From Squalus acanthias (Eukaryota): DNA of 64,000 nt. Every line of letters starts with the position of its first letter. Position 1 is the first letter of the stretch. Location: the NCBI GenBank assembly GCA_030390025.1, contig CM059432.1, forward strand, positions 98,954,001 to 99,018,000, written 5' to 3'. The notes beneath the pieces were generated by a model. It was not told where the DNA came from. It worked only from the letters and a program-made list of their open reading frames with translations, and made no database searches. Made by a program: the position numbers and the translations under genes. Positions 1 through 64,000 of the stretch are shown here, piece by piece.

Positions 1-708
1 AATACAAGAAACAGATTTGATTCTTTGATTCAATCCATGGAGATAATCTGACAGTTTAGGATAGAATATTTTCTTGTTTCGATTTAAAGATTAGGGGAGG
101 GGATTACCTCTGTGTGTTAGGTGTATTGTAAAATTGAAACACATTTGTAAAAAGATTATTTGTGATTTTGCTCCAGCGAGTGCACAAAGCTTCTTCCAAG
201 ATTCTTTTGTTTTGACTCTTTTTGATCTTTGCCATTCACCAAAACATTAGACTTATGCAGCACGTTTATATTGATGTTATTTGGTTGGTAAACTTTAGCA
301 GTAGAACATTTCTCCTATATGAAGAAATAAATTATTGGTATTTGCATTTTTAACAATTGATTGGGCGGGGATTATCTAGAAAGTGATATTGAAGACATAT
401 AATGATAATATATTTCATTAGTAATGACATTGTGCTTTCAATTACCATAAATTTTTGACAGTTAAATAATTGAAAGAGTCATAACCATTAGCAATCAATG
501 AACTTGTTTCAGTTATTGTGATTTTAAATCTATAATTTCTCCTTTAGTTTCTTGTTGAGTTCACATTCTTCTATTATTTATACCCTAATTTGAAGTTAAT
601 TTCTATTTTTCAACACTACAGTGACAGAAGTTCATTAAATCATGAATCTGAGTTCATTGAGCCATGAATCTATGAAAACAAGCTGTTGTTAAAAAAAATA
701 TAAATGTT

Positions 709-1204
709 GGGGTAGAGTTTCTGCTTTGGGCGCAATCGCAAAAAAACCACATTTTTAATAAGTGTGTCAAGTCCTCCACCTGTGAGTAACCTGATTTTAA
801 ATCACTGAAAATTATTTTAAAAGACTACTGAACCATTCATTGGTGTACACTAGTCAGTTTCATAGTAAATTAAATATTTTTAAATGTGTAATATCTTTTA
901 AAAAATGCCTTCAATGCCTTTGCACCAAAAAACACGCGCTCAATTTGAAGAACCTCTTCCAACGGCCGCAAATGGCCGAAATCGGCGGAAACTCGCCATG
1001 CTCATTATTTGGGGGCATGGCAAGTTTTGTGTGTGGGGCCAGCCTCGAGCGCAATATTTTTTAAACCAGCATTAAAGATTGCGGAAACTTGATTTACCCT
1101 TGACGTAACTTATGCTTAAAATTCCATGATTCTTTGCGTTGGTTTGGCCGAGTTCAGCCGGATTGTGCTGATAAAATCAGCACAAACTAGCGAAATCTCG
1201 AGGC
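709..1204. mobile_element. Decayed MITE-like element (possibly Harbinger)
   Basis: Begins GGGGTAGAGTTTC and ends GAAATCTCGAGGC (weak inverted termini); CpG-rich patches in AT-rich DNA; no clear TSD. Confidence 0.3.
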
Positions 1205-1223
1205 AGTTAACTTTAAATCATGA

Positions 1224-1431
1224 TACGGAGATGCCGGTGTTGGACTGGGGTGGACAAAAATGAGAAGTCGCACAACACCAGGTTATAGTCCAACAGTTTT
1301 ATTTAAAATTACGAGCTTTCGGAGCTGCTGCTCCTTCGTCAGGCTACCTGACGAAGGAGCAGCGCTCCGAAAGCTCATAATTTTAAATAAAACTGTTGGA
1401 CTATAACCTGGTGTTGTGCGACTTCTCATTT
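1224..1431. mobile_element. Penelope-like terminal repeat inserted as an inverted pair (hairpin)
   Basis: Arms 1258-1343 and 1347-1431 are near-perfect reverse complements; flanked by direct repeat TTTAAATCATGA (1212-1223, 1429-1440); the same sequence recurs at 24067-24191. Confidence 0.8.
1344..1378 (+). ncRNA. Minimal hammerhead ribozyme-like core (mirror copy on - strand at about 1311-1346)
   Basis: CTGACGA-aGGAGcagcgCTCC-GAAA: CUGANGA and GAAA boxes around a short stem II, as known for Penelope-like elements. Confidence 0.65.
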
Positions 1432-1959
1432 AAATCATGAGTGAAAGAAGTCTTTATGATTCAGTGCCAATTTGCTGGACAGTGGAAAAACATAGGAAGA
1501 TATTTTATAAGATAATTCAAAAAAGGTTTAAGAACATAAGAGCATAACAATTAGGAGCAGGAGTGGGCTCTACGGCCCCTTGAACCTGCTATGCCATTCA
1601 ATAAGATCATGGCTGACCTTTAACCTCAACTCAACTTTCCCACCTGATCTCCATTTTCCTTGATTCCCCTAGAGTCCAAGGGCTGGATTTTGCCAGTGTG
1701 GGCGGGCTGGGGCGTGTCAGGTGGCATTCGTGTCAGGACCCCGACTCCGATGTGAAGTGGGGAAAAAGTGCAATTTTGCCCTAATTGGGCACTTGATTTC
1801 CAGCGTGTGGGAACCCCTGGCCCAATGAGTCTTTTCATACAGAAAGTCGCCTCCGGTGACGTCATCAATGCTGCTGGATTTAAGGCCTGCAAGCAGCCTT
1901 GCCTCTTCTGGAGACTGCAAACTTTATGGTGATTATAGTAAGGAATTCATTGATCGACT

Positions 1960-3951
1960 ATGTCCACCAGCAGGCAAAAGTGTGCTCCACGCTTCGATGA
2001 GCCCTCCCTCCAAGCTCTGGTGGAGGGAGCAAGATTGAGTAAGGAGGAACTCTTCCCTTCCTCAGGGCGAAAAAAGCCACCTCAGCAGACTAAAGCTGTG
2101 TGGCTGTAAGTGGCCCAGGAGGTCAACTCCATATCGATGAGCCGCATAACCTGGCTGCAATGCAGGAAGAGGTTTCATGACCTTCTCCGCACAGGAAAAG
2201 TGAGTATGGCTTTCCCATCTCTCTCAATCTGATCCCCATCGTCTCTCCACACCAGCACTCTGCTTTGCTAACCTCTTCCTCCACATCCCACTTGACAGTA
2301 ACATCCCTGCACCCTTACCCATTGCCTCTCTCTCTATAGTCACATTCACTTAACTATTCTACCATGTAGCCCTCACACCCACTATCACTGCAATGCAACA
2401 ACAACAACAACTTACAACACACAGGGAGGGCCGTTTGTCTCCTTCTAAGCATCTATGCTATGCATTCTCTACACTCACTCCTTCATTCTCAGTCAAACTC
2501 CACTTGTGTCCCTCATTGCAGGAAAAGAGAGCCCTCAATAAGAGGGAAAGAGCCATAACAAAGGAGGGCCACCCTCAGTAGCCCAGCTCATCGCCTGGGA
2601 GGAGGCAGCCCTGGAAATTGCTGAGATCAAGGAGGATTCCCAAGTGGGGGACGGATAGACGGGCGCATCACAGCAAGCTGGTGACAGAATAGTTTGGCAT
2701 TTCTCTCATTGACATTGCATGAGTCACTGATAATGAATCTGATGCTCTAACAGATTGACTTATGATCATCTGCACTATTCAATGTGCATGTAACCTTAAC
2801 CTCACATCTCTAACTCTATCCTTTAATCCCACACAGGACCATCGAAAGCCCCCGTCCCCACTGTCCAGGAGGAAGAGCCTGATCTTCCAGACTCCTCAGA
2901 GGAAGCTGCAACCTCTGAGGGTGCAGCGTCAGCAGAATTCAGCGCACCCAGCACCAGCGCAGACACCCAAACCTTGGTGGGACCTTCGCGAGATAGAGTA
3001 GTGTTGGCACCTGGTGTATCACAGCTCACAAGTGAGCATCAGCAGATGGTGGAGACAGGAACAGCAGTGGACAATCGGAGGGCGCAGGACTCTGCCAGCT
3101 CGGCTCAGCTGCATGTCGACCCTGTGCCTCTGGGTCCACCCAGAAGGAGAGCGGTGCTGGAACTCCAGGAACAGGTGCAGGAGTCTCTGGCAGGTTTTGT
3201 CTCCAGGGTCACTGTGAGTGTGGAGCGAATGGAGGAGTCCATCGCGAACATGAGCAGAGCCTTAGTGGATGCATTGGCGCATGAACGCATCACCACGGAA
3301 AGGGTGGCAAACTCCGTGGAAAGGATGGCTAACTCCGTGGTAAGGCTGGTTACCGTAGAGGAGAGGATGGCTACAGTAGAGGAGAGGATTGGCTACGTCC
3401 ATGGAGGAGCTTAGTCACCAGGGTCTTGAAAACATGGTCATTGTTCAGAATAGAATGACATCTCTTGAAGAGCGATGGTCAGCTATTGAGCATAGAAACC
3501 AGACCTTCATGGAAGTCCTCTGGAGTAGGACTTCCAGTGAAGAAACGGGTCCTCATGGCCCTCCTGAGGTGCAGCAAGGTGCTGTCAAGCCACTTGCTAG
3601 CTCTGAAGTGGTACTGACCCATGAGAGGGATGTTGGTGGCAGACAACAAGAAAGTGGGGGGTCCTCTCCAAGCGCTCACATGACTATGCCACTGCAAAGC
3701 CCTCGGTCAGAGCCCCACCAGAGTCCTCACCCAACTGAAATGGGCGTCTCAGCCCCTGCACAGCCGCAGGAGCAGCAGACTGTTGCCGAGCCCTCACAGG
3801 TTCGCAACCCCAGAGGACGCCCGCCAAAGGCGTCGTACAGGAGCAGCAAAAACGTGAGCAAGGGGCCTCCACATCTGCTGAAGCCACAGGGGAAGTACCA
3901 TGTAGGAGCACGCGTAAGAGGAAGATAATGCACAAGGAGTCACAAGGGTAG
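1960..3951 (+). pseudogene. Harbinger Myb/SANT-like DNA-binding gene, 3 exons (1960-2199, 2522-2680, 2837-3951)
   Basis: Exon 1 MSTSRQKCAPRFDEPSLQALVE...AVWL*VAQEVN...TWLQCRKRFHDL; GT-AG introns; TAA at 2107 and frameshifts; heptad repeats in exon 3. Confidence 0.85.
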
Positions 3952-4196
3952 TCACTTGGGTGCTGTGATGTATTGTATTTGGACCAGCCATCCTTGTCAT
4001 GGTATCATAAACAGATTTGATGGCAAACTGTTGAAGTTGTGGCCTGTGTCATTTCGCAAATGGGACTTTACATTGAGGACTTAGGGCGACTTGCAATTGT
4101 CAGTATGGTGGTCAGAGTGATAGGAATCCGCAGGTTCTTGTCCATTGTCGATGCTCTGGTAAGAAGGTGCGAGGCAAAAGTGTTTGATTGTGCAGG

Positions 4197-4423
4197 CTAA
4201 GCAAATCTGGCCAACATGGGTGCGTCCCTTGCATCCTGGGCAGCAATGTGGTCGCGCGCTGGTGCCTTCTGGCCTGTGCAGTTTCAGGTGGATGAGCAGC
4301 AGCGTGGCGCTTCTGTTGTTGTTCCTGCTGTTGGTGCTGCTGTTGTTCATGGTTCTGCTGCTGCCACGGCTGGTCTTCATCCAAATCTGATGTCCAGGAG
4401 GAAAGGAAATAAATGGCTCCCAT
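4197..4423 (-). pseudogene. Harbinger transposase stub (N-terminus fused to C-terminus, DDE core missing)
   Basis: MGAIYFLSSWTSDLDEDQPWQQ matches the N-terminus at 61847; followed out of frame by DHIAAQDARDAPMLARFA*, matching the C-terminus near 63910-63965. Confidence 0.8.
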
Positions 4424-4589
4424 GCTTCTGCTATATACGTCTCAGAGGAAGCGTTCAGTCAAGGTGGGGAGAGGGGTTTCCCAGGAGGTCAAACTGGAGA
4501 TAGGTCTCCAAACTTCCACAACAATGAGTAGGCCTGCTAAAAGTTCCCCCAGATCTGAGACAACAAAGTTCTGCCACCTGCAAATGATG

Positions 4590-5035
4590 ATTTGCGGGGG
4601 AGGTCTTATGAGGAAAGATTGAGGGAGTTGGGGCTTTTCTCTTTAGAGCGGAGGAGGATGAGAGGCGACTTAATAGAGGTTTATAAGATGATGAGGGGGA
4701 TAGATAGAGTGGATGTTCAGAGACTATTTCCTCGGGTAGAGGCAGCTGTTACAAGGGGGCATAACTATAAGGTGCATGGGGGGAGATATAGAAGGGATGT
4801 CCGAGGTAGATTCTTTACTCAGAGAGTGGTTGGGGTGTGGAATGGACTACCTGCTGTGATAGTGGAGTCGGACACTTTAGGAACTTTCAAGCGGTTATTG
4901 GATAAGCACATGGAGCACACCAGAGTGATAGGGAGTGTGATAGCTTGATCTTGGTCTCGGACAATGCTCGGCACAACATCGAGGGCCGAAGGGCCTGTAC
5001 TGTGCTGTACTGTTCTATGTTTCTATGTTTCTATG
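4590..5035 (+). mobile_element. Young 5'-truncated CR1 LINE inside Harbinger copy 1
   Basis: ORF2 C-terminus SYEERLRELGLFSLERRR; (TTTCTATG)n tail; duplicated ATGATT (4587-4592, 5033-5038); absent from copy 2; nearly identical to the 3' end of 19406-22276. Confidence 0.95.
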
Positions 5036-6782
5036 ATTGCTGAAAACTCCTTTTTAATGGTGGAGCTGCAACTGTTACTAGCAATCCACTTGTGAGGCCG
5101 TCAGGATTACCTGGCGTGTTCCAGAGGAGGCGTGTAGGATAGGGGAAATGTCTAAAAATCAGAAAGGCCTCTCAAAATTGGATTATAGAGGCAATTAAAT
5201 GGTTGTTAAGGGCCTTAAGGGCCTATCCCACCTCTTGGAGGCGGGATGGAAGCGGGGTTTGAAACCCCGATTCTGGGAAAATTTCTCAGAGGCAGGATGG
5301 AGGCGGCATCGGGCCCGCACGCCATTTTTTGCGATTTTAACACCTCACACACCTCCAATCCCGCCTCCTTGGGCCTGGCAAAATCGAGCCCCAAATGTTT
5401 ATTTATCTCAGCCTTGAATGTACCCAACGATTCTGCATCCACAACCCTTTGAGGTAGAGAATTCCAAAGATTCAAAACCCTCTGAGTGAAAAGATTCCTC
5501 CTCATCTCAGTCTTAAATGGCCAACCCCTTATCCTGAGACTATGCCCCCTTGCTCTAGACTCTCCAGCCAGGGGAAACAACCTCTAAACTCTAGAAAGTA
5601 GAGGCCCAATCTACTCAATCTCTCCTCATAGGACAACCCTCTCATCCTAGGAATCAACCTAGTGAACGGTTGTTGCACCACCTCTAAGGCAAGTATATCC
5701 TTCCTCAGATAAGGAGACCAAAACTGTGCACAGTACTCCAGGTGTGGTCTCACGAAAGCCCTGTACAATTGTAGCAAGACTTCTTTACTCTTGTACTCCA
5801 CCTCCCTTGCAAAAAAGGCCGCTATACCATTTGCCTTCCTAATTGCTTGCTGTACCTCTATGCTAACTTTCTGTGTTTCCTGTACGAGGACACATCAATT
5901 TCCCTGAACAACAACATTTAATAGTTCCTCATCATTTAAAAAAGATTCTGTTTTTCTATTCTTCCTACCAAAGTGAATAACCTCACATTTCCCCACATTA
6001 TAATCCATCTGCCACCTTATTGCCAACTCACTTAACCTGTCTATATCCCTTTGTAGGCTCTTTGTGTCCTCCTCACAGCTTACTTTCTCACCTAGCCTGA
6101 CAACCGGAAAATGACCCGTTTATCCCTACACTCTGTTTTCTGTCCATTAACCAATCCTCTATCCATATTACCCCCAACCCCATGAGCCCTTATCTTGCGT
6201 AACAACCTTTTATGTGGCACCTTATCGAATGCCTTTTGGAAATCCAAATACACTACATCCACTGGTTCCGCTTTATCTACCCTGCTAGTTACACCCTCAA
6301 AAAACTCTACACTAAATTTGTTAAACACGATTTCCCTTTCATAAAACCATGTTGACTCTGCCTAATCATATTATGATTTTCTAAATGCCCTGTTACCACT
6401 TCCTTAATAATAGATTCCAGCATTTTCCCGACAGCTGATGTCAGGCTAACTGACCTGTAGTTCTCCGTTTTCTCTCTCCCTCCTTTCTTGAATAGTGGGG
6501 TTACATTTGCTACCTTCCAATCCATTGTGACCATTCTAGAATTTAGGGACTCTTGGAAGATCACAAGCAATGCATCCACTATCTCTGCAGCCACCTTTTT
6601 TACAACCCTAGGATGTAGGCCATCAGGTCCAGGGAATTTTGTGCTTTTAGTCCCATTAGTTTCTCAAGTCCTTTTTCACTACTGATCTTAATTACTTTAA
6701 GTTCCTCACTGTCATTAGCCCCTCGGTCCCCCACTATATTAGGTATGCTTTTTGTGTCTTCTACTATGAAGACAGATACTTT

Positions 6783-7476
6783 GGGCTGCATTTTGATACT
6801 GGGGCGGGTTGGGGTCGTGTCATCCACTTTTCGTGTTATCCACCCAACTACAATTGGATGTGGGAGATTGATGCGATTTTCACCTAATTGGGCAATTGAG
6901 TTCCAGCATGTGGGAACCCATGACCCAATTAGTGTTTTCAGTCTGAAAGTCGCCTCTGATGATGTTATCATTGCTGCTGCATTGAAGGTCTGCAAAGACT
7001 ACCTGGCCTTCGCTGTGAGAGGACCTGGATGCAAAATGAGCAGCAGCAGCCCTAAGTCTGCTCCCAGATATTTTTTGCACCACCACTCCCAGATATGTCT
7101 CCCATCCACCACCATCCCAGATATGTCATCCATCCATCCAGCCAGGCAGCCAGGCAGCCAGCCAGCTATTCAAATGTGCTACCACCAGGTTTCACATTCG
7201 TGGTTCAGAACAGGCGTGCTTCACGTAGAAAAAGGGTTAAAATCACAAAGGCCTTTCAAAATGGCATTATCGAGGCAATTTAGTGCTTGTTAAGGGCCTT
7301 AACAGCCAATCCCGCCTCTTAGAGGCGGGACAGAGTCGGGATCAGCAGACACGATTTAATGAAAATTGCGTGGAGGCGGGATGGAGGCAGGCTTGTGCCC
7401 GCCCGCCAGTTTTCGCAATTTTAACCCCCCCCCACGCCTCCAAACCCACCTCCACGGGTCAATGAAAATCCAGCCC
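6783..7476 (+). mobile_element. Short non-autonomous Harbinger related to the Myb-only family
   Basis: Ends GGGCTGCATTTTGA ... TGAAAATCCAGCCC; left part homologous to 1680-1900; keeps only the Myb gene start (MSSSSPKSAPRY); interrupts CR1; TSD not matching. Confidence 0.8.
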
Positions 7477-8346
7477 AAAATATTTGTTTAAAGTCTCTAC
7501 CATTTCAGATGCCATTTCAGATTTGCAAATCTCTATTTTAGAGTTTCTGAATTTGTTTTCATTCACCAATGATTTGAAATAATACACTACTGAAATTATC
7601 ATAGATTTCAATTTAAAAAGTGATTATCAGCTCTTTTGGTCAACATAGTATAAATAGTACAATTGTGCAATGACAAATTTACATTTTTTACACATAACAG
7701 ATTTTAATGAATAAATCTTCTCTTGCAACTTTAGAACTGACATCCAGAAAGAAGTGAAGTAAGGGTGAGCCACTTAACTTTCAAAGTTATATACCTGGAC
7801 AGAAAGTAGCAGATCTACTTTCCTATGCTCAAAAGTCCTAGTTAGGATGAAGAGAATTCCCTTAAAAGCTTGACTGCCGCCACTTGCAGTTCAACAAAAG
7901 ACAAGAGTGACTGCTCTCTCATTGGAACAAGGTATGTTCTTGAATTAAACTCTTCAGGATTATCTCTGCTGAAAAGTAAAGTCAGCACTGTCTTGGCCAG
8001 ATTTACTATTAATTGCTGAGTTTTACGAGATGACAGAAAGTCTGTGGATGGAAGAAAGTATTGGGCTAGAAATTGGACAAGGCTAAAAAACGAATGAGGG
8101 GATCCTTCCAAACTTCGTGCTGCCTGCTAATGTAAATAATAGTAGTGTGCAGCCCAGCGCTGAACGCACTGTTGAGTGGCTGCATGCCTCAGTAGAGGCC
8201 CAAGTTCAGATGAGCCTAGCATCACTTAAAGCCAGCTTTCACTACTTAAAGCCAGCCTTCACCTCTTAAAGGGGAGGTGTATTCTGGCTGGAGCAGGTGC
8301 AGGAAGTGGCTGAGGAAGATATTCTGAGCAGGAAGAACACTGACTA

Positions 8347-9210
8347 ATGGTGCAACAGGGAAGAGAGCATGCTCCAAGGTTCTCAGACTCAGCACTGGAG
8401 GCCTTGGTGCAGGAGGAGAACAGGAGGAGAGAGGTCTTCTATCCATAGGGGGCCAGGAGGCCCTCCAGACAAACTGTGAGAAAACAATGGGAGCAGATAG
8501 CCATCGCATTCAATGCCAGCAGTGTAGCCCCGAGCACCTGGATGCAGTGCTGCAAGAAGTTTAGTGACCTCACACGAGAGGTCGAGGTCAGTGAATTCAT
8601 CTTCAAATGCCATATCCTAACAACTGAACCACTAGGCTCAGACACTAGGCTCAATTCAGCACTCCCCCTTCACTCACATACCAACAATCTCTATCAATCA
8701 TGACTTATAACTCACCCTCAAACACTTAGCACTGCTACAAGCCTCACAACTACATCTCACAACTTGCACATACTGCCAGCTATTCAACCATGACAGGCAC
8801 ATCACCCAAACAGATTGTACCACATTCACTCACACACTTCCCTCTCTCGTGCAGGACAAGGTGGCTCATAACTGGAGGCAGCAGGGGCTACCCGCTGCAG
8901 GTGCGCCTGCATGACCTAACCCCCATGGAGGAGACAGTTCTGGAGATTATTGAAGCGGCCATCGCTGAGCCCATGGTTAGCGGCGGGGCTGAAACAATCG
9001 AAGATAATGGTATCCTCATACCTAATCCTCCTTTTCACATCCCACTTCCTCCTCATCCCATAATCTCTTCTGATTTACAAGCTGCAGATGGTGTAAGCAT
9101 GCACCTCTTGCTTTCCCCCCTTCCCTCACTGCAACCCTACCCTTGTGCCTTTCTCCTTTCAGATAGCTAAGAACTGCAACCTGGCCAGGCAGTGGTAGAG
9201 GAGCAAGAAT
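8347..9210 (+). pseudogene. Relic Myb/SANT gene of a different Harbinger family (exons 8347-8586, 8855-9009, from 9163)
   Basis: MVQQGREHAPRFSDSALEALVQE...WEQIAIAFN...TWMQCCKKFSDL with an internal stop; exon 1 is 240 nt as in the other Myb genes; exon 2 LTPMEETVLEII. Confidence 0.8.
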
Positions 9211-9304
9211 TCAGGATCAAGAAGTGGGTGAGTTTCTCACTCAAGTCACTACCCACCCACCCAAAATCCACCTGGAGTAAAATCTGTGCCAACATATCTA
9301 ATGG

Positions 9305-10263
9305 ATACACTCAGCAGGTCAGGCAGCACCTGTGCAGAGAGAAACAGAGGGCTGGATTTTGAATCTGAGGTCGGGTTGGTGTCGGGAATCACACATTCTG
9401 GCTTGTGAACCCGCCTCCATCGAGATGTGGCCAACCCACTGTATTTTCCCTTGATTGACCTTGTTGAGCCCGCCCAGTGGGCTCAGCAGGCCAATTAAGG
9501 GCCACCCGGCAACAGGTGACGTCACAGATTGACATTTCATCTGTCAAGAGCTTTTGACAGATGAAATATCAGCGTTTGACAGCTCTGTGAAGCTGTCAAA
9601 CACTCACAATATGATTTCTAACTTCAGTCCTTCCTCTCAGGCTGAGTTAGAAATCATTACACCACAGAAAACAGAAGGCTGCAGTTTTTGACAGGACCAC
9701 GGCTTTCCTGCTTACTGTGCCGGTGAGATTTCTAACTCCCGAGAACTGAAGGGCTGACACCTGCAGGAGGAAGTTAAGGTAAGTAAAACTTTTTCCAACA
9801 CTTAGCACTTATCTTACACACTTACCTCTGCACACATGCACCCATCACTCACCTGCCCACCGGACATATCGACCCCTCCAACCCCTGCAGACCCACGGCC
9901 CGCCCCGATTACTTGGCCTGGTAGCCACCTGTCGGGAAGCCCACACTTTTCTTTTTAAAATAGGGATTATCCAAAAAACTGCCTGTTAACTACCTGTTAA
10001 CAGGCAGTTAATTGTCACTAATCCCCTTCCCGCCTCGGGGAGTCGGGTCTCAGCACAGGTCGGGTACCTGCCGCCAGAGAAACTGGCATGGAGGCGGAAT
10101 GGGGTCGGGATGGGGTCGGGACCCCCGAATCTGCAACTTTAACCCCCCCCCCGCCTCCAAACCCGACTCCACGGGTCATTGAAAATCCAGCCCCGAGTTA
10201 ACGTTTCAGGTCGATGTTCCTTTTTATTTCAGATTTCCAGCATTCGCAGTATTTTGCTTTTGT
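9305..10263. mobile_element. Penelope terminal remnant (9305-9348 and 10194-10263) split by a MITE
   Basis: ACTCAGCAGGTCAGGCAGCA...AGAGTTAACGTTTCAGGTCGATG matches the Penelope 3' region at 27280-27450. Confidence 0.65.
9349..10193. mobile_element. Harbinger MITE family A (about 830 bp)
   Basis: TIRs GGGCTGGATTTT ... AAAATCCAGCCC; TSD AGA/CGA; twin internal TGACAG palindromes; homologous to 12167, 24235 and 62120. Confidence 0.85.
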
Positions 10264-10294
10264 AATTAATAGATATTTGTGAGTGATTCACAAT

Positions 10295-11037
10295 GGGCCG
10301 AAAATTGATCCCGGGACGCGAGAGTACGCAGTGCGTACTCTCGCGTATTCCCACTCCAATTGCCGGTTTTCTGCATGCCCTGCGCATGCGCTGAAAACCG
10401 GCAATTGCTCTTCTGAAAAGGGGGCGGGTCCTCGGTGCATCGCGTGCGCGCTACAGGCTGCGCGCACGCTGTGCACTTCATGCTTTGGACGCGCAGGTAA
10501 GTAGGGAAGATTTTGGAAATGTAAAAAGGAGGAGTAAGACCCGCTTTTAAGAAGGTAAGTAGTGAATTAAGTATTTTTTTGAATTTTTTTTTACAGGTAT
10601 ATCTTTTTTAGAGACTTTAAAGACAGGTAAGTTTATTTTTATAACTTTTTAAAAGATTTTAAATTTTTTCAAAAATTTAATTTTTTATTTAAAATGGTTA
10701 ATTTAATTAACTATACTTATTTTATTAATGTGATGGTTTTTTTTTTAAATTTAATTGAGGTTTAGCTGTTATTTTGGGGGGGTGTAAGATTCATAGATTT
10801 CACAGGGTGCTGTGAAACTTATGAATGGAAGATGGTGTGCTGCCATTGGCTCTAACTGAGTCACGTGATCCCACAGCTCGCACAAATTCACTACGCCGCT
10901 GGGATACGCAAGCACTGCCCAGCTGATCTCTAGAACATGAAGTTCGTGCGAGCTGGATCTGAAAAAGCACAAGCGAGGTGAGAGATCGCGGGAAAGCCTT
11001 ACCCCCGCGGGAACAGAGCGAGATCAATTTCTGGGCC
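10295..11037. mobile_element. Harbinger-type MITE family B (about 740 bp)
   Basis: TIRs GGGCCGAAAATTGATC ... GATCAATTTCTGGGCC; TSD AAT; GC-rich arms and AT-rich core; related to 52706 and 56987. Confidence 0.8.
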
Positions 11038-11176
11038 AATCTGTTTTTATTTCTTTCCTCATTTTTTTCCCCGTGTTTTTGAAAAGACTGGGGGTAATAT
11101 TTACTTTTGGTGTGGGCAGAGAATTGATCCGTTATGCACTCCACCCAATTATCCTTATAGATGATGCAGGATGATG

Positions 11177-11920
11177 CTAAGGGAAATAGGTCCTTTCTAT
11201 CCACTTTATCTATGCCCCTCATAATTTTATACACCTCAATAAGGTTTCCCCTCAGCCTCCTCCGTTCCAAGGAAAACAGACCCAGCCCATCCAATCTTTC
11301 CTCATAGCTAAGATTCTCTACTCCCGGCAACATCCTTGTAAATCTCCTCTGTACCCTCTCTAGAGCAATCACATCTTTCCTGTAATGTGGTGACCAGAAC
11401 TGCACGCAGTACTCTAGCTGAGGCCTAACTAGTGTTTTATACAGTTGAAGCATAACCCCCCTGCTCTTGTATTCTATGCCACGGCTAATAAAGGCAAGCA
11501 TTCCGTTTGCCTTCTTAACCACCTTATCTACCTGGCCTGCTACCTTCAGGGATCTGTGGACATGCACTCCAAGGTCCCTTTGTTCCTCAGTGTCCTACAA
11601 TTTAATGTGTAGTCCCTTTCCTTGTTAGCCCTCCCCAAATGCATTACCTCACACTTCTCCGGATTGAATTCCATTTGCCACTGTTCTACCCACCTGACCA
11701 ATTTATTGATATCTTCCTGCAGTCTACAGCTTCCTTCTTCAGTATCAACCACACAGCCGATTTTAGTATCATCTGCAAACTTCTTAATCATACCCCCTAT
11801 ATTCAAGTCTAGATCATTGATATATACCACAAAAAGCAAGGGACCGAGTACTGAGCCCTGCAGAACCCCACTGGAAACAGCCTTCCAGTCACAAAAACAC
11901 CCATCAACCATTACCTTAAT
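11177..11920 (-). mobile_element. CR1 LINE RT fragment
   Basis: [33 protein letters not shown]. Confidence 0.92.
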
Positions 11921-12166
11921 GGACAGGAAATCATGACTAACAAGTGCACAGCAGAGCATCCCTCACTTGAGTGTCAGGAGGTTGTTCAAATGTGGGGGAG
12001 GATTACAGCTGACGACCACACATGCTAATTTTCCAGCAGGAGTCATTAACTAGGAACAGTAGTGGAACCCTGGATTACTGCAGCAAAATGGATTTTTGCC
12101 TCTGTTGAATTTTTTTTACTTATTTCGTGTACTGCCAGAACCAGCATTTAAGCAGTAATTACCCAA

Positions 12167-12978
12167 GGTCACAATTTTGCCTGCGCTGGAGAGGCAGGTT
12201 TGGAGGCGGGACTGCCGGGAAAATGGTAGAATCTGGGGGCGGATACCCATCCCACCTCCGTGCCATCTTCCCAGGAGGCGGGTTCCCGACCCGCACCAGG
12301 TCCGGTCTCCAGGAGATGGGAAGGGGATTACAGCCACTTAACTGCCTGTTAACAGGTAGTTAACAGGCAGTTAAGAGGATTATCCCCATTTTTCCAGCAG
12401 AAGTGCGGGCTTCCTGATGTCAGGAAACCCCACCAGGGTCAGCGAGGCGAGCGGGGTCCAAAAGTGCGCTGTGGAGGTGAGTGATGGGTGCAAGTGTGGA
12501 GAGGTCAGTATGTGAGATGAGTGAAAAGTGTTAGAAAAAGTTTCCTTACCCTGTTTCTTCCTGCAGGCTTCAATTGTTGGGGATCCGGAGGCTCCGGCAT
12601 CTCAATGGCAGAGATGACAGAATGGCTGCTGCATTCTCCGATGCAACAGCCATCTGCTTTCTGCTCAGAAAATAGGTTTGGTGAGTCTTGAGTACAAGAA
12701 CTCACCAAACAACAGAGAATGTCAGTGTTTGACAGCTTCTCAAAGCTGTCAAACGATGACAATTCATCTGTCAAAAATTTTTGACAGATGAAACGTCATA
12801 CGCTGATGTTCTCTGTCACCGGCATTCCCTTAATTAGCCTGCTAAGCCCGCTGGGCGGGCTTAACAAGGTCAATCAAGGGAAAATAGCGTGGGTTGGCCA
12901 CAAGTCGATGGAGGCGGGACTAAAACCCGACAAGCAGTAGTCCTGTCTCCAACGCGCCCCCATTGGCAAAATCACCCC
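12167..12978. mobile_element. Harbinger MITE family A (inverted relative to 9349)
   Basis: Ends GGTCACAATTTTGCC ... GGCAAAATCACCCC; TSD CAA; same internal palindromes. Confidence 0.85.
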
Positions 12979-13179
12979 CAAGGCATCTAACAGTAGAAAG
13001 CTATTAGCTTAGAATAGATGAGGGGCTAAAAATTGGATTTCCTCCAAAAATGGGCATGGGGATCGTGATGCACGATTGCCCCATGTCTGTTGAAAGGAAT
13101 GCAGGCAGCACGCAAACTTTTGCCTGCTAATTATAGCGATTGTAGCTTTCAACCCAGCACTGTCACTCAACTTCTTTGC

Positions 13180-13541
13180 TTCAGGGTCCTTCCAAGGATC
13201 AGCAGCAGACATCAGCGGCATCTCCCGGTCGGCCACACACACTTGCATCATGCAGGTTACCGATGCCCTCTTTGCAAAGTCGTACAATTACATCCACTTC
13301 TCCACGGATGAAGCAAGTGTAACCGCGCGTGCGGTTGGCTTTGCAAATATGGCAGGCTTCCCAAGGGTGCAGGGCGTCCTAGACTGCACACATGTGGCCA
13401 TTAGGGCACCCCATCACAACCCAGCTGTATTTGTCAACCGCAAGGGTTTCCACTCCCTTAACGTCCAGCTGGTGTGTAACCACAGGAAGAACATTATGCA
13501 TGTTTGCGCCAAGTTCCCTAGCAGCTGCCATGATTCGTTCA
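13180..13541 (+). pseudogene. Harbinger DDE transposase fragment
   Basis: [20 protein letters not shown]...[14 protein letters not shown]...CHDSFI; closely similar to 63060-63430. Confidence 0.9.
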
Positions 13542-14004
13542 TTGGGGTGATGAATCTTTACTGTGTTATCCAGGAATCTGAGAGGTGCAAATCTTTAAAA
13601 CTATACTAGAAGCCACAGTGAAGCCCACGGTAAATTTACCCCTTGACATCTTATCTGGGACATATTTATTCCAGAGCTTTTTATTAAACAAAGTTGTTTT
13701 AATTTTCCTCAATCCAATTTCCAGAAAATATGAAATTCTGTTTAGAGTTAGTGGAACCTCTCAGGAATATCTTTAGATTAAATTAACTAACTGATTGAAT
13801 TAAGCTCACTTTAGAAATACTTTGGGGATCTAAATTTCCCTATTACAAATAATGAAGCTAAAACTGCTCACACCACATCAGAATGTAACCCTTTCAGATC
13901 TTGATACGGATATCAAGTATATGACCTGAAGTGTCACAAGGTAAAGCTTACCGCAGTTTCTCAAAGACAAAAAAATAATTCTGCATCACTGATAGTTCAG
14001 CAAG

Positions 14005-14345
14005 TTTATCCAATGGCTGAGCCATTTAGACCGCATCAGTACCATGTTCGATTCTCATTCAGCACTAAGTTAGCTGGTGGCAGCAGTGGTGGTGCTATTA
14101 TTTGCCTCTGTATCCTTGGGTTAGGGGTTAGGGGTTAGGGAGCGGAAAAGTGACCAGGGTTCCTGCTCCTGACCAATGCCAGCAACCTCTGCTGACGTGC
14201 ACACGAGGCTCAACTGCAGCTGTCATGCCCTGCACGGTCAGATTCACAGACACGACTGTCAAGGCTCACACGTGATATGGTCATTTGGGGGAAATACTAG
14301 AGGATGACTATACCCCAGCAAGTAGTCAACACCTTCAGGATATGA
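14005..14345 (+). mobile_element. Probable old tRNA-derived SINE
   Basis: B-box-like GTTCGATTC near 14046 after a degenerate A-box; assignment from recalled resemblance only; contains (GGGGTTA)n. Confidence 0.3.
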
Positions 14346-17300
14346 AGGAAGGGGAGAGGCTGATGAGAAGAGAAAGGATAAACTCATACATGCTGTTGGC
14401 AAGCTGCTCTGAGGTATTTGAATAGATTGAACTATTCTATGTCTCTACGCCTCATGTCCATTAACCTCGGATAAAACAAAAAAGGCAAAAGCAATAATTT
14501 TCAAATGCTGTCTTTGTCACATATTCCCTTGGGCTTGGCTAAAGTTGGGTGTCAGGTTGCATTTGACAACATTTGATATGTGCTTCAGCCAATTTCCATT
14601 TATCAGTCACTCACGTCAGTTCTTTTCATATTATTCGCACTGCTTTTATTACACCAAACTCTCCCAGAAACCCATCCAGCAAAGGTTAACTGCATTATCT
14701 TCAGCCAGCTTCCCCATGTGTTTCACCAAAAGAATAAATGACATGCAATATTAGTGACGTGGGGATTTAAGAAGAAGATGGTGCTGCAAGATTTCTCAAA
14801 AATCATTTTTCAGAGCAAAAATTCAGTTTAACACATCCCGTGAGATGCTTCTTTTTTATGAATGGTGCGCTCATGAAAGTAAGAAACTAGTTCTGGGGAA
14901 ATTAAACACGTTCTATTTCAAGAACCTTCAAGCATCAAGCACTCCCAGGTCAGATACCAACATGCTCTTGTAAACAATGACAGAAGCTTATCAACCTTAT
15001 AAATGAATCTGGGCAGAGACTCAACTGGTAGGATGGAATTTCAGAGTCTTCAGAGTTAAAATGCAGCACTTTATTTTCCAGAATTCCCAGTCCACTTTTG
15101 ATATAGTTTATGTCAGAATGTGATTTGGTGCCTTTTCGGCAGATCAAATGAAAATGTGATGTTTGTTTTTGATTTTCTAAGATGAGCTCAATAACATAGC
15201 TTCAAGTGCAGATTTGGATAGGTGTAGGGAACATATTTGTGGTGGGGACATAAAATTGCAGCAGGTGTCATAATAGGATGGCAAAAATTCAGAAAAGCTT
15301 TGGAGAGCTTCCTTGAGCAATGCCATGAGAGATTCATATCAATAAAACTGCTGCCTCTGACATGTGTTCTTCACACATGAGAAATGTCCAAAACGCACAA
15401 ATTACTAATTGAGCTCAAATTCCTTATAAATCAATCAAAACACTTTTATTTCACATTCTCGGAGTACATCTTCTTTCCAAATCCTTTCAGTGGTCATGCG
15501 CATCCCATCCCAAATCTCCCAACCTGGCACCACCTTCCTATCCTTTAGCAACGGTGTTGCTTCCTCCTCACCATGGCCAAAGGCAAAGAATATCTGTTAG
15601 TATGTGTGTAACGTTATGCTCTTACACGTTCAATGTTTAGAAAAGGAGGTTAGATATTTACGGCCTGGTATCTTGGGGCGGATCATGGAGTGGGGTGGGG
15701 GGGGAGGAAGGTGGGGTAACTAGAATATAGCAGGTGGGTACCCACACCATTTTTTGATGCCCATCTCATCTCAGTAAGTGGACCCACTGTTTAAAATTTA
15801 TACCAGGCAATTTTTGAATTTGACATAGGCTAATATGGCTTTTAAAATTTACAATGGCCCCACTTTTATCGAGATCAGGCATTGGTAAATGAGTACGACT
15901 CTTTATGCAGGTGTACAAATGAGGCAGTGCTGGTGGGAATCTTGATGGATGACATTTTCAACCAGCCCTGACTCTTTTAGCGACGTCCACATGGAAGGGG
16001 ACAGGTGCAAATTACTTCCAGCAGAAGTTTCAGTGAACAGAAGAAAGTACAGAGACCTGGAGTAACTGGGTCCTGCTCCAAATTCTGTCCTGCCCACCCA
16101 GATAATGGCACCAGTGCATGCCCAGGGTCCAAACATTTTAGCCCTAAGTTATCTACTAAACTGAGAATGAAAGTTCATGTGGGGGCCCTGTTGTCACTAT
16201 ATGGGTCAATATCTGACTTTATACTTCTAACGGAGAGTCTCATCCTCCGAGCACATCTATTAGAGGTTTGTGAGTGTTCTGTGCATGATTCTCTGACCAT
16301 TTAAGTTAATAGTCATTTGCAGCGTGCAACTAAAATTCCAATATATGTTCTGGCATATGGGGGTCCCTGCTTGGAGCCAGAAAATTATTCCTACCATTTA
16401 TCCAATGGGAAAACGTAACCAAATAATACCTAAATGAATATAGAGAAGGGTTTGTGTTTTGTCGGAATTGGTTAGTAGTGGGAGGAAGCATGTTGTGTCA
16501 CGTGTTGCTTTAGTTTGCCTTAAGCCACCATTAGTGACCAGATTTTGACCTGGCATGAAGAAAGTCCAATTTAAATTCATACAAATGGGTGTTATCCATT
16601 GGATGCATGTCCTCAACTATGTTGTGTTCCCATTGGATCTGATCTGGTCATTTATTAAATGAACAGACCAAACCAAATAATGCATGAGTGACAAAATTGC
16701 AACCACATAACCATTGTGTTAACATGTTTTCTGCTTGCTAATTAAATGTTAAATTGTGACAAAAATGTTTAATAGTTTATTACGTTCTTAATGGCAAAAT
16801 GTCTGTATATTTTATGTTCTATAAGTAAGGCTGAAATAGCATCAAATATGCCAAACAAAATGATTTAATTTTTCCTTCTGTGGAAGCGGAGTTATTCTGG
16901 AAATGGCATTCCTCATGGAAAAATCACAGTGACTACTTGCATCCCTTTTGATACAAGGGGCTCGATTTTGCCAGGCCCGAGGAGGCGGGATTGGAGGCGT
17001 GTGAGGTGGTAAAATCACAAAAAATGGCAGGCGGGCCTGATCCTGCCTCCATCCCGCCTCCGAGCAATTTTCCCAAATGCGTGTTTTCTGACCCCATTTC
17101 CATCCCACCTCCAAAAGGCCAGATAGGCCCTTAAGGCCCTTAACAACCAGTTAAGTGCCTCTATAATTCCATTTTGAGAAACTTTCTGATTTTACCACTT
17201 TTCCCACGTACTGCACGTCTCCTCTGGAACGCGCCAGTGAATCCTGGCGGCCTCACAAGTGGACTGCTTACTAACAGCTGCAGCTCCAACATTAAAAAGG

Positions 17301-19405
17301 AGTTTTCAGCAATCATCATTTGCAGGTGGCAGAACTTTATTGTCTCAGTTCTGGGGGAACTTTTAGCAGGCATACCCATTGTTGTGGAAGTTTGGAGCCT
17401 GACACCCATCTCCAGTGTGACCTTCTGGGAAACCCCTATCGGCACCTTGACTGAGCGCTTCCTCAACTGAGGCATATATCAGAAGCATGGAAACCATTTA
17501 TTTCCTTTCCTCCTGGACATCAGATTCGGACGAAGACCAGCCGTGGCAGCAGTAGAACCATGAACAACAGCAGCACCAACAGCAGCAGCAACAACAGGAG
17601 CGCCAAGCTGCTGCTCATCCACCTGAAGCTGCACAGGCCAGAAGGCGCCAGCGCGTGACCACATTGCTGCCCGGGATGCAAGGGACACACTCATCTTGGC
17701 CAGATTTGCTTAGCCTGCACAATCAAACACTTTTGCCTCGCACCTTCTTATCAGAACATCGACAATGGCCAAGAATCTGCAATTCCTATCACTCTGACCA
17801 CCACACTGACAATTGCAAGTTGCCCGAAGCCCTCAATGTGGAAGTCCCATTTGCGAAATGACACAGGCCACAACTGCAACAGTTTTCCATCAGAAATTTT
17901 TACGACAATAAGCAACTGATGGCTTTTCAAAATTAAAGACAACATTACACCCAAGTGACTACCCTTGTGACTACTTGTGCATTATCTTCCTCTTACGCGT
18001 GCTCCTACGTGGTGCTTCCCCTGTGGCTTCAGCAGATGTGGAGGCCCCTTGCTCACTTTCTTGCTGCTCCTGTCTCGACAACTTTGGCGGCCGTGCCCTT
18101 GGGTTGCGAACCTGTGAGGGCTTGGCAACAGTCTGCTGCTTCTGCGGCTGTGCAGGGGTTGAGACGCCGATCTCAGTTGGGTGGGGACTCTGGTGGGGCT
18201 CTGACCGAGGGCTCTGCAGTGGCATGGTCGTGTGAGCGCCTGGAGAGGAACCCCTACTTCCTTGTTGTCTGCCACCAACATCCCTCTCATGGGTCAGCCC
18301 CACTTCAGAGCTAGCAATTGGCTGGACAGCACCTTGCTGCACTGCAGGGGGGCCACGAGGACGTGTTTCTGCACTGGAAGTCCTACTCCAGAGGACTTGC
18401 ATGAAGGTCTGGTTTGTTTACTCAACAGCTGACCATCGCTCCTCAAGAGATGTCATTCTATTCTGAACAATTACCATGTTTTCCATACCCTGGCGACTAA
18501 GCTCCTCCATGGATGTAGCCATTCTCTCCTCTACCATAGCCATCCTCTCCTCTACGGTAGCCAGCCTTACCAAGGAGGTAGCCATCCTTTCCAAGGAGGT
18601 TGCCATCCTTTCCGCGGTGATGCGTTCTTGCACCAATGCCTCCACAAAGGCTCGGCTCATGTTAGCGATGGACTCCTCCATTCGCTCCACACTCGCAGCG
18701 ACCCTGGAGACAAAACCTGCCAGACACTCCTGCACCTGTTCCTGCAGTTCCATCACCGCTTTCCTTCTGGATGGACCCGGAGGCACAGGGTCGACATGCA
18801 GCTGAGCCGAGCTGGGAGCGTCCTCTCCACTGCGACGAGGACTCTCCACTGCTGTCCCTGTCTCCACCATCTGCTGATGCTCACTTGTGAGCTGTGATAC
18901 ACCAGGTGACAAATCTACTCTATGTCGCAAAGGTCCCACCGAGGTGTGAGTGTCTGCGCTGGTGCTGGGTGCACTTAATTCTGCTGACGGAGCGCCCTCA
19001 GAGGTTGCAGCTTCCTCTGAGGAGTCTGGAAGCTCAGGCTCTTCCTCCTGGACAGTGGGGACGGGGGCTCTCGATGGTCCTGTGGGGGAGTAAAGGAAAG
19101 AGTCAGAGATGTGAGGTAAAGGTTGCATGCACATTGAATTATGCAGATGATCATAACTCAATCTGTTAGAGCATCAGAATCATTATCAGTCACTCATGCA
19201 ATGTCAATGAGAGAGATGCCAAACTATTCTGTCACCAGCTTGCTGTGATGCGCCCGCCTGTCCGTCCCCCACTTGGGAATCCTCCTCGATCCCGACAATT
19301 TTCAGGGCCGCCTCCTGTGGTGAGCTGGGCTACTGAGGGTGGCCCTCCTCCTGTCCTTGCTCTTTCCCTCTTATTGTGGGCTCTCTCTTCCTGCAATGAG
19401 GGACA

Positions 19406-22276
19406 CATAGAAACATAGAAACATAGAACAGTACAGCACAGTACAGGCCCTTCGGCCCTCGATGTTGTGCCGAGCATTGTCCGAGACCAAGATCAAGCTA
19501 TCACACGCCCTATCACTCTGGTGTGCTCCATGTGCTTATCCAATAACCGCTTGAAAGTTCCTAAAGTGTCCGACTCCACTATCACAGCAGGCAGTCCATT
19601 CCACACCCCAACCACTCTCTGAGTAAAGAATCTACCTCGGACATCCCTTCTATATCTCCCCCCATGCACCTTATAGTTATGCCCCCTTGTAACAGCTGCC
19701 TCTACCCGAGGAAATAGTCTCTGAACATCCACTCTATCTATCCCCCTCATCATCTTATAAACCTCTATTAAGTCGCCTCTCATCCTCCTCCGCTCTAAAG
19801 AGAAAAGCCCCAACTCCCTCAATCTTTCCTCATAAGACCTCCCCCCCAAACCAGGCAGCATCCTGGTAAATCTCCTTTGCACTCTTTCCGATGCTTCCAC
19901 GTCCTTCCTATAGTGAGGTGACCAGAACTGCACACAATATTCCAAATGTGGTCTCACCAAGGTCCTGTACAGTTGCAGCATAACCTCACGGTTCTTAAAC
20001 TCAAACCCTCTGTTAATAAACGCCAACACACCATAGGCCTTCTTTACTGCTCTATCCACTTGAGTGGCAACCTTCAGAGATCTGTGGATATGAACCCCCA
20101 GATCCCTCTGCTCCTCCACGTTCCTCAGAACCCTGCCGTTGACCCTGTAATCCTTATTCAAATTTGCCCTACCAAAATGAATCACCTCGCACTTATCAGG
20201 GTTAAATTCCATCTGCCATTTTTCGGCCCAGCTCTGCATCCTATCAATGTCTCTTTGCAGCCTACAACAGCCCTCCACCTCATCCACTGCTCCACCAATC
20301 TTGGTGTCATCAGCAAATTTACTGATCCACCCTTCAGTCCCCTCCTCCAAGTCATTGATAAAAATCACAAACAGCAGAGGACCCAGCACCGACCCCTGTG
20401 GCACACCGCTGGTAACTGGTCTCCAGTCCGAAAATGTTCCATCCACCACCACCCTCTGCCTTCTATGAGATAGCCAGTTACTTATCCAATCGGCCAAATT
20501 TCCCTCTATCCCACAACTCCTTACTTTCTTCATGAGCCGACCATGGGGAACCTTATCAAACGCCTTACTAAAATCCATGTATACGACATCAACTGCTCTA
20601 CCTTCATCTACACACTTAGTTACCTCCTCAAAGAATTCAATCAAATTTGTTAGGCAAGACTTACCCTTCACGAATCCGTGTTGACTTTCCCTGATTAAGT
20701 TGCCCCTTTCCAAATGGTCATAAATCCTATCCCTCAGGACCTTTTCCATTATCTTACCAACCACTGAAGTAAGACTAACCGGCCTATAATTACCAGGGTC
20801 ATTCCTATTTCCTTTTTTGAAGAGAGGAACAACATTCGCCACTCTCCAGTCCTCTGGCACCATTCCCGTGGACAGTGAGGACCCAAAGATCAAAGCCAGA
20901 GGCTCTGCAATCTCCTCCCTTGCCTCCCAAAGAATCCTAGGATATATCCCATCTGGCCCAGGGGACTTATCGACCCTCAGGTTCTTCAAAATTGCTAAAA
21001 CATCTTCCCTCAGAATATCTACCACCTCCAGCCTATCCACCTTTATCACACTCTCATCCTCAAGAACATGGCCCCTCTCCTCGGTGAACACTGACGAAAA
21101 GTATTCATTCATCACCTCTCCTATCTCTTCTGACTCCATGCACAAGTTCCCACTACTGTCCTTGACCGGCCCTACCCTCACCCTGGTCATTCTTTTATTT
21201 CTCACATAAGAGTAAAAGGCCTTGGGGTTTTTCTTGATCCAACCCGCCAAGGACTTCTCATGCCCCCTCCTAGCTCTCCTAAGCTCTTTTTTTAGCTCAT
21301 TCCTTGCTACCTTGTACCCCTCAATCGACCCAACTGAACCTTGTTTTCTCATCCTTACATACGCTTCCTTTTTCCTCTTGACTAGACATTCAACCTCTTT
21401 TGTGAACCATGGTTCTCTCACTCGGCCATCTCCTCCCTGCCTGACAGGGACATACCTATCAAGGACACGCAGTAATTGCTCCAAGAAAAAGCTCCACTTT
21501 TCGTTTGTGCCTTTCCCTGATAGTTTCTGTTCCCATCTTGTACTCCCTAATTCTTGCCTAATCGCATAATAATTACCCCTCCCCCAATTATAAACCCTGC
21601 CCTGCCGTATGGCCCTATCCCTCTCCATTGCAATAGTGAAAGTTACCGAATTGTGGTCACTATCTCCAAAGTGCTCTCCCACATACAAATCAAACACTTG
21701 GCCCGGTTCATTACCCAGTACCAAATCCAACGTGGCCCCACCTCTTGTCGGCCTATCCACATATTGTGTCAGGAAACCCTCCTGCACACACTGTGCAAAA
21801 ACTATCCCATCCGAACTGTTTGACCTATAAAGGTTCCAATCAATATTTGGAAATTTGAAGTCACCCATGACAACTACTCTGTGACCTCCACACCTATTCA
21901 TAATCTGCTTTGCAATTTCTTCCTCCACATCTTTATTACTATTTGGAGGCCTGTAGAAAACTCCTAACAACATGACCGCTCCTTTCCTATTTCTAACTTC
22001 AGCCCATATTACCTCAGACGGCAGATCCCCCTCGAACTGCCTTTCTGCCGCTGTTAAACTATCCTTGATTAACAATGCTACTCCTCCACCTTTCTTACCA
22101 ACTTCCCTACTCTTACTGAAACATCTATACCCCGGAACTTCCAACAACCATTCCTGTCCCTGTTCTAACCATGTCTCCGTAATGGCCACCACATCGTAGT
22201 CCCAAGTACCAATCCACGCTCCAAGTTCTCCTACCTTATTCCGGATGCTCCTTGCATTGAAGTAGACACACTTCAT
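19406..22276 (-). mobile_element. Young CR1 LINE, 5'-truncated at the ORF2 start
   Basis: (TTTCTATG)n tail; 3-bp duplication CAT (19406-19408, 22274-22276); the empty site is visible in copy 1 near 2503. Confidence 0.95.
19493..22276 (-). CDS. CR1 ORF2, APE endonuclease + reverse transcriptase, uninterrupted (927 aa from the junction ATG)
   Basis: YFNARS, ITETWL, GDF, SDH endonuclease motifs; [23 protein letters not shown] motifs; no stops. The first 23 aa of the 950-aa track ORF are Harbinger intron sequence. Confidence 0.95.
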   Translation of the reverse strand: MKCVYFNARSIRNKVGELGAWIGTWDYDVVAITETWLEQGQEWLLEVPGYRCFSKSREVGKKGGGVALLIKDSLTAAERQFEGDLPSEVIWAEVRNRKGAVMLLGVFYRPPNSNKDVEEEIAKQIMNRCGGHRVVVMGDFKFPNIDWNLYRSNSSDGIVFAQCVQEGFLTQYVDRPTRGGATLDLVLGNEPGQVFDLYVGEHFGDSDHNSVTFTIAMERDRAIRQGRVYNWGRGNYYAIRQELGSTRWEQKLSGKGTNEKWSFFLEQLLRVLDRYVPVRQGGDGRVREPWFTKEVECLVKRKKEAYVRMRKQGSVGSIEGYKVARNELKKELRRARRGHEKSLAGWIKKNPKAFYSYVRNKRMTRVRVGPVKDSSGNLCMESEEIGEVMNEYFSSVFTEERGHVLEDESVIKVDRLEVVDILREDVLAILKNLRVDKSPGPDGIYPRILWEAREEIAEPLALIFGSSLSTGMVPEDWRVANVVPLFKKGNRNDPGNYRPVSLTSVVGKIMEKVLRDRIYDHLERGNLIRESQHGFVKGKSCLTNLIEFFEEVTKCVDEGRAVDVVYMDFSKAFDKVPHGRLMKKVRSCGIEGNLADWISNWLSHRRQRVVVDGTFSDWRPVTSGVPQGSVLGPLLFVIFINDLEEGTEGWISKFADDTKIGGAVDEVEGCCRLQRDIDRMQSWAEKWQMEFNPDKCEVIHFGRANLNKDYRVNGRVLRNVEEQRDLGVHIHRSLKVATQVDRAVKKAYGVLAFINRGFEFKNREVMLQLYRTLVRPHLEYCVQFWSPHYRKDVEASERVQRRFTRMLPGLGGRSYEERLRELGLFSLERRRMRGDLIEVYKMMRGIDRVDVQRLFPRVEAAVTRGHNYKVHGGRYRRDVRGRFFTQRVVGVWNGLPAVIVESDTLGTFKRLLDKHMEHTRVIGRVIA

Positions 22277-23712
22277 GTGGAGTTTGAGTGAGAATGAAGG
22301 AGTGAGTGTAGAGAATCCATAGCATAGATGCTTAGAAGGAGACAAAAGGGCCCACCCTGTGTGTTGTAAGTTGTTGTCATTGCGTCACAGTGATAGGGAG
22401 TGTGAGGGCTGCATGGTCAAATAGTTAAGTGAATGTGACCATAGAGAGAGAGGGAATGGGTGAGGGTGCAGGGATGTCAGTGTCAAGTGGGATGTGGAGG
22501 AAGAGGTTGGCAAAGCAGAGTGCTGGTGAGGAGAGGCGATGAGGATGAGATTGAGAATGATGAGAAAGTCATACTCACTTTTCCTGTGCGGAGAAGGTCA
22601 TGAAACCTCTTCCTGCACTGCAGCCAGGTTCTGCGGCACATAGAGATGGCATTGACCTCCTGGGCCACTTGCAGCCACACAGCTTTAGTCTGTTGTGGTG
22701 GCTTTTTTCTTCCTGAGGAAGGGAAGAGCACCTCCTTATTAGATCTTGCTCCCTGCACCAGAGCTTGGAGGGAGGGCTCATCAAAGCGAGGTGCACACTT
22801 TTGCTTGCTGGTGGAGATGGTCGGTAAATGAAGTCCTTTATATAATGTCCAAAGCATTTCCAGTCTCCAGAAGAATCAAGGCTGCTTGCAGGCCTTAAAT
22901 CCAACAGCATTGATGACGTAATCGGAGGCGACTTTCTGTATGAAAAGACTCATTGGGCCAGTGGTTCCCACACGCAGGAAATCAATTGTCCAATTAGGGG
23001 AAAATCCCACTTTTTCAACACATCACTTAGGAGTCGGGGTCCTGACACGATTTCCACCTGACACGCCCCAGCCCGCCCACACTGACAAAATCCAGCCCAA
23101 GGCTATGTTCTGTCAGCTGTGTTTCAGATCAGAATATCATCATTTTATTTTTCTTTCCAGTTTTCTGATTTTTTATTTTTAATTTGTGCAGAAGAATTGT
23201 GTCATTTTCCGAATTGTATTTTAGGATTACAATTATTGTTTTCTTCAAAGTGACCTATGTGGTAGGGCATCTTTTCCATACGTAATTTATTAATGGTCTG
23301 CTATATAGATTGGTGGTGTTAGAAATGTTTTCACCATTTTGTAAGGCGTTCCAATTTCTGAAAGTTGATAAGATTTGTGTTACTTTGGGGAACTAAATTC
23401 ATTGTAATCTCATCATTGGAGGAATAATTGGATATTTGGGTTAAATAATAGAGGAAGGCTGACTGTGGTCCTGAGCTGAATAGTGGAAGAGCAATAGAAG
23501 CCGAGCATCATGTTTGGGTAGCAGTGAAATGAATTGCTAGATGTATGAAGTGTCTTGGAAGGATAGTTCACAAGTCTAACAAATGTATGTTTGAAACGGT
23601 CTTGTGTTACCTTTGGCAATTTATCGTATATCTCGCAAAAATGAAAAATTAAATTAACTAGTTTATCCTGAAGAAAAATAACTGATGGGCAAGGCAATTT
23701 ACAATTTTTGTT

Positions 23713-24066
23713 CATAGAGTCATAGCGGCACAGAAGGAGGCCATTCGGCCCATCGAGTCCGTGCCGGCTCTCTGTAGAGCAATCCAGTCAGTCCCATTCC
23801 CCCGCTATGTCCCCGTAGCCCTGCAAGTTTATTTCCCTCTAGTGCCTATCCAGTCTCCCCTTGAAAACATTGAGTGTCTCCGCTTCCACCACTTCCATCA
23901 GCAGCGAGTTCAAGGTCCTCACCACTCACTGCGTAAAAAAGTTTTTCCTCACATCCCCCCTGTATCTCTTGCCCAAAACCTTAAATCTATGTCTCCTAGT
24001 CCTTGTACCAACAACTAGTGGGAACAGCCTTTCCCCGTCTAGCCTATCTAAACCTGTCATAATCTT
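23713..24066 (-). mobile_element. CR1 LINE 3' fragment
   Basis: KIMTGLDRLDGERLFPLV...RKNFFTQ plus 3' UTR ending ...ATGACTCTATG. Confidence 0.85.
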
Positions 24067-24191
24067 GATGTGGAGATGCCGGCGTTGGACTGGGGTGGAC
24101 AAAAATGAGAAGTCGCACAACACCAGGTTATAGTCCAACAGATTTATTTGAAATTACAAGCTTTCGGAGCTGTCGCCCCTTCCTCAGGTAA
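24067..24191 (-). mobile_element. Penelope-like terminal fragment with hammerhead-like core
   Basis: Matches 1224-1343; - strand reads TTAC-CTGAGGA-aggggcgacagctcc-GAAAGCTT-GTAA. Confidence 0.75.
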
Positions 24192-24234
24192 AGTTAAAAT
24201 GAGTGAATCTACAATGTTTCACAGTATATAAACA

Positions 24235-24636
24235 CAGAAACTGCAGAGAGTCCCTCAGCTGACCGGCACAGAAAGCAGAATGGCTGCGGAGCTGTCAAAA
24301 GCTGCAGTCTCTGCTTTCTGTGCTGGATTGATTTCTAACTGAGTCTAAGTACAGGGACTCACGTTAGAAATCATATTGTCAGTGTTTGACAGCTTCACAG
24401 AGCTGCCAAACGCTGAAATTTCATCTGTCAATAGCTCTTGACAGATGAAATTTCAATGGCTGACGTCACCTGTATCCAAGAGACCCTTGATTGGCCTGCT
24501 AAACCCGTTGGGCGGGCTTAACAAGGTCAATCAAGGGAAAATACAGTGGGTTGGCCACAAGTCGATGGAGGCGGGACTACAACCCAAAAAGTGGGAGTCC
24601 CGCCTCCATCACGCCCCCATTGACAAAATCCAGCCC
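24235..24636. mobile_element. Partial Harbinger MITE family A
   Basis: Twin TGACAG palindromes and right TIR CAAAATCCAGCCC; the other end is missing. Confidence 0.8.
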
Positions 24637-25209
24637 ACTAGGTGGATTATGCACTTTTAGATGTAGCACTCATCATTCTTTGAAAGGCTAGTCTCCATTC
24701 AAAATGACACCAAGAAAATAGAATTTCTTACCCCTGCAATAAATTTTCAGTAACAGCCAAGTAACTGTTCCTTGGGAGCATTTGTAAAACCACTCCATGT
24801 TGTATTATGTGCACTCCCTTTAGCATTAGTTGTAATCCTAGCCAGTCCACTGTGTATGAAAATCATGCATTGCAAAAGACAATTTACAGTTCACATTGTT
24901 GTTTTGCTTATTAGAACTTAAGAGTGTATGTGCTTTTTGTAAATTATTTCTGAGGTAAATAATGTATTAACTATCAGGCATAGTTCATTGTATTTAATTT
25001 AACTATGCATACATATACTAAATAGAATATAGTTGCAGTTGGATATGTTAGTTTTTAAAATTGTTACAATTTTGTAAATATTTGACAAAATAATTTATTT
25101 AACATTAATCCAAATATAAATTATTCCCTTGGCTAGTCAACATCCCTTGCTGCACATAATAAGTCAGAAAATATGGTCACTCTCTTATCTATCTCTACTC
25201 TCTTCATGT

Positions 25210-25437
25210 TACTGACTCTCTCTGTCTCTCCTCTTGTGCTTCTGTCTCTCTTTTTCTATTCCCTGCTAGTTCTCTCTCCTTAGCTCTTCTTTGTGCTTCT
25301 CGCTCTGTCTTTTTCTCCTTTCAGGTGAGTGGTGGTAGGTCGTATGGCATGGCCTGGCAGAGAAAGGAGGTGCAGGCTGTGAAGGGATGACTTAAAGCCA
25401 GCATTCTGATATGTGTGTCCCTACTTTTTTTCTGTAG
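25210..25437 (+). promoter_or_regulatory. Two candidate host 3' splice sites (AG ending 25324 and 25437); the first is directly followed by GTGAGT
   Basis: Branch-like TACTGAC at 25210, about 110-nt pyrimidine tract, TTTCAG|GTGAGT; second site has CTGAT, a T-tract and CTGTAG. Non-repetitive context. Confidence 0.45.
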
Positions 25438-26939
25438 GCATGTCCCAGGATCCAACCAGCAGTCTAGTACGACAGAAGCAAGCAACCTTTCAAGTACCCA
25501 GAACTTTGACTCAATTGTAGCAACCATCAATGAAGCTTCAAGAAAACATGTTCTCAAAGGCACACTGCTGCTGGCCTGCAACTTCCATTTTAAATGGACT
25601 CAGTTAGCATTGGGTGGGACTGCTCCCTGAATCTTGGAAAATAGATAGTTGCATAACAATGCCTTCTTTAAAATAAGAATTGTCATGCAAAGGAAGTTCC
25701 AGAACATTCTGTGTAAGAGCTATTTACGCTGGAGGAAAATGCGCAGTGGAAAATGGAGTGGCATCTACCCAGAGCAGAGAGCAGAGACTTCTGGTAGAAA
25801 TACATTTCTGAACCTCACCTCTACAATTACCCTTGGTGGAACAGTTTACACCCCTTCAGATCTTGTGTATTATGTGCATCATATTGTACATATGTTACCT
25901 AGCAGAAAATAACAGTCATGCTTTTTTGATTGATTCAAATGTCCCACAAACCAATCCAAAACCAGTTCAGTACTATCAATTTAGCTAACTTTCTCTCATC
26001 ACATCTTCCACAAATTTCTATCATATCCTCCAATTCACCATGAGCAATGCCATGGGCAATCCACCAATGCTAACTAAAGCATTAAAGAACATAAGATTAT
26101 TTGCACTCCTGTGTAATTCTGCCCATTACAGGTTTAGCAGCAACTTAATCAACACAAATCTATCTGTGCAATCTTAATGAGGGCTAATTTTGTCCCGCAG
26201 GTTCTGTTTATGGAACATATTACAACAATTAAATGAGTTTTTGGTCCATTTGCAATTATTATTTGCATGTACAGTATAAATTTCTTGATAAATTACTTTC
26301 ATTTTCTACTCACTAAGCTAAATTTACTAATCCAAGACTAAACAATGTTTGTGTAGACAAGGGAATTAGAGGTGCAACATTAGAGCATTATATTGGAAAG
26401 ATCTTTTGAGCATAACATTGTTCAGAGTCATTCACTGAAGTGAGAAAATACTAAAGCTTGGAAAATAATGTGAGCGATTTTACCTGCTTGCATCAATGTT
26501 TTTTCTCTTGGCTATTTTAACAGAGGCATTAACTTATTTTATATAAAAAGGTCAAAATAGCAGAGAGGAATTTGATATGAGTGTTTGAGAACTCATGCAA
26601 TGGTACAGTAGTTTCCAGGCTTATGTTATATTATAATATGAGGGCAAGGACAGGTTGAGGTGGGGACTACAAATATTATGCAAGTCGTAATAACTGAATT
26701 ATTCTCCAGATGATAAATATATATATTATTACCAACAGATATTCATTATAAGATGTGGGTTTATGATCTGATATTCATCATCAAGGCATCTGCTGTGGAA
26801 TTATTTTATGCTGTAAGCAAGTATCAATATGGCACTTACAGGCCATCACACATAGAGAATAAACCTGCAGCTTTACTTGGTTAAAAGAGACATGCTTTCA
26901 ACAGGACAAAAAGCCGTTAGAAGTGCGAGGTCAGCTTAT

Positions 26940-27221
26940 TATGTGAGCGACACTGGCAAGGCACTATTTATTGCTCATTCCTGATTGCCCTGGGAGCTTT
27001 AAGAATCAACAACATAGTATAGGATTGGCGTGCATTTAGGCGATACTGGGTCAGGGTGGCAGGTTTCCTTTCGGAAGGAAGTTACTGAACCAGTTGGCTT
27101 TCTATGACAATCTAGCAGCTTTAATGGTAACTTTTCTGGTACTAGCCCACAAGTTCACAACTTACCATAGGGGATTATGAACTCACTGTATTTGGGTTGC
27201 TAATCCAGTATCATAACCACT
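26940..27221 (-). mobile_element. Old SINE-like element: tRNA head + core + tail shared with the SINE-headed LINE
   Basis: Head and core align to 33304-33590 and 48430-48705; tail aligns to 38615-38662; no ORF in between. Confidence 0.65.
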
Positions 27222-27302
27222 AATACAAAAGCAAAGTACTGCGGATGCTGGAAATCTGAAATAAAAACTGAAAATGCTGTAAATACTCAGCAGGTCAGGC
27301 AA

Positions 27303-27412
27303 CATAGAAACATAGAAACATAGAAGATAGGAGCAGGAGTAGGTCATTCGGCCCCTCGAGCCTGCTCCACCATTTAATGAGATCATGGCTGATCATCCAA
27401 ATTCAATACCCT
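27303..27412 (-). mobile_element. CR1 3'-end fragment inserted in Penelope
   Basis: (CATAGAAA)n tail and 3' UTR similar to 45348-45450. Confidence 0.8.
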
Positions 27413-27429
27413 GTGGAGAGAGAGAGAGA

Positions 27430-27465
27430 ATTAACGTTTCAGGTCGATGACCTTTCCTCAGAACT
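27430..27465 (-). ncRNA. Minimal hammerhead ribozyme-like core in the Penelope 3' region
   Basis: - strand CTGAGGA-a-AGGTC atc GACCT-GAAACGTT with a palindromic stem III. Confidence 0.65.
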
Positions 27466-27674
27466 GGAAAAAGTTAGGGATGTAACAGGTTTTAAGCAAA
27501 TATAGAGGCAGGGAAAGGTTGCGGTGGGGAGAACAAAAGGGAAGGTCTGTGATAGGGTGGAAGGCAGGAGTGATTAAATGACAAAAGGGATAATAGTACA
27601 AAGCAAAAGGAGATGGTAATGGGACAAGTAATGAAACAAAAGAAGGGTCTAGAGGAACTGAAAATTACTGAAGC

Positions 27675-27925
27675 AGAAACATAGAAACATTGAAGATAGG
27701 AGCAGGAGTAGGCCATTCGGCCCTTCAAGCCTGCTCTGCCATTTAATGAGATCATGGCTGATCATCCAAATTCAGTACCCTGTCCCTGCTTTCTCCCCAT
27801 ATCCCTCGATCCCTTTAGCCTTAAGAACTATATCTAACTCCTTCTTGAATATATTTAATGATTTGGCCTCAACTGCCTTGTGTGGTAGAGAATTCCACAG
27901 GTTCACCACTCTCTGGGTGAAGAAA
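27675..27925 (-). mobile_element. Second CR1 3'-end fragment inserted in Penelope
   Basis: Same 3' UTR family as the fragments at 27303 and 45348. Confidence 0.85.
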
Positions 27926-30479
27926 TTACCAACAAAGTGCTGTTTTAAAAAATAGGAGCAGTGGTTATGGTCTGAAATTGTTGAAGTCGATGTTAAGTCC
28001 AGAAGGCTGTAAAGTGTCTAATCGAAAGATGAGATGCTGTTCCTCGAGCTTACGTTGAGCTTCATTAGAACAGTGTAGGAGGCCAAGGACAGAGAAGTCA
28101 GAGTGGGAGTGGGCCGGAGAATTAAAATGGCAAGCGACAGGAAGCTCAGGGTCATGTTTGTGGACTGAACGGAGGTGTTCCGCAAAGAGATCACCTAATC
28201 TGTGTTTGGTCTCCCCATGCAGAGGAGACCATATCATGAGCAGAGAATAGAGTATACTAAATTGAAAGAAGTACAACTAAATCGCTGTTTCACCTGGAAG
28301 GAGTGTTTGGGACACTGGATGGTGGGAAGGGAGGAGGTAAAAGGGCAGGTGTTGCATCTCCTATGCTTGCAAGAGACGATGCTGTGGGATGGGAGGGTGT
28401 GTTGGGGGTGATTGAAGAGGGGACCATCATGTCACAAAGGGAACGGTCCCTTCAGAATGGTGAAAGGGGAGGGGAAGATGTGTTTGGTGGTGGGATCACG
28501 CTGGAGGTGGTGGAAATGACAGAGGATGATCCGTTGAATGTGGACGTTGGTGGGGTGGAAGGTGAGGACAAGGGGAACCCTATTGTGGTTCTGGGAGGGA
28601 GGGGAAGGGGTGAGAGCACAAGTGCAGGAAATACAACAGACACTGTTGAGGACCATGTCAACCACGGTAGAGGGGAATCTTCGGTTAAGGAAAAAGGAAG
28701 ACATATCGGAAGCATTGGTATGGAAGGTGACATTGTCAGAACAGATGCAACGGAGATGGAGGAACTGGGAGAATGGAATACAGTCCTTACAGGAAGCGGG
28801 GAGGGAGGAAGTGTAATCAAGGTGGCTGTGGGAGTCAGTGGACTTATAGTATATATTGGTCAACAGCCTATCCTCAGAAATGGAGTTAGAGAAGTCAAGA
28901 AAGGGAAGGGAAGAGTCAGAGATGGACCATGTGAAAGCGAGGAAAGGGTGAAAATTGGAAGTAAAGTTGTTGACATTTTCCAGCTCACGGCAAGAGCAGG
29001 AAGCAGCACCGATAAAGTTATCAATGTACTGGAAAAAGAGGTGAGGGAGGGGACCTGAGTAGGACTGGAACGAAGAATGTACCACACATCCCACAAAAAG
29101 GCAGGTATAGTTAGGACCCATATGGTTTTGCATAGCAACACCTTTTATTTAGAGGAAGTGAGTGGAGTCAAAGGAGAAGTTGGTCAATGTAAGAACAAGT
29201 TCAGTCAGGCAGAGGAGAGTGGTGGTGGATGGGGACTGGTTGGGCCTCAGTTCAAGGATAAAGTGGAGGGTCCTTAGGCCGTCCTGGTGGTGGGCGGAGG
29301 TGTAGAGGGATTGGATGTCCATGGTGAAAAGGAGACTGAAATCTGCCAACTGCTGCAGCCATAACTACAACCTCAAAGCAGGGCAAGGACAGCATTGCCT
29401 GTGGCTGTCAAGGTGACCGTGGTTCTTAACTGTTATGCGTCTGGCTCCTTCCAGGCTGCTGCTGGAGATACAAGCAACATCTCGGAGTTTGCAGCATACT
29501 GCTGCATAAGGGAGGTCATTGAGGTTCTCTATACACAGAGAGACAGCTTCATCTCATTCCCTCTTGCCAGAGACAAGCAGGTGGAGCGAGCACAAGGGTT
29601 TGCACAGATTGCAGGCCTCCCTATGGTGCAGGGTGCCATTGACGGCACGCATATTGACTTATGTGAGCCTTATGTGAACTCAGCCATTTTCATGAACTGA
29701 AAGGGATTCCAGTCTCTCAATGTACAGCTGGTGTGCGACCACAGGCTGCTCATCATGCAGGTGAATGCCCGTTATCCTGGCAGTAGGCACGATTCCTTCA
29801 TTCTGCAGCAGTCCTCTGTGGCAGCTTTATTTGACTGGCTACTGGGCAACAAGGGTTAGCCACTGAGGACATAGCTCAAAACTCCGGTGTGGAACCCACC
29901 CACGCGTGCACAGCAGGCCTATAATGAGAGTTATCCTGCCACAAGGAACATTATAGAGCACACCATCGGTGATCTCAAGCAACACGTCCACTGCCTGACT
30001 GCTCTGGAGGAGCCCTGCAGTACTCAGCTGAGCGGGTATCAAGATTTGTGGTAGTATGCTGCATGCTGCACAACCTCGCCATTAGGAGGGAACAGCCTTT
30101 GGCACCACCTATCAGATGAGAAGCTGAGGAGCAGGAGCATGAGGAAGAGGAGGAAGAGGAAGTGCAGGAGGATGAAGTGCAACAGGAAGTGGAGGAACAG
30201 AAAGAGGAAAGGAGGATACAACATAGAAAGTGTGGCGGATCGCCACCTAAACGGGAATTATCCACTTTTCTGTCCGTGGACAATATATCGGGCACCTTGC
30301 CTTTAAGGCACCTTGCCTTTAAGGCAGGAGAAAAGGAGTGGGCGGGGCCTCAGGGTTTTTCCAGAGAATTCTGGGAGCAGTTTGTTTCAGCCATTTTGGA
30401 CCAGGCAGTTGTATTAAAAAGCCTTTGTTTTCCACACATGGATTCAGTCTTAATTCGTGTTTCGCGGCAGCCTCAACAT

Positions 30480-30493
30480 TGGTGACCCCGACG
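30480..30493 (+). promoter_or_regulatory. Primer-binding site complementary to the tRNA-Trp 3' end
   Basis: TGGTGACCCCGACG one base after the 5' LTR. Confidence 0.85.
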
Positions 30494-30518
30494 CTCAGAA
30501 CGTATTCCGAGCACTGCA

Positions 30519-32452
30519 ATGGTGGACACGAACGCAGTTTCCGTGAAACTGCCGGAGTTTTGGGAAAACCAGCCCGAAGCCTGGTTTCTCCAAGCTGAAT
30601 CCCGCTTCCGGCTGAAAACATTACCACAGATGGGACGCAGTACGACTGCCTCGTCACATCACTCGGTAGCGCCACAGTTTCGAAGGTTTGGACAGTGCTG
30701 CAGAACCCACCAGAGGAAGGCAAGTATGCACATCTTAAGGCAGCGCTCCTTAAAAAATTTACGGCCTCGGCATACCAGCAAAACTTCCACCTCCTCGACC
30801 TTCCAGGCCTCAGTGATGCCTCACAGTCAGACCTCCTCTCCCACATGCTCTCCCTCACCGACGAGAGCCCACCCGGATCCCTCTACCGCACGCTGTTCAT
30901 CCGCCAGCTACCTCTCAGCATCCGCCCAGCGATCGTGGCGTCCGGCCTCACGAACCTGGAAGCCCTGGCCGATGAGGCCGACAAGCTGCTGTCTGCTCAC
31001 TCCAGCCGCGACGTCACACCGGACCTGGCAGCCAATGCCTGGGCGCGCCCCTCACCGGCCACCACGCGGCCACAAGGACCAGCCACCAGGCCCACAGGGC
31101 CTTCGCGCCCCACTAACCCGGGCCACTGTTATTACCACGCACGGTTCGGCGCCAGGGCACAACGGTGCACACCTCCCTGCTCTTTCAAGTCCGCCCCCGT
31201 ACCAGCCCCCGCGATGGCCCTGGGCCACGCGGGCTCCCTGCTGTACGTCACGGATGACAAAACAGGCCGCCGGTTCCTGTGCGACACTGGAGCTCAGCAC
31301 AGCATCATCCCGGCCTCCGCCCTCGACATCCAAAAGGGCAAACAAGGACCGGCGCTGGCTGCTGCTAGCGGCTCGGACATCCGGACGTACAGCACCCGGA
31401 CAGTCACCCTCGACCTCGCTGGTCGCCGCTACCGATGGGAGTTCATCACTCCCAAGGTGCTCTCCCCTCTCATCGGTGCAGATTTCCTGTGCGCCCACGG
31501 CCTACTGGTAGACATCCCTCGTCACCGCCTCGTGGACATGAACACCATGTCCCCCATCCTGGGCGCCATGGCCCCCCGTCAACCCGCCGACATGGCGTCA
31601 CAGTGCCACGCCCGGGCCACGGATGACTACTCGGCACTCCTGGCCGAATTCCCGGCCCTTACCAATCCGACCTTCTCCGCGGAGGCCGCCAAACACGGGG
31701 TGGAACACTTCATCCCCACCACAGGCCCCCCAGTGTACGCCCATTCCCGCAGGCTGGACCCGGCCAAACTGGACTTCGCACGGACCGAGTTTGCCACCAT
31801 GGAACAGCTCGGCATCATCCGCCGCTCCAACAGTCCCTGGGCCTCCCCACTCCACATCGCCCCCAAACCAGGCGGGGGTTGGCGCCCCTGCGGGGATTAC
31901 CGCCGCCTCAACGACGCCACCACCCCTGATCGGTACCCCGTGCCGCACATTCAGGACTTCTCAGCTAGACTGGCCGGCCGCTCAGTCTTTTCCAAGGTCG
32001 ACCTGGTGCGCGGCTACCACCAAGTCCCCATCCACCCTGCGGACATCCCCAAGACGGCCGTAATCACCCCCTTCGGCCTGTTCGAGTTCCTGCGGATGCC
32101 CTTCGGCCTCAAAAACGCGGCCCAGGCATTCCAACGGCTCATGGACTCGGTCCTTCGGGACCTGAAGTTCCTGTTCGTCTACCTGGACGACATCCTGGTA
32201 GCCAGTTCCTTCAAGCAGGAACACCTCGAACACCTTCACATCCTGTTCGGGCGCTTCAGCGACCACGGGCTCATCCTCAGCCCAGCCAAATGCCAGTTCG
32301 GCCTGGACAAGATCGACTTCCTCGGCCACCACATCACCCATGCTGGGGCTATTCCCCTGCCCACCAAGGTGCAGGCCGTCCAACAATTTCCCCGCCCCAC
32401 CACCATCAAAGGCCTCCAGGAGTTCCTCGGCAGTTTGTTTCAGCCATTTTAG
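30519..32452 (+). pseudogene. gag-pol (Gag, CHCC knuckle, protease, RT); RNase H and integrase lost
   Basis: VKLPEFW...[54 protein letters not shown]; one frameshift in the A-run near 30617. Confidence 0.9.
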
Positions 32453-33303
32453 ACCAGGCAGTTGTATTAAAAAACCTTTGTATTCCACACATGGATTCAG
32501 TCTTAATTTGTGTTTCGCGGCAGCCTCAACAAAAGCCCCTTTCTGCCCAGGCTCTACATGATCAAATAATTCATGAGCGATACCAATAAGCTCAACCACA
32601 CCTCCCCATTCACCAACAATCCCACACTCCTTACTTTTCCTCTATCTCTGACCATCACATCGTCCTCTTTTCGACAACACAAAAATGAAAACCACTAGAA
32701 AATGCACATTGCAATCCAAATTTATAAATTAAATCATTACATAATACATACAAAAATAAACTAGTCACCCTTGTGCATTGCCTTAGTGGCTCTTTGTGTG
32801 CCTTTGCCTCTTCTAGTGCTCCTACGAGGCACTTCCCCGGTGGCTGCAGCATGGCTGGTGGAAGGTTGTTGACTGTAAATTGAGGAGATTGCAGATGGCC
32901 ATAGAGGGCAAACTCGAGCAGTTCAGACTGCACCATCTCGGCTGGGCTACAGCAGTCTGGGCTGGCTGGCTGACAGGCAAGAGCAAGGGCACTGACAGAA
33001 TGGCAGGGGTGGGAGTGGGAAACAGGTTTCTGCTCCATGGAGCCACTGTCATTCTCCTGAGATGGTGCCTGTGCCTGTGACATCAGCCATCAGACACAGC
33101 ACCATGGTGGGTTCCACAGGTGTGCTGATGGAGGTGACCACCTGTTCGAGGTAGAAAAGGATGGGCTCCAAGATCTGCATAACGTCCTATGATAAGTTGG
33201 TGCTGGAATACTCCATGCTCTTTGATATTGAGCATAGGCTTTCTGGCAGGTTTTCCATGCGCCAAGCATTTGGTTATGTACATTGCGGTTATCCACCAGA
33301 AAC

Positions 33304-35052
33304 AGTAGCATCGTAGTTCTGTTACTGGACTACTAATCCAAAGGTCTGGACTAATGATCTGGAGACATGAGATCAAATCCCACACACTGACAGCTGGGGA
33401 ATTTAAATTCAGTTAATTAAATAAATCTAGAATAAAAAGCTAGTATCAGTAATGGTTGTCATAAAAACCCATCTGTCTCACTAATGTCCTTTAGGAAAGC
33501 AAAATCTTCCATCCTTACCTGGTCTGGCCTATATGTGACTCCAGACACACGGCAATGTGGTTGATTCTTAACTGACCTCTGAAATGGCCTAGCAAGCCAT
33601 TCAGTTGTAACAAACCACTACGAACAATAATAATAATAATAATAATAATAAAACCACGAGGCATCGACTATGGACACGGCAATGGCACACCCAACCCAGT
33701 CGAACCTGCAAAGTCCTCCTCACGAACATCTGGGGACTTGTGCCAAAATTGGGAGAGCTGTCCCACAGACTAGTCAAGCAGCAGCCTGACATAGTCATAC
33801 TCACAGAATCATACCTTTCAGTCAATGTCCCAGACTCCTCCGTCACCATGCCTGGGTATGTCCTATCCCACCAGCAGGATGGGACATACCCACCAAAGGT
33901 GGCTATACAGTTGGCAGGGAGTGGTCAACATTGACTCTGAACCCCATGAAGTCTCTTGACTTCAGGTCAAGCATGGACAAGGAAACCCCCTGCTGATTAC
34001 CACCTACTGCTCTCCCTCAGCTATGAATCAGTACTCCTCCATTTTGAACACCACTTGGAAGAAGCACTGAGGGTAGCAAGGGCACAGAATGTACTCTGGG
34101 TGGGGGACTTCAATGTGCATCACCAAGAATAGCTCGGTAGCACCACTACAGGCCGAGTCCTGAAGGATATAGCTGCCAGACTGGGGCCTACGGTAAGAGA
34201 ACCAACACGAGGGAAAAACCTACTTGACCTCGTCCTCACCAATCTACCTGTCGCAGATGCATCTATCCATGACAGCATTGGTAGCAGTGACCATAGCACA
34301 GTCATTGTGGAGACAAAGTCCCATCTTCACACTGAGGACACCCTCCATCGTGTTGTGTGGCACTACCACTGTGCTAAATGGGGTAGATTCAGAACAGATG
34401 TAGCAGCTCAAAACTGGGCAAAACTGGCCATCAGCAGCAGCAGAATTGTATTCCACCACAATCTGTAACCTCATGGCCCGGCATATCATTAACTCTACCA
34501 TTACCATCAAGCCAGGAACTAACCCTGGTTCAATAAGGAGTGCAGAAGAGCATGCCATCAAAGCAGTATTTGACCGAGTGTGGCATCAAGGAGCCCGAGT
34601 AAAACTGAAGTCAATGGGAATTAGGGGGAAAGCTCTCCACTGGCTGGAGTCATACCGAGAACAAAGGAAGATGGTTGTGGTTGTTGAATGTCAATCATCA
34701 CAGCCCCAGGACATCGCTGCAGGAGTTCCTCAGGGCAGTGTCCTAGGCCCAATCATTTTCATCTGCATCATCAATGACCTTCCCTCCATCGTAATGTCAG
34801 AATAGGGGATGTTCACTGATGACTGAACAGTGTTCAGTGCCATTCGCAACTCCTCAGATTACGAAGCAGTCCATGCCCGCATGGAGTAAGAACTTGACGA
34901 CTTAAGGCTTGTGCTGATAAGTGGCAGGTTACATTCGCACCACATAAGTGCCAGGCAATGACTATCTCCAACAAGCGAGAGTCTAACCATCTCCCCTTGA
35001 CATTCAACGGCATTACCATAGCCAAATCCCCCACCATCAACATCCTGGGGGT
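33304..35052 (+). mobile_element. CR1-group LINE with a tRNA-derived SINE-like 5' end (copy A, decayed)
   Basis: A/B-box-like head, core TCACTAATGTCCTTTAGG..., then directly APE (TNIWGLVPKLGEL...DIVILTESYL) and RT ([18 protein letters not shown]). Confidence 0.8.
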
Positions 35053-35384
35053 CAAGCCACTAATCAGACTTCAATGGGCTTGCTGCGCTACCTCTCCCGC
35101 AGCCGCAAATGTTTTATGCCACATGATGTGGCATGGCATTTCCCCCACATTTTGTGGGCCTGCAGACCTCACTCTATGATGTATTTTGGCCCTCGGCAAC
35201 CATTACCCCTCAACTTTAATGAACGGACTATCATGGGCTGTGTGCGCGTTGGGATCTTGGATGGTGGAATCACTCCTTTACTGACCAAGGATTCTGCAGA
35301 CAGGGCTGAGCACTCTTGTACAAGATTTTGAGTTAACCATGAAGAAATGTGTCTCTGGCTTTATGGATATCTATTTGCCTGTAT

Positions 35385-36200
35385 TCAACAACAACAACTT
35401 ACATTTATTTAGATAGTAAAATGTCCAAAGGCGCTTCACAGGAGCGATTATCAAACAAAATTTGACACCAAGCCACATAAGGAGATAATAGGACAGTGAG
35501 AGGTAGGTTTTAGGGAGCATCTTAAAGGAGAATAGAGAGGTCGAGAAGCAGAGAGGTTTAGGGAGGGAAATGCAGAGCTTAGGGCCACGGCAGCTGAAGG
35601 CACGGCCGCCAATGGTGGAGTGAATAAAATTGGGGATAAGCAAGATGTCAGAATTGGAGAAGCACAGAGATCTCAAAAAGATGTAAGGCTGGAGGAGGTT
35701 GCAGAGACAGGGAAGGGCGAGGCCAGGAATTTGAAAACAAGGATGAGAATTTTTAAATCGAGGTGTTGCTGGACTGGGAGCCAATGTAGGTCAGCGAGCA
35801 AGGGGTTGAACTGGACTTGGTGCAAGTTAGGATACGGGCAGCAGAGTTTTGGATGAGCTCAAGTATACGGAGGGTGTAAGGTGGAAGGTTGGCCAAGAGA
35901 GCATTGGAATAGTCGAGTCTAGAGGTACAAAGTCGCAGATGAGGGTTTCAGCAGCAGATGAGCTGAATCTGGGCAGAGACGGGCAATGTTACGGAAGTGG
36001 AAGTAAGCGATCTTGGTAATGGAGAGAATATGGGGTCGGAAGCTCAGCTCAGGGTCAAATAGAGCGCCAAGGTTGTGAACAGTTTGGATCAGCCACAGAC
36101 AGTGACCAGGGAGAGGGATGGAGTCGTGGCTAGGGAACAGAGTTAGTGCCGGGGACCAAAGACAATGGCTTCGGACTTCCCACTATTTAATTGGAGGAAA
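35385..36200 (-). mobile_element. L2 LINE 3' fragment
   Basis: C-terminal IGGRAFS...FKMLPKTYL; tail ...AATGTAAG(TTG)n. Confidence 0.8.
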
Positions 36201-37214
36201 TCAGACAGTGTACTGGCATCCATGAGCAGATTCTGATTACCAGTGGCCTAACTAGATGACTTCAGAGATGGGATATTGATCTCCGGTCAGTAATACATAC
36301 CTGACGTAAGAAATTCCTGACCACAGATCTTCAAATACCTGACTCAAAGTGAACTTTCTATAATGACTGAGGCACTCGGCCCTGAAACTACAATATTGGG
36401 CAGTGTCGGTGATCCTTTCAGCGTTTCCACATACCAAATTGAAGACCCCCAAAATGAGCCACCTTCCACCAGTGGCCCTGTTAGACACAAGGGAAGCACA
36501 GAGGGCATCTTCATAGCAGAAAAGGACATAATAAGAAGGTATACATGGGTTTAACAGGAAATCTAAGACAACAAAGTCGACACATTTATGTAAATCATTA
36601 TCTTTGCCCTTACCCCATTTTCCTCCATTACATTTGATTTTATTAGACATAGAGGCATTAAGCAGCTTCAGGTAATGGGAATATATGTAGGTGTGATACT
36701 AGGAAAGAGTCACACTACCCTATGGCAGGTGCAAGTGATTTAAATATATAATATATGTACATATATATCTTTGCATAGTCGTTCCTGTGGAAGAATGCTT
36801 GGTATGATTGGCATTAGACTGCCTGGCATCAATCATGGGAGAATCTCTTAATTAAAATGGTGACATGCATATTTAACCCAGTTGTCCTCCAAAAGGATGA
36901 TGACCATCAGAATAGAACATGTTGCTAGTGCCTTCTAGGTTGACCACCCATGTGCCTCCTTTAGTCCTGCTATGAGTATGACTTATACCTCGATTTGTGC
37001 ACACTGCATTACTATTTGGAAAATGCAGCATGTCTACAATTAATCTGCATTCCAATAATACTTTCAATTGTTTTTTTCAACCCTTGGTGAAAAATCATTA
37101 CTGCTATTTTAAACCCTTATCAGAATTTTCAAACCAGTGGTCACAATGCCTAATTGCAGTTTTCGCACAGTCTCAGGATAGCTGCAAAATTACCGACCAG
37201 CAAAAAGTCACCCC

Positions 37215-37822
37215 GAAACCTTTTGTCAAGTAGAAATTGGACCTCATTATGCCCGTTTTACGCAACGAGGGCCAATTTTGGGGACTAACTTCCTGCGCCC
37301 AAAGCACGCCCTAAAGACATCCAACCTGGTATTGGGTCGGGTCATTTTTCAGACATCCTTAATGGCCACCTAAAACAGGCATTAGGCCCCTTACATATGT
37401 AAATGGGGGGCCTAACACCTGTTTTAGACTCCCTCTGGAAAATTGGATAGCGATGAATGGCACAGGAACCAGGCCTCAGCATTCTTCAGCGGCTGGTAAG
37501 TATTTTTTAAATTCAAACATCATTCTGGTGGAGTCAGCAGGCGCAAGGGTGCGCCCCTGACTCCATGGTACTCGTGAATGCGCCATCTCCCATTGCCGCT
37601 CCACCAACCCCTCCCGGGAACTCACCTTCAGGTGCTGCCAGTGAGGCAAGCGACCTGAAATTCATCTTGTAAAATGGATGAGTGCCATGAGGAAGCATGA
37701 CCAGTGCCGGCAGCTTGCTCAAATAGTATTTATGAGCTCCAAGGCCCAATTTCGGGCTGGCCTCGAGCTTCCCGGTTGGCCTATTTCAGGCCCAAAAATA
37801 GGCCTGAAAAGAATTTCCACCC
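37215..37822. mobile_element. Decayed Harbinger-like MITE
   Basis: GC-rich island ending AATTTCCACCC; left boundary uncertain. Confidence 0.35.
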
Positions 37823-38801
37823 TTGTATCTCTTACATTTACATTAGAAAAGGGAAAGGATTTCTTTCCTTCCTGCTACATAGTGCCTCTGCTTCTTCCTG
37901 GCAGAGTTTATGGTGGGTTAGACCTAGGGGTCTTATTCACTCCATCAGTAGAAGAGCTTTCTTTATATATAGTATAGCAACCAAGATACAAGCTCTGATT
38001 TATTCTAGATAAAGACAAGATTTTCTCTTCAAGAAAGCACTGTTCAGCAAGTTAGAACTATTCCTTTACTGCATTCTAATAGAAGGGCGGGCGCTGCAGC
38101 CTATAGATAGAGGAGTCAACAATTTGCATTCATTATTTCAAAGAGGCTAGTGTTGTAACTCCAATTCATTCCATCAGAGGAGGATGGAGAAGATTTCTTC
38201 CTGGTACAGTAATCAGGCTGGGGATATCCAAGCATTCTCAAGCAGCATTAAGACAATGAATTAATAATTGCCTAAGAAAGCTAAACTGATGTCACAAGAC
38301 CAGAGGGATTAGGAAAGTATGTATGTGAGTGACACATTTAAATTTGTATTGCATAATTCCTAATCCCTTATATTTCACTTGTTCACTGAAGCTTGTAATC
38401 ACTCTCATACTCACCACTTCACTGAATTATATGCCATCGATTTAATTGTCTCCCTATTGTGATTAGAAACCTGAAGGAGTGGGCAATTGAGAGGTATTAG
38501 ATGTTGAGACTAACCATGTGGACTGTAGGGTATTGTTCAGTCTTATACTTTCCTGTCTTCAAATCACTATTACCTGACAATTCCATGGTGATCCTTTTTC
38601 TTTATTCGCTCATGCGATGTGGGTGTCGCTGGCAAACCCAGCATTTATTGGTCATCCCTAATTACATAGGATTACATAGGATATACGGCACAGAAACAGG
38701 CCATTCAGCCCAACCAGTCCATGCTCCACACGAGCCTCCTCCCGTCTTTCCTCATCTAAATCTATCAGCATAACCCTCTATTCCCTTCTCCCTCATATGC
38801 T

Positions 38802-39583
38802 TGTTATGCAAGCTTTTCTCTTACTACTGTTCGGACTTTGTGAATTACGAATAAGCGTAACAATGACAGACAAGTATGTGATCAATAAAATTGGTCTTTA
38901 TTCACACTACAGTTCAAAATTCAAGTGTACATTCTCTCGCAATCAATATGCTCCCAATTTACCCATACGCAAAAGTACTCCCCAGCAACTTACACGCTAC
39001 CTCCAGGCGATTTATATCCCAAGTTAACCGTACATAAAAGTACCCTTTAACAATATCTAAGCTCTATGTCCGACTTTTATACATACTCCTTTATCTCTGG
39101 GTGATCGGTTCAGGAAAAGCTGTAAGTCGAAAACATAGACTGGCCAGCTTTCTTTGTTCGTCTGTTCTTCCATTCTGTCTTCTTTCTTTCTGAATTTCCT
39201 GCATCTGGGTTATCTCTTTATAATGCCTTTCTGCCAGCCTCCCTCGTATATCACTGTCTGCCTTCCTCTGATAGTTCAGTTTCACTCCAAACCTTCCCTG
39301 ATTGGAGTTCCTTCCGCATGACACGTTCATGTTCCTGTGAGGTGTGTGGGGGCGGGACTTCCTCATCACTCATGTTTCTCCTTCCTGTCCATGTGGTCTT
39401 ACAAACAAAGGACCATATGCTGACCACCAGGCAAAGGACCCTCTGCTGACTTCCGCCATTTTGTGTCTTCACAAACAAAGAACACATGCTGACCTCCTAC
39501 ATTTTGAACCATTTCACAATTCGTTCTGAACTTCGAGCTCCACACGGTAACAACAGTTTTATTACAGTTTTAAGAATCTTACA
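38802..39583 (-). mobile_element. Putative solo LTR inserted in the CR1 3' end
   Basis: 782-bp block interrupting continuous CR1; TG...CA ends (- strand TGTAAG...ATAACA); TATA-like GATATAAAT; no clean TSD. Confidence 0.55.
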
Positions 39584-42495
39584 GTCTAGCCGCCCTTTAA
39601 ATGCATCTATACTATTTGCTTCAACCAGTCCCTGTAGTAGCGAGTTCCACATTCTCACCACTCTTTGCGTAAAGAAGTTTCTTCTGAATTCCCTATTGGA
39701 TTTCTTGGTAACTATCTTATATTGAAGGCCTCTAGTTATGCTCTTCCCCACAAGTGGAAACATTCTCTCTGTATCCACTCTATCAAAATATTAAAGACAT
39801 CTATTAGGTCACCCCTCAGCCATCTTTTTTCAGGTGAAAAGAGACCCAGCCTGTTCATCCTTTCCTGATACGTATACCCTCGCATTTCTGGTATCATCCC
39901 TGTAAATCTTCTCTGAACCCTTTCCAGTGCCTCTCTATCCTTTTTATAATATGTCGACTAGAACTGTATGCAGTACTCTAAGTGTGGTCTCACCAAGGTT
40001 CGATACAGGTTTAACATAACTTCCCTACTTTTCAATTCTATCCCTCTAGTAATAAACCCTAGTGCTTGGTTTGCTTTTTTTATGGCCTTGCTAACCTGCA
40101 CCACAACTTTTAGTGATTTGTGTATTTGTACTCCTAGATCCCTTTGTTCCTCTACCACACCTAGACTCACATCCTCCAAGTGATAAGTGACCTCCCTATT
40201 CTTCCTACCAAAATGTAATACCTCACATTTATCTGTGTTGAACTTAATTAGCCAATTATATGCCCATTCTGTAAGTTTATTAATATCCTCCTGTAACTTG
40301 TTGCAGTCCTCCTCAGTATTGACTATTCCCCCCCAACTAGGTGTCATCCGCAAATTTAGAAATTGTGGTTTTGATTCCTAAGTCTAAATCGTTAATGTAA
40401 ATTGTGAACAGCAGTGGTCCCAGCACTGATCCTTGTGGAACACCACTACCCACCTTCTGCCACTGTGAATAGTTACCCTTAACTCCTACTCTCTGCTTTC
40501 TGTCCTGAAGCCAGCCAGCAATCCATTCTGCTACTTGTCCGCTGACTCCGCATTCTCTGACCTTGTTTATCAGTCTATTATGGGGTACCTTATCGAAGGC
40601 CTTTTGAAAATCCAGATAAATTACATCTACTGCATTACCATTGTCTATTCTTTCTGTTACCTCTTCAAAAAATTCAATAAGGTTGATCAAGCAAGATTTT
40701 CCCTTTTGAAATCCATGTTGACTATTCATTATTACATTTTTGGTTTCTAGATGTTCTTCTATTTTCTCCTTTAGCAGGGATTCCATTATTTTTCTGACCA
40801 CCGATGTTAAGCTGACTGGTCTATAATTCCCTGGACATGTTTTATCCCCCGTCTTAAATATCGGAATTATGTTAGCTATCCACCAGTCCTCTGGCACTAT
40901 ACCTTTTTCTAATGAATTATTAAATATGCTTAGTAATGCCTCTGTTATCTCTTCCCTAGATTCTTTTAAAATGCGTGGATGCAATCCATCCGGACCATGG
41001 GTTTTATCCTCTTTGAGTTTGATTAATTTATTTAACATATACTTTTTTTTATTTTAAATGCATTTATCTCATTACAAATCTCATCATCCAATGTCATGTC
41101 CACCTGTTCTATCACCCTGGTAAATACTGAAGCAAAATAATTATTTAATATTTCTGCCATCTCTCTATCATTACCTGTGGTATTGTCCTGACTATCCCTT
41201 AATGGCCCTATTCCCATCCCAACCTTCCTTTTTTTATTGATGTGCGTATAAAATATTTTACTATATTGTTTTATGTTCCTTGATAATTTAATTTCATAGT
41301 TCCTCTTTGCCTCCCTAATTGTTTTTTTGACTTCTCTCCTAATCTTTTCGTATTCCCACTTATCATGCACTCCCCTGCTGCCTGTGTACTTAATGTATGC
41401 CTCTTTCCTTACCCTCAATTGTTCCCTTATGGCTTTATTCATCCCTGGAGTCTCATTATTGTTTAGTTTGTTCTTTCCTTTTAGCAGAATATATTTTTCC
41501 TGCACTCTATTGAACACTGTTTTAAATGTTTCCCAATGCTGTTCTACATCATTGTTTGCCAATACTGTTGCCCATTTTTGTTTCCCAAGGTCTATTCTCA
41601 GCCCCTCAAAATCAGCTTTTCTCCAAACTATTAACCTGGTTTTCATCATACTTATGTCCTTCTCAATTATCATCTTAAAGCGTAATATATTATGGTCACT
41701 ATTGCCTATAAGTTCCCCAATCTTTACTTCTCTTATCTGCCATCTCTCTATCGTTACCTATGGTTCATTCCCCATTACTAGATCCAATATCAAATCCTCC
41801 CTTGTTGAGCTTTTTACATATTGGGTTTGAAAGGAGTCCTGTACACATTGTAGGAACTCCATTCCCTTATCCCCTTTACCTACCTCTTCTGTCCAATTAA
41901 TATTGAGGTAGTTGAAATCCCCCATGATTATTATTCTATGTTTTTTACTCATTTCCCTAATTTGACTGCATATTTCTTCTTCCACCTCCCTTCCAATATT
42001 AGGTGGTCTGTAGACAACGCCTATGAGTATGATTGATCCTTTATTATCTTTTATCTCTATCCATATGGATTCTATTATTGTCTTGCTGATATCTGCGTCA
42101 CTTTTTTCTACTGCCATTATGTTATCCCTAATAAGTACAGCTACTCCACCTCCCCTTTTTCCCTCCCTATCTTTTCTAAATATGTTATATCCTGCAATGT
42201 TTAATGTCCAGTCCTGATTTTGCTGTAGCCATGTCTCAGTAATCCCTACTATGTCTGGTTCCTCGCAACGTATGATTGCCTCCAGCTCCCCTGTTTTATT
42301 GCAGACACTCTCACTATATGTGTAACCATCTTTTTAGATTTCTGTTCTATAACTCTATTTATTCCCTTGTCATGGATGTCATCCCTTACTTTATTCTTTC
42401 CTGTGCTCTCTTTTCCTGTTTGGTTTATAATTAGACTGGTTACGTTTCTTGTAGATCCCTCCCCCATCTTACCAGTTTAAAGCCTTTGCCACTTC

Positions 42496-42966
42496 TCAAT
42501 TTACCCTTTCCACTAGGACACGGGTCAGGTGGAGCCTGTCCCATCGGTACAGGTCCTTCCTCTCCCAGAACTGGTGCCAGTGTCCCATGAAAAGGAACAC
42601 CTCATTCCCACACCAGCCCTTTAGACATTTGTTAATTCTCCTGATCTGTCTGCTTCTATGCCAATTTGCATGTGGTTTGGGCAATAATCCAGAAATTATT
42701 ACCCTCAAGGTCCTGCTTTTTAAGTTAGATCCTAACTCCTGATACTCTTTCAGCAGGATCTCCTCCTTGTTCCTACCTATGTCGTTTGTTCCAGCATGGA
42801 CCACGACAACTGGATTTCCACCCTCCCATTCTAAGTTCCTCTCCAGCCGCCGTGAGATATCCCTTGCCCTGGCACTGGGTAGGCAACACACCCTTCGGGA
42901 TTCTCGTTCTTGGCTATAGAGGAAGCTATCTATCCCCCTAATTATAGAGTCCCCTATCACTACCAC
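42496..42966 (-). pseudogene. CR1 ORF1 SGNH/GDSL esterase domain
   Basis: VIGDSIIR, HAGTNDI, DRLHL motifs upstream of ORF2. Confidence 0.85.
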
Positions 42967-45347
42967 ATTTCTATTCTGCTCTTCTCCCCTTTGGACAGCC
43001 TTTTGAGCAACGGTGCCTTGGTCTGCATTGTGCCTGTCTGCCTTGCAGTCTTTCTCCTTGTCCTCACAGATAGTGTCTAGGTAGTAGAGGTCGCAGGTTT
43101 GGGAGGTGCTGCCAAAGAAGACTTGGCAAGTTGCTGCCGTGCATCTTGTAGATGGTACACACTGCAGCCATGGTGTGCGGGTGGTGGATGGAGTGAATGT
43201 TTAAGGTGGTGGATGGGGTGCCAATCAAGCGGGCTGCTTTGTCCTGGATGGTGTCTAGCTTCTTGAGTGTTGTTGGAGCTGCACTCATCCAAGCAAGTGG
43301 AGACTATTCCATCGCACTCCTGACTTGTGCCCTGTAGATGGTGGAAAGACTTTGGGGAGTCAGGAGGTGAAACATTCGCCACAGAATACCCAACCTCTGA
43401 GCTGCTCTTGTAGCCACAATATTTACATGACTGGACCAGTTATGGTCAGTGGTGACACCCAGGATGTTGATGGTGGGAGATTCAACAGTGGTAATGCCAT
43501 TGAATGTCAAGGGGCGGTGGTGAAACTCTCTCTTGTTGGAGATAGTCATTGCCTGGCACTTGTGTGGCATGAATGTTACTTGCTACTTATCAGCTCAAGC
43601 TTGAATGTCGACCACGTCTCGTTGCATGCGGGCATGGACTGCTTCATTATCTGAGGAGTTGCAAATGGGACGGAACACTGTGCAATCATCAGCGATCAGC
43701 CCCTGTGGTGGAGGAAAGGTCATTGATGAAGCAGGTTGTGCCTAGGACACTGCCCTGAGCAGCTCTTGCAGCGATTTCCTGGGGCTAAGATGATTGGCTC
43801 CCAAAAACCACCACCATCTTCCTTTGTGCTAGGTATGACTCAACCCAGTGAAGAGTTTTCCCCCAAATTCCTATTGACTTCAATTTTACTGGGGCTCCTT
43901 GACGCCACACTTGGTCAAATGCTGCTTTGATGTCAAGGGCAGTCACTCTCACCTCACCTCTGGAATTCAGCTCTTTTGTCTATGTTTGGACCAAGGCTGT
44001 ACTGAAGTCTGGAGCTGAGTGGAACACAACTGCTTGATAGCACTGTCGAATACACCTTCCATCACTTTGCTGATGATTGAGAATCAGGGTGGTAATTAGC
44101 TGGGATTTTTTTTTGGGGGGCCTATAGCCTTTGCTGTATCCAGTACGCTCAGCTGTTTCTTGATAGCATATGGAGTGAATCGAATTGGCTGAAGACTGGC
44201 TTCTGTGATGGTGGGGACCTCAGGAGGAGGCTGAGATCGATCATCCACTCGGCACTTCTGGCCGAATATGATTGCAGACGCTTCAGCCTTGTCTTTTGCA
44301 CTCACGTGCTGGGCTCCATCATCATTGAGGATGGGGATGCTCATGGAGCCTCCTCCTCCCGTTAGTTGTTTAATGGTCTGCCACCATTCATGACTGGATG
44401 TGGCAGGACTTTGATCTGATCCATTGGTTGTGGGGTCGCTTAGCTCTGCCTATAGCATGCTGTTTCCACTATTTAGCATGCATGTAGTCCTGTGTTGTAG
44501 CTTCACCAGATTGGCACTTCATTTTTAGATACACATGTTGCTGCTCCTGGCATGCTCTTCTGCACTCCTCATTGAACCAGGCTTGGTCCCCTGGCTTGAT
44601 GGTAATGGTAGAGTGAGGGATATGCCGGGCCATGAATTTACAGATTGTGGTGGAATACAATTCTGCTGCTGCTGATGACTCACAGCACCTCATGGATGCC
44701 CAGTTTTGAGCTGCTAGATCTGTTCTGAATCTATCCCATTTAGCACAGTGGTAATGCAACACAACACGATGGAGGGTGTCCTCAATGTGAAGATGGGACT
44801 TTGTCTGCACAAGATCTGTGCAGTGGTCACTGCTGTCATGGACAGATGCATCTGAGACAGGTAGATTGGTGAGAACGAGGTCAAGTAGGTTTTTCCCTCA
44901 CCACCTGTTGCAGGCCCAGTCGGGCAGCTATATCCTTCAGGACTCAGCCAGCTTGGTCAGTAGTGGTGCTACTGAGCCAATCTTGGTAATGGACATTGCA
45001 GTCCCCAACCCTGAGTATGTTCTGTGCCCTTGCTACCCTCATTGCTTCTCCCAAGTGCTATTCAACATGGAGGCATACTGATTCATGGTAATCAGCAGGT
45101 GTTTCCTTGCCCATGTTTGACCTGAAGCCATGAGACTTCATGGGGTCCGGAGTCAATGTTGAGGACTCCCAGGGCCACTCACTCCTGACTATACCACTAT
45201 GCCGCCACCCCTGGTGGGTCTGTCCTGCCTTGACATATGCAGGGACATTGTCTGAAAGGTATGATTCGGTGAGTATGACTATGTCAGGCTGTTGCTTGAC
45301 TGGTCTGTCAGACAGCTCTCCCACTTTTGGCACAATCCCCAATGTTA

Positions 45348-48278
45348 CATAGATACATAGAAGATAGGAGCAGGAGTAGGCCATCCGGCCCTTCGAGCCT
45401 GCTCCGCCATTTAATGAGATCATGGCTGATCCTCCAATTCAGTATCCCGTCCCCGCCTTCTCTCCGTAACCCTTAACCCCTTTTGCCTGTAGAAATATAT
45501 CTAATTCCCTCTTAAATATATTTAATGAGCTGGCGTACACTGCCCTCTGTGGCAATGAGTTCCACAGGTTCACCACCCTCTGAGTGAAGAAATTCCCCCT
45601 CATTTCTGTCCTAAATGGTTTAGCCCTTATCCTTAAATTATGTCCTCTAGTTCTGTTCTCACCCGCCAAGGGAAACATTCCTTCTGCATCTAGTCTGTCT
45701 AGACCTGTCAGAATTTTATACACTTCTATGAGGTCCCCTCTCAATCTTCTAAACTCCAGTGTGTACATCCCTAAACTACATAGTCTCTCCTCATAGGTCA
45801 ATCCCGCCATTCCTGGTATCAGCCTGGTGAATCGCCGCTGCACCCCCTCCATGGCAAGAACATCTTTCCTCAGATGAGGCGACCAAAACTGTACACAGTA
45901 CTCGAGGTGTGGTCTCACCAGTGCCCTGTACAGCTGCAGCAAGGTATCCCTGTTCCTGTATTCCAACCCTTTTGCTATGAAGGCCAGCATACCGTTTGCC
46001 TTCTTGACCGCCTGTTGCACCTGCATGCTCGCCTTCAGTGACTGGTGTACAAGAACACCCAGGTCTCTCTGTACTTCCCCCTCTCCCAATTTATTGCCAT
46101 TTAAATAATAATTTGCCCTCCCGTTCCTGCACCCAAGGTGGATAACTTCGCACTTGTCCACATTATAGTGCATCTGCCATTTATCCGCCCAATCACCCAG
46201 TCTGTCCAAATCGCTCTGGAGCTTCCTGGTCTCCTCCTCTGAGCCCACCCCCCCTCCTAGTTTAGTGTCATCTGCAAATTTGGAAATGCTGCATCCGACT
46301 CCCTGATCCAGGTCATTAATGTAAATTGTGAACAGCTGGGGACCCAGGACAGATCCCTGTGGTACCCCACTTGTTACTGCCTGCCATTCAGAAAATGAGC
46401 CGTTTATTCCAACTCTCTGTTTTCTATCTGACAGCCAGTTCTCTATCCACGTCAATACTTTCCCCTTTATCCCATGAGCTTCAATTTTCCATGCTAATCT
46501 TTTATGTGGGACCTTGTCGAAGGCCTTTTGGAAGTCCAGGTACACCACATCTACTGGCTCTCCCCCATCTATTTTACCAGTTACTCCCTCAAAAAATTCC
46601 AATAGATTCGTCAAGCACGATTTACCCTTTGTAAATCCATGTTGACTCTGTCCTATCCTGTCCCCAGTTGCTAAGTGCTCCGCTATTTCATCCTTAATGA
46701 TGGACTCCAGCATTTTGCCCACAACTGATGTAAGGCTTACAGGTCTGTAATTACCTGCTTTTTCCCTACCCCCCTTTTTGAATAGTGGGGTAACGTTAGC
46801 TACCCTCCAATCCATGGGCACCGTTCCCGAGTCTAATGAGTTCTGAAAAATCATACTTAGTGCATCCGCTATCTCTAGGGCCACCTCCTTCAGTACCCTA
46901 GGATGCATGTTATCAGGCCCTGGGGATTTGTCCGCCTTCAATCCCTTTATCTTCCTTAACACCATATCCTTAGAGATATTGATTTGCGTCAGTTCCTCCT
47001 TTGCCAATGTCCCTATTTTTCCCGATATCCCAGGGAGGTTTTTTGTGTCTTCCTTCGTAAAGACTGACCCAAAGTATGCATTTAGTTGGTCTGCCATTTC
47101 CTTATTTCCCGTTATATATTCCCCCGTATCTGACTGCAATGGACCAACTTTGGTTTTCACCAGTCTTTTCCTCTTGATATACTTATAAAAGCTTTTGGAG
47201 TTAGTTTTTATATTTTCCGCCAGCATGCTTTCGTAAGCTATTTTGCCCCTCTTGATTAAGCCCTTTGTCCTCCTTTGCTCTATCTTAAACTGTTCCCAAT
47301 CTTCCGCTCTGGCGCTTTTTTTGGCTAATTTATACGCCCTATCTTTGGATTTTATGCTGTCTCTAATTTCCCCTGTTATCCACGGTTGAGTCACCTTTTT
47401 AGATTTCCTTTTATGCCAGATTGGTATAAACAATTTTTGCAATTTTGTCATTCTATCTTTAAATGCTTGCCATTGTTTATCTACCTCCAGTCCTCCCAGG
47501 AACATTGTCCAATCAGACCTACTCAGTTCCCGTCTAATGGCATCATAATTCCCCTTGTTTAAATTCAGGACCTTAGTCTCTGAGTCAATTTCTTCGCTCT
47601 CCATTTCGAGTGAGAAATCGATCATGTTATGATCGCTCTGACCCAAGGGTCCCCGTACAACAAGATTACTAATTAGTCCCTTCTCATTGCACAGTACCCA
47701 GTCCAATATAGCCTGTTCCCGAGTTGGTTCCTCGACATATTGATCCAGATAACCATCCCTTAAACACTCAAGGAATTCCTCCTCCTCATTATTTTTACTG
47801 ATTAGGCTAGTCCAATCTATATGTAAGTTAAAGTCACCTATGATGACAGCTGTGCTCTTATTGCACGCTTCTCTAATTTCCCTCGTGATGCCCTCCCCAA
47901 CCTCTATTTTACTATTTGGAGGCCTATATACCACTCCTATTAATGTTTTTCGCCCCTCGCTATTTCTTAGCTCCACCCATATAGATTCTGTATTAACTGA
48001 GTTAATATCCTTCCTTTCAATTGCATTTATCCCCTCTTTTACCAGCAATGCTACCCCTCCTCCCTTTCTTTTTTGTCGATCCTTCCTAAATACTGAATAC
48101 CCCTGTGTGTTAAGCTCCCAGCCCTGCTCACCCTGCAACCATGTTTCCGTAATCCCAATTAGATCATAATTATTAACCTCTATTTCCACAGCTAATTCAT
48201 CTACCTTGTTCCTGATGCTTCTCGCATTAAGGTATAAAATCCTCAGGCTTTTTTTATGCTCACATTTTTTATGAATTA
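45348..48278 (-). mobile_element. Young CR1 LINE truncated just upstream of the ORF2 endonuclease start
   Basis: CTATGTATCTATG tail; TSD GTTA (45344-45347, 48279-48282). Confidence 0.95.
45439..48276 (-). CDS. CR1 ORF2 (APE + RT), uninterrupted, no ATG at the start
   Basis: Frame is open upstream of the track's GTG (LRILYLNARSIRNK); ITETWL, GDFN, SDH, FADD motifs; no stops. Confidence 0.93.
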   Translation of the reverse strand: MHKKCEHKKSLRILYLNARSIRNKVDELAVEIEVNNYDLIGITETWLQGEQGWELNTQGYSVFRKDRQKRKGGGVALLVKEGINAIERKDINSVNTESIWVELRNSEGRKTLIGVVYRPPNSKIEVGEGITREIREACNKSTAVIIGDFNLHIDWTSLISKNNEEEEFLECLRDGYLDQYVEEPTREQAILDWVLCNEKGLISNLVVRGPLGQSDHNMIDFSLEMESEEIDSETKVLNLNKGNYDAIRRELSRSDWTMFLGGLEVDKQWQAFKDRMTKLQKLFIPIWHKRKSKKVTQPWITGEIRDSIKSKDRAYKLAKKSARAEDWEQFKIEQRRTKGLIKRGKIAYESMLAENIKTNSKSFYKYIKRKRLVKTKVGPLQSDTGEYITGNKEMADQLNAYFGSVFTKEDTKNLPGISGKIGTLAKEELTQINISKDMVLRKIKGLKADKSPGPDNMHPRVLKEVALEIADALSMIFQNSLDSGTVPMDWRVANVTPLFKKGGREKAGNYRPVSLTSVVGKMLESIIKDEIAEHLATGDRIGQSQHGFTKGKSCLTNLLEFFEGVTGKIDGGEPVDVVYLDFQKAFDKVPHKRLAWKIEAHGIKGKVLTWIENWLSDRKQRVGINGSFSEWQAVTSGVPQGSVLGPQLFTIYINDLDQGVGCSISKFADDTKLGGGVGSEEETRKLQSDLDRLGDWADKWQMHYNVDKCEVIHLGCRNGRANYYLNGNKLGEGEVQRDLGVLVHQSLKASMQVQQAVKKANGMLAFIAKGLEYRNRDTLLQLYRALVRPHLEYCVQFWSPHLRKDVLAMEGVQRRFTRLIPGMAGLTYEERLCSLGMYTLEFRRLRGDLIEVYKILTGLDRLDAEGMFPLAGENRTRGHNLRIRAKPFRTEMRGNFFTQRVVNLWNSLPQRAVYASSLNIFKRELDIFLQAKGVKGYGEKAGTGY

Positions 48279-50096
48279 GTTAGTGAGGAGGACTTTGCAG
48301 GCTCGACTGGGCTGGGTGTGCTTTTGTCATTTCCGGTGCCTAGTTTGATGCTGGGTGGTCCGTCCAGTTTTATTCCTAGTATGCGTCTTTGTAGTAGTTT
48401 GGTACAACTGAGGGGCTTGCTAGGCCATTTCAGAGGGCAGTTAAGAGTTAACCACATTGCTTATGTGTCTGGAGTCACATATTGGCCAGACCAGGTAAGG
48501 ACGGCAGATTTCCTTTCCTAAAGGACATCAGTGAACCAGAAGGGTTTCTATGACAATTCACCATTACTCATCCTAGCTTTTTATTCCAGATTTATTTAAT
48601 TAACTGAATTTAAATTCCCCAGCTGCCATGGTGGGATTTGAACTCATGTCACCATTAGTCCAGGCCTCTGGATTACTAGTCGAGGAACATAACCACTATG
48701 CTACTGTCTGATCACCCCGCTGAAATCTCGACCGGAGACCGCTGAAGGCGCCATTTTTTTTCCAGCCAATTGTACAGTTTCTACAGGAGTTTGGTTGGTC
48801 TCCCACTGAGGTTGTGGCACGGAACTGGGAGAATGCACCCTAGAATTCCAGTGCCGATAAGTTGCATTATGCACTTTTGTAAAGTGTATCTATTTACATA
48901 GGAGAACAATTTCCTCCGGAGGACTTCCGATCTCTAGCCGTATCTACAGTGGAAAGGCAGCCGGAAACCTGGCGTAAGCAGCCGTTTACGTGGTTCTCCA
49001 GTGTGTCTATTGCTCTTGCACTAAAGTTACGGCAGACAATCGAGAGAATCCCCATGGAAATTCCAGGCGGCTTTTTTGATAAATACTTGGTGATTGTAAT
49101 TCACTGACTTTCATTTTCTGTTTTAACTTAATTTAGAGAGTAGTAAATGCTCCCATGCCCTGCAGAAAATTTTGATTAAACCAAATGCATGACCAACAAA
49201 TTGACAACATGAATACCTGTGAGCACATGATTTATTCCATTTGCTAAGGTTCTGCTTTACATAAATTTGACAAATATGAAGGAAAGAAAAATGGAAGATG
49301 GTGGAAATGCGCAGCAAGTCAATCAGCATTTGCAAAAAGAAAGTTCTGGTGAGGTCACGTCTGAAATATTAACTTAGTTTTTCAGGCGCTGATTAACCTA
49401 TTACGTATTCTAGCATTTTCTGTTTTATTTCATTATTTCAGAAATCATAATTTTTATTCTGCTCCCATATATCAAGAACATGTTTCATATCGTCTATATT
49501 CAAGGCATTTAGCTGTTTCCATGCATTTATAATGTAATGAATTTACTCTCCTTAATTAGTCATTTTATTTCTATTAAGATATTTACCTTCATCAGGATAA
49601 TTCAAAGTAAGTTGTATCTTTATGAAATGTTGATGTTGCAATCATTTTCATATTATCAGTAATATTCCTTAATTATTCTAATTTTACTTAATATGCACCT
49701 TAGGGTTTCAAAATAGACTTACTGCTATGATTTAAAATTGTACATGTGGGAATGGCTATAGTCTATTTATAACACTCAGAGAAAAAGAATATAACTTAAA
49801 TACTTGCTGCAATTATATTTTACAATAAATAATAATATTCATGAATATTTTCTTATCTGTGGTCCTCAGGTAATTAGAGTTCAACAACACTCCAACTTAG
49901 TCTGATTGTATTTCTGGTGTAAACTAGAAAACAAAAGACTTACCTGAGGCTGTTTAGATAGATTTATTTTATTGAGAAACACTCTTTGCAGATCAGTCAA
50001 AATTAATGCCAAATCTAAAATCATGATCAATTGCAATCAGTTATAATTACTATATATTTCTTGTCACTTCTCATTTTTTGCAAGTTTTCCTTACAG

Positions 50097-50500
50097 TGTC
50101 AGCTGTGGCTCAGTGGGTAGCACACTTGCCTCTGAGTTAGAAGGTTGTGGGTTCAAGTCCCACTCCAAAGACAGGAGCACATAAAGCTACCCTAACACTC
50201 CAGTGCAGTGCTGAGGGAGTGCTGCATTGTTGGATGGTGCCATTGTCAGATGAGATGTTAAACCGAGGCCTTGTCTGCTCTCTCAGGTGGATGTAAAAGA
50301 TCACAAGGCACTATTTCAAAGAAGAGCAGGGGAGTTATCCCCAGTGTCCTGGCCAATATTTATCCCTCAACTAACATAGCAAAAACAGATTATCTGGTCA
50401 TTATCACATTGCTGTTTGTGGGAGCTTGCTGTGAGCATTTTTGGCTGCTGTGTTTCCCATGGTGGTTGTGAAAGGTGCTATATAAATGTAAGTCTTTCTT
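50097..50500 (+). mobile_element. tRNA-headed Deu-domain SINE (SacSINE1-like)
   Basis: A box TGGCTCAGTGG, B box GGTTCAAGTCC, Deu-like core GATGAGATGTTAAACCGAGG, L2-like tail. Confidence 0.85.
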
Positions 50501-51377
50501 TAAAGCCATTATTTATGACCTTTAGTGCATAAATCAGTTTATGATAAAATGTTATTTTTCACTGTACAAATGTAAAGAATAAATGCTTTCTTGACTTGTT
50601 TAGTGAGTTTATAATCATTTTTATTCATAATTTATAATCTTCATTTTTTAAATTACTTACCATGTTTAAATATCTAGATGTATAATGATTTTGCCATGAT
50701 GAATAATGGTTACATTAATGTAATTTCAGCTGAGTAAATCTTTTCAGATTTGATTCACCCTTCATCTTCTACATCATTACTAACACTGCTCCAGAGTTGC
50801 AGTGAATGACTACACATTAACTGTTGCATTAGTGTACTGTCACCCAAATGTGACTCATGGCTGTTTTGACTGATAGCTTTCTTGCATTGTCAGCATATGA
50901 GCCTGGGTTTTCCTCTGCTTATTGCTTGGTTTTTGGTCAGTATGTTGACATGGTGGGAAATGGGACACGTATCCATCCCACCAGATCCCAGCCCACTTTA
51001 GCACTCACCCAATTTTTGTTGCCATTTCCTTGGTGACATCTTCTGTCCCATTTTCCATCATTTCCACCTCAATTGCGTTCACTGGCAGTCATGTCTCTAC
51101 TAAATGGGAATTCAGGATTGATAAGCAGTTGGGAAAAGGTGATAGTAAATTTAAAGAGCCAAGCACACATATTTCAAAGCTTTTCATTTCTCCACTATTT
51201 TGATTTGCTTTTTGCTCTCCAATTCAGCTACTTTACCATCTGTAGGGCTGCCATTTCCCTCTCTCTCCCTTCAGACAGAGCACAATAGATCGTTGAATTA
51301 AATAATTGCCCTTTACCTTTGCTTTTTGGAAGAGCAAGAGGAGTAGAAATGGAGGACGGCCAGGCTCATGTGTTCCA

Positions 51378-51801
51378 ATTTCCATACATTAATGCCTTAT
51401 TTAAATATTAAAGTGAAGCTTTTGCTTGTACGGAAGAGCATGGGCATTAAGCCTGACTTGAAAATTGAGCCTGTCTTTCCTGTCTGAGTGAAATCATGTG
51501 ACAACTCATTTTCTGGTTCCTGCTTGCCTAAATCATTTGGAAGGACTGATGCTGTCATCCAGAAAATTCCTGCTCAATTTTTTAATTATGTTTTTATGCA
51601 TTCCTGGATTTATGCCATATATAAAAACAAAAACCATTTTGGGTGATTGGGGACCAGGAAATTCATTGTCACACAACTCCACTCAGTCCCTCCAGGAATA
51701 TCACCACGTGCAATTTTCTTGTCAGGCTTAATGCTCCTGTAGATTTCTGTTGCATACAAGCCAGAGTTTAATATTTAAATAAGGCATTAATGTATGGAAA
51801 T
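51378..51801. repeat. 35-bp perfect inverted repeat (51378-51412 / 51767-51801)
   Basis: ATTTCCATACATTAATGCCTTATTTAAATATTAAA and its exact reverse complement 354 bp apart. Confidence 0.85.
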
Positions 51802-51804
51802 AGA

Positions 51805-52245
51805 AATAGAAAGAAAGACTTGCATTTATATAGTGCCTTTCATAGCCTCAGGATGTCCCAAAGCACTTTACAGCCAATTAATTACCTTTGGAGTGTAGTC
51901 ACTGTTGTAATGTAGGACACGTGGAAGCCAATTGTGCACAGCAAGCTCCCACAAACAACAATGAGATAAATGACCAGGTCATTGCTTTTTTTAGATGTTG
52001 GTTGAGGGATAAATATTGACGAGGACACTGGGGATAACTTCCTTGCTTTTCTTCAAAATAATGCCGTGCACTCTTTCACATCCACCTGAGAGGCAGACAG
52101 GGTCTCGGTTTAACATGTCATCTGAACTCCCTCAGTACTGCACTGGAATGTCAGCCTGGATTTTGTGCTCAAGTCTCTGGAGTGGGACTTGAAGCCACAA
52201 TCTTCTGACTCAGGTGAGAGTGCTACTAATTGAGCCATGGCTTAC
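51805..52245 (-). mobile_element. SacSINE1-like Deu SINE
   Basis: Reverse-complement homolog of 50097-50500. Confidence 0.85.
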
Positions 52246-52705
52246 ACAAGGAGAATTTGGAGACTTGCAACTTCTATTTGGAAAGAGGGAGCAGGAATAG
52301 TTGACAGCTTGGAGCTACTGGGCTCAAAATTCCATAGGCTGTGATCTTGCTGGTGACCTTCAAAACAGGGTCAGGGGGAGGGCACCTAATTAGCATGAGG
52401 CTGATATGCACGACAGGCGCATCTCACGCACATGTTTGCCCCAAGTTACAGGAAATCCAGCATCTGTGGGGAGGGGGGAGGGCTCCCCCAAGGCAAACAT
52501 AGATCCTTAATGTCCAATTATTGTTACCTTTATATCTATTATAGCTTTTCTCACTCCAGCCAAAATGATGCTTTCAAATAATGATCTTGATGAAACTATA
52601 TTCACAAGCTCAGACACTAGCATTCCTACAAAATATATCAAAAGCATAATCGGTTATTGACTATAAGGAGCTTGCATTTGCACCCAAATGCACAAAAGAT
52701 GTAAT

Positions 52706-53442
52706 GGTGCAGAAATTCCGATCCCTACGGGTGTGTACTCACCCGTAGGGACATCGGAAATGCCGGTTTCAGGCATGCACTGCGCATGCGCTGGAAACTG
52801 GCATTTCTGATCTGTCAAGAAAGCTCTCGACAGATCCTCCGGCTGCCTGGGAGCAGGGCCTCTGCGGGTGGAGAGTTCTGCTTTTTGGAGACCCTCCGCC
52901 CGCAGAAAACACTTAGAATTCTTGCGCCTGGTAAAAGTCTGCTTTTACCCAAGATAAGAGATGAAAAAAGTTTTTAAAAAAAATTTCCACTGATTTATCA
53001 TTTAAAAATACTTTAAAGAAAGGTAAGTTTATTTTTAGCCCGTGAAAAACTTTAATTATTTTTTTCAAAAAATAAAATTTTTGTTTAAAATACTTAATTT
53101 ATTGTAATTTAAAGTCATTTAAAAAATGTGATTTTTAAAAAAAAATGTATTTAAAGTTTTACTATGTTTTGGGGGTTATCTCAATTCATATATTTGACAG
53201 GTCTTCCTGTCAAATATATGAAGGGAGATTCCCTTCTCTGATTGGCTCCCCATGGCCCACGTGATCCCAGGGACGCTGCGAACCACCTGCGCCTCTGGGA
53301 TACGTGGGCCCTGCACACCGGCAGTTTGGAGAGGCCCAGCAGCGGAACTCTGCGTCTCCTGGGAGCCCTCCGGTCTTGGCGCAGATTTTTCCAGATCGCA
53401 GCCCTCCGCCCGTGGGAGGCCTGCGATCGGAATATCTGGGCC
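52706..53442. mobile_element. Harbinger-type MITE family B
   Basis: TIRs GGTGCAGAAATTCCGATC ... GATCGGAATATCTGGGCC; TSD AAT. Confidence 0.85.
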
Positions 53443-53774
53443 AATGTGAATAAGTTTCTGATTCAACAAAAAAGATATCACATCAGCCAGTGTTTGTGAC
53501 ATTGATCTGCAATGCTAGTTCTTACCCATGGTTCATAGCTCAGACCATCAGCCACTCTTTCCCTGAGTCTTACAGACATCCAAACAATGTACTTCATTCT
53601 GGTTTTTGGAGGCTTTGAAATTCGGTCTTTCTTAATTGTACGCTATTCACACATAACACATCCAACACTTACATTATGGATAGCATTACCCTAGCTGTTT
53701 TAAAAACAGCACAAATCATATTCACACATTCTAGCCAGGAATTTAAAAGGATGTCATGATGTTACTGCTTTCAT

Positions 53775-54130
53775 GCTGAGGGAGTGCTGCACTGTCGGAG
53801 GTGCCGTCTTTCGGATGAGACGTTAAAGCGAGGCCCCGTCTACTCTTTCAGGTGGACGTAAAAGATTCCATGGCACTATTTCGAAGAAGAGCAGGGGAGT
53901 TATCCCCAGTGTCCTGGCCAATACTTATCCCTCAACCAACATAACAAAATAAACAGATTGTCTGGTCATTATCACATTGCTGTTTGTGGGAGCTTGCTGT
54001 GCGCAAATTGGCTGCCACGTTTCCCACATTACAACAGTGACTACACTTCAAAAAGTACTTCATTGGCTGTAAAGCGCTTTGAGACGTCCGGTGGTCGTGA
54101 AAGGCGCTATATAAATGCAAGACTTTTTCT
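53775..54130 (+). mobile_element. 5'-truncated SacSINE1-like Deu SINE
   Basis: GTGCCGTCTTTCGGATGAGACG core; tail AAAGGCGCTATATAAATGCAAG. Confidence 0.85.
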
Positions 54131-55528
54131 TATTTTTCAATGAATTATCCTTGTACAGGTGGCTTGCCATATGCCTTTTTGAAATAAACCTTCATTTGTA
54201 CGCATCAGTCGCTGTGTGTAGCGTGACAGTTGCATAGCAAATGTCATGTATCTTTTGTTACCTCTGTCCACTGACTATTTTGCTACATTATTTCTAAAAG
54301 CTGAAGATTTGGGATATCTAAATCAATGTTCTCCACAAATGAAAACACTGTTTGTGCCTGTAACTGTTGTTTTGTATTAACAGCATTAAATGCTTGTGGT
54401 ATTAATTGTCATTCTGCCTTGTTCAGTCAATACCAGAGGTATCTCGTGAAGCTTAAATCCCTTAGTCCGTTGGGAATTGCAGAGCTATCAATTATCACGG
54501 CCAACAGGGCTGTCCTGCAGTGGAAAACTTCATCTAGAAGCAGCTTCAACACATCATCTAAGTGGCACTTTATTTAAATTAATTCATGAATGAGTACTTA
54601 TTGTTCGGCACTGGAGTAGTCTACACAGATCTCCTGAATTTCAAGGATGTCTGCGCTATATATATATTTTTCAAATAATCTTCAGGGATTTCCTGTCATA
54701 TGTTCCTTGGGAAATAAAGTAAAACGATAATTAACATCAATGTCTGGAACCTTTTCATACTCCATTAAAATGCAATTCTTTGGTATTTGCGTTGAGGTGG
54801 AAAGACACAATGTGCAACTAATATCTAGCTCCAAATTAAGAATTCATGGCCTAATGTAGTATCTGTTTTTCCTTTTGGACTGATATATTCCCAGTGCTTT
54901 ATATTCCAAAAAGTGCTATCTGAAGAGGACACAATTTAATATTTACACTAATCAAGGTATAAATGTCACATGCAAATTATGGCGGTGCAGTAGGAGAAGC
55001 CCTGAGGAAATTTGTCCCCTCCCCCCGTGTCTGTTTACATCAGCGGGGAAAATTTAAACTGATCCCATTTGTATATTTATTGGAGATCTCAGTAAAATGT
55101 TTGTTTATAATGTTGAAGTGTTAGTTTCCCTTTACTCAGCAGTGTAGTCAGTGTGTTTTTGTACCAGTATTATGGGAATTTTTGTTGACAAAATAAATAT
55201 GTATGATTGTGCCAACAAATTCAGCAGCAACAAATTCATGGTCAACTCAAGAGGTGTTATTATTAAGGAATATACTTTTCTAAATTCCAAAGATATGCCA
55301 AAAGCTGGACGTGGGCCTTGTGCCAGGATCCCACTCAAATTGGACCATCAGAGGGCACCCAGCAACAAGGGGAACAGCATCCTAAAGATATGAGAAATGT
55401 TTTATTTCCAGTCACCTGTCAGATACTTGGGACTTGTGGCCTTCTGGCTGCTGTTTTCCATTAATAGCCAAGTACACTTCCTTAGCTCCTCTCAACTGTT
55501 AGAGGAGGAATGAATGACTTACTGACAG

Positions 55529-55709
55529 TGGAGTGATTTTAACTTTCAGAGGTGGCGTAAATGGGGCAATATTGCATCGGCCTCCTGTTATATACCCAGC
55601 CCGATTTTACTTTCTATTGAAGTCAAAAGAAAGTAAAATCAGGTGGCGTGCATAATGCACAGCTGATCCAGCCCGTGTTACATTACTGCCAAAAGTTACA
55701 ATTACTTTC
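55529..55709. mobile_element. Old short palindromic MITE
   Basis: Central GATTTTACTTTCT / AGAAAGTAAAATC stem with degenerate outer arms. Confidence 0.5.
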
Positions 55710-55882
55710 AGTGACCTTTTGCTGAGAAAACGTAAAGAAGTGAGTTTGGTCTGAACAGGCGTTCGGTGCTGAGACAGAATGGGCCTGAATCTGCAAGACT
55801 AGACAGATTTATTTATCAGGTAATAGCTTAATTGTATGAGCTGTAGCCTTTAAGTTACTTTTATTAATTTTCACTAGGGTAT

Positions 55883-56671
55883 ATGATAGAGCAAGCAGTG
55901 AAAGTTAGAGGTCAGATAGTGAAAGTTATCAGATTTGCTGATGACAAAGCCTTGGTAGCAAGTACTATGAATGGACTACAGTTGTTGATTTACAGTCTGA
56001 ATGCTGCAGTAATGAATTCTGGAATGAAGTTCAATGTGATTAAGACCAAAGTTATGAAAGTTTCTAGGAATGCAAGTGATAGAATGAAAATTTTAATAAA
56101 CAAGGAACAGTTTCATCAAATGATACAATTTAAATATCTGTGAAGGATAATGACTGAAGATAGCAGATGCGCCAAGGAGGTGAGAGTAGGATTACAATGG
56201 AAAACATTGCATTTAATAGAAGAAAGAACATATTGATGGGACAACAGAATAGAGAACTGAAGAAAAGATTAGTGAAGGTTTTGAAATGGAGTGTGGTGTT
56301 GTATGGTGCTGAAACATGAATGATGATTAGGCTTCTAAAGAGCTTTGCGATGTAAGTTTGGAGACACATGGAAAAAGTAAAGTGAATAGATAAGAAAAGT
56401 AATGACGAGGTATTGACTATAATACAAGAAGAATGGAGTTTTATTGATGCTATCAGAAAAAAGGCAAATTAATTGGATTGGGCACGTGCTGATTGGAGAA
56501 GTGTTGTCGAATAAGTGATCGAAGGACAGCTGGCAAGAAAGAGACCAAAAGGTAGGAAAATAAGGATGCTTCTGGGTTAACTGAAGAATGGGAGATCGTA
56601 TGGAGAATTGAAGATAAGAGTGGTTTGGAGAGGGGAGAATTGAACCAGAACCTACCTCAATGATGATGATA
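55883..56671 (+). mobile_element. RTE-clade LINE 3' fragment, decayed
   Basis: IRFADDKALVA, GMKFNVIKTKVM, QFKYL, VVLYGAET, WIGHVL; (ATG)n tail. Confidence 0.8.
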
Positions 56672-56986
56672 TGGTGCATATATACAATGATATACCTATT
56701 ATCTCAAGCCTGCCTGAAAATAACAATTCTGATGGGATAATTCACTAGCATTTAGCATTTTAAACATGTAGGCAGGATTTGAAATGCTTACATTTTATAT
56801 GTCCAAAGGCATGCAAATAATCTGTAAGGCATATGAAAAAAAAATGCATCTGTTTTGAGGACATTGCAAAAAAAATGAAATACTTTCATTCGAAGTTCTC
56901 CATCATGACATGAGGCTGTTAATAGTGGAATATATACATTTTAGAATTTTTATGAAATAATTATTTGCAATTAAACAATATATAAT

Positions 56987-57741
56987 GGCCCGTAATTTCT
57001 GATAGGAGGCTTCCTGCGTGTGGATGCCTCCTATCGGAAAAAAATCTACGCCCTTACCTGAGGGCTCCCGAGGTCCGGACACTTCCGCTCCTGGGCCTCT
57101 CCACAGTCGAAATGCGCAGGGCCCACGTATCCCAGGGGCGCATGTGGTTCGCAAGCGTCCCTGGGATCACGTGGGCCAGGCGAGCCAATGGAAGAAGGGA
57201 ATCCTCCTTCATACTTTTGACAGACCTGTCAAAAGTATGAATGGGGATCACTGAAAAAAGACATCAAAACATTAAATACATTTTTAAAATACATCACCTT
57301 TTTAAAATGAGCTAAAATTACATTAAATTAAATATTTTAAACAAAAATTTAATTTTTTGAAAAAAATAATGAAAGTTTTTTATGGGGCTAAAAATAAACT
57401 TACCTTTTTTAAAAGTATTTTTAAATTATAAATGAGTGAAAACATTTTTTTTTTACTTTTTTAAACTCTTATGCTGATAAAAGCAGGCCTTATGCCTGCT
57501 TTTACCAGGCGTAAGATTTTTAAGTGATTTCAGCGGGTGGAGGTTCTGCAGAAAGCGGAACTCTCCACCTGCAGAGGCCCTTCTCCAGGGCAGGCGTCCG
57601 ATCTGTCAAGAGGATTCTTGACAGATCGGAAATGCTGGTTTTCAGCGCATGCGCTTCGCATGCCTGAAACTGGCATTTCCGATGTCCCTACGGGTGTGTA
57701 CACAGCTCGTACACACACGTAGGGATCGGAAAATACAGGCC
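56987..57741. mobile_element. Harbinger-type MITE family B, inverted relative to 52706
   Basis: Ends GGCCCGTAATTTCTGAT ... GATCGGAAAATACAGGCC; flanks AAT/AAA. Confidence 0.85.
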
Positions 57742-58571
57742 AAAGTGACTCAGCATAAATCTAAGGCTCCAATTAAAATTGTACTGTTACATTTTAGTAT
57801 TTTAGCAAGTTTGCTTTTGCTGATAAGCCACAGGGTGGTCAGAATTGTTTTACTGAAATATAATTTAATAAACAAGTTTGCCGAAAGCAGGTAATTTTAA
57901 AATGTACCCATTGCATACAGATAAAAATAATTTGATTGTATACCCTCTATATGAACAAAGCAGCTGCAGATATAGTTGCCCTGTTTGTCTTTCCAATCCT
58001 TCTTAATCCATCTAAAGACATGTGCCAACATAAATTATCAGAATTAAACACACAATTTTTCTAATTTGTACATTAGGTGGAAGAGTTCCTCTGAACACTA
58101 TGGGGATGATATTCCCTCATTGCTTCCGAAGTACTTACCATGTTGGAAAGCCATAGGGAATTTTTTAGTACAAGGAAAATCAGGTGGAAGCTGTTTCTGC
58201 TGATCACTGAATTGCGGCTGGCCTCATTTGAATATGTCAAAATGAAAGCCAATGGTGAAGCACTTCTGAATTTTCTGAAGCTGGACCGCGGCTGGACCCA
58301 GAGTAACTTAGATACGGTTCAGTGAGGTACAATTGCTCTTAGGATAAGCAGAAGTGAGACCTTCATGAAACAGAAGATGGGGATTTTAAATTCAGACTTT
58401 AAAGCAGTTTTTTTTTGGCCATTCTACCTACAAACACCTGCACTTGCTTCAGATTACTTATCCCAGGGTTGGACCACTGGCAGATTTTCAGATCCTCACA
58501 CACCGTCTGGGGTTCTCAGGAGCAGGTTTACTATTCCCTATGGCCACATAGATTCCAAAGAAGAAGACTAA

Positions 58572-60700
58572 AGAGAATTCCAAAGACTCACATCCCTCTG
58601 AGTGAAGAAATTCCTCCTATCTCAGTCTTAAATGGCCGACCCCTTATCCTGAGACTATGCCCCCTAGTTCTAGACTCTCCAGTAAGGGGAAACAACCTCT
58701 CGCAATCTACCCTGTCAATCCCCCTCAGAATTTTATATGTTTCAATGACATAACCTCACATTCTTCTAAACTCCAGAGAGTAAAGACATAATCTACTCAA
58801 TCTCTCCTCATAGGACAACCCTCTCATCCCAGGAATCAATCTAGTGAACCTTCCTTGCACCACCCCTAAGGCATGTATGTCCTTTCTCAGATAAGGAGAC
58901 CAAAACTGTGCACAGTACTCCAGGTGTGTTCTCACCAAAGCCCTGTACAATTGTAGTAAGACTTCCTTATTCTTGTACTCCAACCCCCTTGCAATAAAGG
59001 CCAACATGTAATTTGCCTTCCTAATTGCTTGCTGTACCTCCATGCTAACTTTCTGTGTATCCTGTACGAGGACATCTAAATCTCTGTGAACACCAACATT
59101 TAGTAGTTTCTCACCATTTAAAAAATATTCTGTTTTTCCATTCTTCCTACCAAAGTGGATAATCTCACATTTCCCCACATTATACTCTATCTGTCACTTT
59201 ATTGCCCACTCACTTAGGGCGCTAACGGGCTGCAAAGCAACTAGCGCTCGGGTGCGGCGCCGCCAATGCCTCCCGTGAAATTCAGCAGGAGGTTAGTGGG
59301 GGCAGTAACCGGTAGCGCCCGACGGTGCTGCGCCGTCGGCGATGACATCATCGCTGTGTGCAGCGCCCCGCTCGCGCCCCGGCCGCGATCTTTGGGAGCG
59401 CCCCCTGACTTACCACCGGACGCTATGTCCGACAGGGTCAGGGGGGCCTACCTGCGGCCAGGGAGGCGCTGTTTAAAGGCGAGGTGCGGGGCGACCATTT
59501 TTGTTGCTGGCCGCCTGCCAACACCTGTCCTTCGCTCTCGTCTCCGGTCTCTTTATCCGCCCCCCGCAGAGTGCCGGCTGTGCTCCATGAGCCCGGCACT
59601 TCTCTTGAGTGCCGGGCTCTTTGGCCGGCACTCCCGATCCCCGGGGGCCCAGTAGGGCCATGGGTCGCGCTGGGCAAGGCCCCTCCCCTTTAAGAAGGGG
59701 AGGAAGGCCTGCAATACTGCGGCGTGACGTGCCGCAGTGCGTGGCGCTGCGGCACATAGCGCCGCGATATTCCCTCGCAGCGCCCCAAGAGGGAGGTGGG
59801 GCGCTTGCAGTAGCGCCCCGCTTCCCTCTTGGGGCGCTGCCACTCAATTTCCGTCGCGGGGGCGCTAATTTTTCTGGGGTGCTAAAAGTAACGCCCTGGC
59901 GAAGTTAGCGCCCCAAAGGGGGCGCTACTCAATTTTTAGCCCTTTGTGTCTTCCTCACAGCTTACTTTCCCACCTAGCTTTGTATCATCAGCAAACTTGG
60001 ATACATTGTACTAGATCCCTTCATCTAAGTCATTAATATAGATTGTAAATAGCTGAGGCCCAAACATTGATCCTTGCGGCACCCCACTAGTTGCAGCCTG
60101 CCAACTGGAAAATGGCCGTTTATTCCTACTCTCTGTTTTCTGTCCATTAACCAATCCTCTATCCATGCTAATATATTACCCCAACCCCATGAGCCCTTAT
60201 CTTGCATAGCAAACTTTTATGTGTCATTTTATCGAATGCCTTTTGGAAATCTAAATAAACTACATCCATCGATTCCTCTTTATCTACCCTGCTAGTTATA
60301 TTCTCAAAAACCTCTAATAAATTTGTTAAACACTATTTCCCTTTCATAAAACCATGCTGACTCTGCTTAATCATATTATGATTTTCTAAGTGCCCTGTTA
60401 CCACTTCCTTAATAATGGATTCCAGCATTTTCCCGATGACTGATGTCAGGCTAACTGGGCTGTAGTTCTCGGTTTTCTCTCTCCCGCCTTTCTTGAATAG
60501 CGGGTTTACATTTGCTACCTTCCAATCCGCTGGGACCATTCTAGAATCTAAGGAAATTTTGGAAGATCACAACCAATGCATCCACTATCTCTGCAGCCCT
60601 AGGGTGAAGGGCATCAGGTTCAGGGGATTTGTTGGCTTTTAGTCCCATTAGTTTCTCAAGTACTTTTTCTCGACTGATATTAACTACTTTAAGTTCCTCC
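58572..60700 (-). mobile_element. Decayed CR1 LINE (same family as 5392-6782), interrupted at 59217-59942
   Basis: LEYCAQFWSP, DWKVANV, SQHGFMKGK fragments. Confidence 0.9.
59217..59942. mobile_element. GC/CpG-rich non-autonomous DNA transposon (Harbinger-like right end, left end missing)
   Basis: Ends AATTTTTAGCCC; many AGCGCC/GGCGCT motifs; interrupts CR1 with a small CR1 deletion. Confidence 0.6.
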
Positions 60701-61846
60701 AAGGCATAAAAATTGGGTGCTGGCTGTTTAATCAAGAGATGGGTAGAGATGTTTTGTGATCCATTCCGAATGATTTCAGGATATTTACCCTCTCTTCTGA
60801 CACTCCCCTTTAATTGTCCCCATCTCTTTTAACTATAATTTATATACAGTTTTCTGCTCCCGCCACTATTGTGCCTCCTGAACCCATCAGAATCTGCATT
60901 TGAACTATGCAAATGAGGTAACCACAGAAAAGTAGGTGCATGGAGCACACTTCCATTTGGCTCTGTCTAAAACCCACCAATAATCAGTCCATTCTAAATT
61001 GCACCTATATCACAAACTCTAGGCAGGTAAGACCATATTTTAACCACTGAAGCCTTTGGACAATGTTAATGGGCCAGAATTTACTGTAGGCAGCACTTGA
61101 CCTTTGTTAGACTTGCCCTTGCCCATTTAATTACCATGAGCTTTTGCATTGCAAGTTGCTGGACGTGAGTTAAAAATAGCATGGCACCCTCTACTGAGCA
61201 TCTGAGACCTGTGTGAACAGGACAAACAACTGTGTGTCTCCTTAACCAATCAGATTGAAGCATTGTTATTGAACAGTGCAGAGTCTGAACCAGGGGCTGC
61301 GAATTCGGCGGCGCTCAGAGGGCGGGTTAGGAGGCGGGTCGATAGCGGAAATCGAAATGATTGACGGCGGGTTGTGAACTCGCCGCCATCCCGCCTCCAC
61401 ACTACTTTGACAAGTGTCGGGTCAGCGAGTCCCAATCTGACTCGACACCAAACGGGATATTTACCCTCGGGAGAGGCACTTAAGGCAGTTAACAGCTTGT
61501 TCACTGCCTTGCTAATCCTATTTTAACAGCCTGTTGCAATTTTGCAGCTTTTTCTGCGTGTTGCCCATCATCGGAAAAACGCGCCAGCTGCCTTGTGCCG
61601 GGTTTACCAAGGACCTGAATTGTTGGCAGCTGCTCCAGCAGCTTAAAAGTGGTCCTACAACATGGCTGAGTTTCAGATGCCACAACTTAGTGCTTTGAGG
61701 TTTTGGGACACATTTTTCAGCTCTACTGATCTTGTGAGTATTCAAGCTGAAATCCAGCTGCAGTGTGACCTCCTTGGAAAACCCTCTGGCCACTTTGGCT
61801 GAGTGCAAACAACCTCTATTCCTCGACTGAGATATATTCCAGCAGT

Positions 61847-63973
61847 ATGGGAACCGTTTATATCCTCTCATCCTGGTCATCAGATTCGGAGGAAGAGCAG
61901 CCGTGGCAGCAGCACAACCAGGCACAGCAGCAGCACCAGCACCAGGAGCACCAACCTCCTCCTCAGCCACCTGATGCTGCACAGGGCAGACGGTGTCAGC
62001 GCAGGGCTGCACCGCGCCGCAGGAGATACCCCCAACACAGGGTTTACAGGCAGAGGATGAGCTTCCTCAACATGAGTGAGCAGCAGTGACAAAGGAGCCT
62101 GAGACTTTTGCGAGAGGTAGGGGGTGATTTTCTCAATGGGGAGCTTTTGGAGGCGGGACTCCCACTTGTCGGGTTTCAGTCCCGCCTCCATCAACTTCTG
62201 GCCAACCCAGGCTATTTTCCCTTGATTGACCTTGTTAAGCCCAGCGGGCTTAGCAGGCCAATTAAGGGAAAGCCAGTTGCAGAGAACGTCAACGTATGAT
62301 GTTTCATCTGTCAAAAACATTTGACAGATGAATTGTCATCGTTTGACAGCTCTATGAAGCTGTCAAACAGTGACATTCTCTGTAGTTTGATGAGGTCTTG
62401 AATTCAAGACCTCATCAAACTTCTTTCTCTTACAGAATTGAGATGGTTGTTGCATCTGACAATGAAACGGCCATCTGTCATCTCCAACGCAGAGGTCCGA
62501 GACTCTCCGCATACAAACCGACTGAAGCCTGCAGGAAGAAACAAAGGTACACTTTTACTAACACTTTGCACTTACCTCAGATACTCACCTCTACACCCTT
62601 GCACCCAATAACTTACCTTCACAGCACACTTTTGCACCCCCCGACCCCGCAGACCCAGTACTCGCCTCGCTGACCTGGCGGGTTTCGGAGCCTTTGGGAA
62701 GCCCGCACTTGTGAGGGCAAAAAGGGGATAATCCTATTTTCTGACTGTTAACTACCTGTTAACAGGCAGTTAATACGCTTTAATCCCTTCCCGCCTCCAA
62801 GGGTATCGGACCCGGCGCGGGACGGCTACCCGCCTCCTGGCAAGATGGCATGGAGGTGAGTTGGGGGCGGGTTGTGCATCCGCCCCCAAATTCTGCATTT
62901 TTCCCAGCAGTCCCGCCTTCATACATGCCTCCCCAGGGCTGGCAAAATCACTCCCGTAGTCGCTGACATCTGCACAATGCTGCACCAATACCTGGAGCCC
63001 AGAGGAGTGTGTGGACAATCCTTACCAGTGGCTGTCAAAGTCACCAACGCCCTAAACTTCTTTGCTTTGGGCTCCTTCCAGGGATCAGCTGCAGACATCA
63101 GCGGCATCTCCCAGTCGGCTGCACACACCTGCATCACGCAGGTTACCGATGCCCTCTTTGCAAAGTCGCACAATTACATCCACTTCTCCACGGATGAAGC
63201 AAATGTGACCGTGCATGCGGTTGGCTTTGTAAATATGGCAGGCTTCCCAAGGGTGCATGGCATCGTAGACTGCACACATGTGGCCATTAGGGCACCCCAT
63301 CACAACCCAGCTGTATTTGTTAACCGCAAGGGATTCCACTCCTTTAATGTCCAGCTGGTGTGTAACCACAGGAAGATCATCATGCATGTTTGCACAAAGT
63401 ACCCTGGCAGTTGCCATGACACCTTCATCCTGCGGCAGTCTACTGTGCCTCAGCTCTTCAATCCGCCAACGCAACTTTCCGGATGGCTACTTGGCGACAA
63501 GGGCTATCCCCTGAAAAGTGGCTCATGACACTGATGAGGAGGCCATCAAACGAGGCTGAGGAGCTGTACAATGTGAGCCACATTTCGACCAGAAGCATCA
63601 TCGAGCAAACCATCGGCTTGCTCAAAATGCGAGTCCAATGCCTCGACAGATCTGGTGGAGCCCTGTAGTATGCACCAGCCAGGGAGTCCAGAATCATCAT
63701 GGTCTGCAGTGCCCTGCACAACATCGCACAGCAGCGTGGCTTAGCGTTGCCTGAGGAACAAGTGGCTCAGCGCACAGCCTCCTCGGAAGAAGAGGACGAG
63801 GACGAGCAGGAGGACGAGAGGAGGACGAGGAGGAACATTAGGAGGAGGATGAGAGGAGGACGAGAAGCCATGCCTTGCGGAGCCGGATGTGGCCAACCCA
63901 GCAGCACTCGACCAAATTGCTGGCCATCAGGCAAGGGATGCATTCATTCATGCCAGATTCGCTTATGCTTTAA
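61847..63973 (+). pseudogene. Harbinger DDE transposase (HARBI1-like family), interrupted by a MITE
   Basis: [31 protein letters not shown]; stops near 62087 and 63666; frameshift near 63515; frame continuous after removing 62120-62958. Confidence 0.9.
62120..62955. mobile_element. Harbinger MITE family A inside the transposase gene
   Basis: TIRs GGGGGTGATTTT ... AAAATCACTCCC; TSD GTA (62117-62119, 62956-62958). Confidence 0.9.
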
Positions 63974-64000
63974 CCACAGGTGGCTGGCAGATGGAGATGA

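Follow-up and report, generated by a model that had tools for sequence, protein, structure and literature searches.

A Harbinger family in Squalus acanthias that lost its transposase core, kept its Myb gene and probably moved with a borrowed transposase

Can a cut-and-paste transposon that has lost its nuclease still spread, and does the accessory gene that it keeps then remain of use to it? The question is raised by a 64,000-nucleotide stretch of Squalus acanthias DNA (the window), in which a first-pass annotation, made from the letters alone, had described two insertions of a Harbinger element without its transposase core but with its spliced Myb gene. Our overall reading, to which we assign a probability of roughly 80%, is that this Myb-only derivative moved with a borrowed transposase and then decayed. 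The two copies, with their ends and the LINE pieces that they later received, are placed as follows.

1680..5391, + strand: copy 1, a Myb-only Harbinger derivative; core of 3267 nt and a CR1 fragment; target-site duplication (TSD) CAA
16958..23098, - strand: copy 2, the same Myb-only Harbinger derivative; core of 3275 nt and a CR1 insertion; TSD AAG
1680..1696, + strand: Myb-side terminal inverted repeat (TIR) of copy 1
5375..5391, - strand: transposase-side TIR of copy 1
4593..5032, + strand: 3′ fragment of a CR1-type LINE in copy 1, a later insertion with a 6-nt duplication on its flanks
19408..22276, - strand: CR1-type LINE in copy 2, a later insertion in Myb intron 1, with the endonuclease and RT frame open

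Inspection of the flanks bore out both insertions with their TSDs and ends intact, CAA at 1677-1679 and 5392-5394 for copy 1 and AAG at 16955-16957 and 23099-23101 for copy 2. The TIR of copy 1 is 17 nt long and 94% complementary, and copy 2 has the same ends. The features of PIF/Harbinger elements are all present: short TIRs, 3-nt TSDs, a Myb/SANT second gene and descent from a DDE_Tnp_4 transposase; neither TSD matches the TWA consensus reported for the nematode family. With the CR1 insertions removed, the cores (3267 vs 3275 nt) are 90.0% identical. The CR1 in copy 2 holds 963 codons from stop to stop, encoding endonuclease and RT, and the LINE pieces of the two copies are 99% identical to each other; one LINE family struck both. 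Since the LINE pieces are this similar, the CR1 insertions are young and their host elements older. The copies lie only 11.6 kb apart, as might be expected if a local segmental duplication, or independent deletions after insertion, had produced them in place of the transposition of an already deleted master. However, when the window is compared with itself the copies stand in opposite orientation and similarity stops at the TIRs, their TSDs differ, and the deletion junction recurs in other sequencing runs (described below), which makes this origin hardly credible.

The transposase side of each copy is reduced to a remnant, which can be compared with a more complete relative at the far end of the window.

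4197..4423, - strand: transposase remnant of copy 1; N-terminal 56 codons (4423-4256) with the last 18 joined out of frame; junction 4256/4255
17487..17713, + strand: transposase remnant of copy 2; junction 17654/17655
61294..63973, + strand: cousin Harbinger; decayed DDE_Tnp_4 transposase at 61847-63973, interrupted by a MITE (62120-62958)

The claim that both copies share one deletion junction holds in coordinates and in sequence: both read CAGCGC/GYGACCAC, at 4256/4255 on the minus strand and at 17654/17655 on the plus strand. A fusion of about 55 transposase codons to about 18 had also been proposed, and here 56 N-terminal codons are indeed joined to the last 18, but out of frame; as the join shifts the frame, no fusion protein is made. 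An in-frame mini-transposase was rejected on the same ground. With its core deleted and the fusion out of frame, neither element contains an intact DDE transposase. The loss, put at roughly 1 kb of DDE core by the first-pass annotation, comes to 1,066 nt relative to the transposase at 61847-63973 when the 839-nt MITE of the latter is set aside. The remnants match both ends of this gene at 73-75% DNA identity, and its core matches PF13359 (DDE_Tnp_4) with E=4.6e-20. This element served only as a ruler for the size of the deletion; as a parent it was rejected, because an identity of 63-65% over the transposase-side end marks it as a member of a cousin family. No full-length partner of the family was found in the window, where the transposases are this cousin and more distant fragments. 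The cousin reads CAGCGC and CAGCAC at the two breakpoints, a microhomology which suggests that the deletion may have been microhomology-guided.

The window holds several other Harbinger-type remains. Short elements without recognised genes lie at 6783-7476, 9349-10193, 12174-12979, 24259-24636 and 62120-62958; the first shares 75% identity with the family at both ends, and the last is the MITE (839 nt) inside the cousin's transposase, with a GTA duplication. An isolated transposase core fragment at 13168-13542 (+), without nearby ends, is 91% identical to the cousin's core. A decayed spliced Myb/SANT fragment of another Harbinger family is found at 8347-9230 (+), cut off near the element that starts at 9349. 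At 29336-30235 (+) and 32809-33258 (-) a decayed transposase and the 3′ part of a Myb gene converge, remains of another Harbinger that give the two-gene layout in this genome. A GC-rich LTR element at 30377-32531 (+) is inserted in this Harbinger. Its two LTRs are short and 96% identical, and its frame of 617 codons (DUF7041, RT) ends at the second of them. A GC-rich insert with several inverted repeats lies at 59245-59921, within a CR1 fragment.

In both copies the second gene of the element is present throughout its length.

1960..2199, + strand: Myb exon 1, copy 1; encodes the Myb/SANT domain in 80 codons; codon 50 is a copy-specific TAA
2522..2680, + strand: Myb exon 2, copy 1; one base missing near 2560; codon 126 is TAG
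2837..3939, + strand: Myb exon 3, copy 1; an extra base near 3389, one base missing near 3836 and no terminal stop (lost at 3937)
22579..22818, - strand: Myb exon 1, copy 2; frame open; ATC where the start codon should be
19236..19390, - strand: Myb exon 2, copy 2; 5-nt deletion
17971..19079, - strand: Myb exon 3, copy 2; codon 354 is a premature TAA; ends in TAG

The retained three-exon gene of the first-pass annotation is thus found in both copies, with GT..AG introns and 502 codons plus stop, and the joint frame ends in TAG. Exon 1 of copy 2 matches PF13873 (E=3e-11; 43.5 bits vs a cut-off of 21.7). In copy 1 the reading frame is broken by two premature stops and three 1-nt frameshifts, and the terminal stop is gone; the damage in copy 2 consists of the ATC start, the 5-nt deletion, a single premature stop and, in intron 1, a CR1 of 2.87 kb. 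No lesion is common to the two, as had been said, though each copy carries more of them than were listed, and both are now locally dead. Support for the exon model comes from outside the window. P0009 (XP_067827223.1), an annotated elasmobranch protein of 465 aa, aligns with exon 1 over its residues 1-80 and with exon 3 over residues 134 to 460, with part of exon 2 also matched, and because it is collinear with the exons it supports the model independently. Shared-word searches of proteins found no candidate for exon 3 of copy 2 among longer proteins (0/4620), none for exon 1 among longer proteins (0/24) and one for exon 3 among proteins of near length (1/2315, 40% identical); a protein of this exact family was not found in these searches. 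Metagenome contigs gave 0 matches to the junction pattern and one weak locus for the exon 1 protein (L001, 38% identity).

A HMMER search with exon 1 of copy 2 returned 55 proteins, and all ten of those looked up are from sharks and rays. Proteins P0004 and P0058-P0065 are Myb proteins of this type that form one 90% cluster over four ray species, a possible domesticated gene. Since related Myb proteins are annotated in several elasmobranchs, with that one cluster common to four ray species, it could be proposed that the Myb gene studied here was likewise retained for a host function. Against this, both copies are broken and belong to an abundant family, and the mobile elements that carry them are intact, TSDs included; the single-copy, intact gene without TIRs or TSDs that would mark domestication is not what the window contains. 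We therefore judge retention for the host to be very unlikely.

To see how far the deleted form extends beyond the window, public sequencing runs are informative. Part of copy 1 is contained in 20 of the 24 listed runs (8 studies). Contigs of four runs were aligned to 1640-4587 at 80% likeness, yielding 23,243 (X4), 72,132 (X1), 795 (X16) and 1,159 (X18) aligned contigs with 30/30 bins covered in each; summed contig depths do not measure copy number and are not read that way here. Among the 32 pieces listed, contigs differing from copy 1 by 10-15% bridge the junction in three of the four runs. The X16 contig spans 4184-4376 with no gap and 25 other letters in 193, the X1 contig spans 4137-4427 with 8 gap letters and the X4 contig 4156-4291 with 10, at gap positions not given for the latter two; the three runs carry two organism codes. 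The junction is therefore not confined to the two copies in the window, and the claim that the deleted form itself transposed is upheld by the different TSDs together with this recurrence in three of four runs. Copies 1 and 2 are decayed members of an abundant family that lost the transposase core and kept the Myb gene. No loose end falls at the junction among 24 of 3068 listed, a sample too thin to call full-length partners rare.

The same contigs bear on the state of the Myb gene in the element from which the copies descend. At 2107, the site of the exon 1 stop of copy 1, the family letter is C in 99.5-100% of depth in 4/4 runs, and at 3937 it is T, giving the terminal stop, in 98.9-100% of depth. 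The frameshift at 2560 is reversed in 97-100% of depth in X16 and X18, 15% in X4 and 36% in X1; that at 3389 in 86% of depth in X4 and 11-45% in the other runs; and that at 3837 in 55% in X16 (136.5/247 depth) and 2% or less elsewhere, at most about 1% in X4 and X1, while 36 X4 contigs end loosely at 3837 in copy 2's letters. This evidence draws on 40 of 976 variant rows listed, the start codon not among them, and copy 2 bears the listed variant letter in 28 of the 40. Because the lesions are unshared, and the letters of the family give a sense codon at 2107 and the terminal stop codon at 3937, the Myb frame of the master was very probably open, as the first-pass annotation had supposed and as the collinearity of P0009 also indicates. 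Variants at 1971 and 1976 in exon 1 occur in contigs and in neither copy. Three X1 contigs skip 2485-3396, which removes Myb exon 2 and half of exon 3, and these may represent a Myb-less subfamily. None of the listed runs is on record as RNA; in two guessed to be so, introns are covered like exons and no intron joint occurs among 15 of 144 joints listed, which bears neither way.

We propose the following history. The ancestor would have been a two-gene, tail-to-tail PIF/Harbinger transposon that lost ~1.07 kb of its transposase gene, probably by the microhomology-guided deletion considered above. The deleted master, so far as two copies and the contig letters show, retained its TIRs at both ends, the GGAGGYGGG repeats next to them and a Myb/SANT gene whose three exons were open. 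Harbinger mobilisation requires both proteins, which may come from different elements (PMC2836001, in the text available), with the Myb-like protein attaching to the element's ends and acting as the partner of the transposase (PMC9179366, likewise in part). Given this two-protein requirement, the transposase of full-length relatives elsewhere in the genome would have cut and pasted the deleted element, with Myb protein from intact copies presumably binding the ends and recruiting the borrowed enzyme. High copy number, seen qualitatively in the contigs, followed, after which copies decayed singly and received the younger CR1 insertions. A candidate Myb binding site is GGAGGYGGG. Of its 22 occurrences in the window, 21 lie no more than 300 nt from an end of a Harbinger-like element, a zone that makes up 7% of the window; the motif was picked by eye from these ends, and its enrichment is not an independent test. 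The first-pass annotation had called the element semi-autonomous, supplying its own specificity adaptor and borrowing nuclease. With its core deleted the element must borrow transposase, so the nuclease has to come in trans, but that it needs or profits from its own Myb is only partly supported. Indeed, since ORF-less elements with the same TIR type are present in the window, its own Myb in cis was not needed for movement.

Did the Myb gene nevertheless stay under selection after the deletion? Because the deletion is common to both copies, the differences between them postdate it, barring recombination, and the dN/dS check suggested earlier was run on this pair. In exon 1 the counting method gave dN 0.057, dS 0.275 and omega 0.21 (bootstrap 0.08-0.49), with Fisher P=0.001 and a neutral simulation P=0.0005, and GY94 gave omega 0.20 (LRT P=0.0006). 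Exons 2 and 3 (412 codons), on the other hand, are neutral by GY94 (omega 0.92, P=0.71), and the whole gene lies between (GY94 omega 0.69, P=0.07; counting method 0.60, Fisher P=0.007). The N-terminal transposase remnant has pN = pS = 0.065; GY94 on the remnants (73 codons) returned omega 5.3, kappa 15.7 and P=0.016, an unstable fit on few changes that we read only as absence of purifying selection. The first-pass annotation would have given up its idea for a family Myb frame already disrupted or evolving neutrally, or for a junction limited to these two copies. Neither clearly applies: the frame was very probably open and exon 1 is constrained (omega ~0.20), but exons 2 and 3 are neutral.

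This pattern is the one expected if the DNA-binding domain stayed under selection, and is a hint from one pair of copies, 79 codons and 22 differences. We hypothesize a division of labour, in which junction-bearing masters kept a functional Myb because it raised their own mobilisation, either because few loci are active per germ cell or because Myb acts near its own locus, so that the domain was purified long after the nuclease was lost. A low omega in exon 1 between junction-sharing copies whose transposase remnants are unconstrained argues for this, as do MADF-bearing derivatives that expanded in Caenorhabditis inopinata, one of which transposed recently (PMC13668399, available text), and a Harbinger-derived MADF protein reported, in the part of PMC11893794 at hand, to act in cis on its own locus. 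Set against it are the small size of the comparison, the neutrality of the remainder of the Myb protein and the spread of Myb-less derivatives. We place selection on the Myb domain after the deletion slightly short of an even chance.

An explanation that we hold to be about equally probable is that Myb was kept only because the deletion missed it, with full-length elements making all the proteins. The exon 1 omega would then reflect a conversion or template-switch tract, or the same deletion arising twice at one microhomology. A tract converted from a diverged full-length subfamily could give the same exon 1 picture: dS in exon 1 (~0.27) is about twice the non-coding divergence (0.08-0.15), its pN of 0.055 is lower than the divergence of all non-coding sequence (P=0.009) but not significantly lower than that of the introns (P=0.09), and the sites at which the copies differ are unevenly spread over the element (overdispersion P=0.04). 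The exon 1 variants at 1971 and 1976, in neither copy, show that subfamilies exist; the CAGCGC/CAGCAC microhomology at the relative's breakpoints would allow a recurrent deletion. Neutral exons 2 and 3, ORF-less elements with the same TIR and the further-deleted X1 form without 2485-3396 also fit a gene carried along, and in theory DNA-transposon proteins are shared goods on which selection is expected to be weak (PMC13558583, as available to us). However, the constraint coincides exactly with the DNA-binding exon and its reading frame, the other forward frames showing no excess of silent changes; the introns on either side of it do not have raised divergence (0.10, 0.08); and contigs up to 15% diverged still span the junction. 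The fuller proposal, that a nuclease-less lineage persisted over subfamilies and host lineages with its Myb domain under purifying selection and a private adaptor advantage, we hold to be slightly less probable than either.

If the exon 1 signal holds, an abundant one-junction family would be a natural experiment on an accessory protein selected without its nuclease, bearing on public versus private replication (discussed in the available part of PMC13558583) and on the origin of domesticated Myb/SANT regulators. A private adaptor advantage, if true, would show at the level of selection that division of labour in a DNA transposon can be stable, contrary to the shared-goods expectation. The hint of continued selection on the DNA-binding part of the helper is the only new twist here, for the concept of a Myb-only Harbinger is already published (PMC8437027, PMC13668399), and what our family contributes in structure is one more instance, from a vertebrate and probably an elasmobranch, of a class already described. 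Searches of open-licence papers gave no report of a shark Myb-only Harbinger family or of selection in Myb-only derivatives, and the accessible portion of PMC2213677 has nothing on Myb-only forms. As to lineage, one survey found no Harbinger in the single cartilaginous species that it examined, the elephant shark, and called for other cartilaginous fish (PMC9179366, in the portion available).

The closest known system is Harbinger-1M_cIno, an active MADF-only family of C. inopinata described by Sato et al. 2026, with 19 MADF-only elements (14 intact), one intact DDE gene in the genome and a proposed supply of transposase in trans (PMC13668399, from its available text). Like the shark elements, it has TIRs, 3-nt TSDs, a spliced Myb-type (MADF) gene and no DDE frame. 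There, unlike here, a new insertion was caught, the DDE source was identified and RNA data were presented; the words 'purifying' and 'synonymous' are absent from that paper. The shark family, in turn, belongs to a vertebrate and seems to be much more abundant and also older, its copies differing by 10%, and both of its copies in the window are dead. Among vertebrates, the solo-ORF variants of Harbinger-Snek in Laticauda (Galbraith et al. 2021) are similar by description, being multi-copy, Myb-like-only variants ascribed to large deletions, with 452 intact DNA-binding-only copies in L. colubrina, but full-length and transposase-only forms of that element are known (PMC8437027, in part); the available text of the paper has no junction or selection analysis, and 'purifying' has 0 matches in it. 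Autonomous fish elements of the Harbinger3_DR type likewise pair a transposase with a Myb-like, end-binding partner (PMC9179366, same portion), whereas the shark derivative has no transposase core. Finally, the mPing and Tourist MITEs are also internal-deletion derivatives, moved in trans by ORF1 and transposase (PMC2836001, as above), but they encode nothing, while the shark derivative retains the whole Myb gene.
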